DNA of 64,000 bases from positions 1-64,000 of IMG/VR virus record IMGVR_UViG_3300047561_001367; one strand, given 5' to 3'. This document shows positions 1 to 64,000 of the stretch, one piece after another. The number at the start of each line of letters is the position of its first letter. Position 1 is the stretch's first letter. The notes under the pieces were generated by a model. That model did no database searches, was not told where the DNA came from, and saw nothing but the letters and a program-made list of their open reading frames with translations. A program made the position numbers and the translations under genes. The DNA comes from a virus (lineage: Duplodnaviria > Caudoviricetes).

Positions 1-9
1 GTTCATGAA

Positions 10-72
10 TTATATTTTGGTTCGTGTGATAGTATAGAAAACGAAAAGCGCACAGGCTATGATGGGGATCAT
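10..72 (-). CDS. tiny hydrophobic peptide (20 aa, MIPIIACALFVFYTITRTKI)
   Basis: Translated by hand. The ATG overlaps the TAA of 72..224 (TAATG coupling), and another ATG at 6 continues the operon out of the window. Confidence 0.4.
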   Translation of the reverse strand: MIPIIACALFVFYTITRTKI

Positions 73-224
73 TAGTAGTCTTGCGCGTGTTTGTGTTTTG
101 CCTTGCGCGTGTAGGCGTTCTTCACGCGCAGGGCGAATGATGGACGGCAAGCGGTCTTGCGAACGCTTCGCTCTATCTCGCGCGCGAAGGGGCGCGTGTC
201 GATGGTCATTATAATTCTGCTCAT
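72..224 (-). CDS. small basic protein (50 aa) ending in YTRKAKHK, ArfA/BrfA-like tail
   Basis: Hand translation gives MSRIIMTIDTRPFAREIERSVRKTACRPSFALRVKNAYTRKAKHKHAQDY. ATGA overlap with the upstream gene. Confidence 0.65.
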   Translation of the reverse strand: MSRIIMTIDTRPFAREIERSVRKTACRPSFALRVKNAYTRKAKHKHAQDY

Positions 225-361
225 ATTTTTTTTCTGAAAAGTTTTGGATAGGCTTGTTCTCGCGCTTTTTTTCCGCAGGGATAGCAGCGCGTTTCTCCGT
301 TATATCTTTCCCAATCGTAAGAAAGGGTATTGCATCTTTGGCATCGTTTGCGTCTTTTCAT
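221..361 (-). CDS. small zinc-ribbon protein (46 aa)
   Basis: Hand translation gives MKRRKRCQRCNTLSYDWERYNGETRCYPCGKKAREQAYPKLFRKKI, with two CxxC pairs. It starts 1 nt after the stop of 363..602. Confidence 0.7.
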   Translation of the reverse strand: MKRRKRCQRCNTLSYDWERYNGETRCYPCGKKAREQAYPKLFRKKI

Positions 362-362
362 G

Positions 363-602
363 TTAGTTGACTCCGAAGGTGATTTTGTTAGTGTCTTTGA
401 GCTTCAGCAACTCTTGCGCGAGCGTGGTGAGGCTATCGCACAGGAGGTCGAGCTTTTGCTCGTGAATTTCCAGATGCCTCTGGTGCAGTTCAAGAGTTTT
501 GCCGATGAGGGTTTCGTTTTCCTTGTGATCCTTCAGCGCGTTGCTGTGCAGGACGAGCGTTTCGAGGGCTTTGATGATTCCGTCTTGTGTGTTGTTGTTC
601 AT
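363..602 (-). CDS. hypothetical coiled-coil protein (79 aa)
   Basis: ORF track; heptad Leu pattern; tightly packed operon. Confidence 0.75.
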   Translation of the reverse strand: MNNNTQDGIIKALETLVLHSNALKDHKENETLIGKTLELHQRHLEIHEQKLDLLCDSLTTLAQELLKLKDTNKITFGVN

Positions 603-615
603 AGTGGTGATGATG

Positions 616-822
616 TTAGTGTGTTAGGGTTGAAAGGTCAAGAGTTTTTTTGAAGTATGCGGAGATGTCTTCCGCGCTTGCAGGGCGCAAGTCGTCGAGG
701 AAGAATTTCCCGAAGATGTCGTGATGACGGACAACAGCTTGGTTGCCTTCGATGCGAACGATGCGGAAGCAACGTGTGCCAACTTTCCAGATTTGGCTTT
801 TTTGTGGTGTTTTCTTTTTCAT
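616..822 (-). CDS. hypothetical protein (68 aa), possibly small SH3-like beta domain
   Basis: ORF track; starts 4 nt after the stop of 827..1033. Confidence 0.7.
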   Translation of the reverse strand: MKKKTPQKSQIWKVGTRCFRIVRIEGNQAVVRHHDIFGKFFLDDLRPASAEDISAYFKKTLDLSTLTH

Positions 823-826
823 GTTA

Positions 827-1033
827 TTAGATGTTGACTGCTACGGAGTTAATGGACTGAATCGCCAGTCCGCACAAGTGTCGGTAGTCGTAGCCCTTTT
901 TGTCGAGATTGGTTTTCATCTGTTCGATGCGGCGAACAGATTTGTTGATTGCCGTGCGAAGCATTGCCGCTTCGACGTTGATGATGACAGGAAGCTCGCC
1001 AGTTTTGGCGAAGGTGATGGTGTATGTTTTCAT
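827..1033 (-). CDS. hypothetical protein (68 aa), leaderless
   Basis: ORF track; TTGACC-16-TATACT promoter 7 nt upstream of the ATG. Confidence 0.75.
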   Translation of the reverse strand: MKTYTITFAKTGELPVIINVEAAMLRTAINKSVRRIEQMKTNLDKKGYDYRHLCGLAIQSINSVAVNI

Positions 1034-1040
1034 TGTTAAA

Positions 1041-1078
1041 AGTATAGCAGAGATGCGGTGAAGGTCAAGGGATTTTTT
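1041..1078 (-). promoter_or_regulatory. sigma70-type early promoter
   Basis: AAAAAATCCC-TTGACC-N16-TATACT-N7-ATG, with an extended -10 TG. Confidence 0.8.
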
Positions 1079-1081
1079 AAT

Positions 1082-1264
1082 TTATTTTCTGATGCGCTTT
1101 TTCCAGACCAGCGGCTCGACCCTATCGAAGGTGACGAGAGAGAAACGTCCGTGCCTGTTGGTGTAGGTGAACGTGCGCTTGGCGAGCGATGCGAACGTGC
1201 AAGCCGCCTTGTTTTTCGTGGCGAACTCGATGATCTCCGCGCTCGTGTAGTATTTCTTTGTCAT
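1082..1264 (-). CDS. hypothetical basic protein (60 aa), leaderless
   Basis: ORF track; promoter directly upstream. Confidence 0.7.
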   Translation of the reverse strand: MTKKYYTSAEIIEFATKNKAACTFASLAKRTFTYTNRHGRFSLVTFDRVEPLVWKKRIRK

Positions 1265-1270
1265 GCATAC

Positions 1271-1308
1271 ACTCTACCACAGCCGCGCAAAAATGCAAGG
1301 GATTTTTT
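1271..1308 (-). promoter_or_regulatory. sigma70-type early promoter
   Basis: AAAAAATCCC-TTGCAT-N16-TAGAGT-N6-ATG; TGTGG precedes the -10. Confidence 0.75.
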
Positions 1309-1347
1309 GCGATTAAAAAAATATTTTTTTTGTGCTTGACACGCGAG

Positions 1348-1364
1348 TTGGCACGCTTCATGAA
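1348..1364 (+). promoter_or_regulatory. sigma54-like -24/-12 motif (imperfect -12)
   Basis: TTGGCACGCTTCATGAA versus consensus YTGGCACG-N4-TTGCW. Same offset to the element as the copy at 2562. Confidence 0.45.
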
Positions 1365-1375
1365 TGGCATAATGC

Positions 1376-1452
1376 ATAAGTCCTTCATTTTCAACGACTT
1401 ACGAGCGCGCGGGGGGCGCGCCACAGTAAGTGCTTGATATTCAACGACTTAC
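1376..1452. repeat. 77-bp paired-palindrome element, copy 1
   Basis: ATAAGTCCTTCATTTTCAACGACTTAC (27) + GAGCGCGCGGGGGGCGCGCCACA (23) + GTAAGTGCTTGATATTCAACGACTTAC (27). Confidence 0.95.
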
Positions 1453-1484
1453 ATAAAAAGATTTTTGCAAAAAAAAGCTTGACA

Positions 1485-1501
1485 CGCGCAGGGCGTGCCA
1501 A
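1485..1501 (-). promoter_or_regulatory. sigma54-like -24/-12 motif
   Basis: TTGGCACGCCCTGCGCG, GG-N10-GC, pointing toward element copy 1. Confidence 0.45.
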
Positions 1502-1520
1502 GCGTGAGAGTGTGGCGCGA

Positions 1521-1769
1521 CTACTTCGCGGCCAAGGGCGCGACCAAGGGCTGCTCGATCTCGTCGAAGATGTTCACGTTAGGCTTTGCCCAAGTGAAAG
1601 ACGTTGAGCCTGTCGCGGGGTTGGTCACGCGCCAGTAAGCGTGACCGCCTTCAACCGCCGCCCTGTTGAAAGGCAGGACGATGAACACGAAGAACGCCGC
1701 GCTTGTTACGATGAGGGTGAGAAGACTGCTCATCAGAGCAACCGCCGTGGTGTATGTGTATTTATTCAT
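1521..1769 (-). CDS. small membrane protein (82 aa)
   Basis: ORF track; N-terminal hydrophobic helix. Confidence 0.7.
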   Translation of the reverse strand: MNKYTYTTAVALMSSLLTLIVTSAAFFVFIVLPFNRAAVEGGHAYWRVTNPATGSTSFTWAKPNVNIFDEIEQPLVAPLAAK

Positions 1770-1781
1770 TGAGTGTTTAGG

Positions 1782-1964
1782 TTAGTTGTTTTCTTGATCG
1801 TGTGCAAGGATTTTTTCCATGCGTTCGTGCAAAAGTTTATAGACAAGATGCGCGTCATGCACAGCGTCAACGCAATCTTTCCTCATGCCTTCCATGAGAA
1901 AGTCTTTGGCGAAGAAGCGCACACTATTTGACTCAAGAGCTTTTTGTATGTTGGGAGTGATCAT
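1782..1964 (-). CDS. hypothetical protein (60 aa, MITPNIQKAL...)
   Basis: Start re-assigned to ATG 1964, 1 nt after the upstream stop. Confidence 0.7.
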   Translation of the reverse strand: MITPNIQKALESNSVRFFAKDFLMEGMRKDCVDAVHDAHLVYKLLHERMEKILAHDQENN

Positions 1965-1965
1965 G

Positions 1966-2058
1966 TTAGATGGAGAGTAAGAAGCCGATGAGGCCGATTG
2001 AAACCGCAATGAGAGTGTAGAGCGCGAAGCCCAGCAAGTCGAGGATTTGTTCTTTCAT
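1966..2058 (-). CDS. small membrane peptide (30 aa, MKEQILDLLGFALYTLIAVSIGLIGFLLSI)
   Basis: C-terminal part of the track ORF; the ATG is 4 nt after the stop of 2063..2278. Confidence 0.6.
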   Translation of the reverse strand: MKEQILDLLGFALYTLIAVSIGLIGFLLSI

Positions 2059-2062
2059 GAGA

Positions 2063-2278
2063 TTATTTGTATGATCCAACAGGGATGTTCGGCGTTCCAG
2101 AGAAAACCGCTTCCAGAAAGCGATCACCATCGAATCGCGGATTTTGTTCGGTGAAGTATGCGGCAAAGTCCATTGCCAGAACTTCGACAACTTCATATTC
2201 GCCAATCGGCGCGTGTTGTTTTTCAGCGAGACGCTTGCCCAAGATTTTTGCAACGGCTTGGTAGTGTTTTTTTGTCAT
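2063..2278 (-). CDS. conserved phage early protein (MTKKHY...NPRFD.xRF..A type), function unknown
   Basis: ORF track; motif pattern recalled from many phage hypothetical proteins; degenerate promoter TTGACC-17-CACAAT-6-ATG upstream. Confidence 0.8.
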   Translation of the reverse strand: MTKKHYQAVAKILGKRLAEKQHAPIGEYEVVEVLAMDFAAYFTEQNPRFDGDRFLEAVFSGTPNIPVGSYK

Positions 2279-2322
2279 GGTGTTATTGTGGTTTGTTTTA
2301 GTGTTAAGGTCAAGGGATTATT

Positions 2323-2478
2323 TTAGCAATTCTTGAGACGGATGAGGACATCCTTGTTGACTTCGAGAGCCTCGGTGAGAACCTCGAAGCAGAACTCCCG
2401 CCATTCCTGCTCGGTGATTTTACCAGCGCGGAAAGCGTTGAGCTTGTTGACGTATTCGGTGTTGTTCGTCTTGATCAT
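2323..2478 (-). CDS. hypothetical protein (51 aa, MIKTNNTEYV...), leaderless
   Basis: Start re-assigned from the promoter position. Confidence 0.75.
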   Translation of the reverse strand: MIKTNNTEYVNKLNAFRAGKITEQEWREFCFEVLTEALEVNKDVLIRLKNC

Positions 2479-2484
2479 GTTTAT

Positions 2485-2523
2485 AGAATACCACAGCCCC
2501 GCAAAAACGCAAGGGATTTTTTT
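2485..2523 (-). promoter_or_regulatory. sigma70-type early promoter
   Basis: AAAAAAATCCC-TTGCGT-N16-TATTCT-N6-ATG. Confidence 0.8.
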
Positions 2524-2561
2524 GAAAATTATTTTTTTATTTTTTTCGCTTGACACGTGAC

Positions 2562-2578
2562 TTGGCATGCCGCTTGCG
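2562..2578 (+). promoter_or_regulatory. sigma54-like -24/-12 motif
   Basis: TTGGCATGCCGCTTGCG, close to consensus; predicted +1 near 2589, at the start of element copy 2. Confidence 0.55.
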
Positions 2579-2589
2579 TAGCATATTCC

Positions 2590-2666
2590 ATAACACGTTG
2601 ATTTTCAACAGCTTACGTCGCGCGGCGGGGCGCGGCCGCGTAAGTGCTTGATATTCAACGACTTAG
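2590..2666. repeat. 77-bp paired-palindrome element, copy 2
   Basis: ATAACACGTTGATTTTCAACAGCTTAC + GTCGCGCGGCGGGGCGCGGCCGC + GTAAGTGCTTGATATTCAACGACTTAG; a degenerate third palindrome lies at 2700-2726. Confidence 0.95.
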
Positions 2667-2788
2667 CCTATGATCGTGAAATTCATTTCGTGATGATACG
2701 TAAAGCCTTACGGCTTAACGACTTAAGTGAGTTTCCAAAAAACACAAAAAAAAATGCGCACTTGGCGCACTTTTTTCTTGACAAGATT

Positions 2789-2887
2789 TTAGTTGAAGAA
2801 CTCGCGCAGTATGCCGCGCAGGTAGAAAACAAAGCAACGCGGGTTGCGGATTAGGCAACGCGCGTGCAATGTGATGCGTGCGAACAT
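2789..2887 (-). CDS. small basic/hydrophobic peptide (32 aa, MFARITLHARCLIRNPRCFVFYLRGILREFFN)
   Basis: Hand translation; the ATG is 3 nt after the stop of 2891..3163. Confidence 0.45.
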   Translation of the reverse strand: MFARITLHARCLIRNPRCFVFYLRGILREFFN

Positions 2888-2890
2888 GGC

Positions 2891-3163
2891 CTACTCTTCG
2901 CAGTAGTCGTTCGCCTCGTTCTGGTTGTAGTCCGCGAGGTCGTCCTCGCCCGACCCATCCCCAGCCCAGCCAACGTAGGCATGAGCCTCGGCCTCCTCAC
3001 GCTCGCGCTCCTCGCGCTCGTGGAGTTCCTGCGCGGCGGCCCAATCGTCGCGCACCTGTTGCACGAGGATTTCCTCGCGCTCGACCTGTTCGGTGGCGAG
3101 GTCGTCCACGTGCGCGTTGACGATGAAGGTTTCGTTGATGGTGGTGGTGTTGGTGTTGTTCAT
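2891..3163 (-). CDS. highly acidic small protein (90 aa), leaderless
   Basis: Start re-assigned to ATG 3163 behind TTGCGT-17-TATTCT-6; 26 D/E versus 5 R and 0 K. Confidence 0.75.
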   Translation of the reverse strand: MNNTNTTTINETFIVNAHVDDLATEQVEREEILVQQVRDDWAAAQELHEREEREREEAEAHAYVGWAGDGSGEDDLADYNQNEANDYCEE

Positions 3164-3169
3164 GGTTAA

Positions 3170-3208
3170 AGAATAGGATGAGATGAGAGTGAACGCAAGG
3201 ATTATTTT
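3170..3208 (-). promoter_or_regulatory. sigma70-type early promoter
   Basis: AATAATCC-TTGCGT-N17-TATTCT-N6-ATG. Confidence 0.75.
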
Positions 3209-3551
3209 ATGCGGCCATGCGAACACGGAACACAAGCTCCAGCTTGCCAGCTTTGGGGCTAGATTCGCCAGCGACAAAAGCCGCGAGCATTTCGCTGTCC
3301 AAGTTGAAACGCGAGGGATATTGAGAGTTAGCCCAACGCAAGCCATCGGGCAAGCCAAGGTCGATGAGTTGTTGAACCTCTGAGTCAGAAGGGGACGAGT
3401 AAGGCGACCAGCTGAGAGTTGCAACGACCTCGTTCGTGTTGACGTTGATGAGATCATGCCAGAGCTTGATGCAGTCGCCATCATAATCCTCCGAGACGGA
3501 GAGGAAGCAGAGGGTTCCGTTGACGTTGAATTGTGTTTCTTTATCTTTCAT
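3207..3551 (-). CDS. hypothetical protein (114 aa), leaderless
   Basis: ORF track; promoter directly upstream. Confidence 0.75.
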   Translation of the reverse strand: MKDKETQFNVNGTLCFLSVSEDYDGDCIKLWHDLINVNTNEVVATLSWSPYSSPSDSEVQQLIDLGLPDGLRWANSQYPSRFNLDSEMLAAFVAGESSPKAGKLELVFRVRMAA

Positions 3552-3557
3552 ACATAC

Positions 3558-3596
3558 AATCTACCACAGGTCATGCAAAACACAAGGGATTTTTTT
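3558..3596 (-). promoter_or_regulatory. sigma70-type early promoter
   Basis: AAAAAAATCCC-TTGTGT-N16-TAGATT-N6-ATG. Confidence 0.75.
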
Positions 3597-3629
3597 ACGA
3601 TTGTGCAAATTATTTTTTATCTTTTTTAC

Positions 3630-3658
3630 TTGACATCTTGCGCGTGTTGTGGTATTAT
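3630..3658 (+). promoter_or_regulatory. sigma70-type promoter firing into element copy 3
   Basis: TTGACA-N17-TATTAT with TGTGG before the -10; no convincing ORF downstream. Confidence 0.65.
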
Positions 3659-3671
3659 TCGCGTCCTATAT

Positions 3672-3748
3672 GTAAAGTGTTGATTTTCAACGACTTACGG
3701 CGGCGCGCCCCGCCCTTCGGCGTAAGTGCTTGATATTCAAGGGGTTAT
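3672..3748. repeat. 77-bp paired-palindrome element, copy 3 (core inverted)
   Basis: GTAAAGTGTTGATTTTCAACGACTTAC + GGCGGCGCGCCCCGCCCTTCGGC + GTAAGTGCTTGATATTCAAGGGGTTAT. Confidence 0.95.
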
Positions 3749-3792
3749 ACAACATGCGATTTTGGCAAGAAAAAGCGCACCAAGTGCAAGAC

Positions 3793-3809
3793 TTGGCACG
3801 CTTCCTGCT
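3793..3809 (+). promoter_or_regulatory. sigma54-like -24/-12 motif
   Basis: TTGGCACGCTTCCTGCT, near consensus. Confidence 0.55.
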
Positions 3810-3823
3810 ATAGGATGAGGGCC

Positions 3824-4087
3824 TTACCAGCCCGCCATGCCTTGGTCTATCTCGTTAAGGATAACGTCATCGACTTTCTTTTGCAGTTCCTCATCAGTGA
3901 AGAGGGACTCCATAGGAACAGGGTGAAGGATCGAAGGAGCCTTGAAGTCCAAGACTTCGGTGTCCGTGTCGTTATTCCACAGGTTGAGTGTGACGATCTC
4001 AAAGTTCATGTCGCTATCGACGTAGAATTCCGCGTCGATGTTGTAGCTTGTTCCGTTGAGGGTGAAGGATGTGTTGATGTCTTTCAT
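3824..4087 (-). CDS. acidic hypothetical protein (87 aa), leaderless
   Basis: ORF track; promoter directly upstream. Confidence 0.75.
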   Translation of the reverse strand: MKDINTSFTLNGTSYNIDAEFYVDSDMNFEIVTLNLWNNDTDTEVLDFKAPSILHPVPMESLFTDEELQKKVDDVILNEIDQGMAGW

Positions 4088-4093
4088 GCTTTT

Positions 4094-4131
4094 AATTTAT
4101 CAGAGGTTAATGGATTGTAAAGGGATTTTTT
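4094..4131 (-). promoter_or_regulatory. sigma70-type early promoter
   Basis: AAAAAATCCC-TTTACA-N16-TAAATT-N6-ATG. Confidence 0.75.
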
Positions 4132-4135
4132 ATGA

Positions 4136-4309
4136 TTAGCGTAACTTTTTTTTGTTGACGTTCCAGAAGTCAGTATAAGGAACGCGATGCGCTTTGATCT
4201 CATACGTTCCGCGCTTGTTAGTAATGCGCCACACGCGCAAATTGATCCCAACAAAGTAAGGGTGTCCGAGTTGGTTGATTTCTTTCGTGCTGTATTCGTT
4301 CTTAACCAT
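4136..4309 (-). CDS. basic hypothetical protein (57 aa, MVKNEYSTKE...), leaderless
   Basis: Start re-assigned; TGTGG-TATTCT-N6-ATG at 4316-4326. Confidence 0.65.
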   Translation of the reverse strand: MVKNEYSTKEINQLGHPYFVGINLRVWRITNKRGTYEIKAHRVPYTDFWNVNKKKLR

Positions 4310-4723
4310 GTGAAAAGAATACCACACCCCACGGAAAACACCAGAAAAATCTTTGCGGTTGAGTAAATTATTTTTGTTGACACCTACCCCCCTACTTTTT
4401 GAAAAAAATCGAACGGCCGTTTGAAAATTTCGGGGGGGAGGGGACCATTTTCAATCTCCAGTACTTTTATTTTAATACATTTAATTTAACCGCCAAGCAT
4501 AAATCACGATAAGTATCGTATAACTGTACAAACTTTTATAAAACCGTATATGGAAAACACCCTAATAATAAAATAACAAATTTAAAAAATCCGCGGGGTT
4601 TATTTTTTTCTTAATTTGTAATTTAATCCATGGATCTATTAAGTCTATTAAGACTATTACGATATCGTCACTTGACTTAAATCAAATATGATTGTAATAT
4701 ATGGATGAAAGGAGGTGAAAAGT

Positions 4724-4849
4724 ATGAAAGATTTCTTAAAATTTACTAAAGTAGAGTTAATCCTATTTTTTATTATTTGTAGTCAGGCAGTTATTGCGAT
4801 GGCGAATTACGATCAAATATTTAAAATGATGGGTAAGATTATTCAGTAG
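4724..4849 (+). CDS. small membrane peptide (41 aa)
   Basis: Hand translation gives MKDFLKFTKVELILFFIICSQAVIAMANYDQIFKMMGKIIQ. Perfect SD AAAGGAGGTGA upstream and a terminator downstream. Confidence 0.7.
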   Translation: MKDFLKFTKVELILFFIICSQAVIAMANYDQIFKMMGKIIQ

Positions 4850-4908
4850 ACTAAATCAAAATGTGTCGCAAATCATTTAGACACGTTTGGATTTAATCCA
4901 TTTAAAGC

Positions 4909-4944
4909 AAAGCCCCCTCTGAGAAAAGAGGGGGTTCTTTTTTT
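4909..4944. terminator. intrinsic terminator between convergent genes
   Basis: CCCCCTCT-GAGAAA-AGAGGGGG followed by a T run. Confidence 0.8.
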
Positions 4945-5116
4945 ATACAGATTTCTCTAACGCGGCTGGATTAATGTTCTTAGTCATGGTTTTATAGTGT
5001 TCGGGGCACAAGTAGTGCTTACTACCGTCACCAAGTACGAGTAGTTCTGTACCCTCGTGCGAACACGGAACTAAAGATTCACCAATATACTGTATGTAAA
5101 GTTCACAACGGTTCAT
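4943..5116 (-). CDS. small Cys/His (zinc-binding?) protein (57 aa)
   Basis: Start re-assigned to MNRCELY...; C..C..CPEH pattern. Confidence 0.55.
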   Translation of the reverse strand: MNRCELYIQYIGESLVPCSHEGTELLVLGDGSKHYLCPEHYKTMTKNINPAALEKSV

Positions 5117-5198
5117 AATATATAATAATAATATATTGATTACAACATGTATATCTAAAATTTGTTTTATATACATTTTGCATGTAATATGTATACAG

Positions 5199-5966
5199 AT
5201 GGACATTATTTTTAGCTATTGGGATACTGGACATAGAAAATTCACATCACTAGAAGTGGCGGCAATGTCAAACCACTTGGCTAAAAAACACGGACATAAA
5301 ACCCACTTGTACGCGGATAAAAGTGGGCTAGAATTATTTAAAAATATAGAATTTGATTATCGTATTGAGTTAGATGAGAAAATTTTAAAAGAATTACCCG
5401 CGCGCGTTTGGAGTTTGGGTAAACTTTTGGCTATTTCACAACATCGCGCGCCATTTTTACATATAGACTTTGATTTAATGCTGTTTAAAGACATTCCACG
5501 CGAAAAATTAAGTGAAGATTTTTTATGTGCCCATCCCGAATACTGGTTTGAATTTGAAAGGGAGTGTTATAACATACACGCGCCGAAATTAAACATTAAA
5601 GCGCCATACCCTTATTCTCATAATTGTTGTATAGTGGGGGGTAATAAATATATGGAAATTAATAGCGCCGCTGAAACAATTATAAATTACTGTATAGAAA
5701 ATAAAGTGGAAATAGAAAACGATTGCGAAAAATATAAAAAAATACGTACATGGATTATACCCAGCCTATTTGAACAAACGTTTTTTGTTAATTTAGTGAG
5801 GAGTAAACTTAATTTAATAAAAATTCCAGTAGTCTTTGACGAAATGAATATTGATAAATTATACAGTAAATTTAAAAGTAGTAATATAGTACATCTTTGG
5901 GGGCAAAAAATATTAGTCCACGATTTGTACGATAAATATATTGCGAAAAATAAAATTACATACTAA
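5199..5966 (+). CDS. GT-A-like nucleotide-sugar transferase (DUF6734-like)
   Basis: WSLGKL..PFLHIDFD (DxD), FEQ and HLWG motifs; ATG 5199 follows an ATGTAA motif. Confidence 0.6.
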   Translation: MDIIFSYWDTGHRKFTSLEVAAMSNHLAKKHGHKTHLYADKSGLELFKNIEFDYRIELDEKILKELPARVWSLGKLLAISQHRAPFLHIDFDLMLFKDIPREKLSEDFLCAHPEYWFEFERECYNIHAPKLNIKAPYPYSHNCCIVGGNKYMEINSAAETIINYCIENKVEIENDCEKYKKIRTWIIPSLFEQTFFVNLVRSKLNLIKIPVVFDEMNIDKLYSKFKSSNIVHLWGQKILVHDLYDKYIAKNKITY

Positions 5967-6756
5967 TAGTATTTTTACCATTGGCTATTAGCGCATTTTT
6001 ACTTCTCATTGCGTGAACAATCGCGGGTTTCACAAGATATTTTTCATAGGTCATATATGATACTGACTCCCACTCTTTATCGACTGGTAAAACATTTTTA
6101 AAAACTTCAGTCCAATCGCTACACCAATAATTTGAGAATCTTTCGATGAATCTATTAGAATTATCAGACTCTACTAAATTTGACAAGTACCCTATAGACA
6201 CTTCTTCTGGAACAGTATATCCATAATTTTTTAATTCATTATGAAAGTCATAAGCTAACTCACAAGCTTTATTTATAAAACTCTTATGGCATACCCAAAA
6301 GCCACCATTTGTATTTCGAATCTCTTTTGCTGTAACACCTTTATATCTCATCATTAGTGATAAAAAATTATTAGGAATGCCCCACCAATCTCCGCGTTTT
6401 GTTTTCGGAGTGTTAATAGGACTCTCTAAAAACGAGTGCCAAACTGATCCGCGCATTACTTCTTCGATTGTTATTTCGGGATGCCTAACAAAAAAATGAT
6501 CAGAGTCTATGAAAACAAAATAATCATAGTCTAATTTACTCATTTGCTTTTGTAAGTATTCGAATTTAAAAAATTGTAACCTATCTAATTCTATAGAGTT
6601 GTCTAATCTATGGTTTATGCAATTATTTATTGGTTTTTCCGTAAACGTAATAAAGTCTTCAGTAACTCCAACCTTAATAGCAGAATTAACTAGCGATTGA
6701 CACATATGATCGTAATCACCCCATGAAATAGACCAGTAACAAAATTTTTTATTCAT
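5956..6756 (-). CDS. GT-A-like glycosyltransferase
   Basis: YDYFVFIDSD (DxD), NGGFW, EE and IVH motifs; promoter TTGATT-17-TATAAT-6-ATG. Confidence 0.65.
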   Translation of the reverse strand: MNKKFCYWSISWGDYDHMCQSLVNSAIKVGVTEDFITFTEKPINNCINHRLDNSIELDRLQFFKFEYLQKQMSKLDYDYFVFIDSDHFFVRHPEITIEEVMRGSVWHSFLESPINTPKTKRGDWWGIPNNFLSLMMRYKGVTAKEIRNTNGGFWVCHKSFINKACELAYDFHNELKNYGYTVPEEVSIGYLSNLVESDNSNRFIERFSNYWCSDWTEVFKNVLPVDKEWESVSYMTYEKYLVKPAIVHAMRSKNALIANGKNTISM

Positions 6757-6797
6757 AATTTAAATTATACATACATTTACGATTTAATCAAGACCTT

Positions 6798-7823
6798 TTA
6801 TATCGTACTAAAAATATTATTCCAAATCTCCAACTGTTTTTCAGAATTGCACCAGAGATCTATAGACACCTCTCTGGCTAATTTACCAATCGCAATTCTT
6901 TCATCCGCATTCTGTTCTAGAAACTTTACATATTCTATACATTCCTCATAAGTGTCCCAAGTAAAACCACTTTTGCCATGTTGTATTTGATTTTTAAAAT
7001 TTTCTTTAGCTGGCGCGACTACTGGCAATCCAGTTAACATGGCTTCAATCGTGGCGCGACATTGTGTTTCTGTAAATGTCGGATGACAATTATAAACGTA
7101 ACAATCTAATGATTTTAAAAACTTAATAGTATCTTCTTGATTTTCTTTTAACAAGTCCCAATTACTATTAAACTCAAACCAGCGAAAATGTGATTTTATA
7201 TATTTATTAAAACCCATTACTCGATACTTTGGTCGTGTAATTTTTAAATTTTCATAAAAATTGGGAAAATCATCTGAAAATTTTAAAAGATCTGCGCGAC
7301 TGTGTTTTCCTATAACAAAATTTTCACGAATTGGTCGTTCTATATATTTATAGTTCTCTAAATAAAAATAATTCGGCACAATAAATTCTTTTACGTTTTT
7401 ACTCGCGTCTATGCTTATATCTTCGTAGTGTTTTTGGCTTGTATAAATCGCGGCGTCTATTAATTTATTATTTAAGCAACTAATTTCTTCATCAGTATGC
7501 CACATCATGTCATTAGACCAAATAAATTTAAGTCCTATTGATTTAATCCTATCAATTCTCCAACTTTCTGAAAAAATTCTAAAATTACTAAAAGCAATTC
7601 CAAAGCCCTCGGCTTTTTCTGGTAACTCTTCCCAAGACATGATCTTTACCCCATGACTTTCTAAAAAATCTCTATTGTTTTTTTCTTCTAGCCTAAAATT
7701 ATCATTAGGAATAGAATGCAGTTTATATTTTCCTGTTTTTGAGAGTAATTGTATTAACTCTTTCAAACGCGTATCTGCGCCGCCTAAATCAGATATCCAT
7801 TGGAAGAAGTATATATTAATCAC
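6798..7823 (-). CDS. GT-B glycosyltransferase (GT4/Glycos_transf_1-like)
   Basis: N-terminal GGAD; ETQCRATIEAMLTGLPVVA (ExFGxxxxEA-like). Confidence 0.85.
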   Translation of the reverse strand: MINIYFFQWISDLGGADTRLKELIQLLSKTGKYKLHSIPNDNFRLEEKNNRDFLESHGVKIMSWEELPEKAEGFGIAFSNFRIFSESWRIDRIKSIGLKFIWSNDMMWHTDEEISCLNNKLIDAAIYTSQKHYEDISIDASKNVKEFIVPNYFYLENYKYIERPIRENFVIGKHSRADLLKFSDDFPNFYENLKITRPKYRVMGFNKYIKSHFRWFEFNSNWDLLKENQEDTIKFLKSLDCYVYNCHPTFTETQCRATIEAMLTGLPVVAPAKENFKNQIQHGKSGFTWDTYEECIEYVKFLEQNADERIAIGKLAREVSIDLWCNSEKQLEIWNNIFSTI

Positions 7824-7829
7824 TATATA

Positions 7830-7857
7830 ATTATATTATTAGTTTTAAGATTGTCAA
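7830..7857 (-). promoter_or_regulatory. consensus sigma70 promoter, leaderless
   Basis: TTGACA-N16-TATAAT-N6-GTG. Confidence 0.8.
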
Positions 7858-7899
7858 TATAAACTTGGGTATTTTAGCGTATTAAATGTAATTATATAT

Positions 7900-8073
7900 A
7901 TGAAGTCGAGGTCGATACACGATAAAGTGTGTGCGCTTTGTAGTTATAAATTACCACTTGATAAATTTGCATATGATTTGCACGGAGAATCTGGATTTTC
8001 TATATATTGTAAGTTATGTGATAAAAGAATCACGCGAGAAAAGCGTAAAGTTCAAAAAAAACATCGTACATAA
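7900..8073 (+). CDS. small zinc-finger protein (57 aa)
   Basis: Hand translation gives MKSRSIHDKVCALCSYKLPLDKFAYDLHGESGFSIYCKLCDKRITREKRKVQKKHRT, with a CxxC..F..G..CKxC pattern. Confidence 0.7.
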   Translation: MKSRSIHDKVCALCSYKLPLDKFAYDLHGESGFSIYCKLCDKRITREKRKVQKKHRT

Positions 8074-8133
8074 ATTAAAAAGTGTCTACACTCTAAAAAG
8101 TGTAATTAATAGTAGTGTTAATTGTTCTCTAAC

Positions 8134-8865
8134 ATGAAAAAAAAACCTGAAAAAACCCGCGACGTTTCTCCATATGCGGAGAAGAAAAAAACAAAAGTAA
8201 CCATAGACCTGAGTATCCGTGAATTACCCTGGACAGATAAACAAAAAGAGTTTATTAGCCTTGCTTTGCACAAAGATACCAAAGTAATTATCTTAAAAGG
8301 TGTTGCTGGCACCGCCAAAACCATTTTGGCCGTTTATAGTGCCCTACGGCTTATTAAAGATAAAAAAGCCAGCGAAATATACTATAGCCGCGTTCCAGTA
8401 GAAGCCTCTGTTCATGGCATTGGTTACATTAAGGGTACATCTGAAGAAAAAATGTCACCATACACCCAACCATTGGTAGATAAATTAAATGAATTGTTAC
8501 CAGTGCCACACGTTAAGTCTTTAATGCTGGATGAAAGGATTATTGGCGTTCCATTGGGCTTTTTGCGCGGATTAAATATCTCTAATGCTACATTTATTAT
8601 GGATGAGGCGCAGAATTGCCGCGTAGAAGACTTCCTATTGGTTATGACTCGTATGGCTACGTTTTCTACACTGTTTATTTGTGGAGACGCCCAACAGTCC
8701 GACATTAAACAAAGTGGATTTTGTAAAGTATTTGATTTATTTGATAATGACGAATCAAAAGAGTCGGGAATCCATACTTTTGAGTTTGGAAAAGAGGATA
8801 TTGTTCGTTCCGAGATACTTTCCTACATTATAGAGAAATTTGAAAACTTAAAGAATAAAGTGTAA
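8134..8865 (+). CDS. phoH: PhoH-like ATPase
   Basis: GVAGTAKT Walker A variant, FLRG, IMDEAQN, TRM, GDAQQSD and DIVRS motifs. Confidence 0.95.
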   Translation: MKKKPEKTRDVSPYAEKKKTKVTIDLSIRELPWTDKQKEFISLALHKDTKVIILKGVAGTAKTILAVYSALRLIKDKKASEIYYSRVPVEASVHGIGYIKGTSEEKMSPYTQPLVDKLNELLPVPHVKSLMLDERIIGVPLGFLRGLNISNATFIMDEAQNCRVEDFLLVMTRMATFSTLFICGDAQQSDIKQSGFCKVFDLFDNDESKESGIHTFEFGKEDIVRSEILSYIIEKFENLKNKV

Positions 8866-8874
8866 TATTCTTTA

Positions 8875-10290
8875 ATGATCAGTTTAACGCCAAAAGGTAA
8901 TGCGACTATAACAAGTATAGATTGTGGGACACCATCCGCTCAAAGATTGGGTGGATCTATAGACATTTCGGGGTTTTCTAGTTTAACTGGTTTTTACTGT
9001 GTTGATCATGACATTAGTAGTTTTACTGGTAATGCCGCTTGTGGCACTAATTTAAAAAAACTAATATTAACTAGTAATTTACTTACAAAATTTCCAGATT
9101 TTACCGCTAATACAGCTTTAGAAGAGTTAAGACTTGATAATAATAACATTACTGGACGCACGCCGTCTTTGACTGCTTTGACTAATTTGGGCACTGGAAG
9201 ATTACAAGGGAACCCATTGTTAAGCGGCACATTACCAGACATAAGCTCATTAACAAAGTTATTATCTTTTTATACTATTGGTTGTAGTATGACCGGCAAT
9301 ATAGTTTTAAATACTGTAATACAAGATTATAGATGTGACAGTCAAAATGGATCTATAAAAATAGGTGGTATCATACCCGCTATCCCGCCTAGTCTTAAAA
9401 CCTTTTACGTATATAATAATAAGATTACAGGGTTTCTTCCAGACGTAAATAATACCACAACAGATTTTAGATGCTATAATAATTTAATCAGTGGCAGAAA
9501 TAAAAGCATAGCAAATGCTAGTACTTTAGCAACTTATTATATTTATAATAATCAAATATCCGGAGAAATATTTTTACCGACTTCAAGAACTGAATTAAGA
9601 AGCTATAATTGCGCGACCAATCTTATTACTGGATTTATACCATCAAATTTAAGCACTTATACAAAATTAAAAATTTTTGGATGTGAAGAAAATTTTCTTT
9701 CTGGCGTAATGCCAACCCTACCTACTACTATTGTAGATTTTAATTGTGGCAGTCAAAGTGGTATTATTAAAATAACTGGATTTATCCCACCATTATCCAC
9801 TTATACAGATTTACAAGTTTTTCATTGTGATCAAAATCAAGTCTCAGGATCTATTCCAAGTTTATCTTCTAATACGGCATTGACAGATTTTTTATGCCAC
9901 GGTAATTATATTACTGGATACGTACCGCCCCTAAGTACGCTTGTAAATTTAGATAGATTTAATTGTGGTAATAATTCATTAAGTGGGGTTATACCAGATT
10001 TATCTCAGAATACAAAATTAGCAACCTTTCGCGGTTATGGAAATAGTTTTACAGGCTACGCTGGAACCGTAGTCCCAAAGTCACTAACAAACTTTGCTTT
10101 AAATAGTAATTCTTTGCCACAATCTGAAGTAGATAAAATACTAATAGCTTTTCAAAATGCACAAGCTACTATCCCTCGTAATACTGGAGCTTTAGAGTTG
10201 GGTGGAGTGGGTAATGCAGCCCCAAGCGCCGCTGGAATAATTGCAAAAAATATTCTTACCAGTTACTTGTGGACAGTTAATACGAATTAA
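8875..10290 (+). CDS. leucine-rich repeat protein (plant-type LRR consensus)
   Basis: Repeats of LxxFxCxxNxLSGxIP. Confidence 0.85.
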   Translation: MISLTPKGNATITSIDCGTPSAQRLGGSIDISGFSSLTGFYCVDHDISSFTGNAACGTNLKKLILTSNLLTKFPDFTANTALEELRLDNNNITGRTPSLTALTNLGTGRLQGNPLLSGTLPDISSLTKLLSFYTIGCSMTGNIVLNTVIQDYRCDSQNGSIKIGGIIPAIPPSLKTFYVYNNKITGFLPDVNNTTTDFRCYNNLISGRNKSIANASTLATYYIYNNQISGEIFLPTSRTELRSYNCATNLITGFIPSNLSTYTKLKIFGCEENFLSGVMPTLPTTIVDFNCGSQSGIIKITGFIPPLSTYTDLQVFHCDQNQVSGSIPSLSSNTALTDFLCHGNYITGYVPPLSTLVNLDRFNCGNNSLSGVIPDLSQNTKLATFRGYGNSFTGYAGTVVPKSLTNFALNSNSLPQSEVDKILIAFQNAQATIPRNTGALELGGVGNAAPSAAGIIAKNILTSYLWTVNTN

Positions 10291-10292
10291 TT

Positions 10293-10571
10293 ATGATTAC
10301 AATATATACCAACCAAAATGTACCATCTAATGGTTACAACATGAATGCAAACACGCCAGACGTTTATAGTGACGATTCAGCATGGTGGATGATTTATAAC
10401 GCTGATGATAGTACTATTATTTTAGAACCCCGACAATCGTCGGGGTATAAAAACACACCTTTCACCATCGTCATATCAGACACCGAAGGAGAATTAAATA
10501 ATTACATTCAAACAAACAGTTTAATACTCAGTCGTAGTATTAGAAAAGACCTGGTAGAAGAAGAAACCTAA
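10293..10571 (+). CDS. hypothetical protein (92 aa)
   Basis: ORF track; coupled to the LRR gene. Confidence 0.75.
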   Translation: MITIYTNQNVPSNGYNMNANTPDVYSDDSAWWMIYNADDSTIILEPRQSSGYKNTPFTIVISDTEGELNNYIQTNSLILSRSIRKDLVEEET

Positions 10572-10572
10572 A

Positions 10573-11160
10573 TCAATTATACATATCCACGATTTCTTCG
10601 GGGATATCTAAATACATTTGTGTATTTTTTAATAATGTAGTAGGACAAATTCGTTGTACTTTTTTATATTTTCTATTATCATCTGGCCATTCATTATAAT
10701 TGTATAAAAAGGCATATTTATATAATATGCCATTAGCACTTTGCGCGTATTTTTTATGATCAAATAAATTATTATTTTTAATAATATTAACAGTGCGCTT
10801 TTCACAGTCTAATTCTAAATCCATAAGTGCTAATAGCTCTTTTTTATATTTTTGTGGCTTTAAAAGTAGATGACTATAAGTTATATCGTAATCGCAAAAT
10901 TTATTCCATATTTTTGTATCATCACGCCACTGCAAAAAATGCGAGTACTCATGAATAAGTACCCCGAACCATTCTTCGTCATCCAGGCCACCTTTCGCAA
11001 CTTTAATAATAGGATCTTCGTTGGCATTCATATAAAAAAGTCCTGAACATTTACTTTTCCCACCGCAGTAGCGACCTTTCACAAAAACAATTTTACCATC
11101 TAAATCTTCTAGATCTTCTTTGATGATTTTGAATACTTCCGAGTTTATAAACGACATCAT
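10573..11160 (-). CDS. HExxH zinc metallopeptidase-like protein
   Basis: LIHEYSHFLQ plus a downstream ELDCE. Confidence 0.7.
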   Translation of the reverse strand: MMSFINSEVFKIIKEDLEDLDGKIVFVKGRYCGGKSKCSGLFYMNANEDPIIKVAKGGLDDEEWFGVLIHEYSHFLQWRDDTKIWNKFCDYDITYSHLLLKPQKYKKELLALMDLELDCEKRTVNIIKNNNLFDHKKYAQSANGILYKYAFLYNYNEWPDDNRKYKKVQRICPTTLLKNTQMYLDIPEEIVDMYN

Positions 11161-11243
11161 TAGTAATTTACACTATAAAAATATAAAGAAGTTAATCAAA
11201 AGAGATTTTTGAATTTGTTGTGTAAATCAGTCATAATAAGTGT

Positions 11244-11639
11244 ATGAAATATTTTTGTTCTAAATGCGGGAAAACATCTTTATATAGTTTAGACTTACCG
11301 AAATTCTGTTCTTTTTGTGGGAAATCTTTTGCTAGCACCGTTCGGAAAACGCCAACTTCCGATTTATATAAAAATGAATTAAAATTAAAAGAAAACATAA
11401 ATGTTGATGACGATATATTATCAGATGATGAAAGTTATGTCAATATAGATTTTAAAAAAATTAAAGCTTCTTTTACTGTGGACGTATATAAACCTAAAGG
11501 CGAAACTTTCGGAAATTTATTAGATAATCCAGTAGAATCTACAGCAAATAATTTGGAAACAGTCTCCCAATCAAAATCTAAAGATGATATACTTCTTGAA
11601 TTTCAAAAAGAAGCTGGAATATCACGGTCTAATTCTTAA
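11244..11639 (+). CDS. zinc-ribbon protein
   Basis: FCSKCG...PKFCSFCG. Confidence 0.8.
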   Translation: MKYFCSKCGKTSLYSLDLPKFCSFCGKSFASTVRKTPTSDLYKNELKLKENINVDDDILSDDESYVNIDFKKIKASFTVDVYKPKGETFGNLLDNPVESTANNLETVSQSKSKDDILLEFQKEAGISRSNS

Positions 11640-11644
11640 TTATT

Positions 11645-12352
11645 ATGCCTAAGAAAAAAAAGGTAATTAGACCGACTTTTGAAGAGTCTATAGATATAGT
11701 CAACTCTGAAATACAAAAACGTAAACATCGGTGGCATTTAACGGCTATCGCTTGGATGGATTTCGAAGATGTTTCTCAGAGACTTAGAATTCATATTTAT
11801 AAAAAATGGGCGAAGTGGGATCAAGATCGTCCATTAAGACCTTGGCTAAATCAAGTTATTAATCATCAAATGACTAATATGCTTAGAAATCATTATTCTA
11901 ATTTTTCCAGACCATGTTTGAAATGTCCATTTAATACTGGCGATCAGGGCTGTAGTGTTTATGGAACACAAAATAATAGTTGTAAAGATTATAAAAAATG
12001 GGAGAAAAGCAAAAAGTCCGCATATGATATTAAATTTCCATTAAGTATACATAGTCCTAATCATGACAATCCAGAGACAACTTTAGAGAGTGTATTGCAA
12101 AGTACTGAAAGTAATTTAAATATAGAAGAAGTTCTACCAATATTTCACGAGTTAATGAAGAAGAATTTGAGTAATATCGAAGCCAAAGTTTATGAATACA
12201 TGTTTTTACAACATTTGGACGACTCAGATGTTGCTAAAAAAATGGGATATAAATTAAGTATAAAAGAGGGGCGGCCAGCTTATCGTCAAATTAGCAAGAT
12301 TAAATCTAGAATTTTACAAAAAGCGCGTGAATTAGTTAAGGAGGTTGTATGA
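11645..12352 (+). CDS. phage sigma70-family RNA polymerase sigma factor (candidate late sigma)
   Basis: Region 2-like DFEDVSQ..WD..RPLRPWL..VI.HQM.N.LRN; region 4 LS..E..V...FL......DVAKKMG; Cys4 insert. Confidence 0.8.
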   Translation: MPKKKKVIRPTFEESIDIVNSEIQKRKHRWHLTAIAWMDFEDVSQRLRIHIYKKWAKWDQDRPLRPWLNQVINHQMTNMLRNHYSNFSRPCLKCPFNTGDQGCSVYGTQNNSCKDYKKWEKSKKSAYDIKFPLSIHSPNHDNPETTLESVLQSTESNLNIEEVLPIFHELMKKNLSNIEAKVYEYMFLQHLDDSDVAKKMGYKLSIKEGRPAYRQISKIKSRILQKARELVKEVV

Positions 12353-13446
12353 GTGATTTAACTGAAGATCAGGGTAATAGAATAAGAGAGATTTTAAAGA
12401 AAAATCCCGAAGCAAGTATTTCTGAGATTACTACATATGCTTACGATAATCCATCTATAGATAGTCGTAGTAAAGAGGGGCGTGCGGTTAAAAAATTCCT
12501 ATTAGATAATAAAATTGAATATAAAAATCGTTCAGTATTTACTCGTGATCGTATAGAACTCACAAAAGAACAACTTGAATTTATAGAGAATAATTATAAA
12601 AATCAACATTACTTAGATATGGCGAAAATCTTATTTAAAAATAATGATTTAACCCATTTAAATTTAGAAGCTAGAGAAGTTAATAAATATGTAGAAACGC
12701 TTCAGAAAAAAGATCCTACAACTCTAGAAGTAACCACTTATGTTCCTAAAGAACGCAATAACCCACTTGGTGAGTACTTCCCACCGCGCAGATCTGATCA
12801 AACTTTATATAGAATTAATAGATATTTAAATTTGGGATGGGAATTAGAAAAATTAAAAGCTGTACAAATAAAACAAGTAGATACTTTACAAAGATATTTA
12901 AATACTTTTAGTTTTTGTTATCAAATTAATACTTATAGACGAGACGACGATAGAAAATTATTCGAAGATGCTTTTATTCGTTATACTTACGATAAAGATG
13001 ACCTAACTCAGGAGGAATTAGATCAATTTATTGTATTATGTACAGAAGTTGTTACTGCATCTACTATTCTTCAACAGGTCGAAGACTTACGGCAAACATT
13101 AAGACAGGCTAGTGAAGAGGAAGAGGGTCGTAATATTAAAATGCAACTTAACGAGGCTATCAGCAACTTACAAACTGAGTATAATCAGTGCCGTGGACGT
13201 CAGAATAAATTATATAAATCCCTTGTAGACGATAGATCTAAAAAGATACAAGAACGTAAGCAAGAGAACGCAAGTATTTTAAATTTAGTTCAGGCATGGA
13301 AAGACGAGGAGCGTAGAAAAAGTATTATTAATCTTGCAGAAGCTCAAAAACAAAATCTCGAAGGTGAAGCTAAACGCTTATCATCTATGGACGAATTAAA
13401 GGCAGTAATTCGTGGAATTGATATAGATGAAATGGTTCATAGCTAA
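12349..13446 (+). CDS. conserved hypothetical protein with C-terminal coiled coil (possible small terminase/DNA-binding protein)
   Basis: ORF track; ATGA overlap; lies upstream of terL. Function inferred only from position. Confidence 0.6.
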   Translation: MSDLTEDQGNRIREILKKNPEASISEITTYAYDNPSIDSRSKEGRAVKKFLLDNKIEYKNRSVFTRDRIELTKEQLEFIENNYKNQHYLDMAKILFKNNDLTHLNLEAREVNKYVETLQKKDPTTLEVTTYVPKERNNPLGEYFPPRRSDQTLYRINRYLNLGWELEKLKAVQIKQVDTLQRYLNTFSFCYQINTYRRDDDRKLFEDAFIRYTYDKDDLTQEELDQFIVLCTEVVTASTILQQVEDLRQTLRQASEEEEGRNIKMQLNEAISNLQTEYNQCRGRQNKLYKSLVDDRSKKIQERKQENASILNLVQAWKDEERRKSIINLAEAQKQNLEGEAKRLSSMDELKAVIRGIDIDEMVHS

Positions 13447-13456
13447 TATAATTAAT

Positions 13457-14389
13457 ATGGATAAGAATACAATGTATTTAAAATGTAAAGTCTGTGGAAA
13501 TGATTTCGATTTTTTCACAGAGCTAAAAGACCATTTAAGAAATTATCATAAAGTATCTGCCAAAACTTATTTTGAATCTAATTGGAGGCGTATTGACCGT
13601 TCGAATGGAGAGAAATTAGAATATAAAACATTCGATCAATATATTACTTGCGATTTTAAAGATAAAAAAAATTATAAAAGTTGGCTAAAAACTTTATCAA
13701 AAGAGGAATGCGGAGATTATTTTAAACATAAATTATTACAGTATTGTGATTTAAAAAAATTAGATTACGCTCCATGTCAAGCTGAATGTCAAACAGTTAA
13801 TTGTTTAATTCCTATTAGCAGCATGGAAGGATTTTCTGGATTGACTTACAATGAGATATGTAAATCAATAAATTTAAAAACAAGATTCGATTACACTAAA
13901 AAAGATATCGCTTTAACTCCTATTGACCAAATTATTATCGATACCAGAGAACAAAAGCCTTTTAAATTTAAAGATAAAATTATAATTGATTCTAAATTAG
14001 AATACGGGGATTATTCCGTCCATCCTAATAATAAATTGGCTGTAGAGCGCAAAAGTCTCGTTGATTTATTCGGTACTTTGAGTGGTGGGCGCGAAAGGTT
14101 TGAAAAAGAAATCCAACGTGCCCAAAAAATGAATGGTTATATTGTTGTGGTGGTCGAATCCACTTTAAATAATATGATGTATCAGAAACAAAAGTTTTCC
14201 AAGGCTTCTGGGGATTTTATTGCGCATAATATGCGCCAAATTTTAAGAAATTATAATAATATACAATTTGTATTTTGTGATGGACGTGAAGAGGCTCGCA
14301 ATAAAACAATTCATATATTAGAAATGAATGAAAATGCTTTTGATATAGATTTACAATATTATTTTGACACAACATGGCACTCATTGTAG
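13457..14389 (+). CDS. C2H2 zinc finger + ERCC4 (XPF/Mus81-like) nuclease
   Basis: CKVC...HLRNYH; IIDTREQ, GDY, VERKS..DL..TL..GR.RF..E motifs. Confidence 0.85.
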   Translation: MDKNTMYLKCKVCGNDFDFFTELKDHLRNYHKVSAKTYFESNWRRIDRSNGEKLEYKTFDQYITCDFKDKKNYKSWLKTLSKEECGDYFKHKLLQYCDLKKLDYAPCQAECQTVNCLIPISSMEGFSGLTYNEICKSINLKTRFDYTKKDIALTPIDQIIIDTREQKPFKFKDKIIIDSKLEYGDYSVHPNNKLAVERKSLVDLFGTLSGGRERFEKEIQRAQKMNGYIVVVVESTLNNMMYQKQKFSKASGDFIAHNMRQILRNYNNIQFVFCDGREEARNKTIHILEMNENAFDIDLQYYFDTTWHSL

Positions 14390-16278
14390 GAAATCAAAAA
14401 AAATCTAAGCCATTAGCTAACGTTAATCAAGAATTACTCGACTTAAAAGGCGACTTGACTGATGAAGAGGCTAGAATTAGTCTTGCCAAATTTTTAAGAT
14501 ACAATCTTGGTTTTACTACAGAGTTATCATTAGGTTTAACATTAGAAGCCTATCAAGAATTAACACTTAATTCTTTTTTTAATAGGAATTATTGTATGTT
14601 AGTATGGGGTCGTGGTGGCGCAAAAAGTTTTTGTGCTGCAATCTATTGTATTCTTAAATGCATGTTAGAACCTGGAACTAAAATACTTATTGCGTCTATT
14701 AACTTTCGTACCAGTCGTCGTGTTTTTAATGAAATCGAAAAGTTTTTAATGTCACCAGAAGCGGCGCTTGCTAGACAATGCTTTGGTTTAAAAAGTAAGC
14801 GTAATGACCAGTACGAATGGCAAATTAATGGTGGAAGTATTACAGCTATTCCGTTAACTGGTGAAAAAATTCGTGGTATCCGTGCTAACGTACTTATTTT
14901 AGACGAGTTTTTACTATTACCACCAGATATTATTGATAATGTTCTTATTCCGTTCTTAAGTTCACCAAGGGACGTAGGAGAGCGTATTCGTATTAGAAAA
15001 TTAGAAGATGAATTAATGAAAAAAGGTTTATTACATCCTGACAATAGACATATATTTGAGAATACATCACAGATGTTATGTTTAAGTTCTGCTAGTTATA
15101 CTTTTGAACACTTATTTCGCGTCCATCAGCAATGGTCACACTTAGTAGAGAATCCAGATGAACAAGATTCTAAAGAGGGGGAACTTCCTGGAACCTATTT
15201 TATTTCACAATTAAGTTATGAGGCGCTACCACAACATATGGTAGATCAAGGCGCTATTCAAGTTGCTAAAAGTGGTGGGAGTTCCCACCATTCGTTTCTT
15301 CGTGAATATTGTGCGCGTTTTATTGATGGTGGTGATAGTTATTTTTCTCCTAAAAAAATGCACGCATGCACAATCCCAGATGGAGAGTATCCAACTACCA
15401 AGGTGATAGGTGATACAGATAAAAAATATATACTATCAGTCGATCCAAACTTTAGTTCCTCTAAAACTGCTGACTATTTTGCAATGAGCGTTATCGAGTT
15501 AGATGAGGATAAGAAGCAGGGGGTGCTTGTGCATGGTTATCAAGCTGCTGGATCTTCACTCCAAGACCATATCAAGTATTTTTATTATTTATATAAAAAC
15601 TTTAATATTGATTTGGTTGTAATTGACCATGCGGGTGCTGATACTTTTATAGATGCAGTTAATAACTCTGAATACATGAAAGCCGCTAATCGTAAAATTG
15701 GTTTTGTGGATTTCGACTCTGATAAAGAGAATGAAGATTACGTGAGTATGGTTAAAGACTGTGCTCGTCAGTATAATAAAGACTTCGGAACCATTTGTAT
15801 TAAACAATTCTTTACTTCTGCATTTTTGGGTAGGGCTAACTCGTATTTACAAACCTGTATTGATCACAAAAAGATTTGGTTTGCCTCGCGCGCGAGTAAC
15901 CATCCAGACATTCTTGAGAATATATTCTCTATGAACCTTCCTATGGAGTATATCTATCCCAAAGGTATCGGTGAAAAGGCTGATAACGAATACGAAACAA
16001 AAAAATTAACAGTAAGAGAGTTTATAGAGCAGCAAGACTTTATTATACAAGATACCAAAGATCAATGCGCCAACGTTGAAGTAACTACTACCTCAAGGGG
16101 AACACAAAGTTTTGACTTACCCTCACATTTAAGAAAATCGACTAGTATTAATCGTGCCAGAAAAGATAATTATACAACTCTTATGTTAGCAAATTGGGGA
16201 GTTAAAATTTATTTTGATATAATGGCCCCAGAGAATTGGTTAAAGAAAAATACAGAATTCGTTGCCGAACTTATCTAA
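14374..16278 (+). CDS. terL: terminase large subunit
   Basis: Walker A GRGGAKS, Walker B LILDE, LSSA coupling motif, REY.A.F, RNase H-like SVDP and terminal KD.Y. Confidence 0.93.
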   Translation: MALIVGNQKKSKPLANVNQELLDLKGDLTDEEARISLAKFLRYNLGFTTELSLGLTLEAYQELTLNSFFNRNYCMLVWGRGGAKSFCAAIYCILKCMLEPGTKILIASINFRTSRRVFNEIEKFLMSPEAALARQCFGLKSKRNDQYEWQINGGSITAIPLTGEKIRGIRANVLILDEFLLLPPDIIDNVLIPFLSSPRDVGERIRIRKLEDELMKKGLLHPDNRHIFENTSQMLCLSSASYTFEHLFRVHQQWSHLVENPDEQDSKEGELPGTYFISQLSYEALPQHMVDQGAIQVAKSGGSSHHSFLREYCARFIDGGDSYFSPKKMHACTIPDGEYPTTKVIGDTDKKYILSVDPNFSSSKTADYFAMSVIELDEDKKQGVLVHGYQAAGSSLQDHIKYFYYLYKNFNIDLVVIDHAGADTFIDAVNNSEYMKAANRKIGFVDFDSDKENEDYVSMVKDCARQYNKDFGTICIKQFFTSAFLGRANSYLQTCIDHKKIWFASRASNHPDILENIFSMNLPMEYIYPKGIGEKADNEYETKKLTVREFIEQQDFIIQDTKDQCANVEVTTTSRGTQSFDLPSHLRKSTSINRARKDNYTTLMLANWGVKIYFDIMAPENWLKKNTEFVAELI

Positions 16279-16317
16279 TAAATAAGATTTTGGTGTAATA
16301 AACTATTATAATAATTT

Positions 16318-18282
16318 ATGGCAAGAAATAATAAAAATCTTAAATTTCCGGAACCAGAGGTAATTCAAGGATCAATAGGGTCAAAAGACAGTATAGAAAT
16401 TAAAGCTAGTCGTAGTGAAGCAAATACCTCTGTAAGAAGAAATCGTTCGTCTACTTTATCTAGAACAGATAAATATCATAATATTGAAGGTGGCGTAATT
16501 CCTTTTATTTATGGTGGCGGTGCTGGTAAATATAGTTCAAATATTAGTATTCGTGACACTATCATTCTTTGTCAGAAGGCTTATTATAATTTTTCAATTT
16601 TTAGAAATACAATTGATTTAATGACCGAATTTAGTTGTTCTCCTATTTATTTTACAGGTGGGAACGAGCAGTCTCGGAAGTTTTTCCAAGCATGGAGCGA
16701 TAGAATTAATCTTTGGAAATTACAGGACATGTTCTTTCGTGAGTTTTATAGAAGCGGAAATGTATTTCTATATAAATTAAACGCAGAATTCACTAAACAG
16801 GACATGCGTATTATTTCCGATTTAATTACAACAGAAGCTCGCGTAGGAGAAATCCCAATTAGATATATTATATTAAATCCATCTGATATTCAAGCGATTG
16901 GATCCGCATCATTTATTACCCCGCGTTATGTAAAGATTCTTAATGACTTTGAAATGCAAATTCTTACTAACCCTCAGACAGAACAGGATAAAGAATTATC
17001 AACTAGGGTTAAGAATATTAAAGATTTACAGGATAAAAGTAATATTAGCATGACTAACCAGTATATGGTTTTTGAATTGCAACCTGAAAAATTTGTTCCT
17101 ATATTTTATAAGAAACAGGATTATGAACCATTTAGCGTACCCATGGGTTTTCCAGTTTTAGAAGATATTAATTGGAAGCAGGAGCTAAAAAATATGGATA
17201 TGGCTATTAGCCGTACAATTCAGCAAACAGTTCTTCTTGTGACTATGGGTAATGATGAAGTTGGTATGCCAACTAAAGAACAGATTACTACATTACGTAA
17301 AATATTTGAAAATGAAAGTGTGGGGCGTGTTTTAGTTACTGATTATACTACTAATATTAAATTCATTATACCAGAAATCGGTCAGATATTAGATCCTAGA
17401 AAATATGAAGTTGTTGATCGTGATATTCGTTACGGTTTAAATAACGTACTATTTGGTGAAGAAAAATACGCTAATACAACTACCAAAATCGAAGTATTTC
17501 TCTCGCGTTTAAAACACGCGCGCGAGACTTTTATGAATGATTTTATTTTACCAGAAATGAAACTTATTGCTAAGAATTTAGGGTTTAAAAATCTTCCTAC
17601 CCCTAGATTTAAAGATGCTGATTTCAAAAGTGACGCTAGTTTGACTAGGATATATACTAGATTAATTGAGTTAGGCGTATTGACTCCAGAAGAAGGTCTT
17701 ACCGCAATAGATACTGGGCGTTTACCGCTTCCGGAAGAGAGTATTGAGTCTCAAAAAGAATTTATTAAATTACAAGATGAGGATAAATTGTATCGTCCAC
17801 TATTAAATAAACCTCCAGGAACTCCTGGCGGTCCACCAATGCCACCTAAACCCACTCCAGCGCCAAATGCTGGAATTTCTGGCCCAACTGGGCGACCAGC
17901 GGGAACTGGTAGCCCACAAACTAGTAAGCAACCAAGAAAACTTGGAAAAATCAATGCTTCAGAAGAAAATACTAAAGTAAGTGCAGATCTAGTAGCTAAA
18001 AATTTAATTAAATTTGATAATTTGGTAGAGTCTGTAGAGACACATTTAAAAGAAAAATATAAAAGAAAAAATTTGTCAAAAGAACAGCGTGAAATTATTC
18101 AGACTGTAGCTGAAACCATTGCTACGAATGAAAATCCGCAAAATTGGATTAATAAAATTGAAAATTATATTAACAAACCCGTCGAAATGACTGTAAGTAT
18201 GAATGATATTACAATGATTGCAGAGGAATATGGTACGGACTATAAGACTGCACTTCTTTTATATCATAGCAGAATGGAATAA
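16318..18282 (+). CDS. portal protein
   Basis: Follows terL; size and the FFREFYRSGNVF..RYIILNP pattern; Pro-rich C-terminal linker. Confidence 0.85.
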   Translation: MARNNKNLKFPEPEVIQGSIGSKDSIEIKASRSEANTSVRRNRSSTLSRTDKYHNIEGGVIPFIYGGGAGKYSSNISIRDTIILCQKAYYNFSIFRNTIDLMTEFSCSPIYFTGGNEQSRKFFQAWSDRINLWKLQDMFFREFYRSGNVFLYKLNAEFTKQDMRIISDLITTEARVGEIPIRYIILNPSDIQAIGSASFITPRYVKILNDFEMQILTNPQTEQDKELSTRVKNIKDLQDKSNISMTNQYMVFELQPEKFVPIFYKKQDYEPFSVPMGFPVLEDINWKQELKNMDMAISRTIQQTVLLVTMGNDEVGMPTKEQITTLRKIFENESVGRVLVTDYTTNIKFIIPEIGQILDPRKYEVVDRDIRYGLNNVLFGEEKYANTTTKIEVFLSRLKHARETFMNDFILPEMKLIAKNLGFKNLPTPRFKDADFKSDASLTRIYTRLIELGVLTPEEGLTAIDTGRLPLPEESIESQKEFIKLQDEDKLYRPLLNKPPGTPGGPPMPPKPTPAPNAGISGPTGRPAGTGSPQTSKQPRKLGKINASEENTKVSADLVAKNLIKFDNLVESVETHLKEKYKRKNLSKEQREIIQTVAETIATNENPQNWINKIENYINKPVEMTVSMNDITMIAEEYGTDYKTALLLYHSRME

Positions 18283-18285
18283 GGT

Positions 18286-19158
18286 ATGTCAAGAAGTTTA
18301 ATACGTAAAAATCAGTTACATCCTGATATTGCCGATCTTGTCGGTCAATATGGCAGTGGATTTTTTCAGTCGCCATTTCAGTCCGTATTATTAACAGGAA
18401 ACCAGACTATAGATGATATTAAAAATTTCAGTAGTAGGCCTACTTTTAATGGTGTGGGGCTAGCAACTACTGGAGATACTAATATAACGACTATTAGTAA
18501 TTTAAAGAATGGTCAAGATGTTGTAACTTTTTTAAATAATACATATTTTCCTATTACACAAGCTTCAATTTCTTTAAATGGGTATTCTTTACAACAATTA
18601 GGGACAACACTTAATCCGATATATTTTGTAGGCAGTATAACAACGGGTGATGCGACAATAAGAGACTTAAAATATAAAATAAGTGGAAATCAAGTTGGAA
18701 ATACGGTAGATAACCCATTAACTACTTTTAATATAGGAATAGGGCAACCAATTGGTAATACTACACAAGTTTCAGTAGAAGTTAGTTCTATAATTAATGC
18801 TGTATCAACAACTGCATCTGCTTCACAATCAATTCAATTTGAAGCTCCACATTATTATGGCGTAGGTGCTATAAATTTATCACCATCTCAAATTACTGGA
18901 ACTCTTACAAAAGGCTTATCTTTAAAATATAATCCAACAATTACTTTTACAACGAATGATACTTATATGTATTTTGCATATCCTAATACTTGGGGAAATT
19001 TATCTTCAATAAAAGATGCTAATAATTTTTCACAAAAAGAAAACTTTATTAAAACAACCATTAATCTTCCATTAATAAATTCTACCGACTATTCTTATAA
19101 TATATATAAATTTAATACACCTACATTCGGTACTTATATAATTACCTTTTCTTTTTAA
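18286..19158 (+). CDS. virion structural/fibre-associated protein
   Basis: TGNQTI..IKNF..RPT.NG motif; C-terminal beta domain shared with the next gene. Confidence 0.65.
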   Translation: MSRSLIRKNQLHPDIADLVGQYGSGFFQSPFQSVLLTGNQTIDDIKNFSSRPTFNGVGLATTGDTNITTISNLKNGQDVVTFLNNTYFPITQASISLNGYSLQQLGTTLNPIYFVGSITTGDATIRDLKYKISGNQVGNTVDNPLTTFNIGIGQPIGNTTQVSVEVSSIINAVSTTASASQSIQFEAPHYYGVGAINLSPSQITGTLTKGLSLKYNPTITFTTNDTYMYFAYPNTWGNLSSIKDANNFSQKENFIKTTINLPLINSTDYSYNIYKFNTPTFGTYIITFSF

Positions 19159-19161
19159 TTT

Positions 19162-22100
19162 ATGGCTATTGATATTCCTTCAAATTTTAATCTCGGAGCT
19201 AGACTTCCTCTAGATGCACGATATATAGTTAATACTTATAGTGAGCTTACCGGAAGTTCAATCAAATATTCTGGAATGCAAGGGTACGTAGTTCAAGATA
19301 AAAAGATTTATTATTTAGAAAATTTAGATACGAATAATTGGGTAGAAGTAGGCGCTGGAGCTGGTAATTCGGTTTATACTACTGGTAATCAATCAATAGG
19401 TGGTATAAAAAATTTCAATGGAACCTTGCAATATGATGGAAATATGGTCGCAACAATTACTGACCTAAACGATTATTTATCAAATAGCAACGCATCTACC
19501 ACATACGCAACAATTATTAATTTACAAAATACCGGTAGTACTTTATATACAAAAATAGATAATTTGAGTGGTTATGTCGTTGGTATTACTGGTACATTTG
19601 GCGCAAACGTTAACGCTCTTAATACTAATGCTGTATTAAAAACTGGTAATCAGGGCATTAGTGGAATTAAAACTTTTGAAAAAGTTTCTCTTGATTCGAC
19701 TTTAACATTAAATAATACCGGAACTTTTCTTAAAGATCGTTATGATAGTATAGCTGAAATTGGAGATTATGGCGGTGGATTATTTTATAATTTTGAAAAA
19801 GGTTTTATAGATGTATATCCCGATATCATTAACGGTTTAATACCCTCTCTAAAAGGAAATTTTGATATAATCACAGGTTATGGTCGAAATGCTGGTTCTG
19901 CCACAATTAATAAATTGGGAAATGTGATGATTACATATGGATATACTCATTCTCCAACAGATACGACTTCAGATAAAACATTCGTTAGAATTTATACAAA
20001 GTCAAATGATAAAAATTCATTTGAATTAAAACAAACTATTACTGGAGATTATTTTACTGATTTGAGAGGGTTCGGGCGTGCGGCTTATGGGCCATATTTC
20101 GGCGCACATGTTTCAACTAGTGCTAGTGGAAATATTTTAGCTATAAGCGAACTTTTTAGCCCAAGTCCGTATAATAATTTATTATCAAGTGGCGCTGTTT
20201 ATATTTATACCGGAAATACTGGCAATGGTTGGAGTCTAAAACAAAAAATATTCACGCCAATTTCTGGAAAAGATTTATCTTCGATGGAAATGTCGGAGAA
20301 TGGAGACGTATTTATAGTTTCCAATAGAAATTATTATGGAGATTATTTTGGACAAGGTATCGCATATGTTTATACTGGAAATACTTCCGATAGTTGGAGT
20401 CTAAAACAAACTTTAAATAATTTTAATAATCAACTTATGAGTGGTTATTATTTTGGTACATCAATTTCTATAGCTAATAGTGGAAAGGTATTTGCGATTG
20501 GAGTCCCAAATGCTGATAACAACTCAGTTGATATTAATGGTGGTGCAGTTGTTCTATATACTGGTAACAAAACTGATGGATGGAATATAGCGCAAAGAAT
20601 TTTGGGTACTGGTATTGATAGATTTTTAGGACAAGTAGTAAAACTAAATACTGATGGAGATATTTTAGCGACTAATTGGACTTCGGGATGGGGAGTAAAT
20701 AATAGAACAGTAAATGGAAATATAAACATATATACTGGTGATCAAAATAAAAACTATAATTTAAAACAAATTTTAGATGGATATTATCTTGGCTCAGAAA
20801 ATAATTCTACTTACTACCCTTCATTTGGAGGAAAATTCGAATTTGCTAATAGCGGGAATACCTTGATTACGAATCATAATGCTAAAATTTTTAAATATAA
20901 TTATTTAGGAAATTTAGAAGGTATTGATTGGAATATAGTTTCTATTTTTACTGGTACAAAAAATAATCCTTATAAATTCAGAGATTATATATCAAGTTAT
21001 GGTAATAAATATTCGTATGGAGATACGCAACTTAATGTTCAAGGCGTTAGTGAAAATGCTAAAACCTTAGTGGTTTCAAATAATTTCGGTGCTAATCCCG
21101 ATGATTCAGCTCAACTTTATATTTTTAATCAAACAGCTTATAATAATATTAATTTTAGCAGACCGCCGAGCGTAAACGGTGTTCAAATGTTAACTAAAGG
21201 CGATATGCCTTTAAAACAACAAATCGTAGATACTATTAGTTCGCAATCGATCAGTGGTAATAAAAATTTTGTAGTTCAACCCACTTATAATGGAGAAAAA
21301 TTAGCGGTATTAAGCGGAACTAAAATTCCATCATCTTATATACCGTCTAATATTAATTTTAATATAAAACAAATCTTTTTGACAACAAGTGGCTTATCTG
21401 ATAAAAATAAAGATTATTTTAGTTTAGAAAATCTTTATGATGAATTATCTGAATTTGATTTAAATTTAATAAGTAGTTTTCCTTATTTTCCTTATAATAA
21501 ATATATTATTAATGTAGGGGCTTATAATAATACTGGAAATACTATTGCATTAAGATTTGATCCAACTCCACCAACTGGATCTCAAATAATTATTAAAAAT
21601 TATTGTCCACAAAATAATCTTTCTCTAGGTTTAACTGGTGTGAGCGGTATTAGAGTTATTATTCCTAAATATACAGGTGAGGCAAATCAAATTGATAATG
21701 ATAATTTAATTAATATTCCTTACGGTGATTTTATAAATTTAACAACTACAGGCCAAGAATTTTCAATTATTCGTGGTATAGATAATAATGGAATAGCATC
21801 TTTTTATAAAGATAACTGGCCAAATTATGAAATTACACAAGCAGGTGAAACACTTTTTAATGGTAATAGAGCAATTAAACGTGATGGACAATTCAAAGGA
21901 ATTAATCCTGGCGGCACTACAATATCAGAATTTTTAAATAATTTATTCTATCCATTTGTATCAGCATCGATGTCACTATCTATAACTCCAAATGATTTAC
22001 GAGAGAAGGGTACTAACATCACAAGTATTACATTTGGTGGTTCAATAAATACAGGGGATGAGTCTATAGGCAATATAACCAATTTATTATATAAAATAAC

Positions 22101-22587
22101 TGGAAATACAGTAAATACGGTAGCTGCTCCAACTACTAATAATTTATCTTATACTGCTACGCCGCCGATACCTATTACAGGTAATGCAATAATATCAGTA
22201 GAAGCTACAGCTGCAAACAATGGAACGCCAATACCAATTTCAAGTTCGCAAAATATTTATTTTGAAGCACCTTATTATTGGGGAGCAGGCGCTGCAAATT
22301 TAACGGTCGATAGTATTAAAAATCTGATTAAAGTATTAACATCCCAACCTAGTTCAATAACACAATCTTTTACAAGTAATAATAATTATTTTTATTTAGC
22401 TTACCCATCTAATTGGGGACCTTTAGCTTCTATTAAAGACTCTAGTAACTTATCATTACTTTCAGATTTTATACCATCAACGAATAATACATTCACTTTA
22501 ATTAATGGATCTATTTATCCTTATTATATATATGTATTTAATAAAACATCAACTATTACTAGTTACCCTATAACTTTTACTTTTTAA
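19162..22587 (+). CDS. large fibre/adhesin protein with FG-GAP-like beta-propeller repeats
   Basis: Repeated FG.S...S.SG..LAI....GAVYIYTG....W.LKQ. Confidence 0.7.
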   Translation: MAIDIPSNFNLGARLPLDARYIVNTYSELTGSSIKYSGMQGYVVQDKKIYYLENLDTNNWVEVGAGAGNSVYTTGNQSIGGIKNFNGTLQYDGNMVATITDLNDYLSNSNASTTYATIINLQNTGSTLYTKIDNLSGYVVGITGTFGANVNALNTNAVLKTGNQGISGIKTFEKVSLDSTLTLNNTGTFLKDRYDSIAEIGDYGGGLFYNFEKGFIDVYPDIINGLIPSLKGNFDIITGYGRNAGSATINKLGNVMITYGYTHSPTDTTSDKTFVRIYTKSNDKNSFELKQTITGDYFTDLRGFGRAAYGPYFGAHVSTSASGNILAISELFSPSPYNNLLSSGAVYIYTGNTGNGWSLKQKIFTPISGKDLSSMEMSENGDVFIVSNRNYYGDYFGQGIAYVYTGNTSDSWSLKQTLNNFNNQLMSGYYFGTSISIANSGKVFAIGVPNADNNSVDINGGAVVLYTGNKTDGWNIAQRILGTGIDRFLGQVVKLNTDGDILATNWTSGWGVNNRTVNGNINIYTGDQNKNYNLKQILDGYYLGSENNSTYYPSFGGKFEFANSGNTLITNHNAKIFKYNYLGNLEGIDWNIVSIFTGTKNNPYKFRDYISSYGNKYSYGDTQLNVQGVSENAKTLVVSNNFGANPDDSAQLYIFNQTAYNNINFSRPPSVNGVQMLTKGDMPLKQQIVDTISSQSISGNKNFVVQPTYNGEKLAVLSGTKIPSSYIPSNINFNIKQIFLTTSGLSDKNKDYFSLENLYDELSEFDLNLISSFPYFPYNKYIINVGAYNNTGNTIALRFDPTPPTGSQIIIKNYCPQNNLSLGLTGVSGIRVIIPKYTGEANQIDNDNLINIPYGDFINLTTTGQEFSIIRGIDNNGIASFYKDNWPNYEITQAGETLFNGNRAIKRDGQFKGINPGGTTISEFLNNLFYPFVSASMSLSITPNDLREKGTNITSITFGGSINTGDESIGNITNLLYKITGNTVNTVAAPTTNNLSYTATPPIPITGNAIISVEATAANNGTPIPISSSQNIYFEAPYYWGAGAANLTVDSIKNLIKVLTSQPSSITQSFTSNNNYFYLAYPSNWGPLASIKDSSNLSLLSDFIPSTNNTFTLINGSIYPYYIYVFNKTSTITSYPITFTF

Positions 22588-22590
22588 TAT

Positions 22591-23088
22591 ATGGCTATCC
22601 CTCTTCCAACAAATTTTAATATTAAAACTCAATCTCCTATAGATAGTAGATATCTGACTGGGACTTATAGTCAACTTTCAAATATTGAAAATCAATATAG
22701 TGGAATGCAAGTTTATGCCACGGGCGACAAAAAATTATACTATTTAAAAGAAAATAATACATGGTCTACCGTGTTAACTGATAAAGTAGATATTAATGAG
22801 ATTACAGAGAATTTTGTATTTGAATCTGGATGGAATTCTAAACTACTAAAAATTAATACCGCCATACTTATTACTGGGGTAGTCCCAAGTGGACTCCCAC
22901 TCGGTTATAATGTTGCTTTTGCTCAAATGGGCAATGGGGCTTTATACATTACGGGCAGTGGATTATACCCAAATCAGGTAAAAATTAATCAAAGAAATAG
23001 TTTTAATAAAACCGCTGGTAAATTTGCAGTGGCATCTTTATTAAATTATTATACAGACCAATATTTACTATATGGAGATCTTGCCTAA
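22591..23088 (+). CDS. structural protein, N-terminus paralogous to 19162
   Basis: MAI..P.NFN....P.D.RY...YSGMQ.Y...DKK.YYL is shared. Confidence 0.7.
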   Translation: MAIPLPTNFNIKTQSPIDSRYLTGTYSQLSNIENQYSGMQVYATGDKKLYYLKENNTWSTVLTDKVDINEITENFVFESGWNSKLLKINTAILITGVVPSGLPLGYNVAFAQMGNGALYITGSGLYPNQVKINQRNSFNKTAGKFAVASLLNYYTDQYLLYGDLA

Positions 23089-23093
23089 TATTT

Positions 23094-23303
23094 ATGTTTA
23101 ATAATTACGCTGCACACGCTGGAATTTTAAGTAATAATTTAATTTTAAATAAATTTTGGGATTTTACGAACCCCGCTGGTAAGTTATTAACTAATTTTAA
23201 AGTGATTTATAATGGCGGTCCAACCGTTACTGTAAATTGGGGCGATAATACGTCAGAAGAGGATTTAACCTCTAATACGCCAGTTTCTCATACGTTTCAA
23301 TAA
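23094..23303 (+). CDS. small protein with PKD-like fragment
   Basis: TVNWGDNT......VSHTF motif. Confidence 0.6.
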   Translation: MFNNYAAHAGILSNNLILNKFWDFTNPAGKLLTNFKVIYNGGPTVTVNWGDNTSEEDLTSNTPVSHTFQ

Positions 23304-23353
23304 TAAATATTGAATACTATACTATGATTAATGTGTAATTATAGATTAATTAT

Positions 23354-23701
23354 ATGAGGCCTGCTACTTACAATCTACCTACTGGCTACCGTGGCGACAG
23401 TTATGGACCTATTACTTTTCGTTTTTATAATAGATCGGGAGATAGTATTAATTTAGATGGGTATTCTGGGGGATTACAGGTAAGACAGGCTCAAGATTTG
23501 CCAGTAGTTTTACAATGGTTAAGTAGTGATTATTCAATGGTTGTTGAGAGTAATACGGTAACATTAACCACTAAGTCTGGACATTGTATGCGAATGATGC
23601 CTGGAAATTATTATTATGATATGCAATTAAATTCTGGCTCTATAAGTAAAACTTATATAAAGGGTACTTTACCAATTGAGGGGGATATAACACAACTATA
23701 A
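23354..23701 (+). CDS. BppU-N-like Ig-fold virion adaptor
   Basis: RGDS..., PG.YYYD.Q......TY..G......IT pattern. Confidence 0.6.
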   Translation: MRPATYNLPTGYRGDSYGPITFRFYNRSGDSINLDGYSGGLQVRQAQDLPVVLQWLSSDYSMVVESNTVTLTTKSGHCMRMMPGNYYYDMQLNSGSISKTYIKGTLPIEGDITQL

Positions 23702-23702
23702 T

Positions 23703-26700
23703 ATGTCAGATGATATAACAATTCAAGTAGAGTTAGAGAATCAAGATGTTTACATCGATGTTATTCAAGAGGGTGGGAATGGGGGGAACATTGATACTTC
23801 GGCTTTTTACTTAAAAAGTAACCCTAGCGGATTTATTACGGGCGTAGACCTTTCTAATTTTTATACGAACGATAACCCTAGCGGATTTATTACGGGCGTA
23901 GATTTATCAAATTATAATCTTCTTTATACAACAGGAAATCAAATTAAAAGTGGTCGTTTAATAATTGGTAATGATGCTATTAGCATCGTAGATCCAAACT
24001 CTCAATATACATTAAGTCTTCAAACAAATAGCCCAGCCACATGGTTAGAAATTTTAAATAATAGTGGCGCTAATAAAGGAGTATTTTTTGGAATAGACAC
24101 CAATGATTTTGAACAATATAATTGGCAAGGTGGAGATATAAAATTCTTTACTTCTGAAAATCCTAGCGATGGAACAGTAAGATTAACAATTAAAAATGAT
24201 GGTAAAGTTGGTATTGGTACTAGTTATCCATCTGAAAAATTAGAAGTAGCGGGAAATATAAAAGTAAGTAATACTGGTTTTTTTGTCGGTGTAATCAAAA
24301 CGGATTCAATTGTTAGTATTCAGAATAATATAAATTTAGGCGCATATTATTTTAATTCTGGAGAAGGTACTTACAGACCCCCATTTAATACTGGTGAAAT
24401 TGTTTTTGTAAATCACTTTTCTGGAAGTTCATATTATAATCCAGATTTATTTGGTTCCAGCGCACAAGAAGAGATTATTATAGTAGAAGGTATTATTGAT
24501 ACCAATGAAGAGATAAGAATGGATCCCTATTATACTGGTATTTTCCCATGTAAATGGAGTGATCTAAATGGCATTTATGTAAAAACATCAGTAGCAGTAA
24601 CCCCGTCAATTACCGAGCCTAGTTGGTTAAGCGGTCTTGGAATGCACAATCCAGAAAGTGGAACTTTTAATTATTATTTTAAATCAGATCTGGACACAGA
24701 ATTAGATGGTATATCATATTTTCTTGCGCCAGGTAATAAGGCTGGATGGGGTCCAGACCCAGATGAGGATGCTCTGACTGATACGGCCGTAAATTACTGG
24801 AGATTATGTTCATTAGCTGATTATCCATCGATATTTTTTACAAATCCAAGTACAGATCCTTACACATTTCCATTAGAAGGATGGGTTCCTGTTGATCCAG
24901 GGGCGACACCACCAGAAAATCAAGGTAGCGAATATTTATCTAATTATGATGGGGGATTTGAAGTAAGTAGCTCTACTTACTCTCCAAGCGGAAGTTATGC
25001 TCTTTATATAAATACATTTAATTCGAATGCAGAAAATAATTATGAAGGCCTTTCAGTTCTTACTGGCGCTGATGTTATATTTTCTTTAGAACAGAACGGC
25101 TATAGAGCTGTTTATAAAACTAATAGCGGTTCCTTTAACTATGCTGATTTTGGAGTTGGTATTATTTTCCATGATATGACTTATGGATATTCCCAGCCAT
25201 TAACACTAATTAAAGGCGCTGGTGTAGAATTTACAAGTGGCGATCCTGTTTATGTTATACTTGGAAGCGGTAATCAGGCTAATAATTTTTCAATTACAAG
25301 TGGTAATGCAATTTTTGGGGGAAATTTACAGAGCAATACGGCTACTTTTATAGATGGCATCAAAGTTAAAAACTATATAGAAGGTGGTGGATATGGAGAA
25401 TTAAGTCAAAATTTAACCGATGGATTATTAGGTATTCAATATAGCGGATATTTTGATAATGATCCGCAATGGTTTAAAACAGCCGCCGTAAAACCAATAA
25501 TAAATGAAATAATTTTAACTGGATCATCGGAGAGCGAATTTAATGGTATATATACAAGAGCGGGTAGTATAGAAGAAAATCAAGGTGGCTATAATTATCA
25601 AGGTGATAATGGAGCTATTCTGACTTATTACTCATTAACACCTACAAATGAATCTTATTGGTATTTAAATTTAAACTTTAGTTATAATCCTTTAAATTCT
25701 AAATTTATATCATACGATTTAGAAACGTGGGGCCAAAATCCAGATGGCCCATACGGAAGTGTTCCCCCAACAACTACCATAACACAAACTCAAAATTTTG
25801 AAAATACTACTAATTTTGGTGTTGGTCGCGCGCTTGCGAACGGTACTTCATGGGAATGGGTTGGATATTTTAAACCAAAAAATACCGCAAATCATACTTT
25901 TGATATTTATGCTGACGAAAATGCCTATTTCTGGATTGGTAATAAAGCTTTGGATGGATATACAACAGGAAATGCAGACATATTTTCTGCTGCATATATT
26001 CAAGGTCAAATTACTGGTTTATCTTTAACGTCTGGAGTAAACTATCCAGTTAGAATTCAATGGGGTCATCCGGCGAACCCAACTGCTCTTGGTTTAGCTT
26101 TAAGTTATAATGATGGAATAAATGGTACTAATAATTTTAGTGGTGTATTTTTCCATGGATTAAACAAAAATGGTTTTTATTTAGATGGAGTTAGTGGTAA
26201 CGCTTATTTTGTTGGAAATGTTCAAGCTAATAGCGCGACTTTTAATGTGCGCCCAACAGTTAATGGTACTGGGGTTCTACTAAGTGGCGAAGCGACCAGC
26301 TTGCCAGATACAATTGTCTACACAACTGGTAATCAAATTATTAATGGTGAGAAAAATTTTAATGATGGCATTATTATTTCTAGTCAAGAGGGGGGGTATG
26401 CTAAATATACAACTCCATTTGATCCTGGTGGTGATGCATATTTTAGATTTGAGGCGGGTTATGGTGGAGGGCCTAAAGGCCTAAATATTCATCCAGGTTC
26501 CCAATATATAAGTTTTGATAATGGAGGTCCAACTTTGCAATTAGATGGGCAATCTATGGTTTTGCAATACGGGGATGGCATATTATTACTTAATGCAGAG
26601 CAATCTACAATTTCAAATAATTTCTCTTCGTACAAATTAAAAAGTGGGGTAAATGGCTATATACCTATAGACTATGAAGTAGTTTATAATACTGGTAATC

Positions 26701-28628
26701 AAACAATTAGTGATATAAAAAATTTCACGTCTCGCCCAACAGTTAATGGAACTGGGGTTTTATTGAGTGGTGACGCAAATAGAGTCGGTAGAATTCAATA
26801 CATACAGAATAGTACAAATGTAACACTAAACTGTGAAACCTACGATACATTCGTAGTTCAAGTAAGTGAACCAACCGCATTTACATACGCTAATTTCCAA
26901 GAAGGACAATCAATAAACATATATTTAGTTTCTGATCATAATGGGCATGTGCAACACACATTCCCCACCAATACGACTTTTGCGGAACTTGGAGATGCTA
27001 ATATAATATATTCTTTTGAGAATTATACTACAAGAATTTTACTACAAAAAATTGGGGAGGAAATCATTAATTTTTCTTCTATAAATCTTACTCCGGACGG
27101 TCTATTTAATTTTCCGGCCTATCATACTATGACAGTTGACTTTACAATTACTGATATAATTGTAGACGTTGAGGACGGTGCTTATTCGCTTTATCCAACA
27201 TTTGATCCAGCTATTAAAAATTATTGCGCACAAACACCAAACTCAATTAACGATCAAATTTCCCCATGGTCAATTACAGTAAATGGTGAGAAACAATCTA
27301 GTAATGTAAATAATTTTTTACGTGCAAATGATCTTGTAAAAGTTATAGATGGTACAAATTCATATTTTATTAGATTCCTTCCTTCCGATGTTAGTTATAT
27401 AACTCCTGATACTCCAGCTACTGGTAATTATCATGAAGGGTATTATCAAGCGGCTTTTTATGGGGCGTCAAATTATTACTATATTTTTGATAAAAATGGT
27501 GTTCCACTTTGGTATTATACGGATGGAACTAGCCCATTAAGTTTACATAGGGGCAATGATAAAAATAGAGTGGTAACAAATCCATGGGTAAATGAAACAA
27601 GAGGAATTTTAGAAATTAAAAATAAATATATTACAGGTACTTATTATAATCCAGTGAATGATTCTGATGGTAATCCCGTAGATGGTATATATATGTGGGA
27701 TAATCACGAAGCGCAAGAACTGGTTGGTCCGCCAAGTCGTCGTGGAAATTTTATTGCAGCAGGATATGTTGATGATGGTTTTTATTTCCAAGAGCAAAAT
27801 GCCGCTGGCGAACTTGTGTGGGATTGGTATAGTATTGAAGCTTTTTCAAATACAAATGCCGAAGCGTATCATATAAATTCAGTTGACGTACACCCAATAA
27901 ATGGCGATATTATTTGTAGCGTAAGGCATACTAGTAGTATTATATGTATCGATTATGCTACTAAAAATGTAAAATGGGTATTACAGGGCGATAACACTCC
28001 TTATGGAAGTCCGTTACAAAATTTTGCGCAAGGAAGCAGAACAGCTAATACAAAATGGATTGATGGAGAGAATATTATCGGAGAGCCAGAGTATAATGGC
28101 GAACAATACAATGGAACCTGCACTCAGCACGATGCCAGATATCATATGGATATACTCCCAGTTTATGATTCTAGCCATGTAGTAATTTCAGTATTTGATG
28201 ATCAATCAGGTGGTCATTCGTATTCTCGTGGGGTTATATATGAAATAGATGAAAATACTGGAACCGCATATCATAGATTTTCTACATTTTCTGATGATGA
28301 AAATAGTCCAACTGTAGCACAATCACCATTTATGGGATCATATACCGTATTAAAAGAAAGCGATAATAGTTATTCGCATGTAATAACTCTTGTCCAAAAT
28401 AATATATCTGTATTAGAATATCATGGATCTCTAATTCCAGTAAATAATTATAATACAGCGGATAAGGTTCTTACTTTTGATACCTCTGGTTTTACTAATG
28501 CAATTTATAGGTTTATTAAAGTACCATTAACGCATTTTAATATAAATAATCTTAGAAATACCGCTGGATTACCATTAAATACAGAAGTTAATGGTACATA
28601 TGAAAATTTCGCTGTAGATACAGTATAG
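23703..28628 (+). CDS. mosaic fibre protein with PA14-like and arylsulfotransferase (ASST)-like domains
   Basis: GKVGIGT..P..KLEV.G fibre motif; SWEW.GYF.P....H.F...AD.....WIG (PA14-like); DNHE, HINSV, S.RH and QHDAR (ASST-like). Confidence 0.75.
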   Translation: MSDDITIQVELENQDVYIDVIQEGGNGGNIDTSAFYLKSNPSGFITGVDLSNFYTNDNPSGFITGVDLSNYNLLYTTGNQIKSGRLIIGNDAISIVDPNSQYTLSLQTNSPATWLEILNNSGANKGVFFGIDTNDFEQYNWQGGDIKFFTSENPSDGTVRLTIKNDGKVGIGTSYPSEKLEVAGNIKVSNTGFFVGVIKTDSIVSIQNNINLGAYYFNSGEGTYRPPFNTGEIVFVNHFSGSSYYNPDLFGSSAQEEIIIVEGIIDTNEEIRMDPYYTGIFPCKWSDLNGIYVKTSVAVTPSITEPSWLSGLGMHNPESGTFNYYFKSDLDTELDGISYFLAPGNKAGWGPDPDEDALTDTAVNYWRLCSLADYPSIFFTNPSTDPYTFPLEGWVPVDPGATPPENQGSEYLSNYDGGFEVSSSTYSPSGSYALYINTFNSNAENNYEGLSVLTGADVIFSLEQNGYRAVYKTNSGSFNYADFGVGIIFHDMTYGYSQPLTLIKGAGVEFTSGDPVYVILGSGNQANNFSITSGNAIFGGNLQSNTATFIDGIKVKNYIEGGGYGELSQNLTDGLLGIQYSGYFDNDPQWFKTAAVKPIINEIILTGSSESEFNGIYTRAGSIEENQGGYNYQGDNGAILTYYSLTPTNESYWYLNLNFSYNPLNSKFISYDLETWGQNPDGPYGSVPPTTTITQTQNFENTTNFGVGRALANGTSWEWVGYFKPKNTANHTFDIYADENAYFWIGNKALDGYTTGNADIFSAAYIQGQITGLSLTSGVNYPVRIQWGHPANPTALGLALSYNDGINGTNNFSGVFFHGLNKNGFYLDGVSGNAYFVGNVQANSATFNVRPTVNGTGVLLSGEATSLPDTIVYTTGNQIINGEKNFNDGIIISSQEGGYAKYTTPFDPGGDAYFRFEAGYGGGPKGLNIHPGSQYISFDNGGPTLQLDGQSMVLQYGDGILLLNAEQSTISNNFSSYKLKSGVNGYIPIDYEVVYNTGNQTISDIKNFTSRPTVNGTGVLLSGDANRVGRIQYIQNSTNVTLNCETYDTFVVQVSEPTAFTYANFQEGQSINIYLVSDHNGHVQHTFPTNTTFAELGDANIIYSFENYTTRILLQKIGEEIINFSSINLTPDGLFNFPAYHTMTVDFTITDIIVDVEDGAYSLYPTFDPAIKNYCAQTPNSINDQISPWSITVNGEKQSSNVNNFLRANDLVKVIDGTNSYFIRFLPSDVSYITPDTPATGNYHEGYYQAAFYGASNYYYIFDKNGVPLWYYTDGTSPLSLHRGNDKNRVVTNPWVNETRGILEIKNKYITGTYYNPVNDSDGNPVDGIYMWDNHEAQELVGPPSRRGNFIAAGYVDDGFYFQEQNAAGELVWDWYSIEAFSNTNAEAYHINSVDVHPINGDIICSVRHTSSIICIDYATKNVKWVLQGDNTPYGSPLQNFAQGSRTANTKWIDGENIIGEPEYNGEQYNGTCTQHDARYHMDILPVYDSSHVVISVFDDQSGGHSYSRGVIYEIDENTGTAYHRFSTFSDDENSPTVAQSPFMGSYTVLKESDNSYSHVITLVQNNISVLEYHGSLIPVNNYNTADKVLTFDTSGFTNAIYRFIKVPLTHFNINNLRNTAGLPLNTEVNGTYENFAVDTV
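23819..23902 (+). repeat. 54-bp-period coding repeat (NPSGFITGVDLSN)
   Basis: TAACCCTAGCGGATTTATTACGGGCGTAGA at 23819 and 23873. Confidence 0.9.
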
Positions 28629-28647
28629 TGTAATATATATAATAATT

Positions 28648-28902
28648 ATGAATAATACAAAAGAATCAAATATTGATAAAACAGTTTTTATTTTATTTCT
28701 AATTTTAGGAATGTTAGTACTTTCCCCAATAAGTCCCAAAAATTTAAATACAAGTTTACATAATAGTTATAATTTTGCGAATCCGATTGCTTTCCCAAAA
28801 CCAAAACCCATACGTAGTCGTGTTTCAAACCCAGTTGTAACTAATGGCGTAACAAACACTAATAGATTTAGAACAAATAGTTTAAATATTACAAATATAT
28901 AA
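28648..28902 (+). CDS. small membrane-anchored protein
   Basis: ORF track; one hydrophobic helix; GTGTAA motif upstream. Confidence 0.6.
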   Translation: MNNTKESNIDKTVFILFLILGMLVLSPISPKNLNTSLHNSYNFANPIAFPKPKPIRSRVSNPVVTNGVTNTNRFRTNSLNITNI

Positions 28903-28904
28903 CC

Positions 28905-30038
28905 ATGCCATTAGCAATCGACATCTTTAATAAAAAAGTTCTCTCGCACGCGAGTAGCTTCGGAACATTTAATGTTCTATTAAGTGGCGATGCTGCTGGT
29001 TCAGCGCTATCACAGCCAACACTATTAAATACCTCTAGTCAAACAATTAATATTCCAGCAACTGCATCTAGTTCTTTTTATGCGTCTTTAACTGGATCAA
29101 AGACTTTTACATATACAGATTTCCAAACTGGACAATACATTAATTTATATTTAAAAGCGGATCATACTGGAAATGGAGTAGAGCACGCGTTTCCGAGTGG
29201 CACATTATTTGATAAATACGGCACTGAAAATAAAATTTATACGCATAGTGGATATATAACACACGTTGAGCTTTTAAATCATCCTTATGGATACTTGGGC
29301 ACTTCAAATTTAATTAAATATTATACTATTTCAACTGGAACGCCAACTGGGACGCAAACCGATCCATACTCTGATTATGTAACATTGCTTATGCACTTTA
29401 ATACGACTGGAGTGGATCCGTTCCCAACTGGTGCATTGGCTTTCTGGAAGTTGGATGATCTTACAGACGCAATAAATGGTAACACTCTTACTAACAACGG
29501 TTACGTACCATTTGTAGCTGGCAAAATTGGTGATTGCGCACAATTTAATCTCACAAATACATTATCAAATACCAGTTTATCATCGCCATTTAATCCAGAC
29601 GGTGAATTCGGAGAATTTACGATTTCAATTTGGATAAACCCTTCTAGCTTTAGTAATTATCAAGCATTTATTGGAGGAACTGAATCGTCAACATTTGTTA
29701 TTCATACAGATAATGCTGGAGGCCTAAATTGTAATGAAGCGCAAGCTGGAGACGCATATATAGCAACTGGCTTGTCATTAGATGTATGGCAACATATTGT
29801 GTTTATTAAATCATTAGATGGTAATTCAAAAGTTTGGTTAAATGGAGCAAATATTTATAATAATACAACACAAAATGCTGGAAATTATAATCCAACAAAT
29901 GGGGTAACATTAGGAGCTCTTTATACCGATACCTATCGATACAATGGCAAATTAGATATGGTCGGATTATGGAATCGTGAATTAACGGAACAAGAAATTC
30001 AACAACTTTACAATGGCGGAGACGGATTAGAACCTTAA
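28905..30038 (+). CDS. LamG/ConA-like domain virion protein
   Basis: AFWKLD...GKIG...FTISIWINP...WQHIV...G.LD.V.LWNR.LT..EI..LYN. Confidence 0.85.
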   Translation: MPLAIDIFNKKVLSHASSFGTFNVLLSGDAAGSALSQPTLLNTSSQTINIPATASSSFYASLTGSKTFTYTDFQTGQYINLYLKADHTGNGVEHAFPSGTLFDKYGTENKIYTHSGYITHVELLNHPYGYLGTSNLIKYYTISTGTPTGTQTDPYSDYVTLLMHFNTTGVDPFPTGALAFWKLDDLTDAINGNTLTNNGYVPFVAGKIGDCAQFNLTNTLSNTSLSSPFNPDGEFGEFTISIWINPSSFSNYQAFIGGTESSTFVIHTDNAGGLNCNEAQAGDAYIATGLSLDVWQHIVFIKSLDGNSKVWLNGANIYNNTTQNAGNYNPTNGVTLGALYTDTYRYNGKLDMVGLWNRELTEQEIQQLYNGGDGLEP

Positions 30039-30042
30039 TATT

Positions 30043-31971
30043 ATGTTTACAGACTTTAAAGATTCATCGACAAATGATTTTGCAATAACCGCAAATGGTA
30101 ACGCGCAACTTGTTAAAGGGGTTAAAAAATATGGCAATGCAGCTGGTTATTTTGATGGTAGTGGGGATTATTTAATAATAGAAAATCCGTCACAAAATTT
30201 AATTAATTGGTTTGAATCTGACTTTACAATTGAAACATGGGTTTATTTAGATTCTACCCCAACAGATACGGTAAGTCAAAGTTCTCCAATGATCGGAAAT
30301 GGTAACCCATTCAGTAGCGAAGAATACTTCTCTTTTGGGGTAACCCATTCATTAAGCGTTAAATTTAAATATTGGAATGGTAGCGAACAAGGATTCGCAA
30401 CTTCACCTTCAATTATTAGTATTGGGCAATGGTATCATATAGCATTTGTAAAAAATGGAACAAATTTAAAAATTTATATAGATGGGGTTGAAATGACTTC
30501 TAGTGAATTAGTTGGTACTCCAATCGTATCAGATGGGGTTCCATTCGTTATTGGAGGGCTTTGTACGGGATATTTTAATGGTCGCATAGAGGATTTAAGA
30601 ATCACAAAAGGTATCGCAAGATATACCGCAAATTTCACACCACCAACCCAACAATTACCAGACCCATCCGATCCACATGGCGCGAATGTTTCTTTACTCC
30701 TGCATATGGACGGCACGAATGGATCGCAAAGTTTTGTAGATAGTTCTAATAATAATTTGACTATTACGGTGAATGGTGACGCGCAAATTAGTACGGCAGA
30801 AAAGAAATTTGGAAATGGTTCTGCATATTTTCGTGGGAATAGTGCCCCAGGGGATGCTTTAATATTAAATGGTAGTTCTAAATTTGCTTTTGGTACGGAT
30901 GATTTTACTATAGAATTTTGGGCTTATGTTATTTCGTATGATGGCAATATATACGAGTCTAGAGGGTTGGATGAAGAGGGAGATAGGGCAACTATTTATG
31001 TCAATTCCAATAATTTTATCTTTTATGACGCTGGGAATCGAATCGTAAGTGATTCTAAAAATACATACCAATGGTATCACGTAGCAGTATCTAGAAGTTC
31101 TGGCGTCACAAGACTTTTTATTGATGGAGTTCAAGAGGGGGCAAATTATTCCGACTCAACGGATTATGGTATTGGATCAAATAGACCTTTTATCGGTGGG
31201 TATAATGAAACAGCGAGTGATGGTTGGTTTAACGGCTACATCGACGACCTAAGAATCACTAAAGGAGTCGCAAGATACACCGCAAATTTCATCCCACAAA
31301 CTGCGGCATTTGCAAATCCAATACCAGTAATACCCCTTCCAATACCATCTAATGGCCTAATGGCATGGTTTAAAGCAGACGTTGGAGTGTCAGAGTCTGG
31401 CGGGACTATAACTGAATGGGCAGATCAATCAGGTAATGATAATAATGCAACCGCAGTTGGTCAGCCAACTTTATTAAATAATGAATTAAATGGAAAACCA
31501 GTGATTGGTTTTGATGGCGTTAATGATTGTATGACTTTCAGCTTAAATACTCCTATAAGCCTAGGATCTGCAAGAACATTTATTATAGTTTATAAATATA
31601 ATACAATGACAGGTCAAACGGTGGTATTTGATGCGGAAAACACAAAAGCTTGTATATTTCAGTCTAATAGTGACCTTTATTACAATGATAGTTCGCAAAT
31701 GGGTCCTTTAAGTGGTGATTTTATTACTAATTATTTTATTGAAACTATAACGGTTGATACTGATGGATCAGCAACGTTAAGAATAAATGGCGTAGATGAA
31801 ATTACTGAAAATATGAACAATCCAGAATTGACAAATTTTATTATTGCAGCAAGAAACGCGCTATCACCAACTCAGCATGGCGATTGTAATATTTCAGAAG
31901 TGATTATATACAATAGAAAATTATCAACACAAGAAATAGAAACAATAGAGCTATATGCAAATATACCATAA
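30043..31971 (+). CDS. multi-LamG/ConA-like domain virion protein
   Basis: Two DFTIE.W...WYH.A...G.IDDLRITKG.ARY domains plus a third W.DQSG.....ISEVIIYNR domain. Confidence 0.85.
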   Translation: MFTDFKDSSTNDFAITANGNAQLVKGVKKYGNAAGYFDGSGDYLIIENPSQNLINWFESDFTIETWVYLDSTPTDTVSQSSPMIGNGNPFSSEEYFSFGVTHSLSVKFKYWNGSEQGFATSPSIISIGQWYHIAFVKNGTNLKIYIDGVEMTSSELVGTPIVSDGVPFVIGGLCTGYFNGRIEDLRITKGIARYTANFTPPTQQLPDPSDPHGANVSLLLHMDGTNGSQSFVDSSNNNLTITVNGDAQISTAEKKFGNGSAYFRGNSAPGDALILNGSSKFAFGTDDFTIEFWAYVISYDGNIYESRGLDEEGDRATIYVNSNNFIFYDAGNRIVSDSKNTYQWYHVAVSRSSGVTRLFIDGVQEGANYSDSTDYGIGSNRPFIGGYNETASDGWFNGYIDDLRITKGVARYTANFIPQTAAFANPIPVIPLPIPSNGLMAWFKADVGVSESGGTITEWADQSGNDNNATAVGQPTLLNNELNGKPVIGFDGVNDCMTFSLNTPISLGSARTFIIVYKYNTMTGQTVVFDAENTKACIFQSNSDLYYNDSSQMGPLSGDFITNYFIETITVDTDGSATLRINGVDEITENMNNPELTNFIIAARNALSPTQHGDCNISEVIIYNRKLSTQEIETIELYANIP

Positions 31972-31976
31972 TTAAT

Positions 31977-33632
31977 ATGCTTAAACTAGATATATTCAAT
32001 AAAGAAATTCAATCGTCAGATCAAAGATTTGACACGGTAAATATTTTTACTAGTGGAGAACAAGTAAATTTTGATTCGCGCCCTACAGTTAATGGTACTG
32101 GCATTTTTTTAAGTGGAGATAATGGATACTTACCATTTAACTATGTATTGGGTGATACTAACCTTGTAACTATAACTCAATCAAATAATGCTCCGGTACA
32201 AACTGTAGATATCGTAAGCGATGGTGTACAATTAACTCGTGGAAGTTATGGTGTTTTATATAACCCATTAGAAGATAATGTGGGCACTGAAAATCCTTAT
32301 AATACAGAATGGAATGACGATGGGTGGTCTGATCTTTCAAATATAACTGGTAGAACTTATGTAAATCTTCTTGATACCGCTGGATACGAAAATTTTGGAG
32401 CTGTTATTGTTGGTAAACAACTAATAATGCATGACATAACTACCGATAAATATCATAAAGTTTTATTTAGCGCTTGGCAACAAAATGCTGGTCACAATTC
32501 AAATTATCGTGGATTTTCTTACGCTAGAACCGAACTTGACTATAAACAAGAAGTGAGTGGGCTAGTAAATTTTACAACACGCCCAACAGTTAATGGAACT
32601 GGAATTGTTTTAAATGGCGAAATAGATTTATCAAACTACTACACGAACGATAACCTTAGCGGGTTTATTACGGGTGTAGATTTATCAAACTACTACACGA
32701 ACGATAACCTTAGCGGGTTTATTACGGGTGTAGATTTATCAAACTACTACACGAACGATAACCTTAGCGGGTTTATTACTGGATTTTCAAATCTTGAATA
32801 TACAAGCGGAGATTTAACTGGGCAATTACTATCACCAACTATAAATAAAATTCAAGGATATAATATAAATCTATCAACAGCACCATTGGCAGGACAAACA
32901 TTACAATGGAACGGCACTAATTGGATAGCTGGAGCAATACCTGTTGGCGGTAATGGCGGCGGCGGAAGAGTTTATTATTTTGATTTTGCAAACCAAACTG
33001 GAATTGCGCCAACGGGCGGATTGTCAACTACTGGTGATTATGGACTTTCTTTACTAGGAAGAGATTATGCTATAGGATCTGGACAAGTTATAAGTAATGA
33101 ACTAGATCCAAGATATGTAGAAAGATTATTGTGCAGTTTTGTTACAGCTAGTGGAGACCCTCAAGTAACAAATATTCCTGCTGGACTTTGGGATTTTAAC
33201 ATTTGGGCTAGCGTAAATAACCAAAGCACAACTCAGTGTTCAATTCGAGCAGAAGTTAATATATATAATACTAATAACTCAACTTATCGTTACTTAGCAT
33301 CAACCGATGATGTTTACCTATATGAAACAGACACTATTGCTCAATATATTTTAAATGCAACAGTTCCTAAAACTGGCATAGCAAGTCATGAAAGAATTTA
33401 TATAAAATTATTTGGTAAAAAATATACAACAAATAATAGAAATATTACAATTTACTTTGACTCTTACAGACCATCCCACGTTCATACTACAATTCCTTTT
33501 GTGGTTGGAAGCACTCCAACTACGTCAACAAGCATTGGCACCGCTGGAGATATGAGATATGATAATAATTATCTTTATATTTGTACGGCGACAAATACTT
33601 GGAGGCGTACATTAATTACTGGTAACTGGTAA
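31977..33632 (+). CDS. mosaic fibre protein
   Basis: RPTVNGTG motifs, GQTLQWNGTNW, terminal G..GD.RYD..YLYIC...NTW.R. Confidence 0.75.
   Translation: MLKLDIFNKEIQSSDQRFDTVNIFTSGEQVNFDSRPTVNGTGIFLSGDNGYLPFNYVLGDTNLVTITQSNNAPVQTVDIVSDGVQLTRGSYGVLYNPLEDNVGTENPYNTEWNDDGWSDLSNITGRTYVNLLDTAGYENFGAVIVGKQLIMHDITTDKYHKVLFSAWQQNAGHNSNYRGFSYARTELDYKQEVSGLVNFTTRPTVNGTGIVLNGEIDLSNYYTNDNLSGFITGVDLSNYYTNDNLSGFITGVDLSNYYTNDNLSGFITGFSNLEYTSGDLTGQLLSPTINKIQGYNINLSTAPLAGQTLQWNGTNWIAGAIPVGGNGGGGRVYYFDFANQTGIAPTGGLSTTGDYGLSLLGRDYAIGSGQVISNELDPRYVERLLCSFVTASGDPQVTNIPAGLWDFNIWASVNNQSTTQCSIRAEVNIYNTNNSTYRYLASTDDVYLYETDTIAQYILNATVPKTGIASHERIYIKLFGKKYTTNNRNITIYFDSYRPSHVHTTIPFVVGSTPTTSTSIGTAGDMRYDNNYLYICTATNTWRRTLITGNW
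32623..32779 (+). repeat. perfect 54-bp tandem repeat x2.9 (DLSNYYTNDNLSGFITGV)
   Basis: Units start at 32623, 32677 and 32731. Confidence 0.95.
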
Positions 33633-33637
33633 AACTT

Positions 33638-34015
33638 ATGAAATATATATTACTAGTTTTAACTATATTTTTGGTAGCCTGCGAAACAACACCAACTAAT
33701 CCAGAATTTTGGATGGAGCGCCAAGTAAATGCGTGTCTACCTACGGCTATCATATTCAAGCAAAGTTTACGTAAATATAATATTTGGAGTGAAGTTTTCC
33801 GATATTCTTGGATTGGAAAAGAGGACGGTAAATATCATGGTCACGCTATGGTCGCCTATCTATATCCACAGGGAAAAAATCAACTTTGGACGTATGACAC
33901 ACACGGCTCTTATCGTATACGCGCTTTTACAAATAATGTAACACAAATAGCCCAAGAAGCGCATAAAGTGCGCGGTAGTACAGAAAGTATTTTTAACGCT
34001 GAATTTATTAAATAG
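33638..34015 (+). CDS. lipoprotein with putative Cys-His-Asp (papain/transglutaminase-like) triad
   Basis: Lipobox LVAC; NACLP, GHAM and YD motifs. Confidence 0.55.
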   Translation: MKYILLVLTIFLVACETTPTNPEFWMERQVNACLPTAIIFKQSLRKYNIWSEVFRYSWIGKEDGKYHGHAMVAYLYPQGKNQLWTYDTHGSYRIRAFTNNVTQIAQEAHKVRGSTESIFNAEFIK

Positions 34016-34051
34016 ATTTTGATAATTTGTTTTATGTGTACATAATATAGT

Positions 34052-34336
34052 ATGAGATATTTGCTATTGATTGTATTCCCTTTATTAACAGGATGTATTT
34101 GTTTAAATCCAGCGCATAAAAAAGCCGCCCCTCCGATTGCTAATACTAATCGCGTTATTGATTCGTTAAATAATACAAAAGATAATTTGACTAAAGCTGG
34201 CGAGTCAAACACGATAGTTGGCGAAAAAATAGACAAGGCTCTAACATTAGCCGAAAGATTAGAAATTCTTTTACAGCAGATCGAAACAGAAAAACAAACG
34301 GTAGATGCTAAGAAAATAAAGGAACCAATTAAATGA
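34052..34336 (+). CDS. lipoprotein, o-spanin candidate
   Basis: Lipobox LTGC; coiled coil; within the lysis cassette. Confidence 0.5.
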   Translation: MRYLLLIVFPLLTGCICLNPAHKKAAPPIANTNRVIDSLNNTKDNLTKAGESNTIVGEKIDKALTLAERLEILLQQIETEKQTVDAKKIKEPIK

Positions 34337-34875
34337 AAAAACTCGCAACATTAATTATTTTACTAACCATATCTTCGACTGGTTTTGCTTGGCCTTGGAA
34401 CGGCAAGCCACTTTCTGGGCCACTTGTTAAGCCAACCCCAGTGCCAGCAGCAGTTGTTGTAGTGCCGTCTCAAAATCCAGTTAACGACGCGCGCGCGCTC
34501 GTGCGCGAGCTAAACGGTGAATTAAAAATTGCTAAAAGTGAAAATATAAAATTAAAGAATAATCTTGATCAGGCGAATGGTGATTTAAAAAATAGTTTTA
34601 TATTAATTGAACAATTAAATAAAGATATTACGAGTTTAAAAGAATGGGGTGTTGTACAACAAGCTGAAGCGCAAAAATGGCTTTCTAGTTATACAAATGC
34701 AGTTAAACGTTATCATCGTCTTAAAAATATTGCCGCCGCTGTTGCTGGATTGTTTGGAATGGTGGTTGGTATTTGGTTAATGGGATTTGTTCCACCAATG
34801 TATTCTGCTTATGCATTATTATTGCCAGTTGCTGGCGCTGGCGCAGCAGCTTCCGCGCTATGGATATTTTTATAA
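34333..34875 (+). CDS. exported coiled-coil membrane protein, spanin-like candidate
   Basis: Signal peptide, coiled coil, two C-terminal hydrophobic helices; ATGA overlap. Confidence 0.5.
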   Translation: MKKLATLIILLTISSTGFAWPWNGKPLSGPLVKPTPVPAAVVVVPSQNPVNDARALVRELNGELKIAKSENIKLKNNLDQANGDLKNSFILIEQLNKDITSLKEWGVVQQAEAQKWLSSYTNAVKRYHRLKNIAAAVAGLFGMVVGIWLMGFVPPMYSAYALLLPVAGAGAAASALWIFL

Positions 34876-34877
34876 TT

Positions 34878-34997
34878 ATGAACAAGATCGAACAATACAC
34901 ACAACAACTAACGGAATGGATTAAAGCAAATCCAGGAAAAGCAACAATAATCGCAATTTTTATTGCTGGATTAATAATCGGTGCAGTACTATTTTAA
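34878..34997 (+). CDS. small tail-anchored membrane peptide (39 aa)
   Basis: MNKIEQYTQQLTEWIKANPGKATIIAIFIAGLIIGAVLF. Confidence 0.65.
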   Translation: MNKIEQYTQQLTEWIKANPGKATIIAIFIAGLIIGAVLF

Positions 34998-35477
34998 ATG
35001 TGGAATAATATTACAGATATAGCTAAAAGTGCCGCGGCTTTTCTTCAAAGTGGCAAGGCTCCACCAAACACTCCGATACAATATCGTGAAGATTTAAGTA
35101 GGATTAATTTCTTTTCATCTAAAAAATTCTTTATTGTTTTTAGTGCGATTGGATTGCTTGTTGCTTTTTATTTTGTAAGCGTTGGTATTTTATTTTTAAC
35201 TGCTTATACTCCATCATTAACAAGTTCATTCGTGACTATATTTGTTGAGATTATTAAAATATTTGCAATTATTATTTCTGTATATTTAGGATTGCAAGCT
35301 ACTATTGATTTTAAATATGGTACTGAATCCACTTACGAAAATACTAATAATACGACCACAGAATATCGTGAGGAAAAAATTATAAATGAGCAAACTATCA
35401 AGTATGCTGAGAAATATAAAGATGATCCATCATATGCGCCAATCGAATGGGCATTAGAACAAAATTTAGGCAAATAG
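34998..35477 (+). CDS. holin candidate
   Basis: SKKF followed by TM helices and Y..GLQ..ID; directly upstream of the endolysin. Confidence 0.65.
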   Translation: MWNNITDIAKSAAAFLQSGKAPPNTPIQYREDLSRINFFSSKKFFIVFSAIGLLVAFYFVSVGILFLTAYTPSLTSSFVTIFVEIIKIFAIIISVYLGLQATIDFKYGTESTYENTNNTTTEYREEKIINEQTIKYAEKYKDDPSYAPIEWALEQNLGK

Positions 35478-35478
35478 T

Positions 35479-36174
35479 ATGAAGTCGATTAAATTAAAAA
35501 GTTTTGGTCCAGAGGTAAAACAATGGCAATTATTTCTACAAAGTGCTGGTTATAAAGTTCCAACGCCGGATGGTGCATTTGGCCCACAGACCGAACGTGA
35601 AACAATTAAATTTCAAGTTTCGCATGGGTTAACAGCTGATGGTGTCGTAGGAGAGAAAACTTGGAAATTTGTTACTAAGGTTAGCGAAAATACACCACTT
35701 TCCCAAAAATGGCCAAAGCAAGATTATAATAGTATGGTAAACTTTTACGGACCAGTCGGTGAAAATCAAACCAGTCTAGAATTACCTTATCAAATGAAAT
35801 TAGCTTGGGATACAAATATTATCGTAAAGAAAATTACCTGTAATCAAAAAGTGGTAAGCTCACTACATACTATATTAGAAAATACTTTAAAAACTTATGG
35901 ACAAAAAGATGTTGAAAAATTACGCCTTGATATGTTTGGCGGTTGTATTAATGTTCGTAGAATGCGTGGTGGTTCAAGTTGGTCAATTCATAGTTGGGGC
36001 GCGGCATACGATTTAGATCCAGATAATAATCAATTAAAGTGGGGTCGTGATCGTGCGACTTTTGCAAAAAAAGAGTATGAAGATTATTGGAAAATTGTTG
36101 AATCAGAAGGTTGGACAAGTTTGGGGCGTTCGAGAAATTTTGACTGGATGCACGCACAAGCTGCATATTTATAA
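35479..36174 (+). CDS. endolysin: peptidoglycan-binding domain + M15-family peptidase
   Basis: DG.FGP.T....KFQ..HGL.ADG.VG..TW; R....WSIHSWG.A.D...DWMH. Confidence 0.92.
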   Translation: MKSIKLKSFGPEVKQWQLFLQSAGYKVPTPDGAFGPQTERETIKFQVSHGLTADGVVGEKTWKFVTKVSENTPLSQKWPKQDYNSMVNFYGPVGENQTSLELPYQMKLAWDTNIIVKKITCNQKVVSSLHTILENTLKTYGQKDVEKLRLDMFGGCINVRRMRGGSSWSIHSWGAAYDLDPDNNQLKWGRDRATFAKKEYEDYWKIVESEGWTSLGRSRNFDWMHAQAAYL

Positions 36175-36179
36175 TCCAT

Positions 36180-36962
36180 ATGGGTGATTATAGTGAAGAC
36201 TGGTTACAGCATTTAAATAAAGAAAAAACTTCGTGGGAAGCCGCTAAAAAATATAAATTTTTCGATAATAATTCTGACGAATTGGTTGTTATTTTTACTG
36301 GGCAAGGTAAATTAGTAATGTTTGATTTTTATAAAATATTTGGTCCCGTTTCAAATAAAAAATTAGATAGTTTATTTTTTTGTGATTTAAATGATGGGTT
36401 TTATTTAAGTGGAGTTCAAGGCTTTTCAAAAAGTGTTGAGGAAACTTGTGAAAAAATATCTGATTTTGCTAATAAAAAAAATTATAAAAAAATATCCTTT
36501 ATTGGAACTAGTATGGGCGGATTTGCATCTATTATGCATTCGATATATTTAAAAAATTTACAAACGGTTAAACAAATTAAAACAATGGTATTTAATCCAT
36601 ATACTTCTATTGGAAAAGTTGAATATAATGGTATGTTAAAAAAAATTAAACCAGATATAATATTTTTTCTTCAACAGCGCGGTATTCCGAGGGCGCAAGC
36701 AATAGAATTAATTTTAAATTACAAGCAAGAATATTTAAATTTAGATCATATAATAAATAACAATATATTTTTAGAAAATATTGAATATACTTATATGGTT
36801 ATACATGGGGACGTAGAAGTCGAAATAAAGAGATGTAATAAATTAAAAAATTTACCTAATTTACAAAAATTAAAATTTCCGATAGCACAGCATAATATAG
36901 CTAGAGTGTTAAAACAAGAAAATTTATTGTTGCCTATATTGGAAAAATTTGTAAATATATAA
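36180..36962 (+). CDS. alpha/beta hydrolase-fold protein
   Basis: GTSMGG nucleophile elbow; C-terminal His. Confidence 0.7.
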   Translation: MGDYSEDWLQHLNKEKTSWEAAKKYKFFDNNSDELVVIFTGQGKLVMFDFYKIFGPVSNKKLDSLFFCDLNDGFYLSGVQGFSKSVEETCEKISDFANKKNYKKISFIGTSMGGFASIMHSIYLKNLQTVKQIKTMVFNPYTSIGKVEYNGMLKKIKPDIIFFLQQRGIPRAQAIELILNYKQEYLNLDHIINNNIFLENIEYTYMVIHGDVEVEIKRCNKLKNLPNLQKLKFPIAQHNIARVLKQENLLLPILEKFVNI

Positions 36963-36964
36963 TT

Positions 36965-37270
36965 ATGATATTTAATATTCAAGAAATAAATTTAATAAAG
37001 TTAAGTTTAAAAAATTTTATAGCATCAGTTGACTATACTGAGAATCAAGACTATATTGATGAAAATAAAAACGATTATTTTTATATAAAAGATTTGACGC
37101 ATCGATTATATGAAAAATTAGACTATACTGGTAAAGATTTAGAAATGATTAAAGCCTATCTCAAGGAGTATATTTTTGATTTAGACGAGAAACGGTATGA
37201 GGCACAAACTCAACTTGATAATATCATTAAAGAAAAAGCTTCTATTTATTTATTAATTAATAAATTATAA
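36965..37270 (+). CDS. hypothetical protein
   Basis: ORF track. Confidence 0.7.
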   Translation: MIFNIQEINLIKLSLKNFIASVDYTENQDYIDENKNDYFYIKDLTHRLYEKLDYTGKDLEMIKAYLKEYIFDLDEKRYEAQTQLDNIIKEKASIYLLINKL

Positions 37271-37301
37271 AAGTAAGTGTAAGTATTTATAATATTTAGA
37301 T

Positions 37302-39107
37302 ATGCCGACATACGAAGACGTTTCTATTGAGAGTAAGTCAGAATTTGATACTTCTGATTTACTTTTTTCATTCACTCGACCAATACAACTTTGTGCAATG
37401 GAAGTTAATCGTATAGATAATAATAAAATTATTATAGCGTCTAAGTTGAAAAATATTGCGCTATTAGAAGAACAAAGTGTAAATTTAAAAATGGATACAA
37501 TGAAAGATTTTAAATATTCGATTCGTTTTGATGGAATTATAGTTCAAGCGATGGTTTCATCTGATGAGGACAAGTATTTAGCCGTAGCTTCGGTTGACCA
37601 ACTAAAAGAATACCTTCCAAAGAATGTTGATCTTGACGTTAATCGTGATTTAATGGGCGTTGCTTTTGATGCTTTTGTTGTTAATCGCGGAAATAAAAAC
37701 GGCCACATTATCAGTACGGATGTTGCGTTAGCAATGGTAGAGAATTTTATTAATAAGCCTTTTAACATCGAACATAACCGTAAAGTTGTTGTAGGCGTTT
37801 GTACTGGATATGGATTTAGCGAGTTTGGTACTAGTAAACCATTAACTCTTGAAGAAATCAAAGCAAAGAAAGATCCTTTTAATGTTGTTCTATCTGGTTA
37901 TGTATGGAAAATTGTAAATCCAGAATTTGCGGCTGAACTCGTAGATAGCAGCGACCCATCTTCTGATCAATACCTTTCTGTTAGTGCAAGTTGGGAGCTT
38001 GGATTCAATGAATTCAATATCGCCAAAGGCAGTAAAAATTTAGCAGATGCTTCTATTATAGAAGACGAAGACAAAATCATTGAATTAAAAGATCGCCTAA
38101 AAGTATTCGGTGGGAATGGTGCCACTGAAGATGGTGATATAATTTTATTAAATTTACAAGGCAGTGTTCTCCCGTTGGGCATTGGTTTCACAAATACTCC
38201 AGCCGCTGAAGTAAGTGGCGTTGCTATTTCTTACGATAAACCAGAACAAACAAAAGCCGAAGTTACGAATATGAAATATACATGCGCAAAATGCGGATAC
38301 AACGGGATAAAAGCTGACGCTTGTCCTGAATGTGGATGCGAAGATTATACAGAGATGGAAACTGAAAATGAAAACGAGCTTCCGGCTTCTGAAAATAATA
38401 TTAATAAAAAAAGTGTCCTAGAGGATAATAAAAATGTAAAAAATATTATGCACATTAATAATGTTGATGATATTACGGAAGATTCCATTAAGGAAATAGC
38501 TGCAAGTCATGTTCGTGAGTTTATTTCGAATAAGATTGCTGAGTTAGCAACTGAATGGAAATCGAAAGTCGAAGAAAAAGAAACCGCGCTTAAAGCTGCT
38601 GAAGATCAAATCGCTGCATTGAAAACCGATTTAGATTCTATCAAAGCAGATAGTGATAAAGTAAAAGAAGAATTCGTTGCTATTCAAGAATCTTTGAAAG
38701 CTAAAGAAATCGAAGCTACTTTCCAACATCGTATGGCCATTCTTGATGAAGAGTTCGACTTGACTGATGAAGATCGCACTATCATTGCTGAAGATTTAAA
38801 TGCCATTGAAAATGATGAACAATTTGAAAAATGGTACAAGAAGTTTTCTACATTTGCCGCTGCTAAAAAGAAATCGGCTAAAGTTGTCAAAAAAGAAGCC
38901 ATGAAAGAAGGCGAGCCAGCCCCTAAAGAAATGAAGGAAGAAAAGGCCGCTGAAATCGTAGCCAGTGAAAAAACTGTAGAAGAAGTAATTTCGAGTGTTG
39001 AGGTAAAGGAAGAAGTTCTTCCAAACGCTTCCTCGCCTCAAGAGGCTACATTGGTCGAAAAGATCAATGCGGCTTTCAATAAAAATAGCGTAAAAATTAA
39101 TAAATAA
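37302..39107 (+). CDS. prohead protease-scaffold fusion
   Basis: N.NG..I, KPFNIEH, SASWE, GFT..PA (HK97/herpes-fold-like); acidic coiled-coil C-terminus; upstream of the capsid genes. Confidence 0.8.
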   Translation: MPTYEDVSIESKSEFDTSDLLFSFTRPIQLCAMEVNRIDNNKIIIASKLKNIALLEEQSVNLKMDTMKDFKYSIRFDGIIVQAMVSSDEDKYLAVASVDQLKEYLPKNVDLDVNRDLMGVAFDAFVVNRGNKNGHIISTDVALAMVENFINKPFNIEHNRKVVVGVCTGYGFSEFGTSKPLTLEEIKAKKDPFNVVLSGYVWKIVNPEFAAELVDSSDPSSDQYLSVSASWELGFNEFNIAKGSKNLADASIIEDEDKIIELKDRLKVFGGNGATEDGDIILLNLQGSVLPLGIGFTNTPAAEVSGVAISYDKPEQTKAEVTNMKYTCAKCGYNGIKADACPECGCEDYTEMETENENELPASENNINKKSVLEDNKNVKNIMHINNVDDITEDSIKEIAASHVREFISNKIAELATEWKSKVEEKETALKAAEDQIAALKTDLDSIKADSDKVKEEFVAIQESLKAKEIEATFQHRMAILDEEFDLTDEDRTIIAEDLNAIENDEQFEKWYKKFSTFAAAKKKSAKVVKKEAMKEGEPAPKEMKEEKAAEIVASEKTVEEVISSVEVKEEVLPNASSPQEATLVEKINAAFNKNSVKINK

Positions 39108-39124
39108 CAGAAAGAAAAAATATT

Positions 39125-39661
39125 ATGGCAAATTTAAAACCATTTAGAGATTATAGTGAACATGATGTTATTAACATTTTTGCTGTTAACGCTGAGTCCG
39201 CTAATAAGGGCACAGTAGTTGTAGCAGATGGTAATGGCGTTAATTTCAAAGATAATACCTCTTTAGATAGTATCTCACCATATTCGAACACTCTTTCGGC
39301 GCAATTCAATGTTCCTTGGACAGTTAGCCCAGCCGCGTCTGGTGCTACTAAAGGGGCAATCGTTGGATTACTCTTAAAAGACGTTCGTAAATATGACGAA
39401 AACGGAGAACAGTTAATTTTCAACCCACGTAAAGCGGCTGAAATGGACGTTATCATCACAGGTCAAGCTTGCCCAATCCTTACCAAAGGTTTGGTTCTTG
39501 TCAATGGCATTGTTGGTAGCCCAAATTACGGCAGCGGAGCAGCTGTTTCGGATGCAGGCGGTGGCGATCTCAAAGTCGTTGCTTACGGCAGTGCAACAGT
39601 TGGTAAGTTCCTTGGTCCTAAAAATGACGAAGGTTACGCTTTACTCAAGATTGAACTCTAA
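39125..39661 (+). CDS. capsid decoration/cement protein
   Basis: Small Gly/Ala-rich beta protein between scaffold and MCP. Confidence 0.65.
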   Translation: MANLKPFRDYSEHDVINIFAVNAESANKGTVVVADGNGVNFKDNTSLDSISPYSNTLSAQFNVPWTVSPAASGATKGAIVGLLLKDVRKYDENGEQLIFNPRKAAEMDVIITGQACPILTKGLVLVNGIVGSPNYGSGAAVSDAGGGDLKVVAYGSATVGKFLGPKNDEGYALLKIEL

Positions 39662-39687
39662 TAAATAAGTAGAAAAAATATAAAAAT

Positions 39688-40806
39688 ATGAAAATTCAAT
39701 TTGAAAAAAATCCAGAGCAAATCGAGCTTATCAAGGCTCTTGCCTCTGAGAATAAAACAGTAGCTTTAGAAGCCCAAGAAGCTTTTGCAGCTTTCATCAG
39801 CAACGTAGTTCAGCAAGTTCTTTTACAAGCTGGTACTGCTAGCATGATTTATCGTGATGTCGAGTTCGACGAAGATGATTCTCCATCGATTCCTCTCGAT
39901 TTATATTATGGCTTAAATGAAGGCCATCTTAGCGTATGGTCGCAAACAGTCGGTGGTGGACTCCCAACAAACTTTGTACAAGGTACACAAGAGATGAAGA
40001 TTAATACCTATCGTCTTGACAGTGCTATCTCCATGGACAAACGTTATGTTCGTAGAGCACGTCTCGACGTTGTTGCAGCTGGTTTAGAGCGTATGGCCAA
40101 TGAACTCTTGATCAAACAAGAGCGTAATGCATGGGCCGTTATTCTTAAGTTGCTTGCTGACGCTTCGACCAATAGTACCAATCACGTTTTCCGTGTTGGC
40201 ACGTCTGGAGTTTTCCAGCTTGACGACATGAATAAACTTTGGACTCTTGTTCGCAGACTCAATGCTGCTTATACAGGTGGTACACCACAAGCTCTCCAGA
40301 GCCGTGGTCTTACTGATATCTTTGTAAGTCCAGAGATCAAGGAGCAAATTCGTGCATTCGCTTATCAACCAATGAACACTCGTAGTGGTGGTAGCACCAG
40401 TGCTGGTAACGTTGCGCTTCCTGATAGTGTGCGTGAAGAAATCTATCGTGCCGCTGGTACGAACGAAATCTTTGGCGTAACAATTCATGAAATGCTTGAA
40501 TTAGGCAAGAGCCGTAAGTATAACGATTTGTTTGATACCTTTGCTGGTAACAAGAATTGGGATATTTATGGTGGCACTGGTGGAAGCCAATTCACAAGCT
40601 CGAGTAGCCAATTAATTCTTGGTATCGATGCAAGTCGTAATGCGTTCTTACGCCCAGTCGCTATCCAAAGCGAAAGCCGTGGTCAAGTTAAGGTTCTTCC
40701 TGACGATCAATTCTTGGCTCGTAGCCAAAAAGTTGGTTTCTACAGTTATGTAGAAGAAGGACGCGTAGCCGTTGACGCTCGTGCCGCTGTTGGCTTGATT
40801 GTCTAA
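39688..40806 (+). CDS. major capsid protein
   Basis: 372 aa, synteny, codon bias typical of high expression, followed by a strong terminator. Confidence 0.85.
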   Translation: MKIQFEKNPEQIELIKALASENKTVALEAQEAFAAFISNVVQQVLLQAGTASMIYRDVEFDEDDSPSIPLDLYYGLNEGHLSVWSQTVGGGLPTNFVQGTQEMKINTYRLDSAISMDKRYVRRARLDVVAAGLERMANELLIKQERNAWAVILKLLADASTNSTNHVFRVGTSGVFQLDDMNKLWTLVRRLNAAYTGGTPQALQSRGLTDIFVSPEIKEQIRAFAYQPMNTRSGGSTSAGNVALPDSVREEIYRAAGTNEIFGVTIHEMLELGKSRKYNDLFDTFAGNKNWDIYGGTGGSQFTSSSSQLILGIDASRNAFLRPVAIQSESRGQVKVLPDDQFLARSQKVGFYSYVEEGRVAVDARAAVGLIV

Positions 40807-40829
40807 TCAAAGTTAATAGATTAAAAATT

Positions 40830-40860
40830 AGGGTCATCCGAAAGGATGGCCCTTTTTTTT
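40830..40860 (+). terminator. intrinsic terminator
   Basis: AGGGTCATCC-GAAA-GGATGGCCCT-TTTTTTT. Confidence 0.93.
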
Positions 40861-40895
40861 GGATAAATTACTTATATTCATTAATAATAATTAAT

Positions 40896-41273
40896 ATGAA
40901 AACTCCTAAAAATAAGAAAGCCTCTAGTAAAAAATCCTCTATGTTGCAAATTCATGGCAAGGATGAATCAGAGACAAAGCGGGTACCATCCTCTTTGGAT
41001 GATATTTTAGGGGAAAATTTATCGACTTATACTGCAAAAAGCTCTGATGAGTATAGATCACAATTATGTGAGATGAATATGACTGATCTACAGGCTCATG
41101 CATATAAAATTGGTCTTATTCCGACTGACGATAGGAGAATTTTAACTGATAGGCTCGCCCAAGAGTTTATTAAATGGAATTCTAGGCATGGTAGTAATGT
41201 TGCAGTCGGTAAACTCCAATCAATTGAAGATTTAGATAGTAAAACACGAAAGATCTTGAGAGAGGGCGCGTAG
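40896..41273 (+). CDS. hypothetical protein
   Basis: ORF track. Confidence 0.75.
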   Translation: MKTPKNKKASSKKSSMLQIHGKDESETKRVPSSLDDILGENLSTYTAKSSDEYRSQLCEMNMTDLQAHAYKIGLIPTDDRRILTDRLAQEFIKWNSRHGSNVAVGKLQSIEDLDSKTRKILREGA

Positions 41274-41292
41274 TTTTTGTGTAAAATACTAT

Positions 41293-41817
41293 GTGGAAGA
41301 ATACTTTACAAAATTCATATACAGTGTATATAACGACTTAGGAGAACCCTCAAATTATTCTATTTCAAGGTTAGCCGCATGGTTTTTAGATGGCGCTAAT
41401 ATTGGAAAACTCAATAATTTAATTGGCACAGTTTTATCTGTAAAAAAGACCGAACCCAATTGTGGTACGTTTGGTTATATATTAGATCCAGAGCCATCTA
41501 ATGACCAACTAGCAATCTATAAAATGCTATTTGACTATGAGTACTATAAGAATGAAGCACGTTCTGTAGCTCAAAGTTCGCTTTCTAATGGAAACGATTG
41601 GACAAGTTTAAGAGAAGGTGATAGTGCAATTACTCGAGTAAATAAGAATGAGGTTGCCAAAAATTTTCGTGCGTTAGCTCGTGATACAAAGGAAGATTTA
41701 GAAAAAGCTGTTAAAATGTATCTTAAATATAATGCAGTACCAGATCAAATTGCTGGTGATGACACGCAGGGAACTAATGTTTATATTATAGAAGAATATA
41801 ATCGCGTAACATACTAA
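41293..41817 (+). CDS. head-tail adaptor candidate
   Basis: Synteny; SLREGD..ITR pattern. Confidence 0.55.
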   Translation: MEEYFTKFIYSVYNDLGEPSNYSISRLAAWFLDGANIGKLNNLIGTVLSVKKTEPNCGTFGYILDPEPSNDQLAIYKMLFDYEYYKNEARSVAQSSLSNGNDWTSLREGDSAITRVNKNEVAKNFRALARDTKEDLEKAVKMYLKYNAVPDQIAGDDTQGTNVYIIEEYNRVTY

Positions 41818-41818
41818 T

Positions 41819-42253
41819 ATGGCTAATCTTATTTCAGATGAACAAAGAAACGTATATCAGGCGGCATTTAAAGATATACACGATACATTTTCTAGAAAAG
41901 CTATAGTATATAAAACTCCAAAAAGAATTGTTTTATCAACAACTCCGGATTATAATTTTATGTATACCGATGCACAAGAGGCATTGGACGTTCAATATAT
42001 ACCAGTTAGTGGCGAAATTAATGTGCGTGTTAAATGGTTAAACCCTGCTGAATTAAAAGGTATTAAAGATATTAAAGAAGAAATTCATGGAAATATAGTT
42101 AGATTAAAAATTCATAAAGACGATCTATACTGGTTTGACGATTGGAAAAGAGTAGAAATTGATGGTAAAGTTGTTCAATACTTTGGAACAAGCCAACCAC
42201 ATGGTTTGTTTGAGCCTAATTTTTATACCGTTTATTTAGAACAGAGTGAATAA
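41819..42253 (+). CDS. head closure/stopper candidate
   Basis: Synteny; beta-rich, ..EIDG.. Confidence 0.5.
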   Translation: MANLISDEQRNVYQAAFKDIHDTFSRKAIVYKTPKRIVLSTTPDYNFMYTDAQEALDVQYIPVSGEINVRVKWLNPAELKGIKDIKEEIHGNIVRLKIHKDDLYWFDDWKRVEIDGKVVQYFGTSQPHGLFEPNFYTVYLEQSE

Positions 42254-42255
42254 TT

Positions 42256-42837
42256 ATGGCTGGAAAATTAAATATTGCTCAATTTAAAAATAAGATTTTA
42301 AATAGCCCAGAAGTTAAAAGGGCCGTTTTTAAACAAGTTAATGATCAAGTTCAAAAACAAAAGGCTGATTTATTATCTGAATTTTCTGAACATCCAGTAA
42401 CCCAAGAACTAGAAGGTGGAGAATCAGCTTCTAATGTTTCTAATACATTGGGCGGATATGGAAATTTATTTTCTTTTATTGGTTTTAAGTCTGGATCAAC
42501 CCCTACCGCGCGCGTGAAAACATTATTACGCAATATTAGTGTTAATAAAACTGTTAAAGTTAATGGAGATACGTTTAATGTTACTATCAAAATCCCATCG
42601 CGTGAAGAGTTAGAAAATGCAAGCAAAATTCCATGGGAAAATGGTCGTAGTTGGTTATTTGACATGAGTAAATCTATTTCGGGGTTAGGATCTTACATAT
42701 ATGGAAGATTTAATAATTCAAGATCTGGAACTGGCGTACAAACAAAAATAAATTTTGGCAAAAGAGTTTTTTCTCCTGTAAGTTATTTTGAATCAATGTA
42801 CAATAATTTCGTTAAACGTGTACAAAATATAAAATGA
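42256..42837 (+). CDS. neck/tail completion protein candidate
   Basis: Synteny; basic protein. Confidence 0.5.
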   Translation: MAGKLNIAQFKNKILNSPEVKRAVFKQVNDQVQKQKADLLSEFSEHPVTQELEGGESASNVSNTLGGYGNLFSFIGFKSGSTPTARVKTLLRNISVNKTVKVNGDTFNVTIKIPSREELENASKIPWENGRSWLFDMSKSISGLGSYIYGRFNNSRSGTGVQTKINFGKRVFSPVSYFESMYNNFVKRVQNIK

Positions 42838-43685
42838 AAGCTTCATATTTAAATAATTTTACATCAAGTTTTTTTTTATGGTTAGACCATGAATTATTAA
42901 GTAGAGGCGAGGCTTTTATTAATTATAGTGGAAAACTTTATGGGTCTAGCGATGCTTATTACGATGACACTTCTTCTGTATACGCAAGCCCATTTAAACA
43001 GTGGGTCTACGATTCGAGCATTACTAATGCAATAGTTCCTAGTGGAGTTTATGTAAATAATAATTTTGTTAGTAAAGGTATTAGTGGATTGAGTTTAGAT
43101 TTTAATCGCGGTAGAGTAATTTTCGATAATAATTTTGTTAATACAAATAATATAACAGCTAATTATAGTTTTAAAGAGTTTAATATATATTATACAGATG
43201 AAAAAGAAGAGAAACTTTTATTTGAAAAAGCTTATACATTAACACCTAAAGTTACTATGATTACTGGCGGATTAACAGTGTTAGAAAATCCTTATCCGTG
43301 TGTATTTTTTAAAGTAAAAACAAATGAAAATGTACCTTTTGCTTTTGGGGGTTTGGACACTACAAAAAACTGGGTTAGATGTATTGTTTTAGCTAAAGAT
43401 ATTTTTTCTTTAGATAGTCTAGTTTCGATTTTAAACGACTCCGCTAGAAAAGTATTTCCAGTATTTGAAGCAAAAGATTTACCATTTAATTATATAGGGG
43501 ATTTAAAGAGTGGGGCTTATAATTATAATGATATGTGTAACGCCCAACAGAATAATAAATTAGTATTTATTAAAAAAGTTACATGCACAAAATTTGAAGA
43601 GTCGGAAAATTTATACATTAATAAGAAAACATTGGCTGCTTTTGTAGATTTTGAAATAGAAAGCATAAGAAATCCAAGAAGTTAG
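42834..43685 (+). CDS. tail terminator candidate
   Basis: Synteny directly before the tail tube; YP.V motif. Confidence 0.5.
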   Translation: MKASYLNNFTSSFFLWLDHELLSRGEAFINYSGKLYGSSDAYYDDTSSVYASPFKQWVYDSSITNAIVPSGVYVNNNFVSKGISGLSLDFNRGRVIFDNNFVNTNNITANYSFKEFNIYYTDEKEEKLLFEKAYTLTPKVTMITGGLTVLENPYPCVFFKVKTNENVPFAFGGLDTTKNWVRCIVLAKDIFSLDSLVSILNDSARKVFPVFEAKDLPFNYIGDLKSGAYNYNDMCNAQQNNKLVFIKKVTCTKFEESENLYINKKTLAAFVDFEIESIRNPRS

Positions 43686-43730
43686 AAAAAGAAAAGTGTC
43701 CCAGTCTTATTACAGATGTAATATATAAAT

Positions 43731-44849
43731 ATGAGCAGAAATAGAATCATTTACAACGTTTTAGCGCTTTACTCGAGTCAAGTTCTTCCTAGTGGGATGC
43801 AGACAGGGGTTGGCACAATTAAGCAATTAACTCGCGTGCAATCTTTTGATGAAGATTTTACCAGAAATCTTACTGACGTTAATCAGTTCGGAAATTTAGC
43901 TGCTATTGATCGTATCGAAGTTCAAGCCCCTACTGTAAATGGTTCGCTTTCTTATTACGTTACGGATGGCAGTAATGAAAAATTCCTAGGTCTGACAGTC
44001 GGCCCTAGCGGTGGCGAAGCTGCAGATTTGACTTCTTGTATCTCGGGTATTCTTAATAAAAGTACTGATGAAAAAAATTACTATCTCCTCATCGCTGATG
44101 AAGGTAACGACGCTAGTAATTACAATACCGCAAATGTTAATGGCGGTATGGCTCAAAGTGGCGTAATCGGACTTGGTAATGGATTTATGACTTCTTATAG
44201 CGTAAAAGGCGCTGTTGGTGAAATTCCAACCGCTTCGGTTGATTTAGAAGCTCTTAACGTAAGAGTTTATGCTGACGTTGACGGTGGCGATGATGTTCCA
44301 GCGGTTAACCCTGTAAACGGCCTTCCAATTACTAGCGCACAATTCCGGTTGCCAATGGCAGCTACAAATGTTGATGGTGATCAAGTTTCGGCTTTACAAC
44401 CTGGTGACATTGAATTTACTTTGGATGGTGTTGTAGGTTACGATGAAACAAACTTAAAAGTTCAAGACTTCACATTATCTTTCGACTTGAAGCGCACGCC
44501 TTTACAAAAACTTGGTAGTAAATTTGCATTCTCTCGTGAAATTGACTTCCCAGTAACAGCAAAGCTTGATGTTAATGCAGAAGTTGGAGATTTACAAGAT
44601 GGTAACTTAGCAGATCTTCTTTGCGGTGGAACCACTTACAACTTCACAATCACAATGAAGAAACCAGATTGTAATGGTGCCGGAACGCCATCTATCGCAT
44701 ACGTTTTCAAGGGCGCAAAATTGATTTCTCAGAAATTCAGTTCGGCTATCGGAAATAATGCCAATATGAGTGCTTCTTATGAAGTTCAGTTGGGTAGCCC
44801 ACAGGACAATGTTAAGGGCATCTTTATCTCCGGATCTTACGTTGATTGA
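43731..44849 (+). CDS. major tail tube protein
   Basis: L.RVQS......R..V.QFG, Q.FTLS.DL.R..L..LG; synteny before chaperones and TMP. Confidence 0.8.
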   Translation: MSRNRIIYNVLALYSSQVLPSGMQTGVGTIKQLTRVQSFDEDFTRNLTDVNQFGNLAAIDRIEVQAPTVNGSLSYYVTDGSNEKFLGLTVGPSGGEAADLTSCISGILNKSTDEKNYYLLIADEGNDASNYNTANVNGGMAQSGVIGLGNGFMTSYSVKGAVGEIPTASVDLEALNVRVYADVDGGDDVPAVNPVNGLPITSAQFRLPMAATNVDGDQVSALQPGDIEFTLDGVVGYDETNLKVQDFTLSFDLKRTPLQKLGSKFAFSREIDFPVTAKLDVNAEVGDLQDGNLADLLCGGTTYNFTITMKKPDCNGAGTPSIAYVFKGAKLISQKFSSAIGNNANMSASYEVQLGSPQDNVKGIFISGSYVD

Positions 44850-45353
44850 AACTCAAACGGGCCTGCGGCGGCCAGCGAGTGGTCGCAAGCAGTAACGTAT
44901 AATCCTGGAAATAGGGTTTGGGCTGAAGGGCGCATTTTTGAAGCTACTAGTCAGAACTCCTCTTATCCGTTTTATATTCATATAAATGATCCCGATTATA
45001 TTGTAAATCAAAGGAATAATTGGACTTATATAGGTCAGTTCAATAATAGGCCTAGTTTTGGACGTTTTAGATATATTTGGAAGCATGACCCATCAACTTC
45101 ATCGTCATTAGATTTAGAGGGTTATGTAGATGAATTACAAAATAATTTTCATACAGATGCTGAGGGTCCTGGGTTTACACTACGGAGCACATTAAAGTAT
45201 ATCACTGGTCAAAATAAATGGTATGTTGCGTGCGTTCCTAATCATCTTTTGAATACATGTGGTCCTGATACTATCCATGATAATAATCAATATATTACTC
45301 ATATAAGAGTTAACTCGGGTTGGCAACTAATAGGTTCTGGTAATAAGTTATAA
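44850..45353 (+). CDS. in-frame read-through extension of the tail tube protein (167 aa; CBM5/12-like N-terminus)
   Basis: The same frame stays open for 167 codons after the TGA with no in-frame ATG/GTG; EWSQAVTYNPGNRVWAEGRIFEA...W motif. Confidence 0.75.
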   Translation, partial: NSNGPAAASEWSQAVTYNPGNRVWAEGRIFEATSQNSSYPFYIHINDPDYIVNQRNNWTYIGQFNNRPSFGRFRYIWKHDPSTSSSLDLEGYVDELQNNFHTDAEGPGFTLRSTLKYITGQNKWYVACVPNHLLNTCGPDTIHDNNQYITHIRVNSGWQLIGSGNKL

Positions 45354-45414
45354 GTGGCCTAATTAAATTTTTCAGTGTAAGTTAGTTTAAGGTAAAAGGA
45401 TAGTAAAGGATAAT

Positions 45415-45639
45415 ATGGATATAGATCTCAATAAATTTGTAAGCGGTCTTATTGCTAGAGATGTAAAAAAATTATATCTTTCTTTTCTTTATCTTCTTGA
45501 AGATTTAAAAAATGAGGATAAAATTACCGAAGAAGAATTCCAACGTCTTCGCAAGCGCGTGCTTGACTACGGAAATAATTGTTATAGAAATATAGACGAA
45601 CAATTAAATAGTTTTGATTTCACATTAACTCAAAAATAA
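45415..45639 (+). CDS. hypothetical protein (74 aa)
   Basis: ORF track; GTGTAA motif and AAGGA upstream. Confidence 0.75.
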   Translation: MDIDLNKFVSGLIARDVKKLYLSFLYLLEDLKNEDKITEEEFQRLRKRVLDYGNNCYRNIDEQLNSFDFTLTQK

Positions 45640-45650
45640 TATATATACAT

Positions 45651-46478
45651 ATGGATAAAAATACAAAAAATTGGTTGTACGAATTTGAAGCTAAAACCGA
45701 ATCTGGTGAAGTTAAAAAGTTTGCAGTTTTAAAAGCCAATCGGCGCATGAGGGAAGATGGCGAGTTATTTTATTCGAGTGAGGTCTCTAGATTTGCAAAA
45801 GCAGGTGTTTTACCAAAAGCGGCTTGGAATACAATCTTATCAGATGGCGGCGGAAGTATCAGTGAGAAAGACCGCGAACTATATGGAAATTTATTGATGG
45901 ATTTTCGTGATAAGTCTTTTGATTTACAGGCTATTTTAATTAAAAACGTTTCGGAAAGAAGTGAGGATGAGCAGCTTCGTAGCACGAAATTAATCGAGGA
46001 ACTTGAGGCTATCAAGCAAGAAATCCAAGGGTTTGAAGCTTCACAAATTTCTATTTTTGAGAATACGGCTGAGTCTAAAGCTAGAAATCGCGCCATCTTG
46101 TGGTGGGTTATGAATCTTGCCTATAAAAAAGAGGGTGAGACTTATGAACTATTATTTGATGGAAATAGTTTTAATGATAAATTAGATCTTTATGATTCCC
46201 TTGAGGAAGATGCTACTAAACATGCGTTCTTACTCGGGGTGTTAAGGAGAATTACTTATTTAATTACCCTTTGGTTCTTAGGTCGTGCTGAAAATACAGA
46301 GGATATGAAATCTTTTGATGACATGTTCTTAAAAGACAATGATTTGGGTTCAGAAGAAACTTCTACAGAAACTAAAACACCAGTTGTTGAGGAAAAAGTT
46401 ACAGTGACCGAGACTGTTGTTGAAAAGATTGAAGCGGTTGCTACCGAGACAGTCGCTCAGGACACTCCAGCCGCATAA
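45651..46478 (+). CDS. tail assembly chaperone candidate
   Basis: Acidic helical protein between tube and TMP. Confidence 0.55.
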   Translation: MDKNTKNWLYEFEAKTESGEVKKFAVLKANRRMREDGELFYSSEVSRFAKAGVLPKAAWNTILSDGGGSISEKDRELYGNLLMDFRDKSFDLQAILIKNVSERSEDEQLRSTKLIEELEAIKQEIQGFEASQISIFENTAESKARNRAILWWVMNLAYKKEGETYELLFDGNSFNDKLDLYDSLEEDATKHAFLLGVLRRITYLITLWFLGRAENTEDMKSFDDMFLKDNDLGSEETSTETKTPVVEEKVTVTETVVEKIEAVATETVAQDTPAA

Positions 46479-46481
46479 CAT

Positions 46482-47519
46482 GTGGAGAATAAAAAGCAGT
46501 TTAATTTTGGTAGAATTTATAATGAAGTAGCGGATGGTTGCTCTGAGAAAATTATAAATAAATATCGGGTTTATTTTAAGCACCCTACGGTCTCTGAAAA
46601 TTTTACAATTTACGCTAGGTATGATAATATTTTAGCAGAGGCCAAATTAAAGGGACTATTAACCCAAGAAGAGAAGATTAATGAGGCTATAGAGGGTGGT
46701 TGGTGGACAAAAGATAAAGAACGTGAAATTTATATTTTACGTAAATCTGTTGCAAATTTAATTAAAACCCGTTCTAAACTGATAATACCCTCTCAAAAAA
46801 ATGCTATTAATACTCAAATTAAACGTAATGAGTCTATACTTTTAACATTAATAAAAGAAAGGCAGGAGTTTCTTAATTATACAGCTGAAGAGTATGTTAA
46901 TAGTCGATTTGTTGATGAAATGATTATTTATTATTCTTATAAAGATAAATCTTTAAAGGAAAAGTTGTTTGAAAATTTAGATGAGTATTTTGATATAGCA
47001 GATGAAATTTCTGAAAAAATTCGAACTGTTTATAACACATACGATACCGAGTTGGGTGATAAAAATGTGCGTATGGTTGCCGCATCCGGATTTTTTCAAA
47101 ACATGATTTATTTAGGGGATACTTGTGTAGATTTTTGGGGGCAACCAGTTAATAAATGTAGTAAATATCAAATAGATTTATTAGTGTATGGAAAGATTTA
47201 TAAAAATGTAATTAAAAATCGTTCAGAAAATGGTGAGCCAGTAAGAGATGAGATATTGAGTGATCCAGAATTATTTCTTAATTGGATGGAAGATGAGAGT
47301 AATAAATCTAAAGCTGGTAATTCAAATAGTAATTCAAAATATAATTTTGATAAGGGTAATAATGCTGTTACAAGTTATGTGGGAGCGAGTGCCGACGATT
47401 TAGAAAAAATGGGTGTTAAAGTCGAAAAAATAAAAGGTAAGAGTCTATTGGATTTAGCTAGAGAGAAAGGTGGTACTTTAGAAAAAAGTGATTATTTGAA
47501 AGTCAGAGAAAATTTATAA
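46482..47519 (+). CDS. second tail assembly chaperone candidate
   Basis: Immediately precedes the TMP. Confidence 0.5.
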   Translation: MENKKQFNFGRIYNEVADGCSEKIINKYRVYFKHPTVSENFTIYARYDNILAEAKLKGLLTQEEKINEAIEGGWWTKDKEREIYILRKSVANLIKTRSKLIIPSQKNAINTQIKRNESILLTLIKERQEFLNYTAEEYVNSRFVDEMIIYYSYKDKSLKEKLFENLDEYFDIADEISEKIRTVYNTYDTELGDKNVRMVAASGFFQNMIYLGDTCVDFWGQPVNKCSKYQIDLLVYGKIYKNVIKNRSENGEPVRDEILSDPELFLNWMEDESNKSKAGNSNSNSKYNFDKGNNAVTSYVGASADDLEKMGVKVEKIKGKSLLDLAREKGGTLEKSDYLKVRENL

Positions 47520-47560
47520 AAAAAAGTGTAAATATTATACACACAAAGGATTAAGGAATA

Positions 47561-50500
47561 ATGGCTAATATTGATATCACCATAGGCGGAAATACACGGC
47601 AACTGGAAAAAGATATCCAGAATACCGTTAATAAATCATATAACATTAATTTAACGACAAAGGGCGATCAACCCCTTGGTCGTATTACTGGAAAAGTAAA
47701 CGAATTTACAAAATCGTTAGACGCTTCTAATGCTCGTGTTATTGCGTTCGGAGCTAGTGCTGGAGTTATTTATGGAATACAAAGGGCTTTTGATTCTTTA
47801 GTATCTTCCACAATTGAAGTTCAAAAATCTTTACAAGATATTAACGTTATTTTAAACGTTTCTACTAGTCAAATAAATAAATTTGGATCTGAACTTTTTA
47901 ACATAGCTAAAAATACTGGGCAAAGTTTTCAAGAAGTTGCCAAAGCTGCTACTGAATTTTCAAGACAGGGGTTGGGTGTTGAGGAAACTTTAAAAAGAAC
48001 AAGTCAAGCCCTAATTTTATCACGTTTAAGCGGACTGGATGCAGCAAAAAGTGTTGAAGCCTTAACGGCTGCCGTAAACTCTTTTGCTTCACAAGCCGTT
48101 ACTGCATCTGAAGTTGTTAATAAATTTGCAAATGTTGACGCTGCATTCGCAGTTAGTTCTGGCGATCTTGCGGAAGCTATTAGCCGCGTTGGTAGTAGTG
48201 CTGCACAATCTGGCGTTAGTTTAAATGAACTTATTGCTATTGTAACTTCTGCGCAGCAAACTACCGCGCGCGGTGGCGCTGTTATTGGTAACTCTTTTAA
48301 AACAATATTTACAAGATTACAACGCGGCAAGGTAGTAGACTTGTTAGGCAGTTTGGGTGTTGGAGATACTGACAGTCAAGGTAAAGTTAAATCTACAATT
48401 CAATTACTACAAGATTTAGCTAAAGTTTACGATACGCTCGGGCGCGGTCAACAGTCAGATGTGGCAGAAAAAGTCGGTGGCGTATTTCAAATTAACATTT
48501 TAAAAGCAGCTCTTGCTGATTTAGGTAAAGAATATTCTGTTTATAATAGCGCATTAAGAACTGCTGCATCGTCTACAGACCAAGCTATTTCAAGAAATGA
48601 GGCGTTGAATAAAACTTACGCAGCGCAATTAAATACCCTTAGTCAAAATGCTAAACAATTATCTGCAAATGTTGGGCAACGAGTTTTAGGTCCGACTTTT
48701 GATAGAGTCGTTGGCGGTGCAAATGATCTTCTTGGTGGCGTTAATGAAAGTGATGGTCAAGGTGTTGGAGCTACTCTTGCCAAAGGAATTCTTGATGGAA
48801 TAGGTAAAACTATTGCTGGCCCAGGATTGGCTTTAATTGGTGGCGTTCTTATTAAATTAATCGGTGACTTTAGTAAATTTGCTGCTGGTAGCGTAAAAGA
48901 ATTATTGGGTTTAAATACCGCTACTAAACAACAGGCTGATTTACAAAAGAGTGTTAATGATATTTTATCTAAGAATCCAGCGTTAATTGAATTGGCGCTT
49001 AAAGGAGAACAGGGCTTAGCAAGCGCGGCAGAAGTTTTATTATCTAATTTAAGAGCGCAAACTGTAGAGTTAGAAAAACAACAGCAAATTTCTGCTAAAC
49101 TTGCACAACAATTTTATGGCGCTGGAGTTCGTGTTACAGGTGGTGTTCCAACTGCTCCGCCAGCGCCAAAAGCCAAAGGTAAAGCGGCTGGATATATTCC
49201 GAATTTTGTTTCAGATGCAATTGCAGAAAAATATACAGCGATTTCTTTGGGTGCCACTTCTACTGTTCGTCCACATATGTCGGAAGGTACAATTGGTGGG
49301 CGGAAGTTCGTAATGAATGACCAAGAAACCGAATATCCAGGAGTGGGTCGTAATGGGGATTCAATGGTCATTCCACATTATGCTGCAAGAGGGTTCGTTC
49401 CTAATTTTGCACCAGCTAATATTAAAGCAATCAGAGAGGGGAATATATTTGAAAAACAGATAAATAAAATTTTATTTGGAATCGAATCAGATGCTGGTAG
49501 TAGGGCATTAGACTTTTTACCATCAAATTCTATTGGGTCATTACCAAGTGAAATTAAAAAAAGTTTAAATATTAGTCCAGCCTCTAGATATGGAGATGCA
49601 AAAAGAACGGAAAGTAAATCTAGCCAGGCGAATTTCGTCTCTAAAGTTCTTAGACAATTTCCGAATATACTTAATAATAGAGAACCTGATAAAAATAATT
49701 TTATTGACCTTAGCAATGCCCCAGAACTGAGTGGGTTAGCCATGTTATTTATTAATGAGGGTACTGATAAAAAGAGTTTTGCTTATTTGGGAACTGGAGG
49801 CCCTAATAAAGTAGCGCAAGGGAAAGGCTCTAATTATGGACAAAAAACTGGAAAAATTTTTCAACAAAATAAGGCTATAGCAAATAATAAAAGAAATGTT
49901 ACGATAAAAGTTCCATATTTATCAGATAAAATAGATGTATCTAAATTGCCAAGCTTGGAAAGTGGTAAAAGGTCGTATGCATCTAAATTTAAGAAATCAT
50001 TTGCATCTGGCTTCATTCCGAATTTTGCAACCACTGGTACTGGATCTGTAATTGATCTAGGAGATATAGCGGCGGGTAGCCCAATATTAAAAGGAAAAAT
50101 TGCGTCATTAATTTATCCAGGTGAGTCTAGCGGTATTCAAAAGGTACCTGTAAAATCTGTATATAGAGGTCAAGCTTTTAAAGGTCTTCTGCCGACTGCT
50201 GGCATTAATAAAGGCGAATTAAAACAGGGTATTAATATACCTAATGTTGAGGATGACGTAGAGCAGATGCTTTTAAATCAGGCTAATAATTTTGGCCAAG
50301 TACTTTCAAGTAGCGGTATACCAATGAGTGCGCTTGTAAAGGGCGAGTTGCCGAACACTGGCGCGGTAAAAGGCGCGGCAGGAGTTGCATTTGAAGGCGC
50401 GGTAAAAAGTGTTGTAAATAAAAGCTTACAGTCTACATCTCAAAATGCTAATATAGACTTTGCAAGTCCAAGTACTAAATTAAGAAGTATTTTTAATAAA

Positions 50501-53500
50501 GCTCCAGGCGTATATGACGCTAAATATACAACGGGATTAGCAGATGATGTTTTAGCTAAACTTTTAAGATTCGCGCAACCAGCCGTTGCCGGAGTCACAA
50601 AACAAGTGACGAGCGGTCCTGGATTTAAAGAGTATCAAGCTAAACGTCAAGCCGCTTTAGATGAGATTAAAAAAAGCGGGGTAACTGGATCCGTAAATAT
50701 TAAAAAAGCTTTAAGAGGTAAAGGTTTTGCGCGGGGTTTTATTCCAAATTTTTCTGCCTTACAAGACGCAGTAGCTCGTGAACAAGGGGCTGGAATTCCT
50801 AAGAGTCAAATTTATATTGCACAACATTCGCGTCTAGCAGCGGCAGGCTATAATCCATTAGGTCTTGGAGTATTTAACAAAATTGATGAACCTACAAGCG
50901 CAGCAAGAGACGGTGCAGTAAAAAAACGCGGTTATGCTGGCGGATTTATTCCAAATTTCGCAGACGAGGGTGCGCAAACTCCTAGTTTTACACAGGGTGT
51001 TTTGGCCGTTGGCACCCAATTAACTACTTTAGCTTTTATATTAGGCGCAAGAAGAGCTGATATAAATAAATCTTTAATAGATATAGCTAGAGCAAATAGG
51101 GACCAAGCGAAATCTAAAATTAAAGCGTTAAAAGAGGAATTGAATGCAAAAGTTCAAGTTGATTCTGGACTAAGAACTGCTGGCATTAACCCAGGCGTGT
51201 TAATGACCGAAAAATCTGCAAATTCACCTGAACGTCAAAGAGGTTTACAAGCACAAATTGATGCTTTAAAAAGTGGAAAGGGTAGATTTGGGCCAAGCAC
51301 GGGTCAACGCTTTATGGCAAGTGTTGGCGGTGGTCAAGGACTGGCAAATATAGGTATGTTTGCAGCTCCTATAATAGCTGAAACTATAAAAAATCAAATA
51401 CCACAAGATACAAAAGGTGGTCGTGTTGGAGCGTCAGTTGTTAGTGGTTTAGGGCAAACGGCTAGTATGGCTGGAACTGGATTTATGTTAGGTGGACCTA
51501 TGGGGGCTGTTGTTGGTGGACTTGTAGGTGCGGGTATAGCGTTCACGGATGTTATCAATCAGGCTAGTAGCGCATTACCCGAGTTGACTGCAGCAGCAGA
51601 AAAAGCTGGTCAAGCATTGAGTAGATCTAACGATCAATCCCAACAAATACGCGCTGGAATTGGTCAAATAAAAGAACTTCGTAACGCTGGAAATTTCAAA
51701 GACGCCGCTAAACAACAGTTGAATTTAGAACAGTTGATACGTGAGATGGAACTCGGCCCAGGAGTTAATCGTACAGATGCGTTAGCGGCAATTAAACAGT
51801 TAGATTTCGCTGGTTTAGAACAGGCTCTACAAAAAAATACTGATGCATTAACAAGACAGGGCACGAGTACTGGTAATATTGAAAGTATTACAAAACTTAT
51901 TGAAGGTGGGAAGGGTAAAGAAGCTGGCACAAAACTTTTTCAAATTGGGCAACGTGAAGCAGCTGGGTCTGGCAAAGAATTAAGCGCTAAAGATTATGAT
52001 AAATCTATAAGAGACATAATTAATGTTTTTAGAAAAGTTAAATCTAATGTAGAAGTAAGTCAATCAGAGTTTGAAAAACTCCCTGGATTTAGTAAAGAAT
52101 TGATAAATCAAATTGCTGATGGATCTATAGATGCAGGCCAACTTACTGACATTTTACAGGGTTTATTGGGTGCGGCTGGGGACGCAAGAAAAGAGGCTGC
52201 CGAAATTGCAAAAAGATTAGGAAAGGGAAATCCGCCACTTCAAAAATTAATTGAAAGTTTTACAACTGCCCAATCTAATATAGCTAAATTTGCACAACAA
52301 GCCGCTATTACAACCGCTCTACAAAGTGAATTAAATAATGCGATTTCTACAGCTAAAGATGCAATCCTCCAAAATGATTTAGAAAATAAATCTGAAATCT
52401 TTGGAAAAGATCTTTTAAATAATCCAAAATTAGCGCAACAGTTCGGATTAGATGCTGGTTTAAATAAAATTAAAGGGCCGGAAAATAATGATAGTGTTAT
52501 TAAAGCTCAAACTGCCCTTAGTGATTATGTAAAAAACACTATAACAAATAATTTATCAGCACAAGCCGGTGGTATATCATTATCTGGAAAAGATAGTAAT
52601 ACCCCTATTAACGATACTCTTGCAGCTGTTACGAGTTTACAAGATGTAATACAAAAATTAATTAATACGACTAGCGGTAATAATATTCAATTAAATAATG
52701 TTGGTTTAAATCCTGATGAACGTTCTACACAAATAATTGATGAAATTAAAAAATTAACTGGAAACGAAGTTTCGACGGAAGATCAGGCAAAAATTCGTGA
52801 GTTAAATCAGCAACTTGTACGAGAAACTGTAATAGGGAATACTATTCAAAGACAACAATTAAGAGTTCTAGCGCAAAACAGTATACAAAATTTAGTAAAA
52901 CAATTTGTTACAGCTACTCAAAATGCATTTGGTGGTAAAGAGGGGTTTGTAGGTGGCAATTTAGAATTATTTGATAATTTAGATCAAGCTGTGGCTGATT
53001 TCAATAATCTTCAAAATGTATCTGATAACCCATTAAAAATAGAGCAGGGTCGTGCAAGTACTACAATATTAGACGAATTAAGTAAGTTAATTGGGCGTGA
53101 CGTAACGGGTTCGCTAAGTCCAGATAACATGTTAGTTAAATCTGCAACGCAAGGTCAAGCCCTTGACTTGCAAGCAAATATTGAAGAAATGCTATCCACT
53201 ATCACAAAACTTCCTGGTGGCGGTGAAGATTTAAAAGGTACAATAGTTAGCTTATTGCGTGAGCAAAGTGGGGCTGGGACGAATAATATACAAGATATCG
53301 CACAGCAAATGGCTAAAACGCGGGTTGGTGGTCAACAAGCAAATAATGGTTTATTAGAGGACCTTAGAAGAAATGCAATAGCTAATTTAGAAGATCTAAA
53401 TAAAAGGGAAGGTAGCAAGGGTAAATATGATGAAATCATAAAGATGGCTAAAGAAAATCCATCTGGCATATTTAATGATACCCAAAGTTTAATTGCTAGT

Positions 53501-56500
53501 GAAACTTCAAGACAAACGGGTATTCTAGAACAGATATTAAATGCAATTAATAATAAAGGAGGGCTTACTGGTGAGACTCAAAAAACAACATCTGATACTA
53601 CAAATACACAGTCAGAATCTACTGATAGAAAGATTAAAGTAAGGCCGGTTCCAGAAAATTCATCCTATACCACTATGTCTTCCGGCTTTGTTCCTTCATT
53701 CGCCAAAGAAGCTCGTGATATTAAAAAGGGTATTGGCGGCGCGCTTGCTAGTGACAGAGCTAAATTCATTCCGAATTTAAACGGCAAACCAGCCGTGATT
53801 AATAGCGGCGAAAAATTAATTCCTAATTTTGCTAATACTGGACAAACAGCCGTATTAACCAGAAACATGCAGAAGATGATGAATATGGCCGGTGGCTTTA
53901 TTCCGAATTTTGCAACAGGTTCTGCCAAAGATGAAAAACAATTACAAGAAGCGTTACTTAGAGCGGCTGGAGTAAACTCCCTTGTTCAAAAAAATCTTGG
54001 GCTAGGATTTGAGAACCCATTAGGGGCAGCTGGAGAAATACCTAGCGTGGAAAGATTTAATGCAAATGATCCTAATAATAAAAACTATAGGGCTTTTACT
54101 GAAATTTACGGACGTTCCGCTAAAGTTTCATTCAAAGCTGGCGCTGTAGGGGTAGGAACAATATCTAATGAGGCTACAGCATTAACACAAAATTTACTAC
54201 CGACCACTAATAATCCAAGCAAATTAAGTGAAAATCTTAGTCAATCGAGTGAAATGAATAGGGCGGTTGGAATTCGTGGAACTAATAAGGACAGTTTAGC
54301 AAAAGCTCAAAAAGAATATCGGAAAAGATTAGAAAAATATGCAGATAAAATTGTTGCATTAAATGAGAAAGCTGGTAAACCATTTGCGAAAACAGAAAAT
54401 CTTAAACTTTCTGGAATGGAAGGTTATGATAAAAGAGCGTTCGGTGTAAATGATGCAAGTAGGGGTATTATAACGTCAGAATTTGTTAAATCGAATTCGA
54501 GAGATTATAGTATTGAAAGATTAAGTACTCTAAATTCAATGCTATTTGAGGGGATACAGAGGGGAGGGATTACTGCTGAAGATCTTATATCCCAAGGAAT
54601 CGCTAAAAATAAAGACGAGTCAGATTACATGATAAGAGAAATTGAAAAAATTTCAAATCTTACTTCTACACCTACGCCGAAGCCTACGGCTACGCCAAAG
54701 CCTAAGCCCGCACCTGCGCCTACTCCCACGGCTACGCCAAAGCCGGTTCCTACCGCAACACCTAAACCCGCGTCACCATCTCCATTACCACCGCCAACAA
54801 ACACACCTACATCTACCCCATTAATACCTAAAAATTTACCAATTGGTGCGACGCCATTTTCTAGAGCCTCCATTCTAACAAATTTTAGGGACAACCCAAT
54901 AGAAAATCCAGGTAATATAAACCGTATGGTAACAGATAAAAATGGCAGACTTGTGGGTTATTCACGTCAATTAGTTGATGGAAAAGCTATGGCTAAAGCT
55001 GGTAAAAGCGTATCTGAAATAGAAAAAGCAACAAGAATGGCTAGAGACGCGGCTCGTGCGGCAAATAGTCCATATCAATTAATTGGTGGACAAAATAATC
55101 GCCCAGGGGTACAAATTAATAAAACAACTGGTATGTCTAATTACGTTCCAAAGGCGGTTTTAAATGATAAAAAAACTACTGGAGATTTATCACAAAGAAT
55201 TACTGATTTAAAGAATCAACGCAGTCAAGCTAGCCAACCATCACAAATATCAAGACGTTTAGATGGAGTTATTACTCCTGGAGTTAGTTTCGAGAGAGTA
55301 GGGCGGGATGTTTATAGAGATACGGCAACAGGTGCATTAACTAGTAATCGTCAAATGTCTGCGGGTAAAGTAACGACTTCTGCTATGCGCGAAGCCCAAG
55401 CTCGCCAAGACGAGATGAATAAAAGGGCAAATTATTCTACAGGATTTATTCCAAATTTTGTTAATGCTGCTGACTATAATAAGCAAAGAATAACTCAGAT
55501 GACTCCAGATAAAGATGGGTTAGTTCCCAACTCTCCATTTTCAAAAATAGCTAGAAAATATTACGATAGAAATTTACTTCAAAAAAATATTGGTTTTAGT
55601 GAATTTGAGACACTTTATGGTAGGGCTAACGGGATTGGAGAGGGTAATGGATTGGGTATCGGTCCTGATTCATATTTAACAACAGCTAGTGTTGCAAAGG
55701 GCACCCCAAAATCAAGAAAACTTCCGATGGCTATTCAAATGGCGCTTTTTAATAGAGCGGCCTCGCCAATTTCAGAATATACTAGCCTGTTTGATAACAC
55801 TACAATTAAAACTGGTGGTGGCAGAGGTATTCCAGCCGCTAATTATACAAATGTCGAAAAAGAGGGTAGAATTTCATCTTATAGAAATGGGCGTTTGATG
55901 TCTGTTCAACGGCCATCTAATGAAAGCTATGTGACAGAGGGAACTACGGATGATACTATAGCAAAAAATATCGGCAAAGGAATAACTCAATATTTTGGAT
56001 CAAAAGACGCACAATTGGGTGGCTTGGGAAGTTACAAGGGTAGAAGAGAAGTCCAAGGAAATACAACTTCATTATACGATAAAAGTGATAAACTTATTGG
56101 TACTGCATATAGTCTTGTAGGTGGGGAGGCAATGAGACAAGCTGGTAAGAGTATATCCCAAATAGAAGCCGCGACTAGAGCGGTCAGACAAACGAATGAG
56201 CAAAAACCTGGCGGCACTGGGGAAATATATCATGTAGGACCAAAAGCTGGTGAACGTACAGAAGCACAAAAAAATAAAGATGCCGGAATTAACCCAGTTA
56301 GTGCTCCTAGTTTAGATTCCATGCCAGATAAGGAAAAAATTAAGCCAGCATATGCACACGGTTTTATTCCAAATTTTGCTAAAAATTTTGATGGCAAATC
56401 ATTCTTACGCGCGGCAAAAGAGGCGGCTAACGCAGAAATTCAGCAAACAGGTGGTACCGCAAGACCAGCACTTGGATTTGATAAAGGCAATCCAAATAAA

Positions 56501-56926
56501 CCATTTATTTATAATAAAAATAATCAAACAGAAAGTTCTGCCCCAAATGATCACGGTGGTTATGATAAAGGAGTTATGGAATCAAAACGCAATCGTGGGT
56601 CGAGTTCTTCAAAAACTGGTATGATTGCAAATATGGGTTATGGTGGAAAAAATGCTTACTCTACCTCTAGTCCTACATTTAATATTAATTTCAGTCCACA
56701 AACAACTAATAACCATTCACAAGGATTTGTTCCAAATTTTGCGAATAATGATAAAGTAAACTATGAAGAATTGATTGGTAAGATGAAAAAAGATATGGAA
56801 AAACGTTGGTCGGAGGCTCAGAATACTATAGCACCAATGCAAAAAACACTAGATAATGCCCAAAGAAATAAAATTATTCCAGGGGCAGTTCCAAAAATTT
56901 ACGGACCTAAATTAGCAATAACATAA
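47561..56926 (+). CDS. tail tape measure protein (3121 aa)
   Basis: TP901-type core (EFSRQG, LAEAISRVGS.A...GVS..EL, IGNSFKTIFTR); length; synteny. Confidence 0.93.
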   Translation: MANIDITIGGNTRQLEKDIQNTVNKSYNINLTTKGDQPLGRITGKVNEFTKSLDASNARVIAFGASAGVIYGIQRAFDSLVSSTIEVQKSLQDINVILNVSTSQINKFGSELFNIAKNTGQSFQEVAKAATEFSRQGLGVEETLKRTSQALILSRLSGLDAAKSVEALTAAVNSFASQAVTASEVVNKFANVDAAFAVSSGDLAEAISRVGSSAAQSGVSLNELIAIVTSAQQTTARGGAVIGNSFKTIFTRLQRGKVVDLLGSLGVGDTDSQGKVKSTIQLLQDLAKVYDTLGRGQQSDVAEKVGGVFQINILKAALADLGKEYSVYNSALRTAASSTDQAISRNEALNKTYAAQLNTLSQNAKQLSANVGQRVLGPTFDRVVGGANDLLGGVNESDGQGVGATLAKGILDGIGKTIAGPGLALIGGVLIKLIGDFSKFAAGSVKELLGLNTATKQQADLQKSVNDILSKNPALIELALKGEQGLASAAEVLLSNLRAQTVELEKQQQISAKLAQQFYGAGVRVTGGVPTAPPAPKAKGKAAGYIPNFVSDAIAEKYTAISLGATSTVRPHMSEGTIGGRKFVMNDQETEYPGVGRNGDSMVIPHYAARGFVPNFAPANIKAIREGNIFEKQINKILFGIESDAGSRALDFLPSNSIGSLPSEIKKSLNISPASRYGDAKRTESKSSQANFVSKVLRQFPNILNNREPDKNNFIDLSNAPELSGLAMLFINEGTDKKSFAYLGTGGPNKVAQGKGSNYGQKTGKIFQQNKAIANNKRNVTIKVPYLSDKIDVSKLPSLESGKRSYASKFKKSFASGFIPNFATTGTGSVIDLGDIAAGSPILKGKIASLIYPGESSGIQKVPVKSVYRGQAFKGLLPTAGINKGELKQGINIPNVEDDVEQMLLNQANNFGQVLSSSGIPMSALVKGELPNTGAVKGAAGVAFEGAVKSVVNKSLQSTSQNANIDFASPSTKLRSIFNKAPGVYDAKYTTGLADDVLAKLLRFAQPAVAGVTKQVTSGPGFKEYQAKRQAALDEIKKSGVTGSVNIKKALRGKGFARGFIPNFSALQDAVAREQGAGIPKSQIYIAQHSRLAAAGYNPLGLGVFNKIDEPTSAARDGAVKKRGYAGGFIPNFADEGAQTPSFTQGVLAVGTQLTTLAFILGARRADINKSLIDIARANRDQAKSKIKALKEELNAKVQVDSGLRTAGINPGVLMTEKSANSPERQRGLQAQIDALKSGKGRFGPSTGQRFMASVGGGQGLANIGMFAAPIIAETIKNQIPQDTKGGRVGASVVSGLGQTASMAGTGFMLGGPMGAVVGGLVGAGIAFTDVINQASSALPELTAAAEKAGQALSRSNDQSQQIRAGIGQIKELRNAGNFKDAAKQQLNLEQLIREMELGPGVNRTDALAAIKQLDFAGLEQALQKNTDALTRQGTSTGNIESITKLIEGGKGKEAGTKLFQIGQREAAGSGKELSAKDYDKSIRDIINVFRKVKSNVEVSQSEFEKLPGFSKELINQIADGSIDAGQLTDILQGLLGAAGDARKEAAEIAKRLGKGNPPLQKLIESFTTAQSNIAKFAQQAAITTALQSELNNAISTAKDAILQNDLENKSEIFGKDLLNNPKLAQQFGLDAGLNKIKGPENNDSVIKAQTALSDYVKNTITNNLSAQAGGISLSGKDSNTPINDTLAAVTSLQDVIQKLINTTSGNNIQLNNVGLNPDERSTQIIDEIKKLTGNEVSTEDQAKIRELNQQLVRETVIGNTIQRQQLRVLAQNSIQNLVKQFVTATQNAFGGKEGFVGGNLELFDNLDQAVADFNNLQNVSDNPLKIEQGRASTTILDELSKLIGRDVTGSLSPDNMLVKSATQGQALDLQANIEEMLSTITKLPGGGEDLKGTIVSLLREQSGAGTNNIQDIAQQMAKTRVGGQQANNGLLEDLRRNAIANLEDLNKREGSKGKYDEIIKMAKENPSGIFNDTQSLIASETSRQTGILEQILNAINNKGGLTGETQKTTSDTTNTQSESTDRKIKVRPVPENSSYTTMSSGFVPSFAKEARDIKKGIGGALASDRAKFIPNLNGKPAVINSGEKLIPNFANTGQTAVLTRNMQKMMNMAGGFIPNFATGSAKDEKQLQEALLRAAGVNSLVQKNLGLGFENPLGAAGEIPSVERFNANDPNNKNYRAFTEIYGRSAKVSFKAGAVGVGTISNEATALTQNLLPTTNNPSKLSENLSQSSEMNRAVGIRGTNKDSLAKAQKEYRKRLEKYADKIVALNEKAGKPFAKTENLKLSGMEGYDKRAFGVNDASRGIITSEFVKSNSRDYSIERLSTLNSMLFEGIQRGGITAEDLISQGIAKNKDESDYMIREIEKISNLTSTPTPKPTATPKPKPAPAPTPTATPKPVPTATPKPASPSPLPPPTNTPTSTPLIPKNLPIGATPFSRASILTNFRDNPIENPGNINRMVTDKNGRLVGYSRQLVDGKAMAKAGKSVSEIEKATRMARDAARAANSPYQLIGGQNNRPGVQINKTTGMSNYVPKAVLNDKKTTGDLSQRITDLKNQRSQASQPSQISRRLDGVITPGVSFERVGRDVYRDTATGALTSNRQMSAGKVTTSAMREAQARQDEMNKRANYSTGFIPNFVNAADYNKQRITQMTPDKDGLVPNSPFSKIARKYYDRNLLQKNIGFSEFETLYGRANGIGEGNGLGIGPDSYLTTASVAKGTPKSRKLPMAIQMALFNRAASPISEYTSLFDNTTIKTGGGRGIPAANYTNVEKEGRISSYRNGRLMSVQRPSNESYVTEGTTDDTIAKNIGKGITQYFGSKDAQLGGLGSYKGRREVQGNTTSLYDKSDKLIGTAYSLVGGEAMRQAGKSISQIEAATRAVRQTNEQKPGGTGEIYHVGPKAGERTEAQKNKDAGINPVSAPSLDSMPDKEKIKPAYAHGFIPNFAKNFDGKSFLRAAKEAANAEIQQTGGTARPALGFDKGNPNKPFIYNKNNQTESSAPNDHGGYDKGVMESKRNRGSSSSKTGMIANMGYGGKNAYSTSSPTFNINFSPQTTNNHSQGFVPNFANNDKVNYEELIGKMKKDMEKRWSEAQNTIAPMQKTLDNAQRNKIIPGAVPKIYGPKLAIT
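54661..54825 (+). repeat. Pro/Thr-rich low-complexity linker in TMP
   Basis: TPTPKPTATPKPKPAPAPTPTATPKP... Confidence 0.85.
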
Positions 56927-56930
56927 TAAT

Positions 56931-58538
56931 ATGAATTTATCAAATGCAACAGTTGTAAGTTTTAATAGAAGAACTCAGTATTTGGGGGAGAATGCTAGTT
57001 TAAAAAGCGTGGTTGAATTAAGCGTACAGTGTGCCGCAGTAGGCACAAATTTTGGCACTATTCATGGTATTATTAATGGTATTGCGAATAGCGCGGGTAC
57101 AACCCAATTTCGTGAGGATATTTCAATTAATGGTACTAGTTTTGGCAAAGGTTATGTATCGTCTGTAACTGCTAGTCCAGACGGTACAGACACACAAATG
57201 AAAATGTATACTGTAAATGTATCTATAGAGTATGCTGGTAACTTATCTAAAATTTTTTCAACTGTAGGTGATTCTTCTTTATTACAATCGTTTTCTGATA
57301 GTTATAATTTTTCAAGAGAGGGCGTGAAAGAAAATTACACGCAAGAATGTAATTTACAAATAAATCCAGATGATCGTGCCAATGGGCTTAACATTGGAAA
57401 GGGAATCGTATCTGCTGTAGCTGCTGATACCACTAGATTACAATCAATGCTGGGCTTCCCACCAACATTAGGTGGATGTAAAAAATTTAACGAAGAGAAT
57501 TACGATCAAAAATCTAATACTTATTCTTTTAAATCCTCATGGCAAATTTATAAAAATACAGACTCCTCTCCAAGTACTTTAGTTAGCTATTCTACTAGCG
57601 GCCAATTTAATGAAGATGGGACTATTACTGTAACAGTTAAAGTTGATGTTATTGGTAATAGCGGCGATACAGCCCAGCAAAGAGCTAATGAAGCTAAAGC
57701 AAAAGTTGAATCGCTAAAATCTAGTTTATTTGCGAAAGCAAGTTCTTTATATAGTCAAATAAAAAATAGTATCAGCGGTATACACAATTCTTTGCAAGAT
57801 TATCCAACGACTGAGACTACTGATGTAGCTATATCTGAAGGCAGAGCTTCATCATCTAGAACTTATACTAATAGTTTAGAAATATACGCATCTGATAAAG
57901 TTTATTGGCAATATTCTAATAGCGTAACAAACGAAGAATTATCTTCAATTATTAGCGAAGAGGGCACGATTTTTGGAGGTGGGCCTTTAAATGACGCTAA
58001 AACTTCTTTAAATAGTCCAACTCAAAAATACAATAGCGCTAAAAGTAAATTTAATAGCATTAAAGGTGAAATAAAACAACGTGCTAAAAATTTATGGGAT
58101 AATACGGGTTCAGGTGATTTTAAACTAGTTTCTTATTCTATTTCGCATGGATATAATGCTGGTTCAATAAAATATAACTATAGATATTCTAATAATCCAG
58201 CTTTAAAATTTGGTGATGAGGACGTTACGACACCTATTAGAAAAAAACACTCAGATACTAGTTATGATGTGAATGTAAATCTTAGTAGTAATTTTTTACT
58301 TTTTGGTCAAGATATGTATGAACTACTTCAAAGACAACCTAACATTATGCCTAAGAAAAAAATTACAAGAGAAAGTATGAATGGTTTAGGTACTTTAAAA
58401 ATGGGCGATTATATAACTCAAAGTACCGTACCAAGTTTAGGTGGAAATTCAGTAATTGAAAGTATTACATTTCAATTTTCAATTAAAAATCGTGAATTCA
58501 CATCTGAATATAATATATTAGAAATCGTAGATAAATAA
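56931..58538 (+). CDS. tail-tip/baseplate protein
   Basis: Synteny after TMP; Ser/Thr-rich beta pattern. Confidence 0.6.
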   Translation: MNLSNATVVSFNRRTQYLGENASLKSVVELSVQCAAVGTNFGTIHGIINGIANSAGTTQFREDISINGTSFGKGYVSSVTASPDGTDTQMKMYTVNVSIEYAGNLSKIFSTVGDSSLLQSFSDSYNFSREGVKENYTQECNLQINPDDRANGLNIGKGIVSAVAADTTRLQSMLGFPPTLGGCKKFNEENYDQKSNTYSFKSSWQIYKNTDSSPSTLVSYSTSGQFNEDGTITVTVKVDVIGNSGDTAQQRANEAKAKVESLKSSLFAKASSLYSQIKNSISGIHNSLQDYPTTETTDVAISEGRASSSRTYTNSLEIYASDKVYWQYSNSVTNEELSSIISEEGTIFGGGPLNDAKTSLNSPTQKYNSAKSKFNSIKGEIKQRAKNLWDNTGSGDFKLVSYSISHGYNAGSIKYNYRYSNNPALKFGDEDVTTPIRKKHSDTSYDVNVNLSSNFLLFGQDMYELLQRQPNIMPKKKITRESMNGLGTLKMGDYITQSTVPSLGGNSVIESITFQFSIKNREFTSEYNILEIVDK

Positions 58539-58544
58539 TATGAT

Positions 58545-60104
58545 ATGACTTACGGAGGAGTAAAACTAGGTACAGATGAACCATTTGCTGGAATAAGCAC
58601 TGAAACAGTTGTTTATGGTGGTAAGTTATGCACTATTAAAAGAGTCACATGTCAGGGTAAGATATATACATGTGATAGTCGTGGAAATAAAATTGATGTT
58701 TTATCACAAATAAATGCTTTTCAAAATGCGGTTAGTAGTGATTATCAATCATTTTCTGCCGGAAGTTTTTCCGTTGCTAATGCAAGATGTGAATCTTTAT
58801 CCATTACCAATTCAGACTATTTAGGTGCAGAATATAGCGCAGAATTTTTAGCTTATCCAGACGAATGGTTTAAAGGTACTATCGGTATTTTAGATCCTGT
58901 AGACTCCGTTAAAGGAACGGAAAATAAAGACGGAACAATTAGTATTACACGAACTATTTCTGGGAGAGGTATTAGCAAATCAGCTGGTGATGGTTTAGAT
59001 AAGGTTATTAGTTGGATTAAAGGTTTAAATCCCAAAACTTTTCCATCAACTAATTTTTTAACATCGTCTTTAAAATCGGCGGGTGCCCCATCACCGCGCA
59101 GAATCCAAGAGGTTATTAATCGTGCAGAAGGTTCTGCAAGTGTAGAGGTTGAATTTGTTTTCAATTCTGGTAGCCGTAGTACATGTTTATTAGTTTTTAC
59201 TGTTGATAATAATTACGATGATCGTGGTGGAATAGAGTCTAGCACTGTAAGCGGATCGATTAGCGGGGGTGTTGATAGTACTATAGAGAGCGTTCGTAGT
59301 GAATTTAATGGGTTTACTCCTTTTAATTACGCACAGAGCGCGTCTAAATATACATTACTTCCCGAATGTATAGCCAAAAGTATAGAGGAGAACGAAGCGG
59401 AGTTAACAATTAATTTTAGTTTTACTTACAATAGTTTTCCAATCAATCAACAGATAAATTCCGAGTCAACAATTCAATATGATTTTATTCGTGATATAGG
59501 CACAATAACAATTGGTGGAGACGCTTCATTAGTAAAACTTCCACAAAAATCTCGCCAAGATCAAATTGATAATTTAGTACAAGCTGCTCAAATAAAATCA
59601 ACAGCTCAGACTGAATTTCAAAATCTATCACCAAAATCTAATCCGCCTTTAAATACTTCGTTACCATCAAATTTTAGCATAAGTACATCTAAAAATTCTC
59701 AAATTAGTAAAACTTTTAATGTTTCTTACGATAATTCAGCCATAATTCCAGATGGATTAAAAGCTAATGTTTTAGATTTTGATTATTCAATTGATTATTC
59801 GCCATCTATTCAAGTCAAAATACCAGTTGCTCTTTTAAAAGGGGATAGTGCGGTTTTTAATATGAAAGCAAAAACACGGGCTAGGATAAGTATAAAGGGC
59901 GTTGCTATTTCAAGAGACTCTGGATTAAATACGAACGTTTTAAATGCAGCTGAAAAAATTTTAGATGACATTGGTGGTTCAGAAAACTTCAATGATATAT
60001 TTATAGAAAAAAAATCTGTAATTTACTCTATAGATAATGATAATGGTTATAAATATAACTTTGAAATTACTAAAACAGCGGAGGGTAAAGTATATGGAGG
60101 CTAA
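58545..60104 (+). CDS. tail-tip/baseplate protein (similar architecture to the preceding gene)
   Basis: Synteny; shared N.DGTI.(I/V)T motif. Confidence 0.6.
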   Translation: MTYGGVKLGTDEPFAGISTETVVYGGKLCTIKRVTCQGKIYTCDSRGNKIDVLSQINAFQNAVSSDYQSFSAGSFSVANARCESLSITNSDYLGAEYSAEFLAYPDEWFKGTIGILDPVDSVKGTENKDGTISITRTISGRGISKSAGDGLDKVISWIKGLNPKTFPSTNFLTSSLKSAGAPSPRRIQEVINRAEGSASVEVEFVFNSGSRSTCLLVFTVDNNYDDRGGIESSTVSGSISGGVDSTIESVRSEFNGFTPFNYAQSASKYTLLPECIAKSIEENEAELTINFSFTYNSFPINQQINSESTIQYDFIRDIGTITIGGDASLVKLPQKSRQDQIDNLVQAAQIKSTAQTEFQNLSPKSNPPLNTSLPSNFSISTSKNSQISKTFNVSYDNSAIIPDGLKANVLDFDYSIDYSPSIQVKIPVALLKGDSAVFNMKAKTRARISIKGVAISRDSGLNTNVLNAAEKILDDIGGSENFNDIFIEKKSVIYSIDNDNGYKYNFEITKTAEGKVYGG

Positions 60105-61950
60105 TTATACAGATTATTATTTAAATAATATTGATACGGCTGCAAAGTCAAATATCTTTTTAAGATTTAATTTTTTAGAAACAGGTCTTATCGTAAAAAA
60201 TTTAGGTTATGCTTCTGGATTATTTTCAGGGCAAATCATTCCTAGAGTAAATAATTTTTGGCAAGATTCCGGTAAGGCTTATTTTTCTGGTAATTACATT
60301 AAAATTCCACAAATTACTGGTAGTGGACTTTTTGATATAAAAGATTCTACATTTATTTTTAACTATGAAAAATTAAAAATAGGATCTCATACATTTATTT
60401 CTAATGTTATCCGTGAAAATAGTACTGAGTATAACGTTAATGCTAACTCTTATACTGCTAATATTTATAAAGGATTTGAATTTGGTATAACAGCAAATAA
60501 TAATCTTTATTTTGAATATTTTAATGAAAATGGAGCAAATGTTTTTGTACAGAATAAAACTTTGGCAGATAAATCTGCTGTATTTTTAACTTTATTAAAT
60601 AATTCTATAAATTTTGGATATTTTGATTTTGTTACCCAAACAATTATTTCTGATAATTTTGCTATTAATTCAAGTTATATATTTAATCCTAAAAATTTAT
60701 ATATTGGATACAATCCAGATTCTTATGGCTTATATAATAATAACACCCCATTTGTAGGAAAAATAGCAGATTTTATGATTTCATCTCCGAAATTATTTTC
60801 GTCTCAAATCATTGAATTACAAAAAGGATTTTCATATAAATATACCCCTGGATATGAAGTAGTTACTTCGGGATTCATTACTGGAATTACTGGGTCATTA
60901 TTTACTATTACTGGTACTGGCTATATTATAACGGGTTATCAAAAAACTGCGACTGGTGTTATTACTGATAATTGGGGATTTGAAACTATGGGTTATAGTT
61001 TAAGTGCATTATATGGAGAGGAATTATTATATGGTAATCTTGATTTAACTGGATCTTATTGGGTATATAATACAGGGGTTAGTGGAAGCATAATTGAAAC
61101 ATATGGAAATAATTTTCTATCATTTTGTAAAAAAGTAATAAAATTTAATTCAAAAAAAGATAACGATGATTTTATTGAATTAGGTTTAAACACTGGAAAT
61201 TCAGAAGTTTTAAATAAAAAAAATATTCCTTTATTTTTTGATAATTACTCTAGTTCGTTTTTACGTAAAAATTTTAGAATCGATGATAAACATATATCTG
61301 TTTTTGCTAATGGCCAATTACAATTATCTGGTTTAATCAGTGGTATACCCCCCCAATATAATCAAGATATTATTAGAATAATAAATAATGATTATGGATT
61401 TGAAGATAGAAGGCTAATTTTTTATAATTTGTATGATAACAAATCTTTTGATTCAATTTTTATTGATTTAAAAACTGGCGATGCTGTAGAAATTAAAAAT
61501 TTTGTATACACTAAGGAACTCGTAGATCACTTATTTATAAATCATCGGATTCCATATAAATGGAGGGGGGCTTGGAAATACTGGAATTTTAATTCTACTA
61601 ATTCGTCAATGAACCTAGAACAGCATTTAAATTTAATAGAAGAAAATAGTAATTATAATTTATTCTTTAATGGCCAAAAACTAATCGAGGGTATCGATTA
61701 TCCTTATGATGGACTTACTGGTAATTTATTAATTGTTAGTCGTGATTATGATTATAATAATATTACTTCTGGGATATCTTCTATTTTATTAGACAATAAT
61801 TTTTACGATCAAACTTCTGAGATTTATGTAAATGGTATTCGACAAACTTTTAATGAAGATTATATTGAATTAGGTGAATTTGATTTAAATACTGGAACGC
61901 TGTTTTTAGAAAATCAACCTGATTTTATATATAATAATACAGACTTATAG
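60094..61950 (+). CDS. tail protein with LamG-like N-terminal region
   Basis: Start re-assigned to MEANYTDYY; LYIG....F.GKI.DF pattern; repeated .F.NGQ/NGI motifs. Confidence 0.6.
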   Translation: MEANYTDYYLNNIDTAAKSNIFLRFNFLETGLIVKNLGYASGLFSGQIIPRVNNFWQDSGKAYFSGNYIKIPQITGSGLFDIKDSTFIFNYEKLKIGSHTFISNVIRENSTEYNVNANSYTANIYKGFEFGITANNNLYFEYFNENGANVFVQNKTLADKSAVFLTLLNNSINFGYFDFVTQTIISDNFAINSSYIFNPKNLYIGYNPDSYGLYNNNTPFVGKIADFMISSPKLFSSQIIELQKGFSYKYTPGYEVVTSGFITGITGSLFTITGTGYIITGYQKTATGVITDNWGFETMGYSLSALYGEELLYGNLDLTGSYWVYNTGVSGSIIETYGNNFLSFCKKVIKFNSKKDNDDFIELGLNTGNSEVLNKKNIPLFFDNYSSSFLRKNFRIDDKHISVFANGQLQLSGLISGIPPQYNQDIIRIINNDYGFEDRRLIFYNLYDNKSFDSIFIDLKTGDAVEIKNFVYTKELVDHLFINHRIPYKWRGAWKYWNFNSTNSSMNLEQHLNLIEENSNYNLFFNGQKLIEGIDYPYDGLTGNLLIVSRDYDYNNITSGISSILLDNNFYDQTSEIYVNGIRQTFNEDYIELGEFDLNTGTLFLENQPDFIYNNTDL

Positions 61951-61954
61951 AGTT

Positions 61955-64000
61955 ATGAGAACTATTGATGTTAATAAAATACAGGGCGGTAATTTTTATG
62001 GAGGATTTCCATATAAAGTAAGCTGGCAGTTTGGAGGTTTAAAAGAACCGTCTCGATTAATTATAGAGGTAGTAAATAAAGATGGAAATTATGGTACTCC
62101 AATTTTAAGTTTTACGGATGAAGTATCTATGACTATAGGAAGTTTTAAGTTTCAAGGGTACTTAATTAGTTACGAATTAGATTCCACAGTACAGGAGAAA
62201 ATTTTAAGATTAGAATATGTTGATAAAAGTGTTATTATGGATAGATGGTGGGTTGGATTGAATGGAATCCATGGTGATAAAAAAAATAATAAAACTTTTC
62301 AAAATATGATTATTGTAGGTAAGCAATATCATCCATGTGATGAAAATATGGATTCTTCAATCGAATATACAGAAGTACAACCAAAGATTGATGCGTGTGA
62401 TCCATGTCCATATCTTCCACCAAATAAATATGATAACGCATGTAAGCCGGAACTAAAAGACATGGAAAATTTTGCTACATATTATACTTTTAGTGATTTA
62501 ATAAATCAGGTAAAAACTAAGGTTCCAGATTTAAATATTAAATATGATGCAACTAAAATATATATGTATAAAGCTCAGCATATTGGACCATTAAGGAGTG
62601 TGTTAGACTCTTGGGCTCAAGATTTGGGACTTTTGTATTTTTGGGATCCTTTTACAAAGGAGTTAAGTTTTAAAAATAGATCTATATTAGTTCCGCATGG
62701 TTTAACTTACGAAGATTTAAAATCAAATAAACAAGACGTTGTAGATGTTAAGTTTAAAAAAACATTAGAGGGTACATACTCTCGTGGTTTTATTGGATCA
62801 TTAAGAATGCCAGGTGAAGAAAAGCAATATAGATGTGAAAATGAAACTGCGGAAGTACTAAAACCATTAACTATTAATGATTTATATAATTTGCAAGATA
62901 ATACTACCCCAACTAATGCTAGTGATATTACTGATATGGAGGCTATAGAAATTTCTACTGCTTTATCCTATTATTCACAAGATTTACGAGATAGTTTTTT
63001 ATGGTTTAAATACTATAATATAAAAAACCATACGGATTGCGAAAAATATATTGTAGATACCGGCTCTTCATCTTCGTCTTCATCTTCTAGCGGTTCATCA
63101 TCGTCTTCATCAAAATCGTCTTCCTCTTCATCTAAACAACAATCAAGTAGTAAATCTTCTCTGAAGAGATCACCTTCAAATAATCAGTCTAAAGGTGGGG
63201 CAAAAGGTAATTCTTATGTTGGAAGTTCGCAACAATCAATAAATTCTCAAAATTTTCAAAAAAAACCTGGTTCATTATGGGGTTCGACTTCTGTTGGGCC
63301 TCAACCAAAATCTGATCCTTTAAATTTAGAATTATTTGGTTTTATGAAGATATTAGATGTCTACCATCCAAAAGGTACGCGTGATAAATCAAAATCAAAT
63401 TTTTATAAGTGTCGTCGTTACATGAGTAAAGATCAAAAGAAAGCTGCAATGGGAAAAAATGGGACTCCAGATGATCCAAAATATTATTTTTTTGTAGCCG
63501 AAAGTGATGAGGCGTCTTACCAGATGCTAACACAAATTGAACAAAAACGTGCTTCCGAATTTTTAGGTATTTATTATTGGCGTTATTTTAACACAAGAGT
63601 TCCAGGAGCAAGTAATGCAAGTACTGAAGTTAAGGTAACTGGACCGCCAGATGATGGTGGGGGGCAATGGTTTAGGGCAAATGAAGCTTCTAATAATTTA
63701 GCACTATTTAAATTTGACCATACTAAAGATTCTTTAATTGGCGGCTTTTTAAAAGACTCCCTATCATCTGGAGCGCAGGAAAATGATGATAAAATGGCTA
63801 CTCGTGAAGCTACTACATATACAGCAAATAATAGAACCCCAGACGATTTATTAACAAAGAGTATAATGATTTGGAATAGAACCCCGAAATGGGTGCCAGA
63901 AAAAGATTTTGCAGATAAATGGTACCAAACATTATATGCATGGCATAAAGATCAAATACCAGCAAAATTTTCAAACAGTGACGGTCGCCCCGAGTTTTTA
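61955..64000 (+). CDS. baseplate hub/Tal-like protein, 3'-truncated by the window
   Basis: ATG 61955 (MRTIDVNKIQGGNFYGGFP...); in-frame poly-Ser tract at ~63062-63160; no stop noticed to the window end. Confidence 0.6.
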   Translation, partial: MRTIDVNKIQGGNFYGGFPYKVSWQFGGLKEPSRLIIEVVNKDGNYGTPILSFTDEVSMTIGSFKFQGYLISYELDSTVQEKILRLEYVDKSVIMDRWWVGLNGIHGDKKNNKTFQNMIIVGKQYHPCDENMDSSIEYTEVQPKIDACDPCPYLPPNKYDNACKPELKDMENFATYYTFSDLINQVKTKVPDLNIKYDATKIYMYKAQHIGPLRSVLDSWAQDLGLLYFWDPFTKELSFKNRSILVPHGLTYEDLKSNKQDVVDVKFKKTLEGTYSRGFIGSLRMPGEEKQYRCENETAEVLKPLTINDLYNLQDNTTPTNASDITDMEAIEISTALSYYSQDLRDSFLWFKYYNIKNHTDCEKYIVDTGSSSSSSSSSGSSSSSSKSSSSSSKQQSSSKSSLKRSPSNNQSKGGAKGNSYVGSSQQSINSQNFQKKPGSLWGSTSVGPQPKSDPLNLELFGFMKILDVYHPKGTRDKSKSNFYKCRRYMSKDQKKAAMGKNGTPDDPKYYFFVAESDEASYQMLTQIEQKRASEFLGIYYWRYFNTRVPGASNASTEVKVTGPPDDGGGQWFRANEASNNLALFKFDHTKDSLIGGFLKDSLSSGAQENDDKMATREATTYTANNRTPDDLLTKSIMIWNRTPKWVPEKDFADKWYQTLYAWHKDQIPAKFSNSDGRPEFL

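Follow-up and report, generated by a model that had tools for sequence, protein, structure and literature searches.

Three 77-bp units punctuating the early gene array of a large uncultured phage (Caudoviricetes) belong to a widespread and apparently still undescribed family of DNA elements. The explanation favoured here, held tentatively, is that these units are boundary modules read by a protein as double-stranded DNA, and a bending protein of the host HU/IHF family is proposed as the reader. The elements most likely mark where relatives of the phage gain or lose gene cassettes.

The window comprises the first 64,000 nucleotides of the IMG/VR record IMGVR_UViG_3300047561_001367, a contig of 125 kb whose left end is cut off. 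Its early array of small genes lies on the minus strand, while the late genes of the window are on the plus strand. None of the approximately 15 array genes matched a Pfam or PHROG family. A 50-aa conserved early protein was considered as a ribbon-helix-helix binder and dismissed, as it lacks Pfam support and is missing from the distant relative G129. The G+C content of the array is 44-49%, compared with 32% for the remaining contig. A chimeric assembly behind this jump at about 4400 was rejected, since the same GC-rich array beside AT-rich DNA was seen again in contigs assembled independently and in one complete relative. The 4.4-kb region has no DNA match among known phages, and the terminase shares at most 26% identity with that of any cultured phage. 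The 3121-aa ORF encodes a tape measure protein, and hairpin promoters of the N4 kind, serving a virion RNA polymerase, were therefore discarded.

Each 77-bp unit is built from two 27-mers on either side of a 23-bp core, and the centres of its palindromes are separated by exactly 50 bp. The sequence-only reading had described intergenic 27+23+27 bp units beginning at 1376, 2590 and 3672, and these are real: the coordinates were confirmed, all three units are intergenic, and a degenerate 25-mer pattern gave 12 matches (six sites, both strands) compared with 0.45 ± 0.67 in shuffles. No further credible 25-mer site was found elsewhere in the 125-kb contig. The plain design is not the only one, as copy 2 is followed by an alternative spacer and a degenerate third 27-mer, located 60 bp from the second 27-mer of this copy. 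The same 60-bp arrangement builds arrays in L005 and L007. A conserved GC-rich core had also been proposed; all three cores are indeed GC-rich (87-100% G+C), but that of copy 3 is the reverse complement of cores 1 and 2. Variation between copies had been assigned to the N4 blocks, which do vary, but the core and the outer left arms vary too. Besides the inverted core, that reading had overlooked promoters firing into the elements and terminators ahead of them (Table 1).

Table 1. Coordinates of the elements and of the surrounding transcription signals in the window.
Feature	Position	Strand	Details
Small-gene array	72..4309	-	~15 genes, 30-114 aa, early region
Element copy 1	1376..1452	.	27-mer 1376-1402, GC core 1403-1425 (G-rich on +), 27-mer 1426-1452
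Element copy 2	2590..2666	.	27-mer, GC core (G-rich on +), 27-mer
Spacer and third 27-mer after copy 2	2667..2726	.	33-bp alternative spacer 2667-2699, degenerate 27-mer 2700-2726
Element copy 3	3672..3748	.	arms oriented as in copies 1 and 2; core reverse-complemented (C-rich on +)
Sigma54-like motif, copy 1	1348..1363	+	TTGGCACG-N4-ATGA; -24 perfect, -12 GA not GC; predicted start ~1375
Sigma54-like promoter, copy 2	2562..2577	+	TTGGCATG-N4-TTGC; canonical GG/GC; predicted start ~2589
Promoter-like site into copy 3	3630..3658	+	TTGACA-17-TATTAT, 11/12; predicted start ~3665
Third sigma54-like motif	3793..3808	+	TTGGCACG-N4-CTGC, canonical; inside terminator hairpin, no element after
Intrinsic terminator, early unit upstream of copy 1	1469..1503	-	11-bp stem + T8
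Bidirectional terminator, early unit upstream of copy 2	2746..2776	.	A9, hairpin, T6
Terminator, early unit upstream of copy 3	3770..3801	-	hairpin + T-run
Early promoter 1	1262..1308	-	A-tract, TTGCAT, 16 nt, TAGAGT, 6 nt, ATG; leaderless start 1264; -35 77 bp from copy 1
Early promoter 2	2476..2522	-	TTGCGT-16-TATTCT-6-ATG; same design as promoter 1; -35 77 bp from copy 2
Early promoter 3	3549..3595	-	TTGTGT-16-TAGATT-6-ATG; same design as promoter 1; -35 86 bp from copy 3

The same geometry was found in at least 89 IMG/VR stretches, amounting to 141 distinct copies. Four complete relatives (148-178 kb) carry 7-13 copies apiece; only the last three of such a set are visible here because the contig is cut at its left end. 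In three of these four relatives the elements are restricted to 14-16 kb (about 8-9% of the genome), and in the complete relatives they are distributed across the whole bearing region rather than at its edge. Among 139 aligned distinct copies the 27+23+27 layout is kept with zero indels, and the spacing is exactly 50 bp in 325 of 385 adjacent motif pairs, so the constant spacing claimed for the window extends to the family. The conserved blocks are GTAA, TTGA, TCAA and TTAC at 7-bp spacing, between which the N4 and loop positions vary freely. Although these blocks are conserved, the cores share no sequence across phages. Core inversion is also seen in other members of the family and is not tied to arm polarity. 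Among the copies listed for the four complete relatives, core orientation looks mostly the same throughout each genome; a function of core polarity was rejected, as regional GC skew and the descent of paralogous copies could account for this uniformity. In some relatives an element directly follows a stop codon or a tRNA gene, and genes often end on the element. A literature search for the motif strings returned unrelated matches only.

In the window, every element is situated between an intrinsic terminator and the next leaderless early promoter, whose -35 box lies 77-86 bp further on. Across the family the distance to the next early promoter is broad, with peaks at 37, 77 and about 97 bp, and strict phasing was therefore dismissed in favour of clustered but broad distances. 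Each element of the window also begins 2-8 nt past the predicted start of an oppositely directed promoter. The sigma54-like motifs ahead of copies 1 and 2 end 12 nt before the element, as such motifs do at exactly this distance in 32 copies, which places the predicted start 1 nt before the element. Judged by GG at -24 and GC at -12 with TGGCAC-N5-TTGC spacing, the motifs at 2562-2577 and 3793-3808 agree with the sigma54 type, while that at 1348-1363 has GA at -12. In relatives, the -12 position reads GC in 16 and GA in 11 of 27 distinct copies. A promoter-like site at a fixed distance precedes the element in 64 of 141 copies (about 45%), in 12 of them on both sides. The promoter type switches between sigma54-like and TTGACA-17-TAnnnn, and the position relative to the element is kept. 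All sigma54-like promoters of the window are on the plus strand; to our knowledge, it is unusual for sigma54-type promoters in a phage early region to be directed, without exception, against the early genes. A phage-encoded enhancer-binding protein was considered and rejected, since the contig has no PF00158 match above the cut-off and the sole weak match is a MoxR-like ATPase.

The sequence-only reading had interpreted each 27-mer as a double IHF site. Against WATCAR-N4-TTR, the window contains five perfect 13-bp matches and seven with one mismatch, a comparison that sets the E. coli IHF consensus against a host that is probably a Bacteroidota bacterium. The minus-strand 13-mers had been quoted correctly (TATCAAGCACTTA three times, AATCAACGTGTTA and AATCAACACTTTA, as well as AATGAAGGACTTA with one mismatch), and the plus-strand arms each carry one mismatch to the consensus, as described. 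Across the family, a perfect WATCARNNNNTTR is present on at least one strand in 193 of 282 27-mers. An unbiased profile was taken from the outer arms, whose letters the search pattern did not fix; these read TCAR-N4-TTA and thus agree with the E. coli IHF consensus, including its degenerate R. The A/T-rich loops that supply the 'WA' of this consensus may merely reflect base composition. The consensus match therefore holds family-wide, but the notion of a double site needs revision. TTGA and TCAA of a 27-mer are only 3 nt apart, and for a single dimer to engage the two half-sites symmetrically, the geometry of the E. coli IHF-DNA structure would call for approximately 5 nt between them. The half-sites also overlap, and with this geometry the two sites of a 27-mer are more likely to be alternatives than to be used jointly. 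The suggested search for a phage IHF or HU gene (PF00216) found none in the contig or the four complete relatives, with a Bacteroides control showing the family; a binder of this family would thus have to be host-encoded. We know of no DNA consensus for IHF/HU-family proteins of Bacteroidota. The IHF interpretation of the elements is plausible, and Bacteroides possesses an IHF/HU-family host factor, BHFa (PMC6606824).

An exact 19-mer of the element is present in the genomes of 15 species, 13 of which belong to the Bacteroidota, and the taxonomy of these matches suggests that the host is probably a member of this phylum. In the host genomes, the 19-mer adjoins tRNA 3' ends as a single asymmetric site. 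In an IS element of which one genome has 14 copies, a full 27-mer occupies the stretch from the terminus to the transposase start, and IS ends are a classic location of host-factor sites. A universal Bacteroidota motif was excluded, as, of the genomes sampled, only 8 of 121 contained the tRNA-trailer form and 4 of 151 the full 27-mer.

According to the favoured explanation, each 27-mer would offer two overlapping, opposite IHF-type sites (TCAR-N4-TTA after an A/T-rich centre), one of which would be occupied by a host bending protein of the HU/IHF family. Two sharp bends 50 bp apart would then flank a stiff, hard-to-melt GC core. The folded nucleoprotein may insulate neighbouring units and shape the DNA upstream of the early promoter, in the way that IHF acts at lambda pL and Mu Pe. 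IHF sites are classically located upstream of phage early promoters and beside sigma54-type promoters. One cassette indel with a breakpoint inside an element also fits conserved arms that may serve as crossover points for homologous recombination. Some observations weigh against such bending modules: a purely architectural role does not explain the fixed position of the inward promoter, a sequence-specific regulator other than IHF/HU would yield an equal conservation pattern, and family members differ in the spacing between element and next early promoter.

Compensatory base pairing through the N4 blocks had been named in advance as the sign of RNA or cruciform structure, and it was looked for and found to be absent. 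The proportion of paired cells is 82.2% for the local hairpins (shuffles 81.5%) and 75.0% for the long hairpin (shuffles 74.1%). The N4 columns within a 27-mer pair in 40-54% of copies, which is not above shuffles. Between columns 20/58, 115 of 139 copies show no pairing, and in another comparison pairing there was 14% where 44% was expected. The outer arms vary in mirror symmetry at the DNA level, T9 being replaced by C and A69 by G in 41 copies each, so that a single RNA strand, whichever it is, would have one hairpin with a mismatch and one with a wobble pair. As the N4 blocks and the core vary without compensatory pairing, neither an RNA hairpin nor a cruciform is supported. An RNA element is unlikely. 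It would place the unit at the 5' end of a transcript from the inward promoter. There it could be a structured leader, such as a put-like antiterminator allowing RNA polymerase to read antisense across the early units in the direction of the PhoH-sigma-terminase block, or it could signal termination or processing of the RNase III type. The predicted start immediately before the element, the shared strand of the sigma54-like promoters and late genes, and the position of some elements directly after stop codons or tRNA genes would suit this role. Copy 1 also folds better than shuffles (z -3.6 and -4.7), but copies 2 and 3 do so weakly (-0.95 to -2.4), and folding was rejected as an explanation since only copy 1 clearly exceeds the shuffles. 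Moreover, the stem has one anti-complementary position, core inversion occurs in copy 3 and in other members of the family, more than half of the copies have no inward promoter, and many have a sense-direction terminator ahead. No T-run or U-tract directly follows the elements, the terminator scan located hairpins separate from them (1477-1503, 2746-2778 and 3776-3788), and an Rfam search returned nothing relevant. Cruciform extrusion, or a pause or stop signal for injection or packaging, is highly improbable. The injection-stop region of T5 is palindrome-rich, the near-palindromic design permits a long imperfect hairpin, and the elements are confined to a small part of three complete relatives. 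However, the arms are systematically non-complementary at N4, columns 20/58 avoid pairing, the copies are not at the edge of the region, and in G128 the 96-bp repeat at the termini resembles an overlap left by assembly and gives no physical ends.

The conservation without covariation would suit any binder of duplex DNA, and the elements could be operators for another protein, which we consider somewhat unlikely. An early phage protein or host regulator would bind GTAA, TTGA, TCAA and TTAC as a dimer or tetramer and, at about +2 to +84, block the inward promoter or act as a roadblock. The constant position of that promoter despite its changing type is in line with this, as is an early region rich in small uncharacterised proteins, some of them basic or zinc-ribbon-like. 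Yet no DNA-binding domain was recognised among the early proteins of the array, the most widespread small early protein is missing from G129, a complete relative in which the elements are present, and roughly half of the elements lack an inward promoter that could be regulated. The single asymmetric half-sites in host genomes also speak against a strictly symmetric dimer. Another conceivable role, though a very doubtful one, is that of downstream control modules in a second, antisense transcription programme, with a cascade from host sigmaA to host sigma54 to a phage sigma factor. Host sigma54 or sigmaA polymerase would start 1-8 nt before each element, and either the two bends would bring a downstream-bound activator back to the closed complex by looping, or the polymerase would become terminator-resistant through the nascent RNA of the element. 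Running opposite to the early genes and in the direction of the block with PhoH, phage sigma and terminase, this transcription would switch off the early genes and switch on the next temporal class. A purely recombinational linker, providing portable homology or attC-like sites for early-gene cassette exchange, is quite unlikely. In its favour, a 1.1-kb unit with two genes and an element (window 2659-3766) is missing from L013 and L006, with one breakpoint at 2658, within the 19-mer that is shared in the right-hand 27-mer of copy 2. Gene order varies between relatives, and their genes often end on an element. The other breakpoint, however, lies 19 bp outside element 3, and homology alone requires neither a fixed 23-bp core, nor invariant blocks split by free N4, nor conservation across phages with unrelated cores. 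Neither a tyrosine (PF00589) nor a serine recombinase was found in the contig and four complete relatives. Of the cassette-shuffling role suggested earlier, the breakpoint within an element agrees and the missing site-specific recombinase does not.

Several known systems resemble the elements in part. E. coli IHF sites share the 13-bp WATCAR-N4-TTR with its degenerate R and free N4, but here the sites form overlapping inverted pairs in a 27-bp palindrome, with two palindromes 50 bp apart around a GC core and 7-13 units per genome. The likeness is one of sequence, and the probable Bacteroidota host has no established consensus. IHF-assisted promoters are comparable in having the element upstream of early promoters and beside sigma54-type promoters, although the elements here are downstream, not upstream, of the latter. 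RIB/RIP (BIME-1) of E. coli, in which REP palindromes flank an IHF site at the 3' ends of transcription units, is likewise a repeated intergenic composite of GC-rich and IHF-type parts; the order here is inverse (IHF-type palindromes flank a GC core), and the elements are carried by phages, measure strictly 77 bp and have no sequence relation to RIB/RIP. Integron attC sites vary in length and conserve structure, not sequence. They similarly present imperfect inverted repeats at cassette boundaries, and an upstream gene can terminate within the element in relatives of the phage, but the present phages have no integrase (no PF00589 in five phage records) and conserve sequence blocks instead of structure. 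The promoter-early stem-loops (PeSLs) of T4-type phages are terminator stem-loops fused to early promoters (PMC2839356, PMC4122927). Both are short conserved composite motifs among small early ORFs of unknown function, at indel points between relatives. The element described here is itself neither terminator nor promoter; it lies between the two, which are separate, as a protein-site-like 77-bp unit of rigid size without stem covariation, and of the two breakpoints of the one indel, one is within an element and the other 19 bp outside an element.

If a host bending protein binds the elements, a whole clade of abundant uncultured 150-180 kb phages would assemble its host-takeover region from standard parts, with several early genes each under a leaderless promoter of their own, with terminators, and with rigid double-bend modules separating the units. 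The motif TCAA-N4-TTAC-N23-GTAA-N4-TTGA would then provide a metagenome marker for these phages and their early regions. Such binding would also yield a testable recognition sequence for a nucleoid protein of Bacteroidota, and would represent a second example, after the PeSLs of T4, of regulatory punctuation doubling as cassette-exchange points.

The phenomenon is far larger than the window shows. The three identically spaced 77-bp units of 27+23+27 bp picked out by the sequence-only reading are real, with palindrome centres 50 bp apart in every one of them, and the IHF-type 13-mers quoted there are correct. A degenerate motif matches 12 times where 0.45 matches are expected, and no further site was found anywhere in the contig outside the three units. 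Copy 2 has an extra 33-bp spacer (2667-2699) and a third, degenerate 27-mer. The window has a single example of this spacer type, cctatgatcgtgaaat...tttcgtgatgat; in two stretches of other viral records (L005, 12192-12660; L007, 2685-3100), as many as eight 27-mers form arrays in which the 23-bp GC core and the 33-bp spacer alternate.

The exact 19-mer of the right 27-mer has matches in 18 viral stretches, and a pattern in which nothing but the inner blocks and the 23-bp gap is fixed has matches in more than 118. When elements are defined by a core G+C of at least 70%, 169 are obtained in 89 stretches, 141 of them distinct; in an alignment of 139 distinct copies, none of the 77 columns contains a gap. 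The constant 50-bp spacing pointed out from the window holds in relatives, as 325 of 385 adjacent motif matches (at most 150 bp apart) are exactly 50 bp apart, with minor classes of 60, 53, 42, and 34-36 bp. Copy numbers in four complete relatives (148-178 kb) are 11, 11, 13, and 7, with zero for a reversed control pattern, and in three of the four every copy lies within a single stretch of 14-16 kb. In the genome G128, the copies fall in the GC-rich region at about 16.5-34 kb; this region and the PhoH-sigma-terminase block are transcribed divergently, an arrangement shared with the window. None of the cultured phages is close.

The window is the first part (64 kb) of a linear IMG/VR contig of 125,470 bp, with an estimated completeness of 71%. 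Bases 1 to about 4400 have a G+C content of 44-49%, the remainder of the contig about 32%. About 15 small genes, all on the minus strand and none with a Pfam or PHROG family, lie in the GC-rich part; plus-strand genes outside it include those for PhoH, the large terminase, an ERCC4 nuclease, a sigma70-family protein, and a tape measure protein of 3121 aa. A chimeric assembly behind the GC jump is ruled out, since a GC-rich array beside AT-rich DNA recurs in independent contigs; the jump is therefore a feature of the clade, with 44-52% G+C in the early region versus about 30-33% elsewhere (L003, L005-L008, and G128 at 16.5-34 kb). At the junction (4383-4443), an inverted repeat CCTACCCCCCTAC...GGGGGGGAGGGG surrounds the palindrome TCGAACGGCCGTTTGA. 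This resembles the TTCAAACG-N-CGTTTGAA palindromes of the relatives L003, L005, and L107, which sit 20-35 bp upstream of sigma54-like motifs. The 235-aa Sigma70 region 2 protein, which the phage probably uses as a late sigma factor of its own, is kept in 36 of 88 element-bearing stretches, adjoining PhoH, the 365-aa protein, and the ERCC4 nuclease. A 41-aa hydrophobic ORF (4724-4849) is preceded by the strong Shine-Dalgarno sequence AAAGGAGGTGA; such sequences are absent from most genes here, with almost none in the window besides this one.

Features of the elements and their surroundings, in window coordinates
Feature	Position	Strand or remark
Early promoters of common design, at least five	1031-1078, 1262-1308, 2476-2522, 3161-3208, 3549-3595	
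Sigma54-like motif TTGGCACG-N4-ATGA, pointing into copy 1	1348-1363	Opposite early genes
Element copy 1	1376-1452	27+23+27 bp
Hairpin and T-run terminator preceding copy 1 in gene direction	1469-1503	-
Canonical sigma54 -24/-12 motif TTGGCATG-N4-TTGC, pointing into copy 2	2562-2577	Opposite early genes
Element copy 2	2590-2666	27+23+27 bp
Hairpin and T-run terminator preceding copy 2 in gene direction	2746-2776	- (gene direction)
Promoter-like TTGACA-17-TATTAT, pointing into copy 3	3630-3658	Opposite early genes
Element copy 3	3672-3748	27+23+27 bp; core is the reverse complement of those in copies 1 and 2
Hairpin and T-run terminator preceding copy 3 in gene direction	3770-3801	-
Third sigma54-like motif	3793-3808	
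PhoH	8122-8865	+
Sigma70 region 2 domain protein, 235 aa	11645-12352	+
365-aa protein without known family	12349-13446	
ERCC4 nuclease	13427-14389	+

Several early genes, including the first one past each element, are individually headed by a promoter of a common design: an A-tract, a TTGC-like (CTTGC-like) -35, 16 nt, TAnnnT, 6-7 nt, and ATG. A scan gives 13 such sites against 4.8 expected, and from copies 1, 2, and 3 it is 77, 77, and 86 bp, respectively, to the -35 of the early promoter that follows. Family-wide, the gap between an element and the promoter after it varies more than a strict register would allow. As the ATG follows the promoter by only 6-7 nt, these early mRNAs should be leaderless. 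Most small early genes of L098 (1-2700), from another record, likewise have their own promoter, and the design is kept in distant relatives.

The promoters facing the elements have predicted starts 1, 1, and about 7 nt before copies 1, 2, and 3. In Flavobacteria, sigma54 promoters are of the typical -24/-12 type (PMC9723704). Of 78 matches to the sigma54-like motif in 0.8 Mb, 32 end exactly 12 nt ahead of an element; the -24 part is invariant, and 16 of 27 distinct copies have GC at -12. Further out among the relatives, the place of this motif is taken by a TTGACA-17-TAnnnn site. An inward promoter-like site is present on one side of at most 64 of the 141 distinct copies and on both sides in at most 12 of these, both counts being upper bounds because some TTGACA strings are terminator arms, not -35 boxes. 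An architectural model alone gives no explanation for an inward promoter at a fixed place, which keeps alive two other readings, namely an operator for another protein and an RNA leader.

The alignment of distinct copies bears on whether the element works as RNA, as a cruciform, or as duplex DNA. Its conserved columns are GTAA, TTGA, TCAA, and TTAC; the N4 blocks, the 3-nt centres, and the core vary. A two-hairpin structure pairs 82.2% of cells versus 81.5% in column shuffles, and one long hairpin 75.0% versus 74.1%. N4 pairs are found in just 40-54% of copies. At columns 20 and 58 the bases tend to be identical, not complementary: they are unpaired in 115 of 139 copies, and the paired share is 14% where 44% would be expected. 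In the outer arms, the changes seen most often are T9 to C and A69 to G, with 41 copies apiece, and each mirrors the other on the DNA; read on a single RNA strand, one hairpin would acquire a C-A mismatch and the other a G-U pair. Folding energies of copies 2 and 3 are unremarkable, and an Rfam search of the element returned no match. Pairing no better than in shuffles, together with the mirror-image variants, indicates that selection acts on the duplex, not on the transcript. With no compensatory pairing seen, the proposal that the 27-mers are double IHF boxes survives the refutation test it had set, but is unproven.

In an unbiased profile the arms read T-C-A-(A/G)-N4-T-T-A, identical to the IHF consensus WATCAR-N4-TTR, which is that of E. 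coli, while the host is probably a member of the Bacteroidota; 193 of 282 27-mers match this E. coli consensus perfectly on at least one strand. The half-sites within a 27-mer overlap, and by the E. coli IHF-DNA structure one dimer using both would need a geometry unlike that of the 27-mer. The sequence-only reading had proposed a search of the phage genome for a recombinase or an IHF/HU gene. Neither a PF00216 (HU/IHF) nor a recombinase gene was found in the contig or the four complete relatives, nor an enhancer-binding protein gene in the contig; a host factor is thus the economical candidate. BHFa is a host factor of the IHF/HU family in Bacteroides (PMC6606824).

Of the 15 species genomes that contain the exact 19-mer, 13 are Bacteroidota, and in the five genomes tested it is enriched over a reversed control. 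It frequently sits against the 3' end of one tRNA gene or another, where the site is single and asymmetric and overlaps the terminator stem. The motif is not universal in Bacteroidota. In an IS element with 14 copies in one Bacteroidota genome (G084; L168, L172-L181), a full 27-mer lies between the IS end and the transposase start. This 27-mer, GTAAGTATTTGATGTTCAAACAATTAC, has the same design; some 70 bp separate it from the IS end and some 65 bp from the start codon downstream. The scarcity of Shine-Dalgarno sequences in the phage genes fits a Bacteroidota host. Judged from these genomes, the host side lends some support to a host factor, and IHF-type binding at the elements is plausible. In several Bacteroidota genomes, TTGA-WWW-TCAAGCACTTAC stands within a few bases downstream of different tRNA genes, followed by a loop, GTAAGTGC, and a T-run. 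This family of tRNA-trailer terminators (L019, L020, L022, L024, L028, L029, L034, L035, L037, L044, L046-L048) has at most 19 exact bases in common with the phage element. Some elements of the phage relatives L123, L131, and L151 lie directly 3' of tRNA genes.

Gene order varies among relatives. Compared with the relatives L013 and L006, homology to the window breaks off within the right 27-mer of copy 2, at 2658, and restarts 19 bp past copy 3, at 3767, which points to the presence or absence of one unit of two genes and one element. In the single element of the relative, an outer arm resembling that of copy 3 is joined to the core and left part found in copy 2. The suggested shuffling of cassettes at the elements fits one of the breakpoints; the other lies outside copy 3. 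Because no recombinase is present, homologous exchange at the conserved arms is the likely route of cassette change; such exchange has been proposed for the PeSLs of T4 (PMC2839356, PMC4122927). Analogues are known for boundary modules that consist of protein sites and also mark cassette exchange; the rigid double-palindrome design with its sigma54-type neighbours appears to be undescribed.

Follow-up and report, generated by a model that had tools for sequence, protein, structure and literature searches.

Is the TGA that ends the tail tube gene of an uncultured freshwater long-tailed phage (genome of 125 kb) leaky, so that a few copies of the tube protein carry an additional domain? The question arises from a stretch of 64,000 nucleotides (the window) in which the frame of this gene stays open for 167 codons after the TGA, up to a TAA at 45351-45353. 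The original prediction proposed that read-through stimulated by an RNA structure yields a minority 540-aa tube subunit bearing a glycan-binding domain. The tube fold of the protein, the coding character of the startless module and the lack of a fused gene agree with the proposed subunit, but the stimulation by a hairpin did not hold. The reading that we favor, with a probability of roughly 0.6, is that basal or context-driven read-through of the UGA would generate a sparse fusion of the tube protein with a CBM-like module.

The tube gene and the features that follow the extension are arranged as listed below.

43731 to 44846 (stop to 44849), + strand: major tail (tube) protein of 372 aa, in which the tube domain is duplicated as in T5 pb6.
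45375 to 45392, + strand: conserved intergenic motif ahead of the 74-aa gene, present in relatives with and without the extension cassette.
45415 to 45639, + strand: conserved 74-aa gene with no family match, in the same order in all relatives.
45651 to 46478, + strand: 275-aa gene, placed by gene order between the tube and tape measure genes.
46482 to 47519, + strand: 345-aa gene, likewise placed by gene order between the tube and tape measure genes.

The AF2 model of the tube protein (pTM 0.68, mean pLDDT 66) was matched by Foldseek to DT57C, T5 pb6, P74-26 and SH-Ab15497 with E values of 1e-9 to 6e-8 and a probability of 1.0, and the alignments (TM 0.47-0.51) ran across 384-434 columns, that is, the full length. 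Judging from this model, the product of 43731-44849 is a T5 pb6-like tail tube protein with two tandem tube-fold (beta-sandwich) domains. The tape measure gene (3121 aa, PF10145) is located three genes downstream, and the gene order is identical in the 23 tube homologues found in IMG/VR. In PHROGs and Pfam, no above-threshold match was obtained for the tube protein, the extension or the neighboring genes, and a tblastn search of the tube protein and the extension against 50,697 GenBank phages gave no match. The motif at 45375-45392 had been taken for a promoter that follows the extension. It is conserved among the relatives at this site, but it occurs only once within the window, so nothing supports calling it a promoter.

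The stop codon and the extension comprise the following elements.

44847 to 44849, + strand: TGA stop, proposed to be leaky, at the ancestral stop position as defined by comparison with relatives, and followed by A.
44850 to 44876, + strand: linker, codons 1-9 (NSNGPAAAS), without a start codon; among the haplotypes this part varies by a whole-codon indel and by substitutions that are mostly synonymous.
44863 to 44892, + strand: GC-rich hairpin that starts 13 nt past the stop (-18.1 kcal/mol, z -2.7 in the window).
44877 to 44972, + strand: N-terminal half of the CBM5/12-like module, codons 10-41 (EW...WAEGRIFE...YPF), delimited by phmmer and haplotype conservation.
44973 to 45317, + strand: variable middle part, codons 42-156; the type-B haplotypes have a shorter, unrelated segment in its place (five-haplotype alignment).
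45318 to 45350, + strand: C-terminal strand GWQLIGSGNKL, present in all haplotypes; the protein P0003 has NWKFIA.
45351 to 45353, + strand: TAA closing the extension, kept in all haplotypes.

Within the extension, no in-frame ATG, GTG or TTG occurs before the TTG at codon 134, which bears out the earlier description of a frame with no ATG or GTG and one late TTG. We estimated the chance of finding 167 open codons at ~5e-6, given ~7% stop codons in this AT-rich DNA. In the other in-frame pairs of neighboring ORFs of the 125-kb genome, the second ORF has a start 2-4 codons past the stop, with one antisense exception. The gap filled by the extension, 565 nt, is the largest in the + strand gene block outside 58-60 kb, a region left out of the ranking because the non-overlap filter had removed a 519-aa ORF there. 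The stops in this block are TAA in 30 cases, TAG in 7 and TGA in 5, in line with the claim that most structural genes end in TAA; three of the other TGAs belong to ATGA overlaps and one to a doubtful 58-aa ORF.

The composition of the extension points to a coding sequence. Its codon-usage score in frame 0 was 0.225 (phage genes, 0.32 +/- 0.08), was negative in every other frame, and was positive in all three thirds of the extension. When the window was compared with the contig L024, the ratio of synonymous to non-synonymous codon changes was 11:10 in frame 0, versus 5:17 and 2:21 in the other frames. Gene callers either called nothing here or called fragments of 49-163 aa. A second copy or template repeat of the extension, of the kind used by a diversity-generating retroelement, was not found in the genome.

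Comparison with relatives revealed how this arrangement differs from the usual one. The tube gene of the cassette-free IMG/VR relatives ends in TAA in all 23 cases (19 of them distinct), and an intrinsic terminator occupies the place of the extension; a terminator scan from the tube gene to the next gene in this genome detected none. Where the cassette is present, it consists of ~500 bp directly behind the tube gene, made up of the stop, a short Gly/Pro/Ala linker, the module with a swappable middle, and the TAA, and the tube C-terminus stops at the same residue position as in the cassette-free relatives. We distinguished five junction haplotypes from independent freshwater assemblies (window/X3/X4; L024; L044; L042/L043; and L026/L040/L041). 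All five have a stop at the ancestral position and an in-frame open extension of 134-168 codons, and all length differences among them are whole numbers of codons. The cassette stop is TGA in four haplotypes and TAA in the fifth (L026/L040/L041, from two JGI samples and one Logan run), in each case followed by A. The association of TGA with the cassette, set against the TAA of the relatives, had a hypergeometric probability of ~5e-4, a figure that ignores shared ancestry. Among the haplotypes, dN/dS was 0.19-0.58 for the whole extension and 0.11-0.49 for its first 45 codons, and was below 1 in every pair. These data support the idea that several lineages maintain, after a stop codon, a coding module that is in frame and lacks a start.

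Homologues of the extension are scarce in the collections that we searched. Among 1.84 billion cluster representatives, it matched only P0001-P0003, and in IMG/VR no relative was recovered by single sequence, by alignment or with the 17-mer ACGGGCCTGCGGCGGCC; the seven matches to the 17-mer ACGGGCCTGCGGCGGCC are chance occurrences in phages of 63-75% GC. A plain fusion in relatives would speak against read-through, and none appeared in the protein collections searched: a fused tube-plus-module protein was absent from the 297-945-aa proteins of a set of 5.8 billion.

The best outside match of the module in phmmer (1.84 billion proteins) was to the three CBM_5_12 repeats of P0002, an M4 peptidase, with an E value of 2.1e-4; these repeats are recognized as Pfam CBM_5_12 at E 5e-19, and BLASTP of the extension against the three of them gave E values of 2e-5 to 8e-5. 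The pattern EW..(T/S)Y..G(N/D)RV...G..FE.T of CBM5/12 (PF02839) is common to the module and the P0002 repeats, with 44-46% identity over 25-29 residues, and the stretch at 44877-44972 that contains it is near-identical in all five haplotypes and shared with P0003 and P0005. The strand GWQLIGSGNKL, similar to the GWIFI that closes the P0002 repeats, probably closes the CBM-like fold. In P0003 and P0005, the homologous module is translated within ordinary ORFs, which indicates that the first 40 codons of the extension are part of the domain. In Pfam, CBM_5_12 was the sole match of the extension (E 0.006-0.02), at 15.2 bits for the window and 17.0 for L026 against a cut-off of 26.2, and covered profile positions 1-27/30 of 44. 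In the protein atlas, the neighbors of the module were viral CBM5/12 clusters at 0.82-0.84. The CBM5/12 pattern recognized at the outset is thus borne out by significant similarity to verified repeats, but it lies below the Pfam threshold and mainly in the start region. The likeness is confined to ~30 residues at the start and the short C-terminal strand, and the 115 residues between them have no assigned fold. Compared with a typical CBM5/12, the module falls under the threshold and its halves appear to be split by an insert of 85-115 residues without an assigned fold; the two conserved halves would form one fold around this insert. The AF2 model of the extension (mean pLDDT 37) was too poor for a fold search and had strands of moderate confidence only at residues 16-43 and 152-163, with no confident model of the middle part. 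We tentatively assign the module to CBM5/12, and it may bind carbohydrate.

Read-through of a stop codon is textbook knowledge for the RNA phage Qbeta, in which the coat protein gene closes with a leaky UGA (next base A) and a startless in-frame extension yields A1, a minority form present in the virion. The locus described here resembles that of Qbeta (Qubevirus) in the UGA-A of a structural protein gene and in the startless in-frame extension, although here these are known from the sequence alone, whereas A1 is essential and experimentally proven. In addition, Qbeta is a single-stranded RNA phage with an icosahedral coat, while this phage is a double-stranded DNA tailed phage in which a swappable CBM-like add-on, absent from most relatives, would be attached to the tail tube. 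The UGA-A context is leaky in E. coli, which may not hold for the host of this phage, and TAA is a much tighter stop than TGA in known bacteria, so the TAA haplotype would make the module very rarely or never. In wild-type E. coli, reporters show UGA read-through of ~2-4%, with Trp-tRNA competing with RF2 (PMC10570021); a low level would therefore need no special signal.

We infer read-through itself, its level, the inserted residue, entry into the virion and carbohydrate binding, and the proposed course of events is as follows. Most ribosomes would stop at the UGA and release the 372-aa tube protein, and a small share would decode it, most likely with Trp-tRNA, to give a 540-aa tube-CBM fusion. 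The fusion would co-assemble in the tube with its module pointing outward, where T5 pb6 has its Ig-like domain. The tape measure of 3121 aa implies a very long tail and thus some hundreds of tube subunits, so read-through at the percent level would place several glycan-binding modules on each tail. Probably, then, a few tube subunits per tail carry the module through occasional read-through.

In T5 pb6, residues 1-374 form the tube and a C-terminal Ig-like domain points outward (PMC8718954). The 372-aa protein has the fold of pb6 (also of DT57C and P74-26), and the decoration of pb6 is at the same C-terminal position, which makes a C-terminal add-on topologically sound. In pb6, however, the decoration is Ig-like and is carried by every subunit as a plain fusion, whereas here it would be a CBM5/12-like add-on located behind a stop. 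Another related case is SPP1 gp17.1/gp17.1*, in which, as in the long tail-protein forms of the Listeria phages A118, A500 and PSA, recoding at the 3' end of the gene gives a fraction of the tube subunits a C-terminal, outward and probably carbohydrate-contacting domain (PMC8718954; PMC5009743). SPP1 and the Listeria phages use +1 ribosomal frameshifting, while the extension of this phage lies in the zero frame behind the stop, and the expected share of extended subunits is far lower than the 3:1 ratio of SPP1.

The GC-rich hairpin at 44863-44892 is real in this genome, with the stability given above; when a 90-nt context including an outer CTCAAAC/GTTTGGG helix was folded, z was only -1.3. 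X3 and X4 are identical to the window in this region. In L024, the stability dropped to -9.7 kcal/mol (z +0.45) owing to synonymous changes that weaken the stem and are uncompensated, together with a 3-nt deletion in the loop, and L026 has the same stem sequence as L024. Half of the stability of the hairpin is thus lost in relatives with no compensating changes, and the proposal that read-through is structure-stimulated finds no support; neither is a dedicated 3' stimulator supported by the comparison. Of the expected combination of a conserved TGA and hairpin with a variable downstream domain, the TGA (four of five haplotypes) and the swapped middle part were found, but the hairpin is weakened in the relatives.

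One unlikely alternative is that the extension has its own translation start, internally or at its very beginning, which would use a non-canonical codon or ribosomes that re-initiate after termination and would yield a free CBM-like protein. L044 has a GTG at codon 6, being the only haplotype with a possible start near the beginning of the module, and gene callers predict from it a product of 163 aa; L024, L026 and L042 have an internal ATG beside a conserved Trp, at codon 76 to ~87, and the ATGs chosen by gene callers in L024 and the type-B haplotypes lie there, inside the module. Given these gene calls, separate initiation may occur in some lineages. A conserved ATT at codon 29 is preceded by GAAGGG, and the related module of P0003 has a start of its own. 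However, the window, X3 and X4 contain no ATG, GTG or TTG before codon 134, and no candidate start is shared by all the haplotypes. Codons 1-28 are constrained, with six synonymous and two non-synonymous changes and a clean codon indel, and the CBM-like motif begins at codon 10, upstream of both the ATT and the internal ATGs. Separate initiation also leaves unexplained the constant frame relative to the tube gene and the replacement of TAA by TGA.

We hold it to be just as unlikely that the cassette is unexpressed, that is, a gene fragment that entered the terminator of the tube gene by illegitimate recombination, spread through flank homology and has not yet decayed. Its ends resemble the halves of the terminator stem of the relatives (ACGGGC at the 5' end, and GTGGCC plus a T-run at the 3' end), and the carriers are scattered on the tube tree, which forces at least two changes. 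L024 and L026 have ~98% identity over the 100 nt at the 5' end of the cassette, whereas their tube genes share only ~70%; near-identity despite such divergence indicates that this piece was recently exchanged, and the haplotypes are accordingly not fully independent. Constraint on the extension is moderate and far weaker (dN/dS 0.2-0.6) than on the tube gene, where 14 of the 17 differences from X3 are at third positions, and a haplotype with TAA exists. Against an unexpressed fragment, all five haplotypes keep the frame open, also across one type of middle part (type B, ~85 codons) that is unrelated to the other, and we estimated the chance of 134 open codons at ~5e-5. All indels are in frame, dN/dS is under 1 in each pair, and each third of the extension shows adapted codon usage. 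Moreover, the cassette is trimmed exactly to linker and domain, without the 42-residue head and the start of P0003.

A redefinition of the UGA, through selenocysteine directed by the hairpin, a suppressor tRNA of host or phage, or a code with TGA as a sense codon, as in codes 4 and 25 or in phage late-gene recoding, is very improbable. The loop of the hairpin lies ~25 nt past the UGA, begins with G and is loosely similar to a bacterial SECIS, and hosts with UGA-reading tRNA-Trp variants are reported (PMC13092985). Nevertheless, an Rfam search of 44700-45450 at E values up to 10 returned only two meaningless eukaryotic matches and no SECIS, the hairpin is degraded in the relatives, and one haplotype has TAA at the site, so the selenocysteine option first entertained for the inserted residue was discarded; a selenocysteine would also be useless at a linker position. 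The 125-kb genome contains zero tRNA genes, other genes close with a TGA that overlaps the next start as ATGA, at sites where the relatives have TAA or TGA, and no second gene with an in-frame TGA was found, this being a single case in 125 kb.

A mistake of assembly or sequencing at the TGA, or a nonsense mutation private to this genome that interrupts an otherwise ordinary fused tube-CBM gene, has a negligible likelihood. At the contig level, a stop at this site recurs in five or more further assemblies and studies, behind four different versions of the tube C-terminus; the codon is TGA in the source assembly, in contigs from two other studies (X3 over the whole stretch and X4 up to 44971) and in the ENA/Logan contigs L024, L042, L043 and L044. 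Its position is the stop of all cassette-free relatives, and the fused protein is absent from the protein collections searched.

Other forms of recoding were considered as well. Bypassing of the stop was rejected by inspection, given that L024 alone has matching codons (AAT/AAC) on the two sides of the stop. An extension made by frameshifting of the SPP1 type was rejected because all five haplotypes continue in the zero frame, and a double frameshift was considered unnecessary, the -1 frame closing at 44893.

Returning to read-through of the UGA, we consider it somewhat more plausible than its negation that the process has been selected, with a change from TAA to UGA-A that would place a few modular glycan-binding domains, swappable by recombination, along a very long tail. 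Stop, linker and domain would travel together as one cassette from one diverged tube gene to another, and read-through would represent a third route to decorating virions at substoichiometric levels, beside frameshifting and separate decoration proteins. To our knowledge, substoichiometric decoration of phage tails occurs only via ribosomal frameshifting (SPP1, Listeria phages) or plain fusions (T5, lambda), and in the literature searched we found no description of read-through in tail or capsid proteins of tailed phages. If this reading is correct, startless extensions are systematically missed by gene callers and the host-adhesion modules of tails are under-annotated in metagenomes; screens could use the TAA-to-TGA switch linked to the cassette as a simple signature in genomes, and the locus would provide a natural example of fusion copy number tuned by stop-codon choice.

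A second site of similar appearance, a TGA followed by a startless frame of 106 codons on the minus strand at ~17.4-18.1 kb, was dismissed, as it is antisense to a 654-aa gene at 16318-18282. With respect to the exchange of the middle part, the assembly of X4 is interrupted and forks at 44971-44975, and it comes together again at 45320.

The window covers the first 64 kb of a genome assembled as a single contig of 125,470 bp (33% GC), and no tRNA gene was found in the whole 125 kb. From about 8 kb on, + strand genes are tightly packed in the window. The features considered were:

19162-22587: putative fibre/adhesin, 1141 aa, with BppL_N
23703-28628: putative fibre/adhesin, 1641 aa, with PA14/GLEYA, BppL_N and an arylsulfotransferase-like C-terminal domain
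30043-31971: putative fibre/adhesin, 642 aa, with two Laminin_G_3 domains
43731-44849: tail tube gene, 372 aa, ending GTT GAT TGA
47561-56926: tape measure, 3121 aa, with PF10145 at residues 116-307

The stretch is present in sequencing runs from freshwater, lake and river metagenomes (12 studies); from this and the size of the tape measure, we conclude that it comes from an uncultured siphophage of freshwater whose tail is very long. At this size the tape measure is exceptional, pointing to a tail several hundred nm in length; the tape measures of relatives have at least 2441 and 2877 aa.

The 372-aa tube protein gave no sequence-family match. Modelled by AF2 from 18 homologues (pTM 0.68), it was matched by Foldseek over its full length to the tail tubes of DT57C, T5 (pb6), P74-26 and SH-Ab15497 (E 1e-9 to 6e-8, TM ~0.5), all of them duplicated-domain tube proteins. 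According to this model, the gene upstream of the extension encodes the tail tube. Residues 1-374 of pb6 form the tube, and its Ig-like domain at the C-terminus faces outwards (PMC8718954); the extension described here starts at the position equivalent to that domain.

After the tube TGA (44847-44849), the frame stays open for 167 codons up to the TAA at 45351, and the earliest ATG, GTG or TTG is a TTG at codon 134, in agreement with the original prediction of an open frame with no ATG or GTG and one late TTG. Among the in-frame neighbouring ORF pairs of the genome, all others have a start 2-4 codons past the stop, the only exception being a frame that lies antisense within the 654-aa gene (16318-18282). 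The gap behind the tube gene measures 565 nt, compared with at most 122 nt for the others in the same block (a larger one at 58-60 kb is an artefact of the non-overlap filter, which dropped a 519-aa ORF); every other TGA stop in the block is either an ATGA overlap or closes a doubtful 58-aa ORF. Codon usage in frame 0 is gene-like in every third of the extension (score 0.19-0.24 per third versus 0.32 ± 0.08 for phage genes), with negative scores in each of the five remaining frames.

Five junction haplotypes emerged from exhaustive HMMER searches, look-ups of exact proteins, a single metagenome scan and contig alignment.

Junction haplotypes (contigs; tube end; stop; start of extension; length)
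Window, also X3 and X4 from two other studies; ...SGSYVD; TGA; NSNGPAAASEW; 167 codons
L024; ...SGSYNN; TGA; NSNGPAAAEW; 166 codons
L044; ...SGSFA; TGA; TPNGPVAASEW; 168 codons
L042/L043; ...SGSFAAA; TGA; TPNGPAAAEW; 136 codons
L026/L040/L041; ...SGSFA; TAA; IADGPAAAEW; 134 codons

In all five, the extension is open and in the frame of the tube gene, and the length differences, which represent at least five indel events, are whole codons throughout. For all haplotype pairs, dN/dS was 0.19-0.58 over the whole extension and 0.11-0.49 over the first 45 codons; between the window and L024, synonymous and non-synonymous codon changes stand at 11:10 in frame 0 versus 5:17 and 2:21 in other frames. 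These patterns indicate that the region directly after the stop is read in the frame of the tube gene. This region lies upstream of all candidate starts but a GTG at codon 6 of L044. That GTG, together with internal ATGs in some lineages, favors an independent translation start, either at the head of the extension or within it, which we consider unlikely. A plain fusion in relatives had also been contemplated; searches of two large protein collections turned up no protein joining tube and module.

The tube gene was located in 23 IMG/VR loci (47-82% amino-acid identity) with unchanged gene order. The cassette-free relatives end in TAA (23/23), at the same residue position as the TGA of the window, and the extension is present in 0/23. 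All 19 distinct ones carry, within ~60 nt after the TAA, a strong, canonical intrinsic terminator consisting of a GC-rich stem of 7-11 bp and T6-9, with the sequence mostly (A/C)GGGCACC...GGTGCCC plus T7-9 in L001-L022; that of L002 is clear only in the alignment of relatives. Beyond it lie a conserved motif and a 74-aa gene. This motif, GTGTAAGTTAGTTTAAGG, precedes the 74-aa gene at 45375-45392, has a single occurrence in the window and is conserved among relatives that are ~60-80% identical elsewhere. No terminator was found between the tube gene and the next gene in the window, and the cassette carriers are without the relatives' intrinsic terminator. Since the relatives have a terminator where the window has the extension, the comparison identifies the latter as a cassette of ~470-500 bp in its place. 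The cassette ends (44850-44870 and 45354-45374 in the window), ACGGGC (5') and GTGGCC plus a T-run (3'), resemble the two halves of the terminator stem, which hints at an insertion into the terminator hairpin. Without the terminator, more transcription should reach the chaperone and tape-measure genes. The start codon of the 74-aa gene is ATG in the window (45415-45417) and TTG in L024 (588-590). In another contig (L038:1-230, JGI Ga0114979_10193601), the same motif and a 73-aa gene are preceded by a third ORF end (...GNYGYYQ*), unrelated to the other two. The tube-to-small-gene site is a possible hot spot for cassettes of different kinds, L038 being too short to reach the tube junction.

A TGA occupies the junction in 4/5 cassette haplotypes versus 0/19 distinct cassette-free relatives (hypergeometric estimate ~5e-4, uncorrected for shared ancestry), and the following base is A in every haplotype. 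Cassette carriers are scattered over the tube tree, and the tree requires a minimum of two changes: the window and L042 fall together with L001, L002 and L017, which lack the cassette, and L026 belongs to another well-supported clade. Between L024 and L026, the cassette's first 100 nt are ~98% identical versus ~70% for the tube genes. This distribution and disparity in identity argue that the cassette moves by recombination as a unit, usually including the TGA. Recent recombination, the TAA haplotype and a constraint that is only moderate would fit an unexpressed hitchhiking fragment, an explanation we regard as improbable.

The original prediction attributed read-through to stimulation by a hairpin. 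Such a structure does exist in the window (44863-44892; -18.1 kcal/mol, z -2.7), with an identical sequence in X3 and X4. With the loop shortened by 3 nt and two synonymous substitutions, of which one disrupts a G-C pair and the other turns A-U into G-U, the L024 version is left with -9.7 kcal/mol, no better than shuffles, and L026 has the same stem sequence. Given this loss of stability, the lack of compensating changes in the relatives' hairpin, and the lack of an Rfam match or U-tract in the region, a stimulatory role is not supported, although the window's own variant may have one.

We favor, with a probability of about 0.6, low-level UGA decoding that would yield a 540-aa tube-CBM fusion; the case is built on comparative sequence evidence only. 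Tails usually measure 1.5 Å per tape-measure residue, and each tube ring ~4 nm. The 3121-aa tape measure would thus imply a tail of ~450 nm and, with a pb6-like trimer, a few hundred tube subunits, so that 1% read-through alone would put a few modules on each tail. In wild-type E. coli, a reporter UGA is read through at 2-4% by competition between Trp-tRNA and RF2 (PMC10570021), so no special signal would be needed. Redefinition of UGA (Sec, suppressor tRNA or code change) was rejected as very improbable because one haplotype has TAA, tRNA genes are lacking, other genes have normal TGA stops and the case is the only one in the genome; an assembly error is practically discounted by the TGA in independent contigs.

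Functionally, the closest systems are SPP1 gp17.1* and Listeria phage tail proteins, in which some tube subunits gain a sugar-contacting domain (PMC8718954, PMC5009743) by +1 frameshifting rather than by the stop read-through proposed here; Qbeta A1 is closest in mechanism. The word readthrough is absent from a review of major tail proteins, and in the literature searched no tail or capsid protein of a tailed phage was described as made by stop-codon read-through, an absence that is not proof.

Regarding the predicted CBM5/12 module, residues 6-35 match three Pfam-verified CBM_5_12 repeats of P0002, a T9SS-tagged M4 peptidase (library-wide E 2e-4; BLASTP 2e-5 to 8e-5, 44-46% identity), which weakly supports this identity for the start of the extension; in Pfam, CBM_5_12 was the sole match to residues 1-57 of the extension in the window and in L026, at 15-17 bits, below the cut-off of 26.2. 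Protein-atlas neighbours are viral CBM5/12 clusters (0.82-0.84, a lead only). The conserved portions are codons 10-41 and the final 11 codons (GWQLIGSGNKL). Because the P0002 repeats end in GWIFI just four residues past the FELT motif and the conserved ends are far apart here, we infer that an insert of 85-115 residues splits a CBM5/12-like fold. It is in this insert that type A and type B haplotypes differ, and the X4 assembly branches exactly at its bounds (44971-44975 and 45320). AF2 gave moderate confidence only at residues 16-43 and 152-163 of the extension. A 212-aa version of the module occurs in P0003 (L025:606-1244, a short contig). The same module with its insert forms the N-terminus of P0005, a 937-aa Big_2 protein (L045:8001-10814) on a 39-kb freshwater contig, whose gene is among consecutive genes of 940-1247 aa, of which one has RCC1/WD40-like repeats; there, the module is translated as part of an ordinary ORF.
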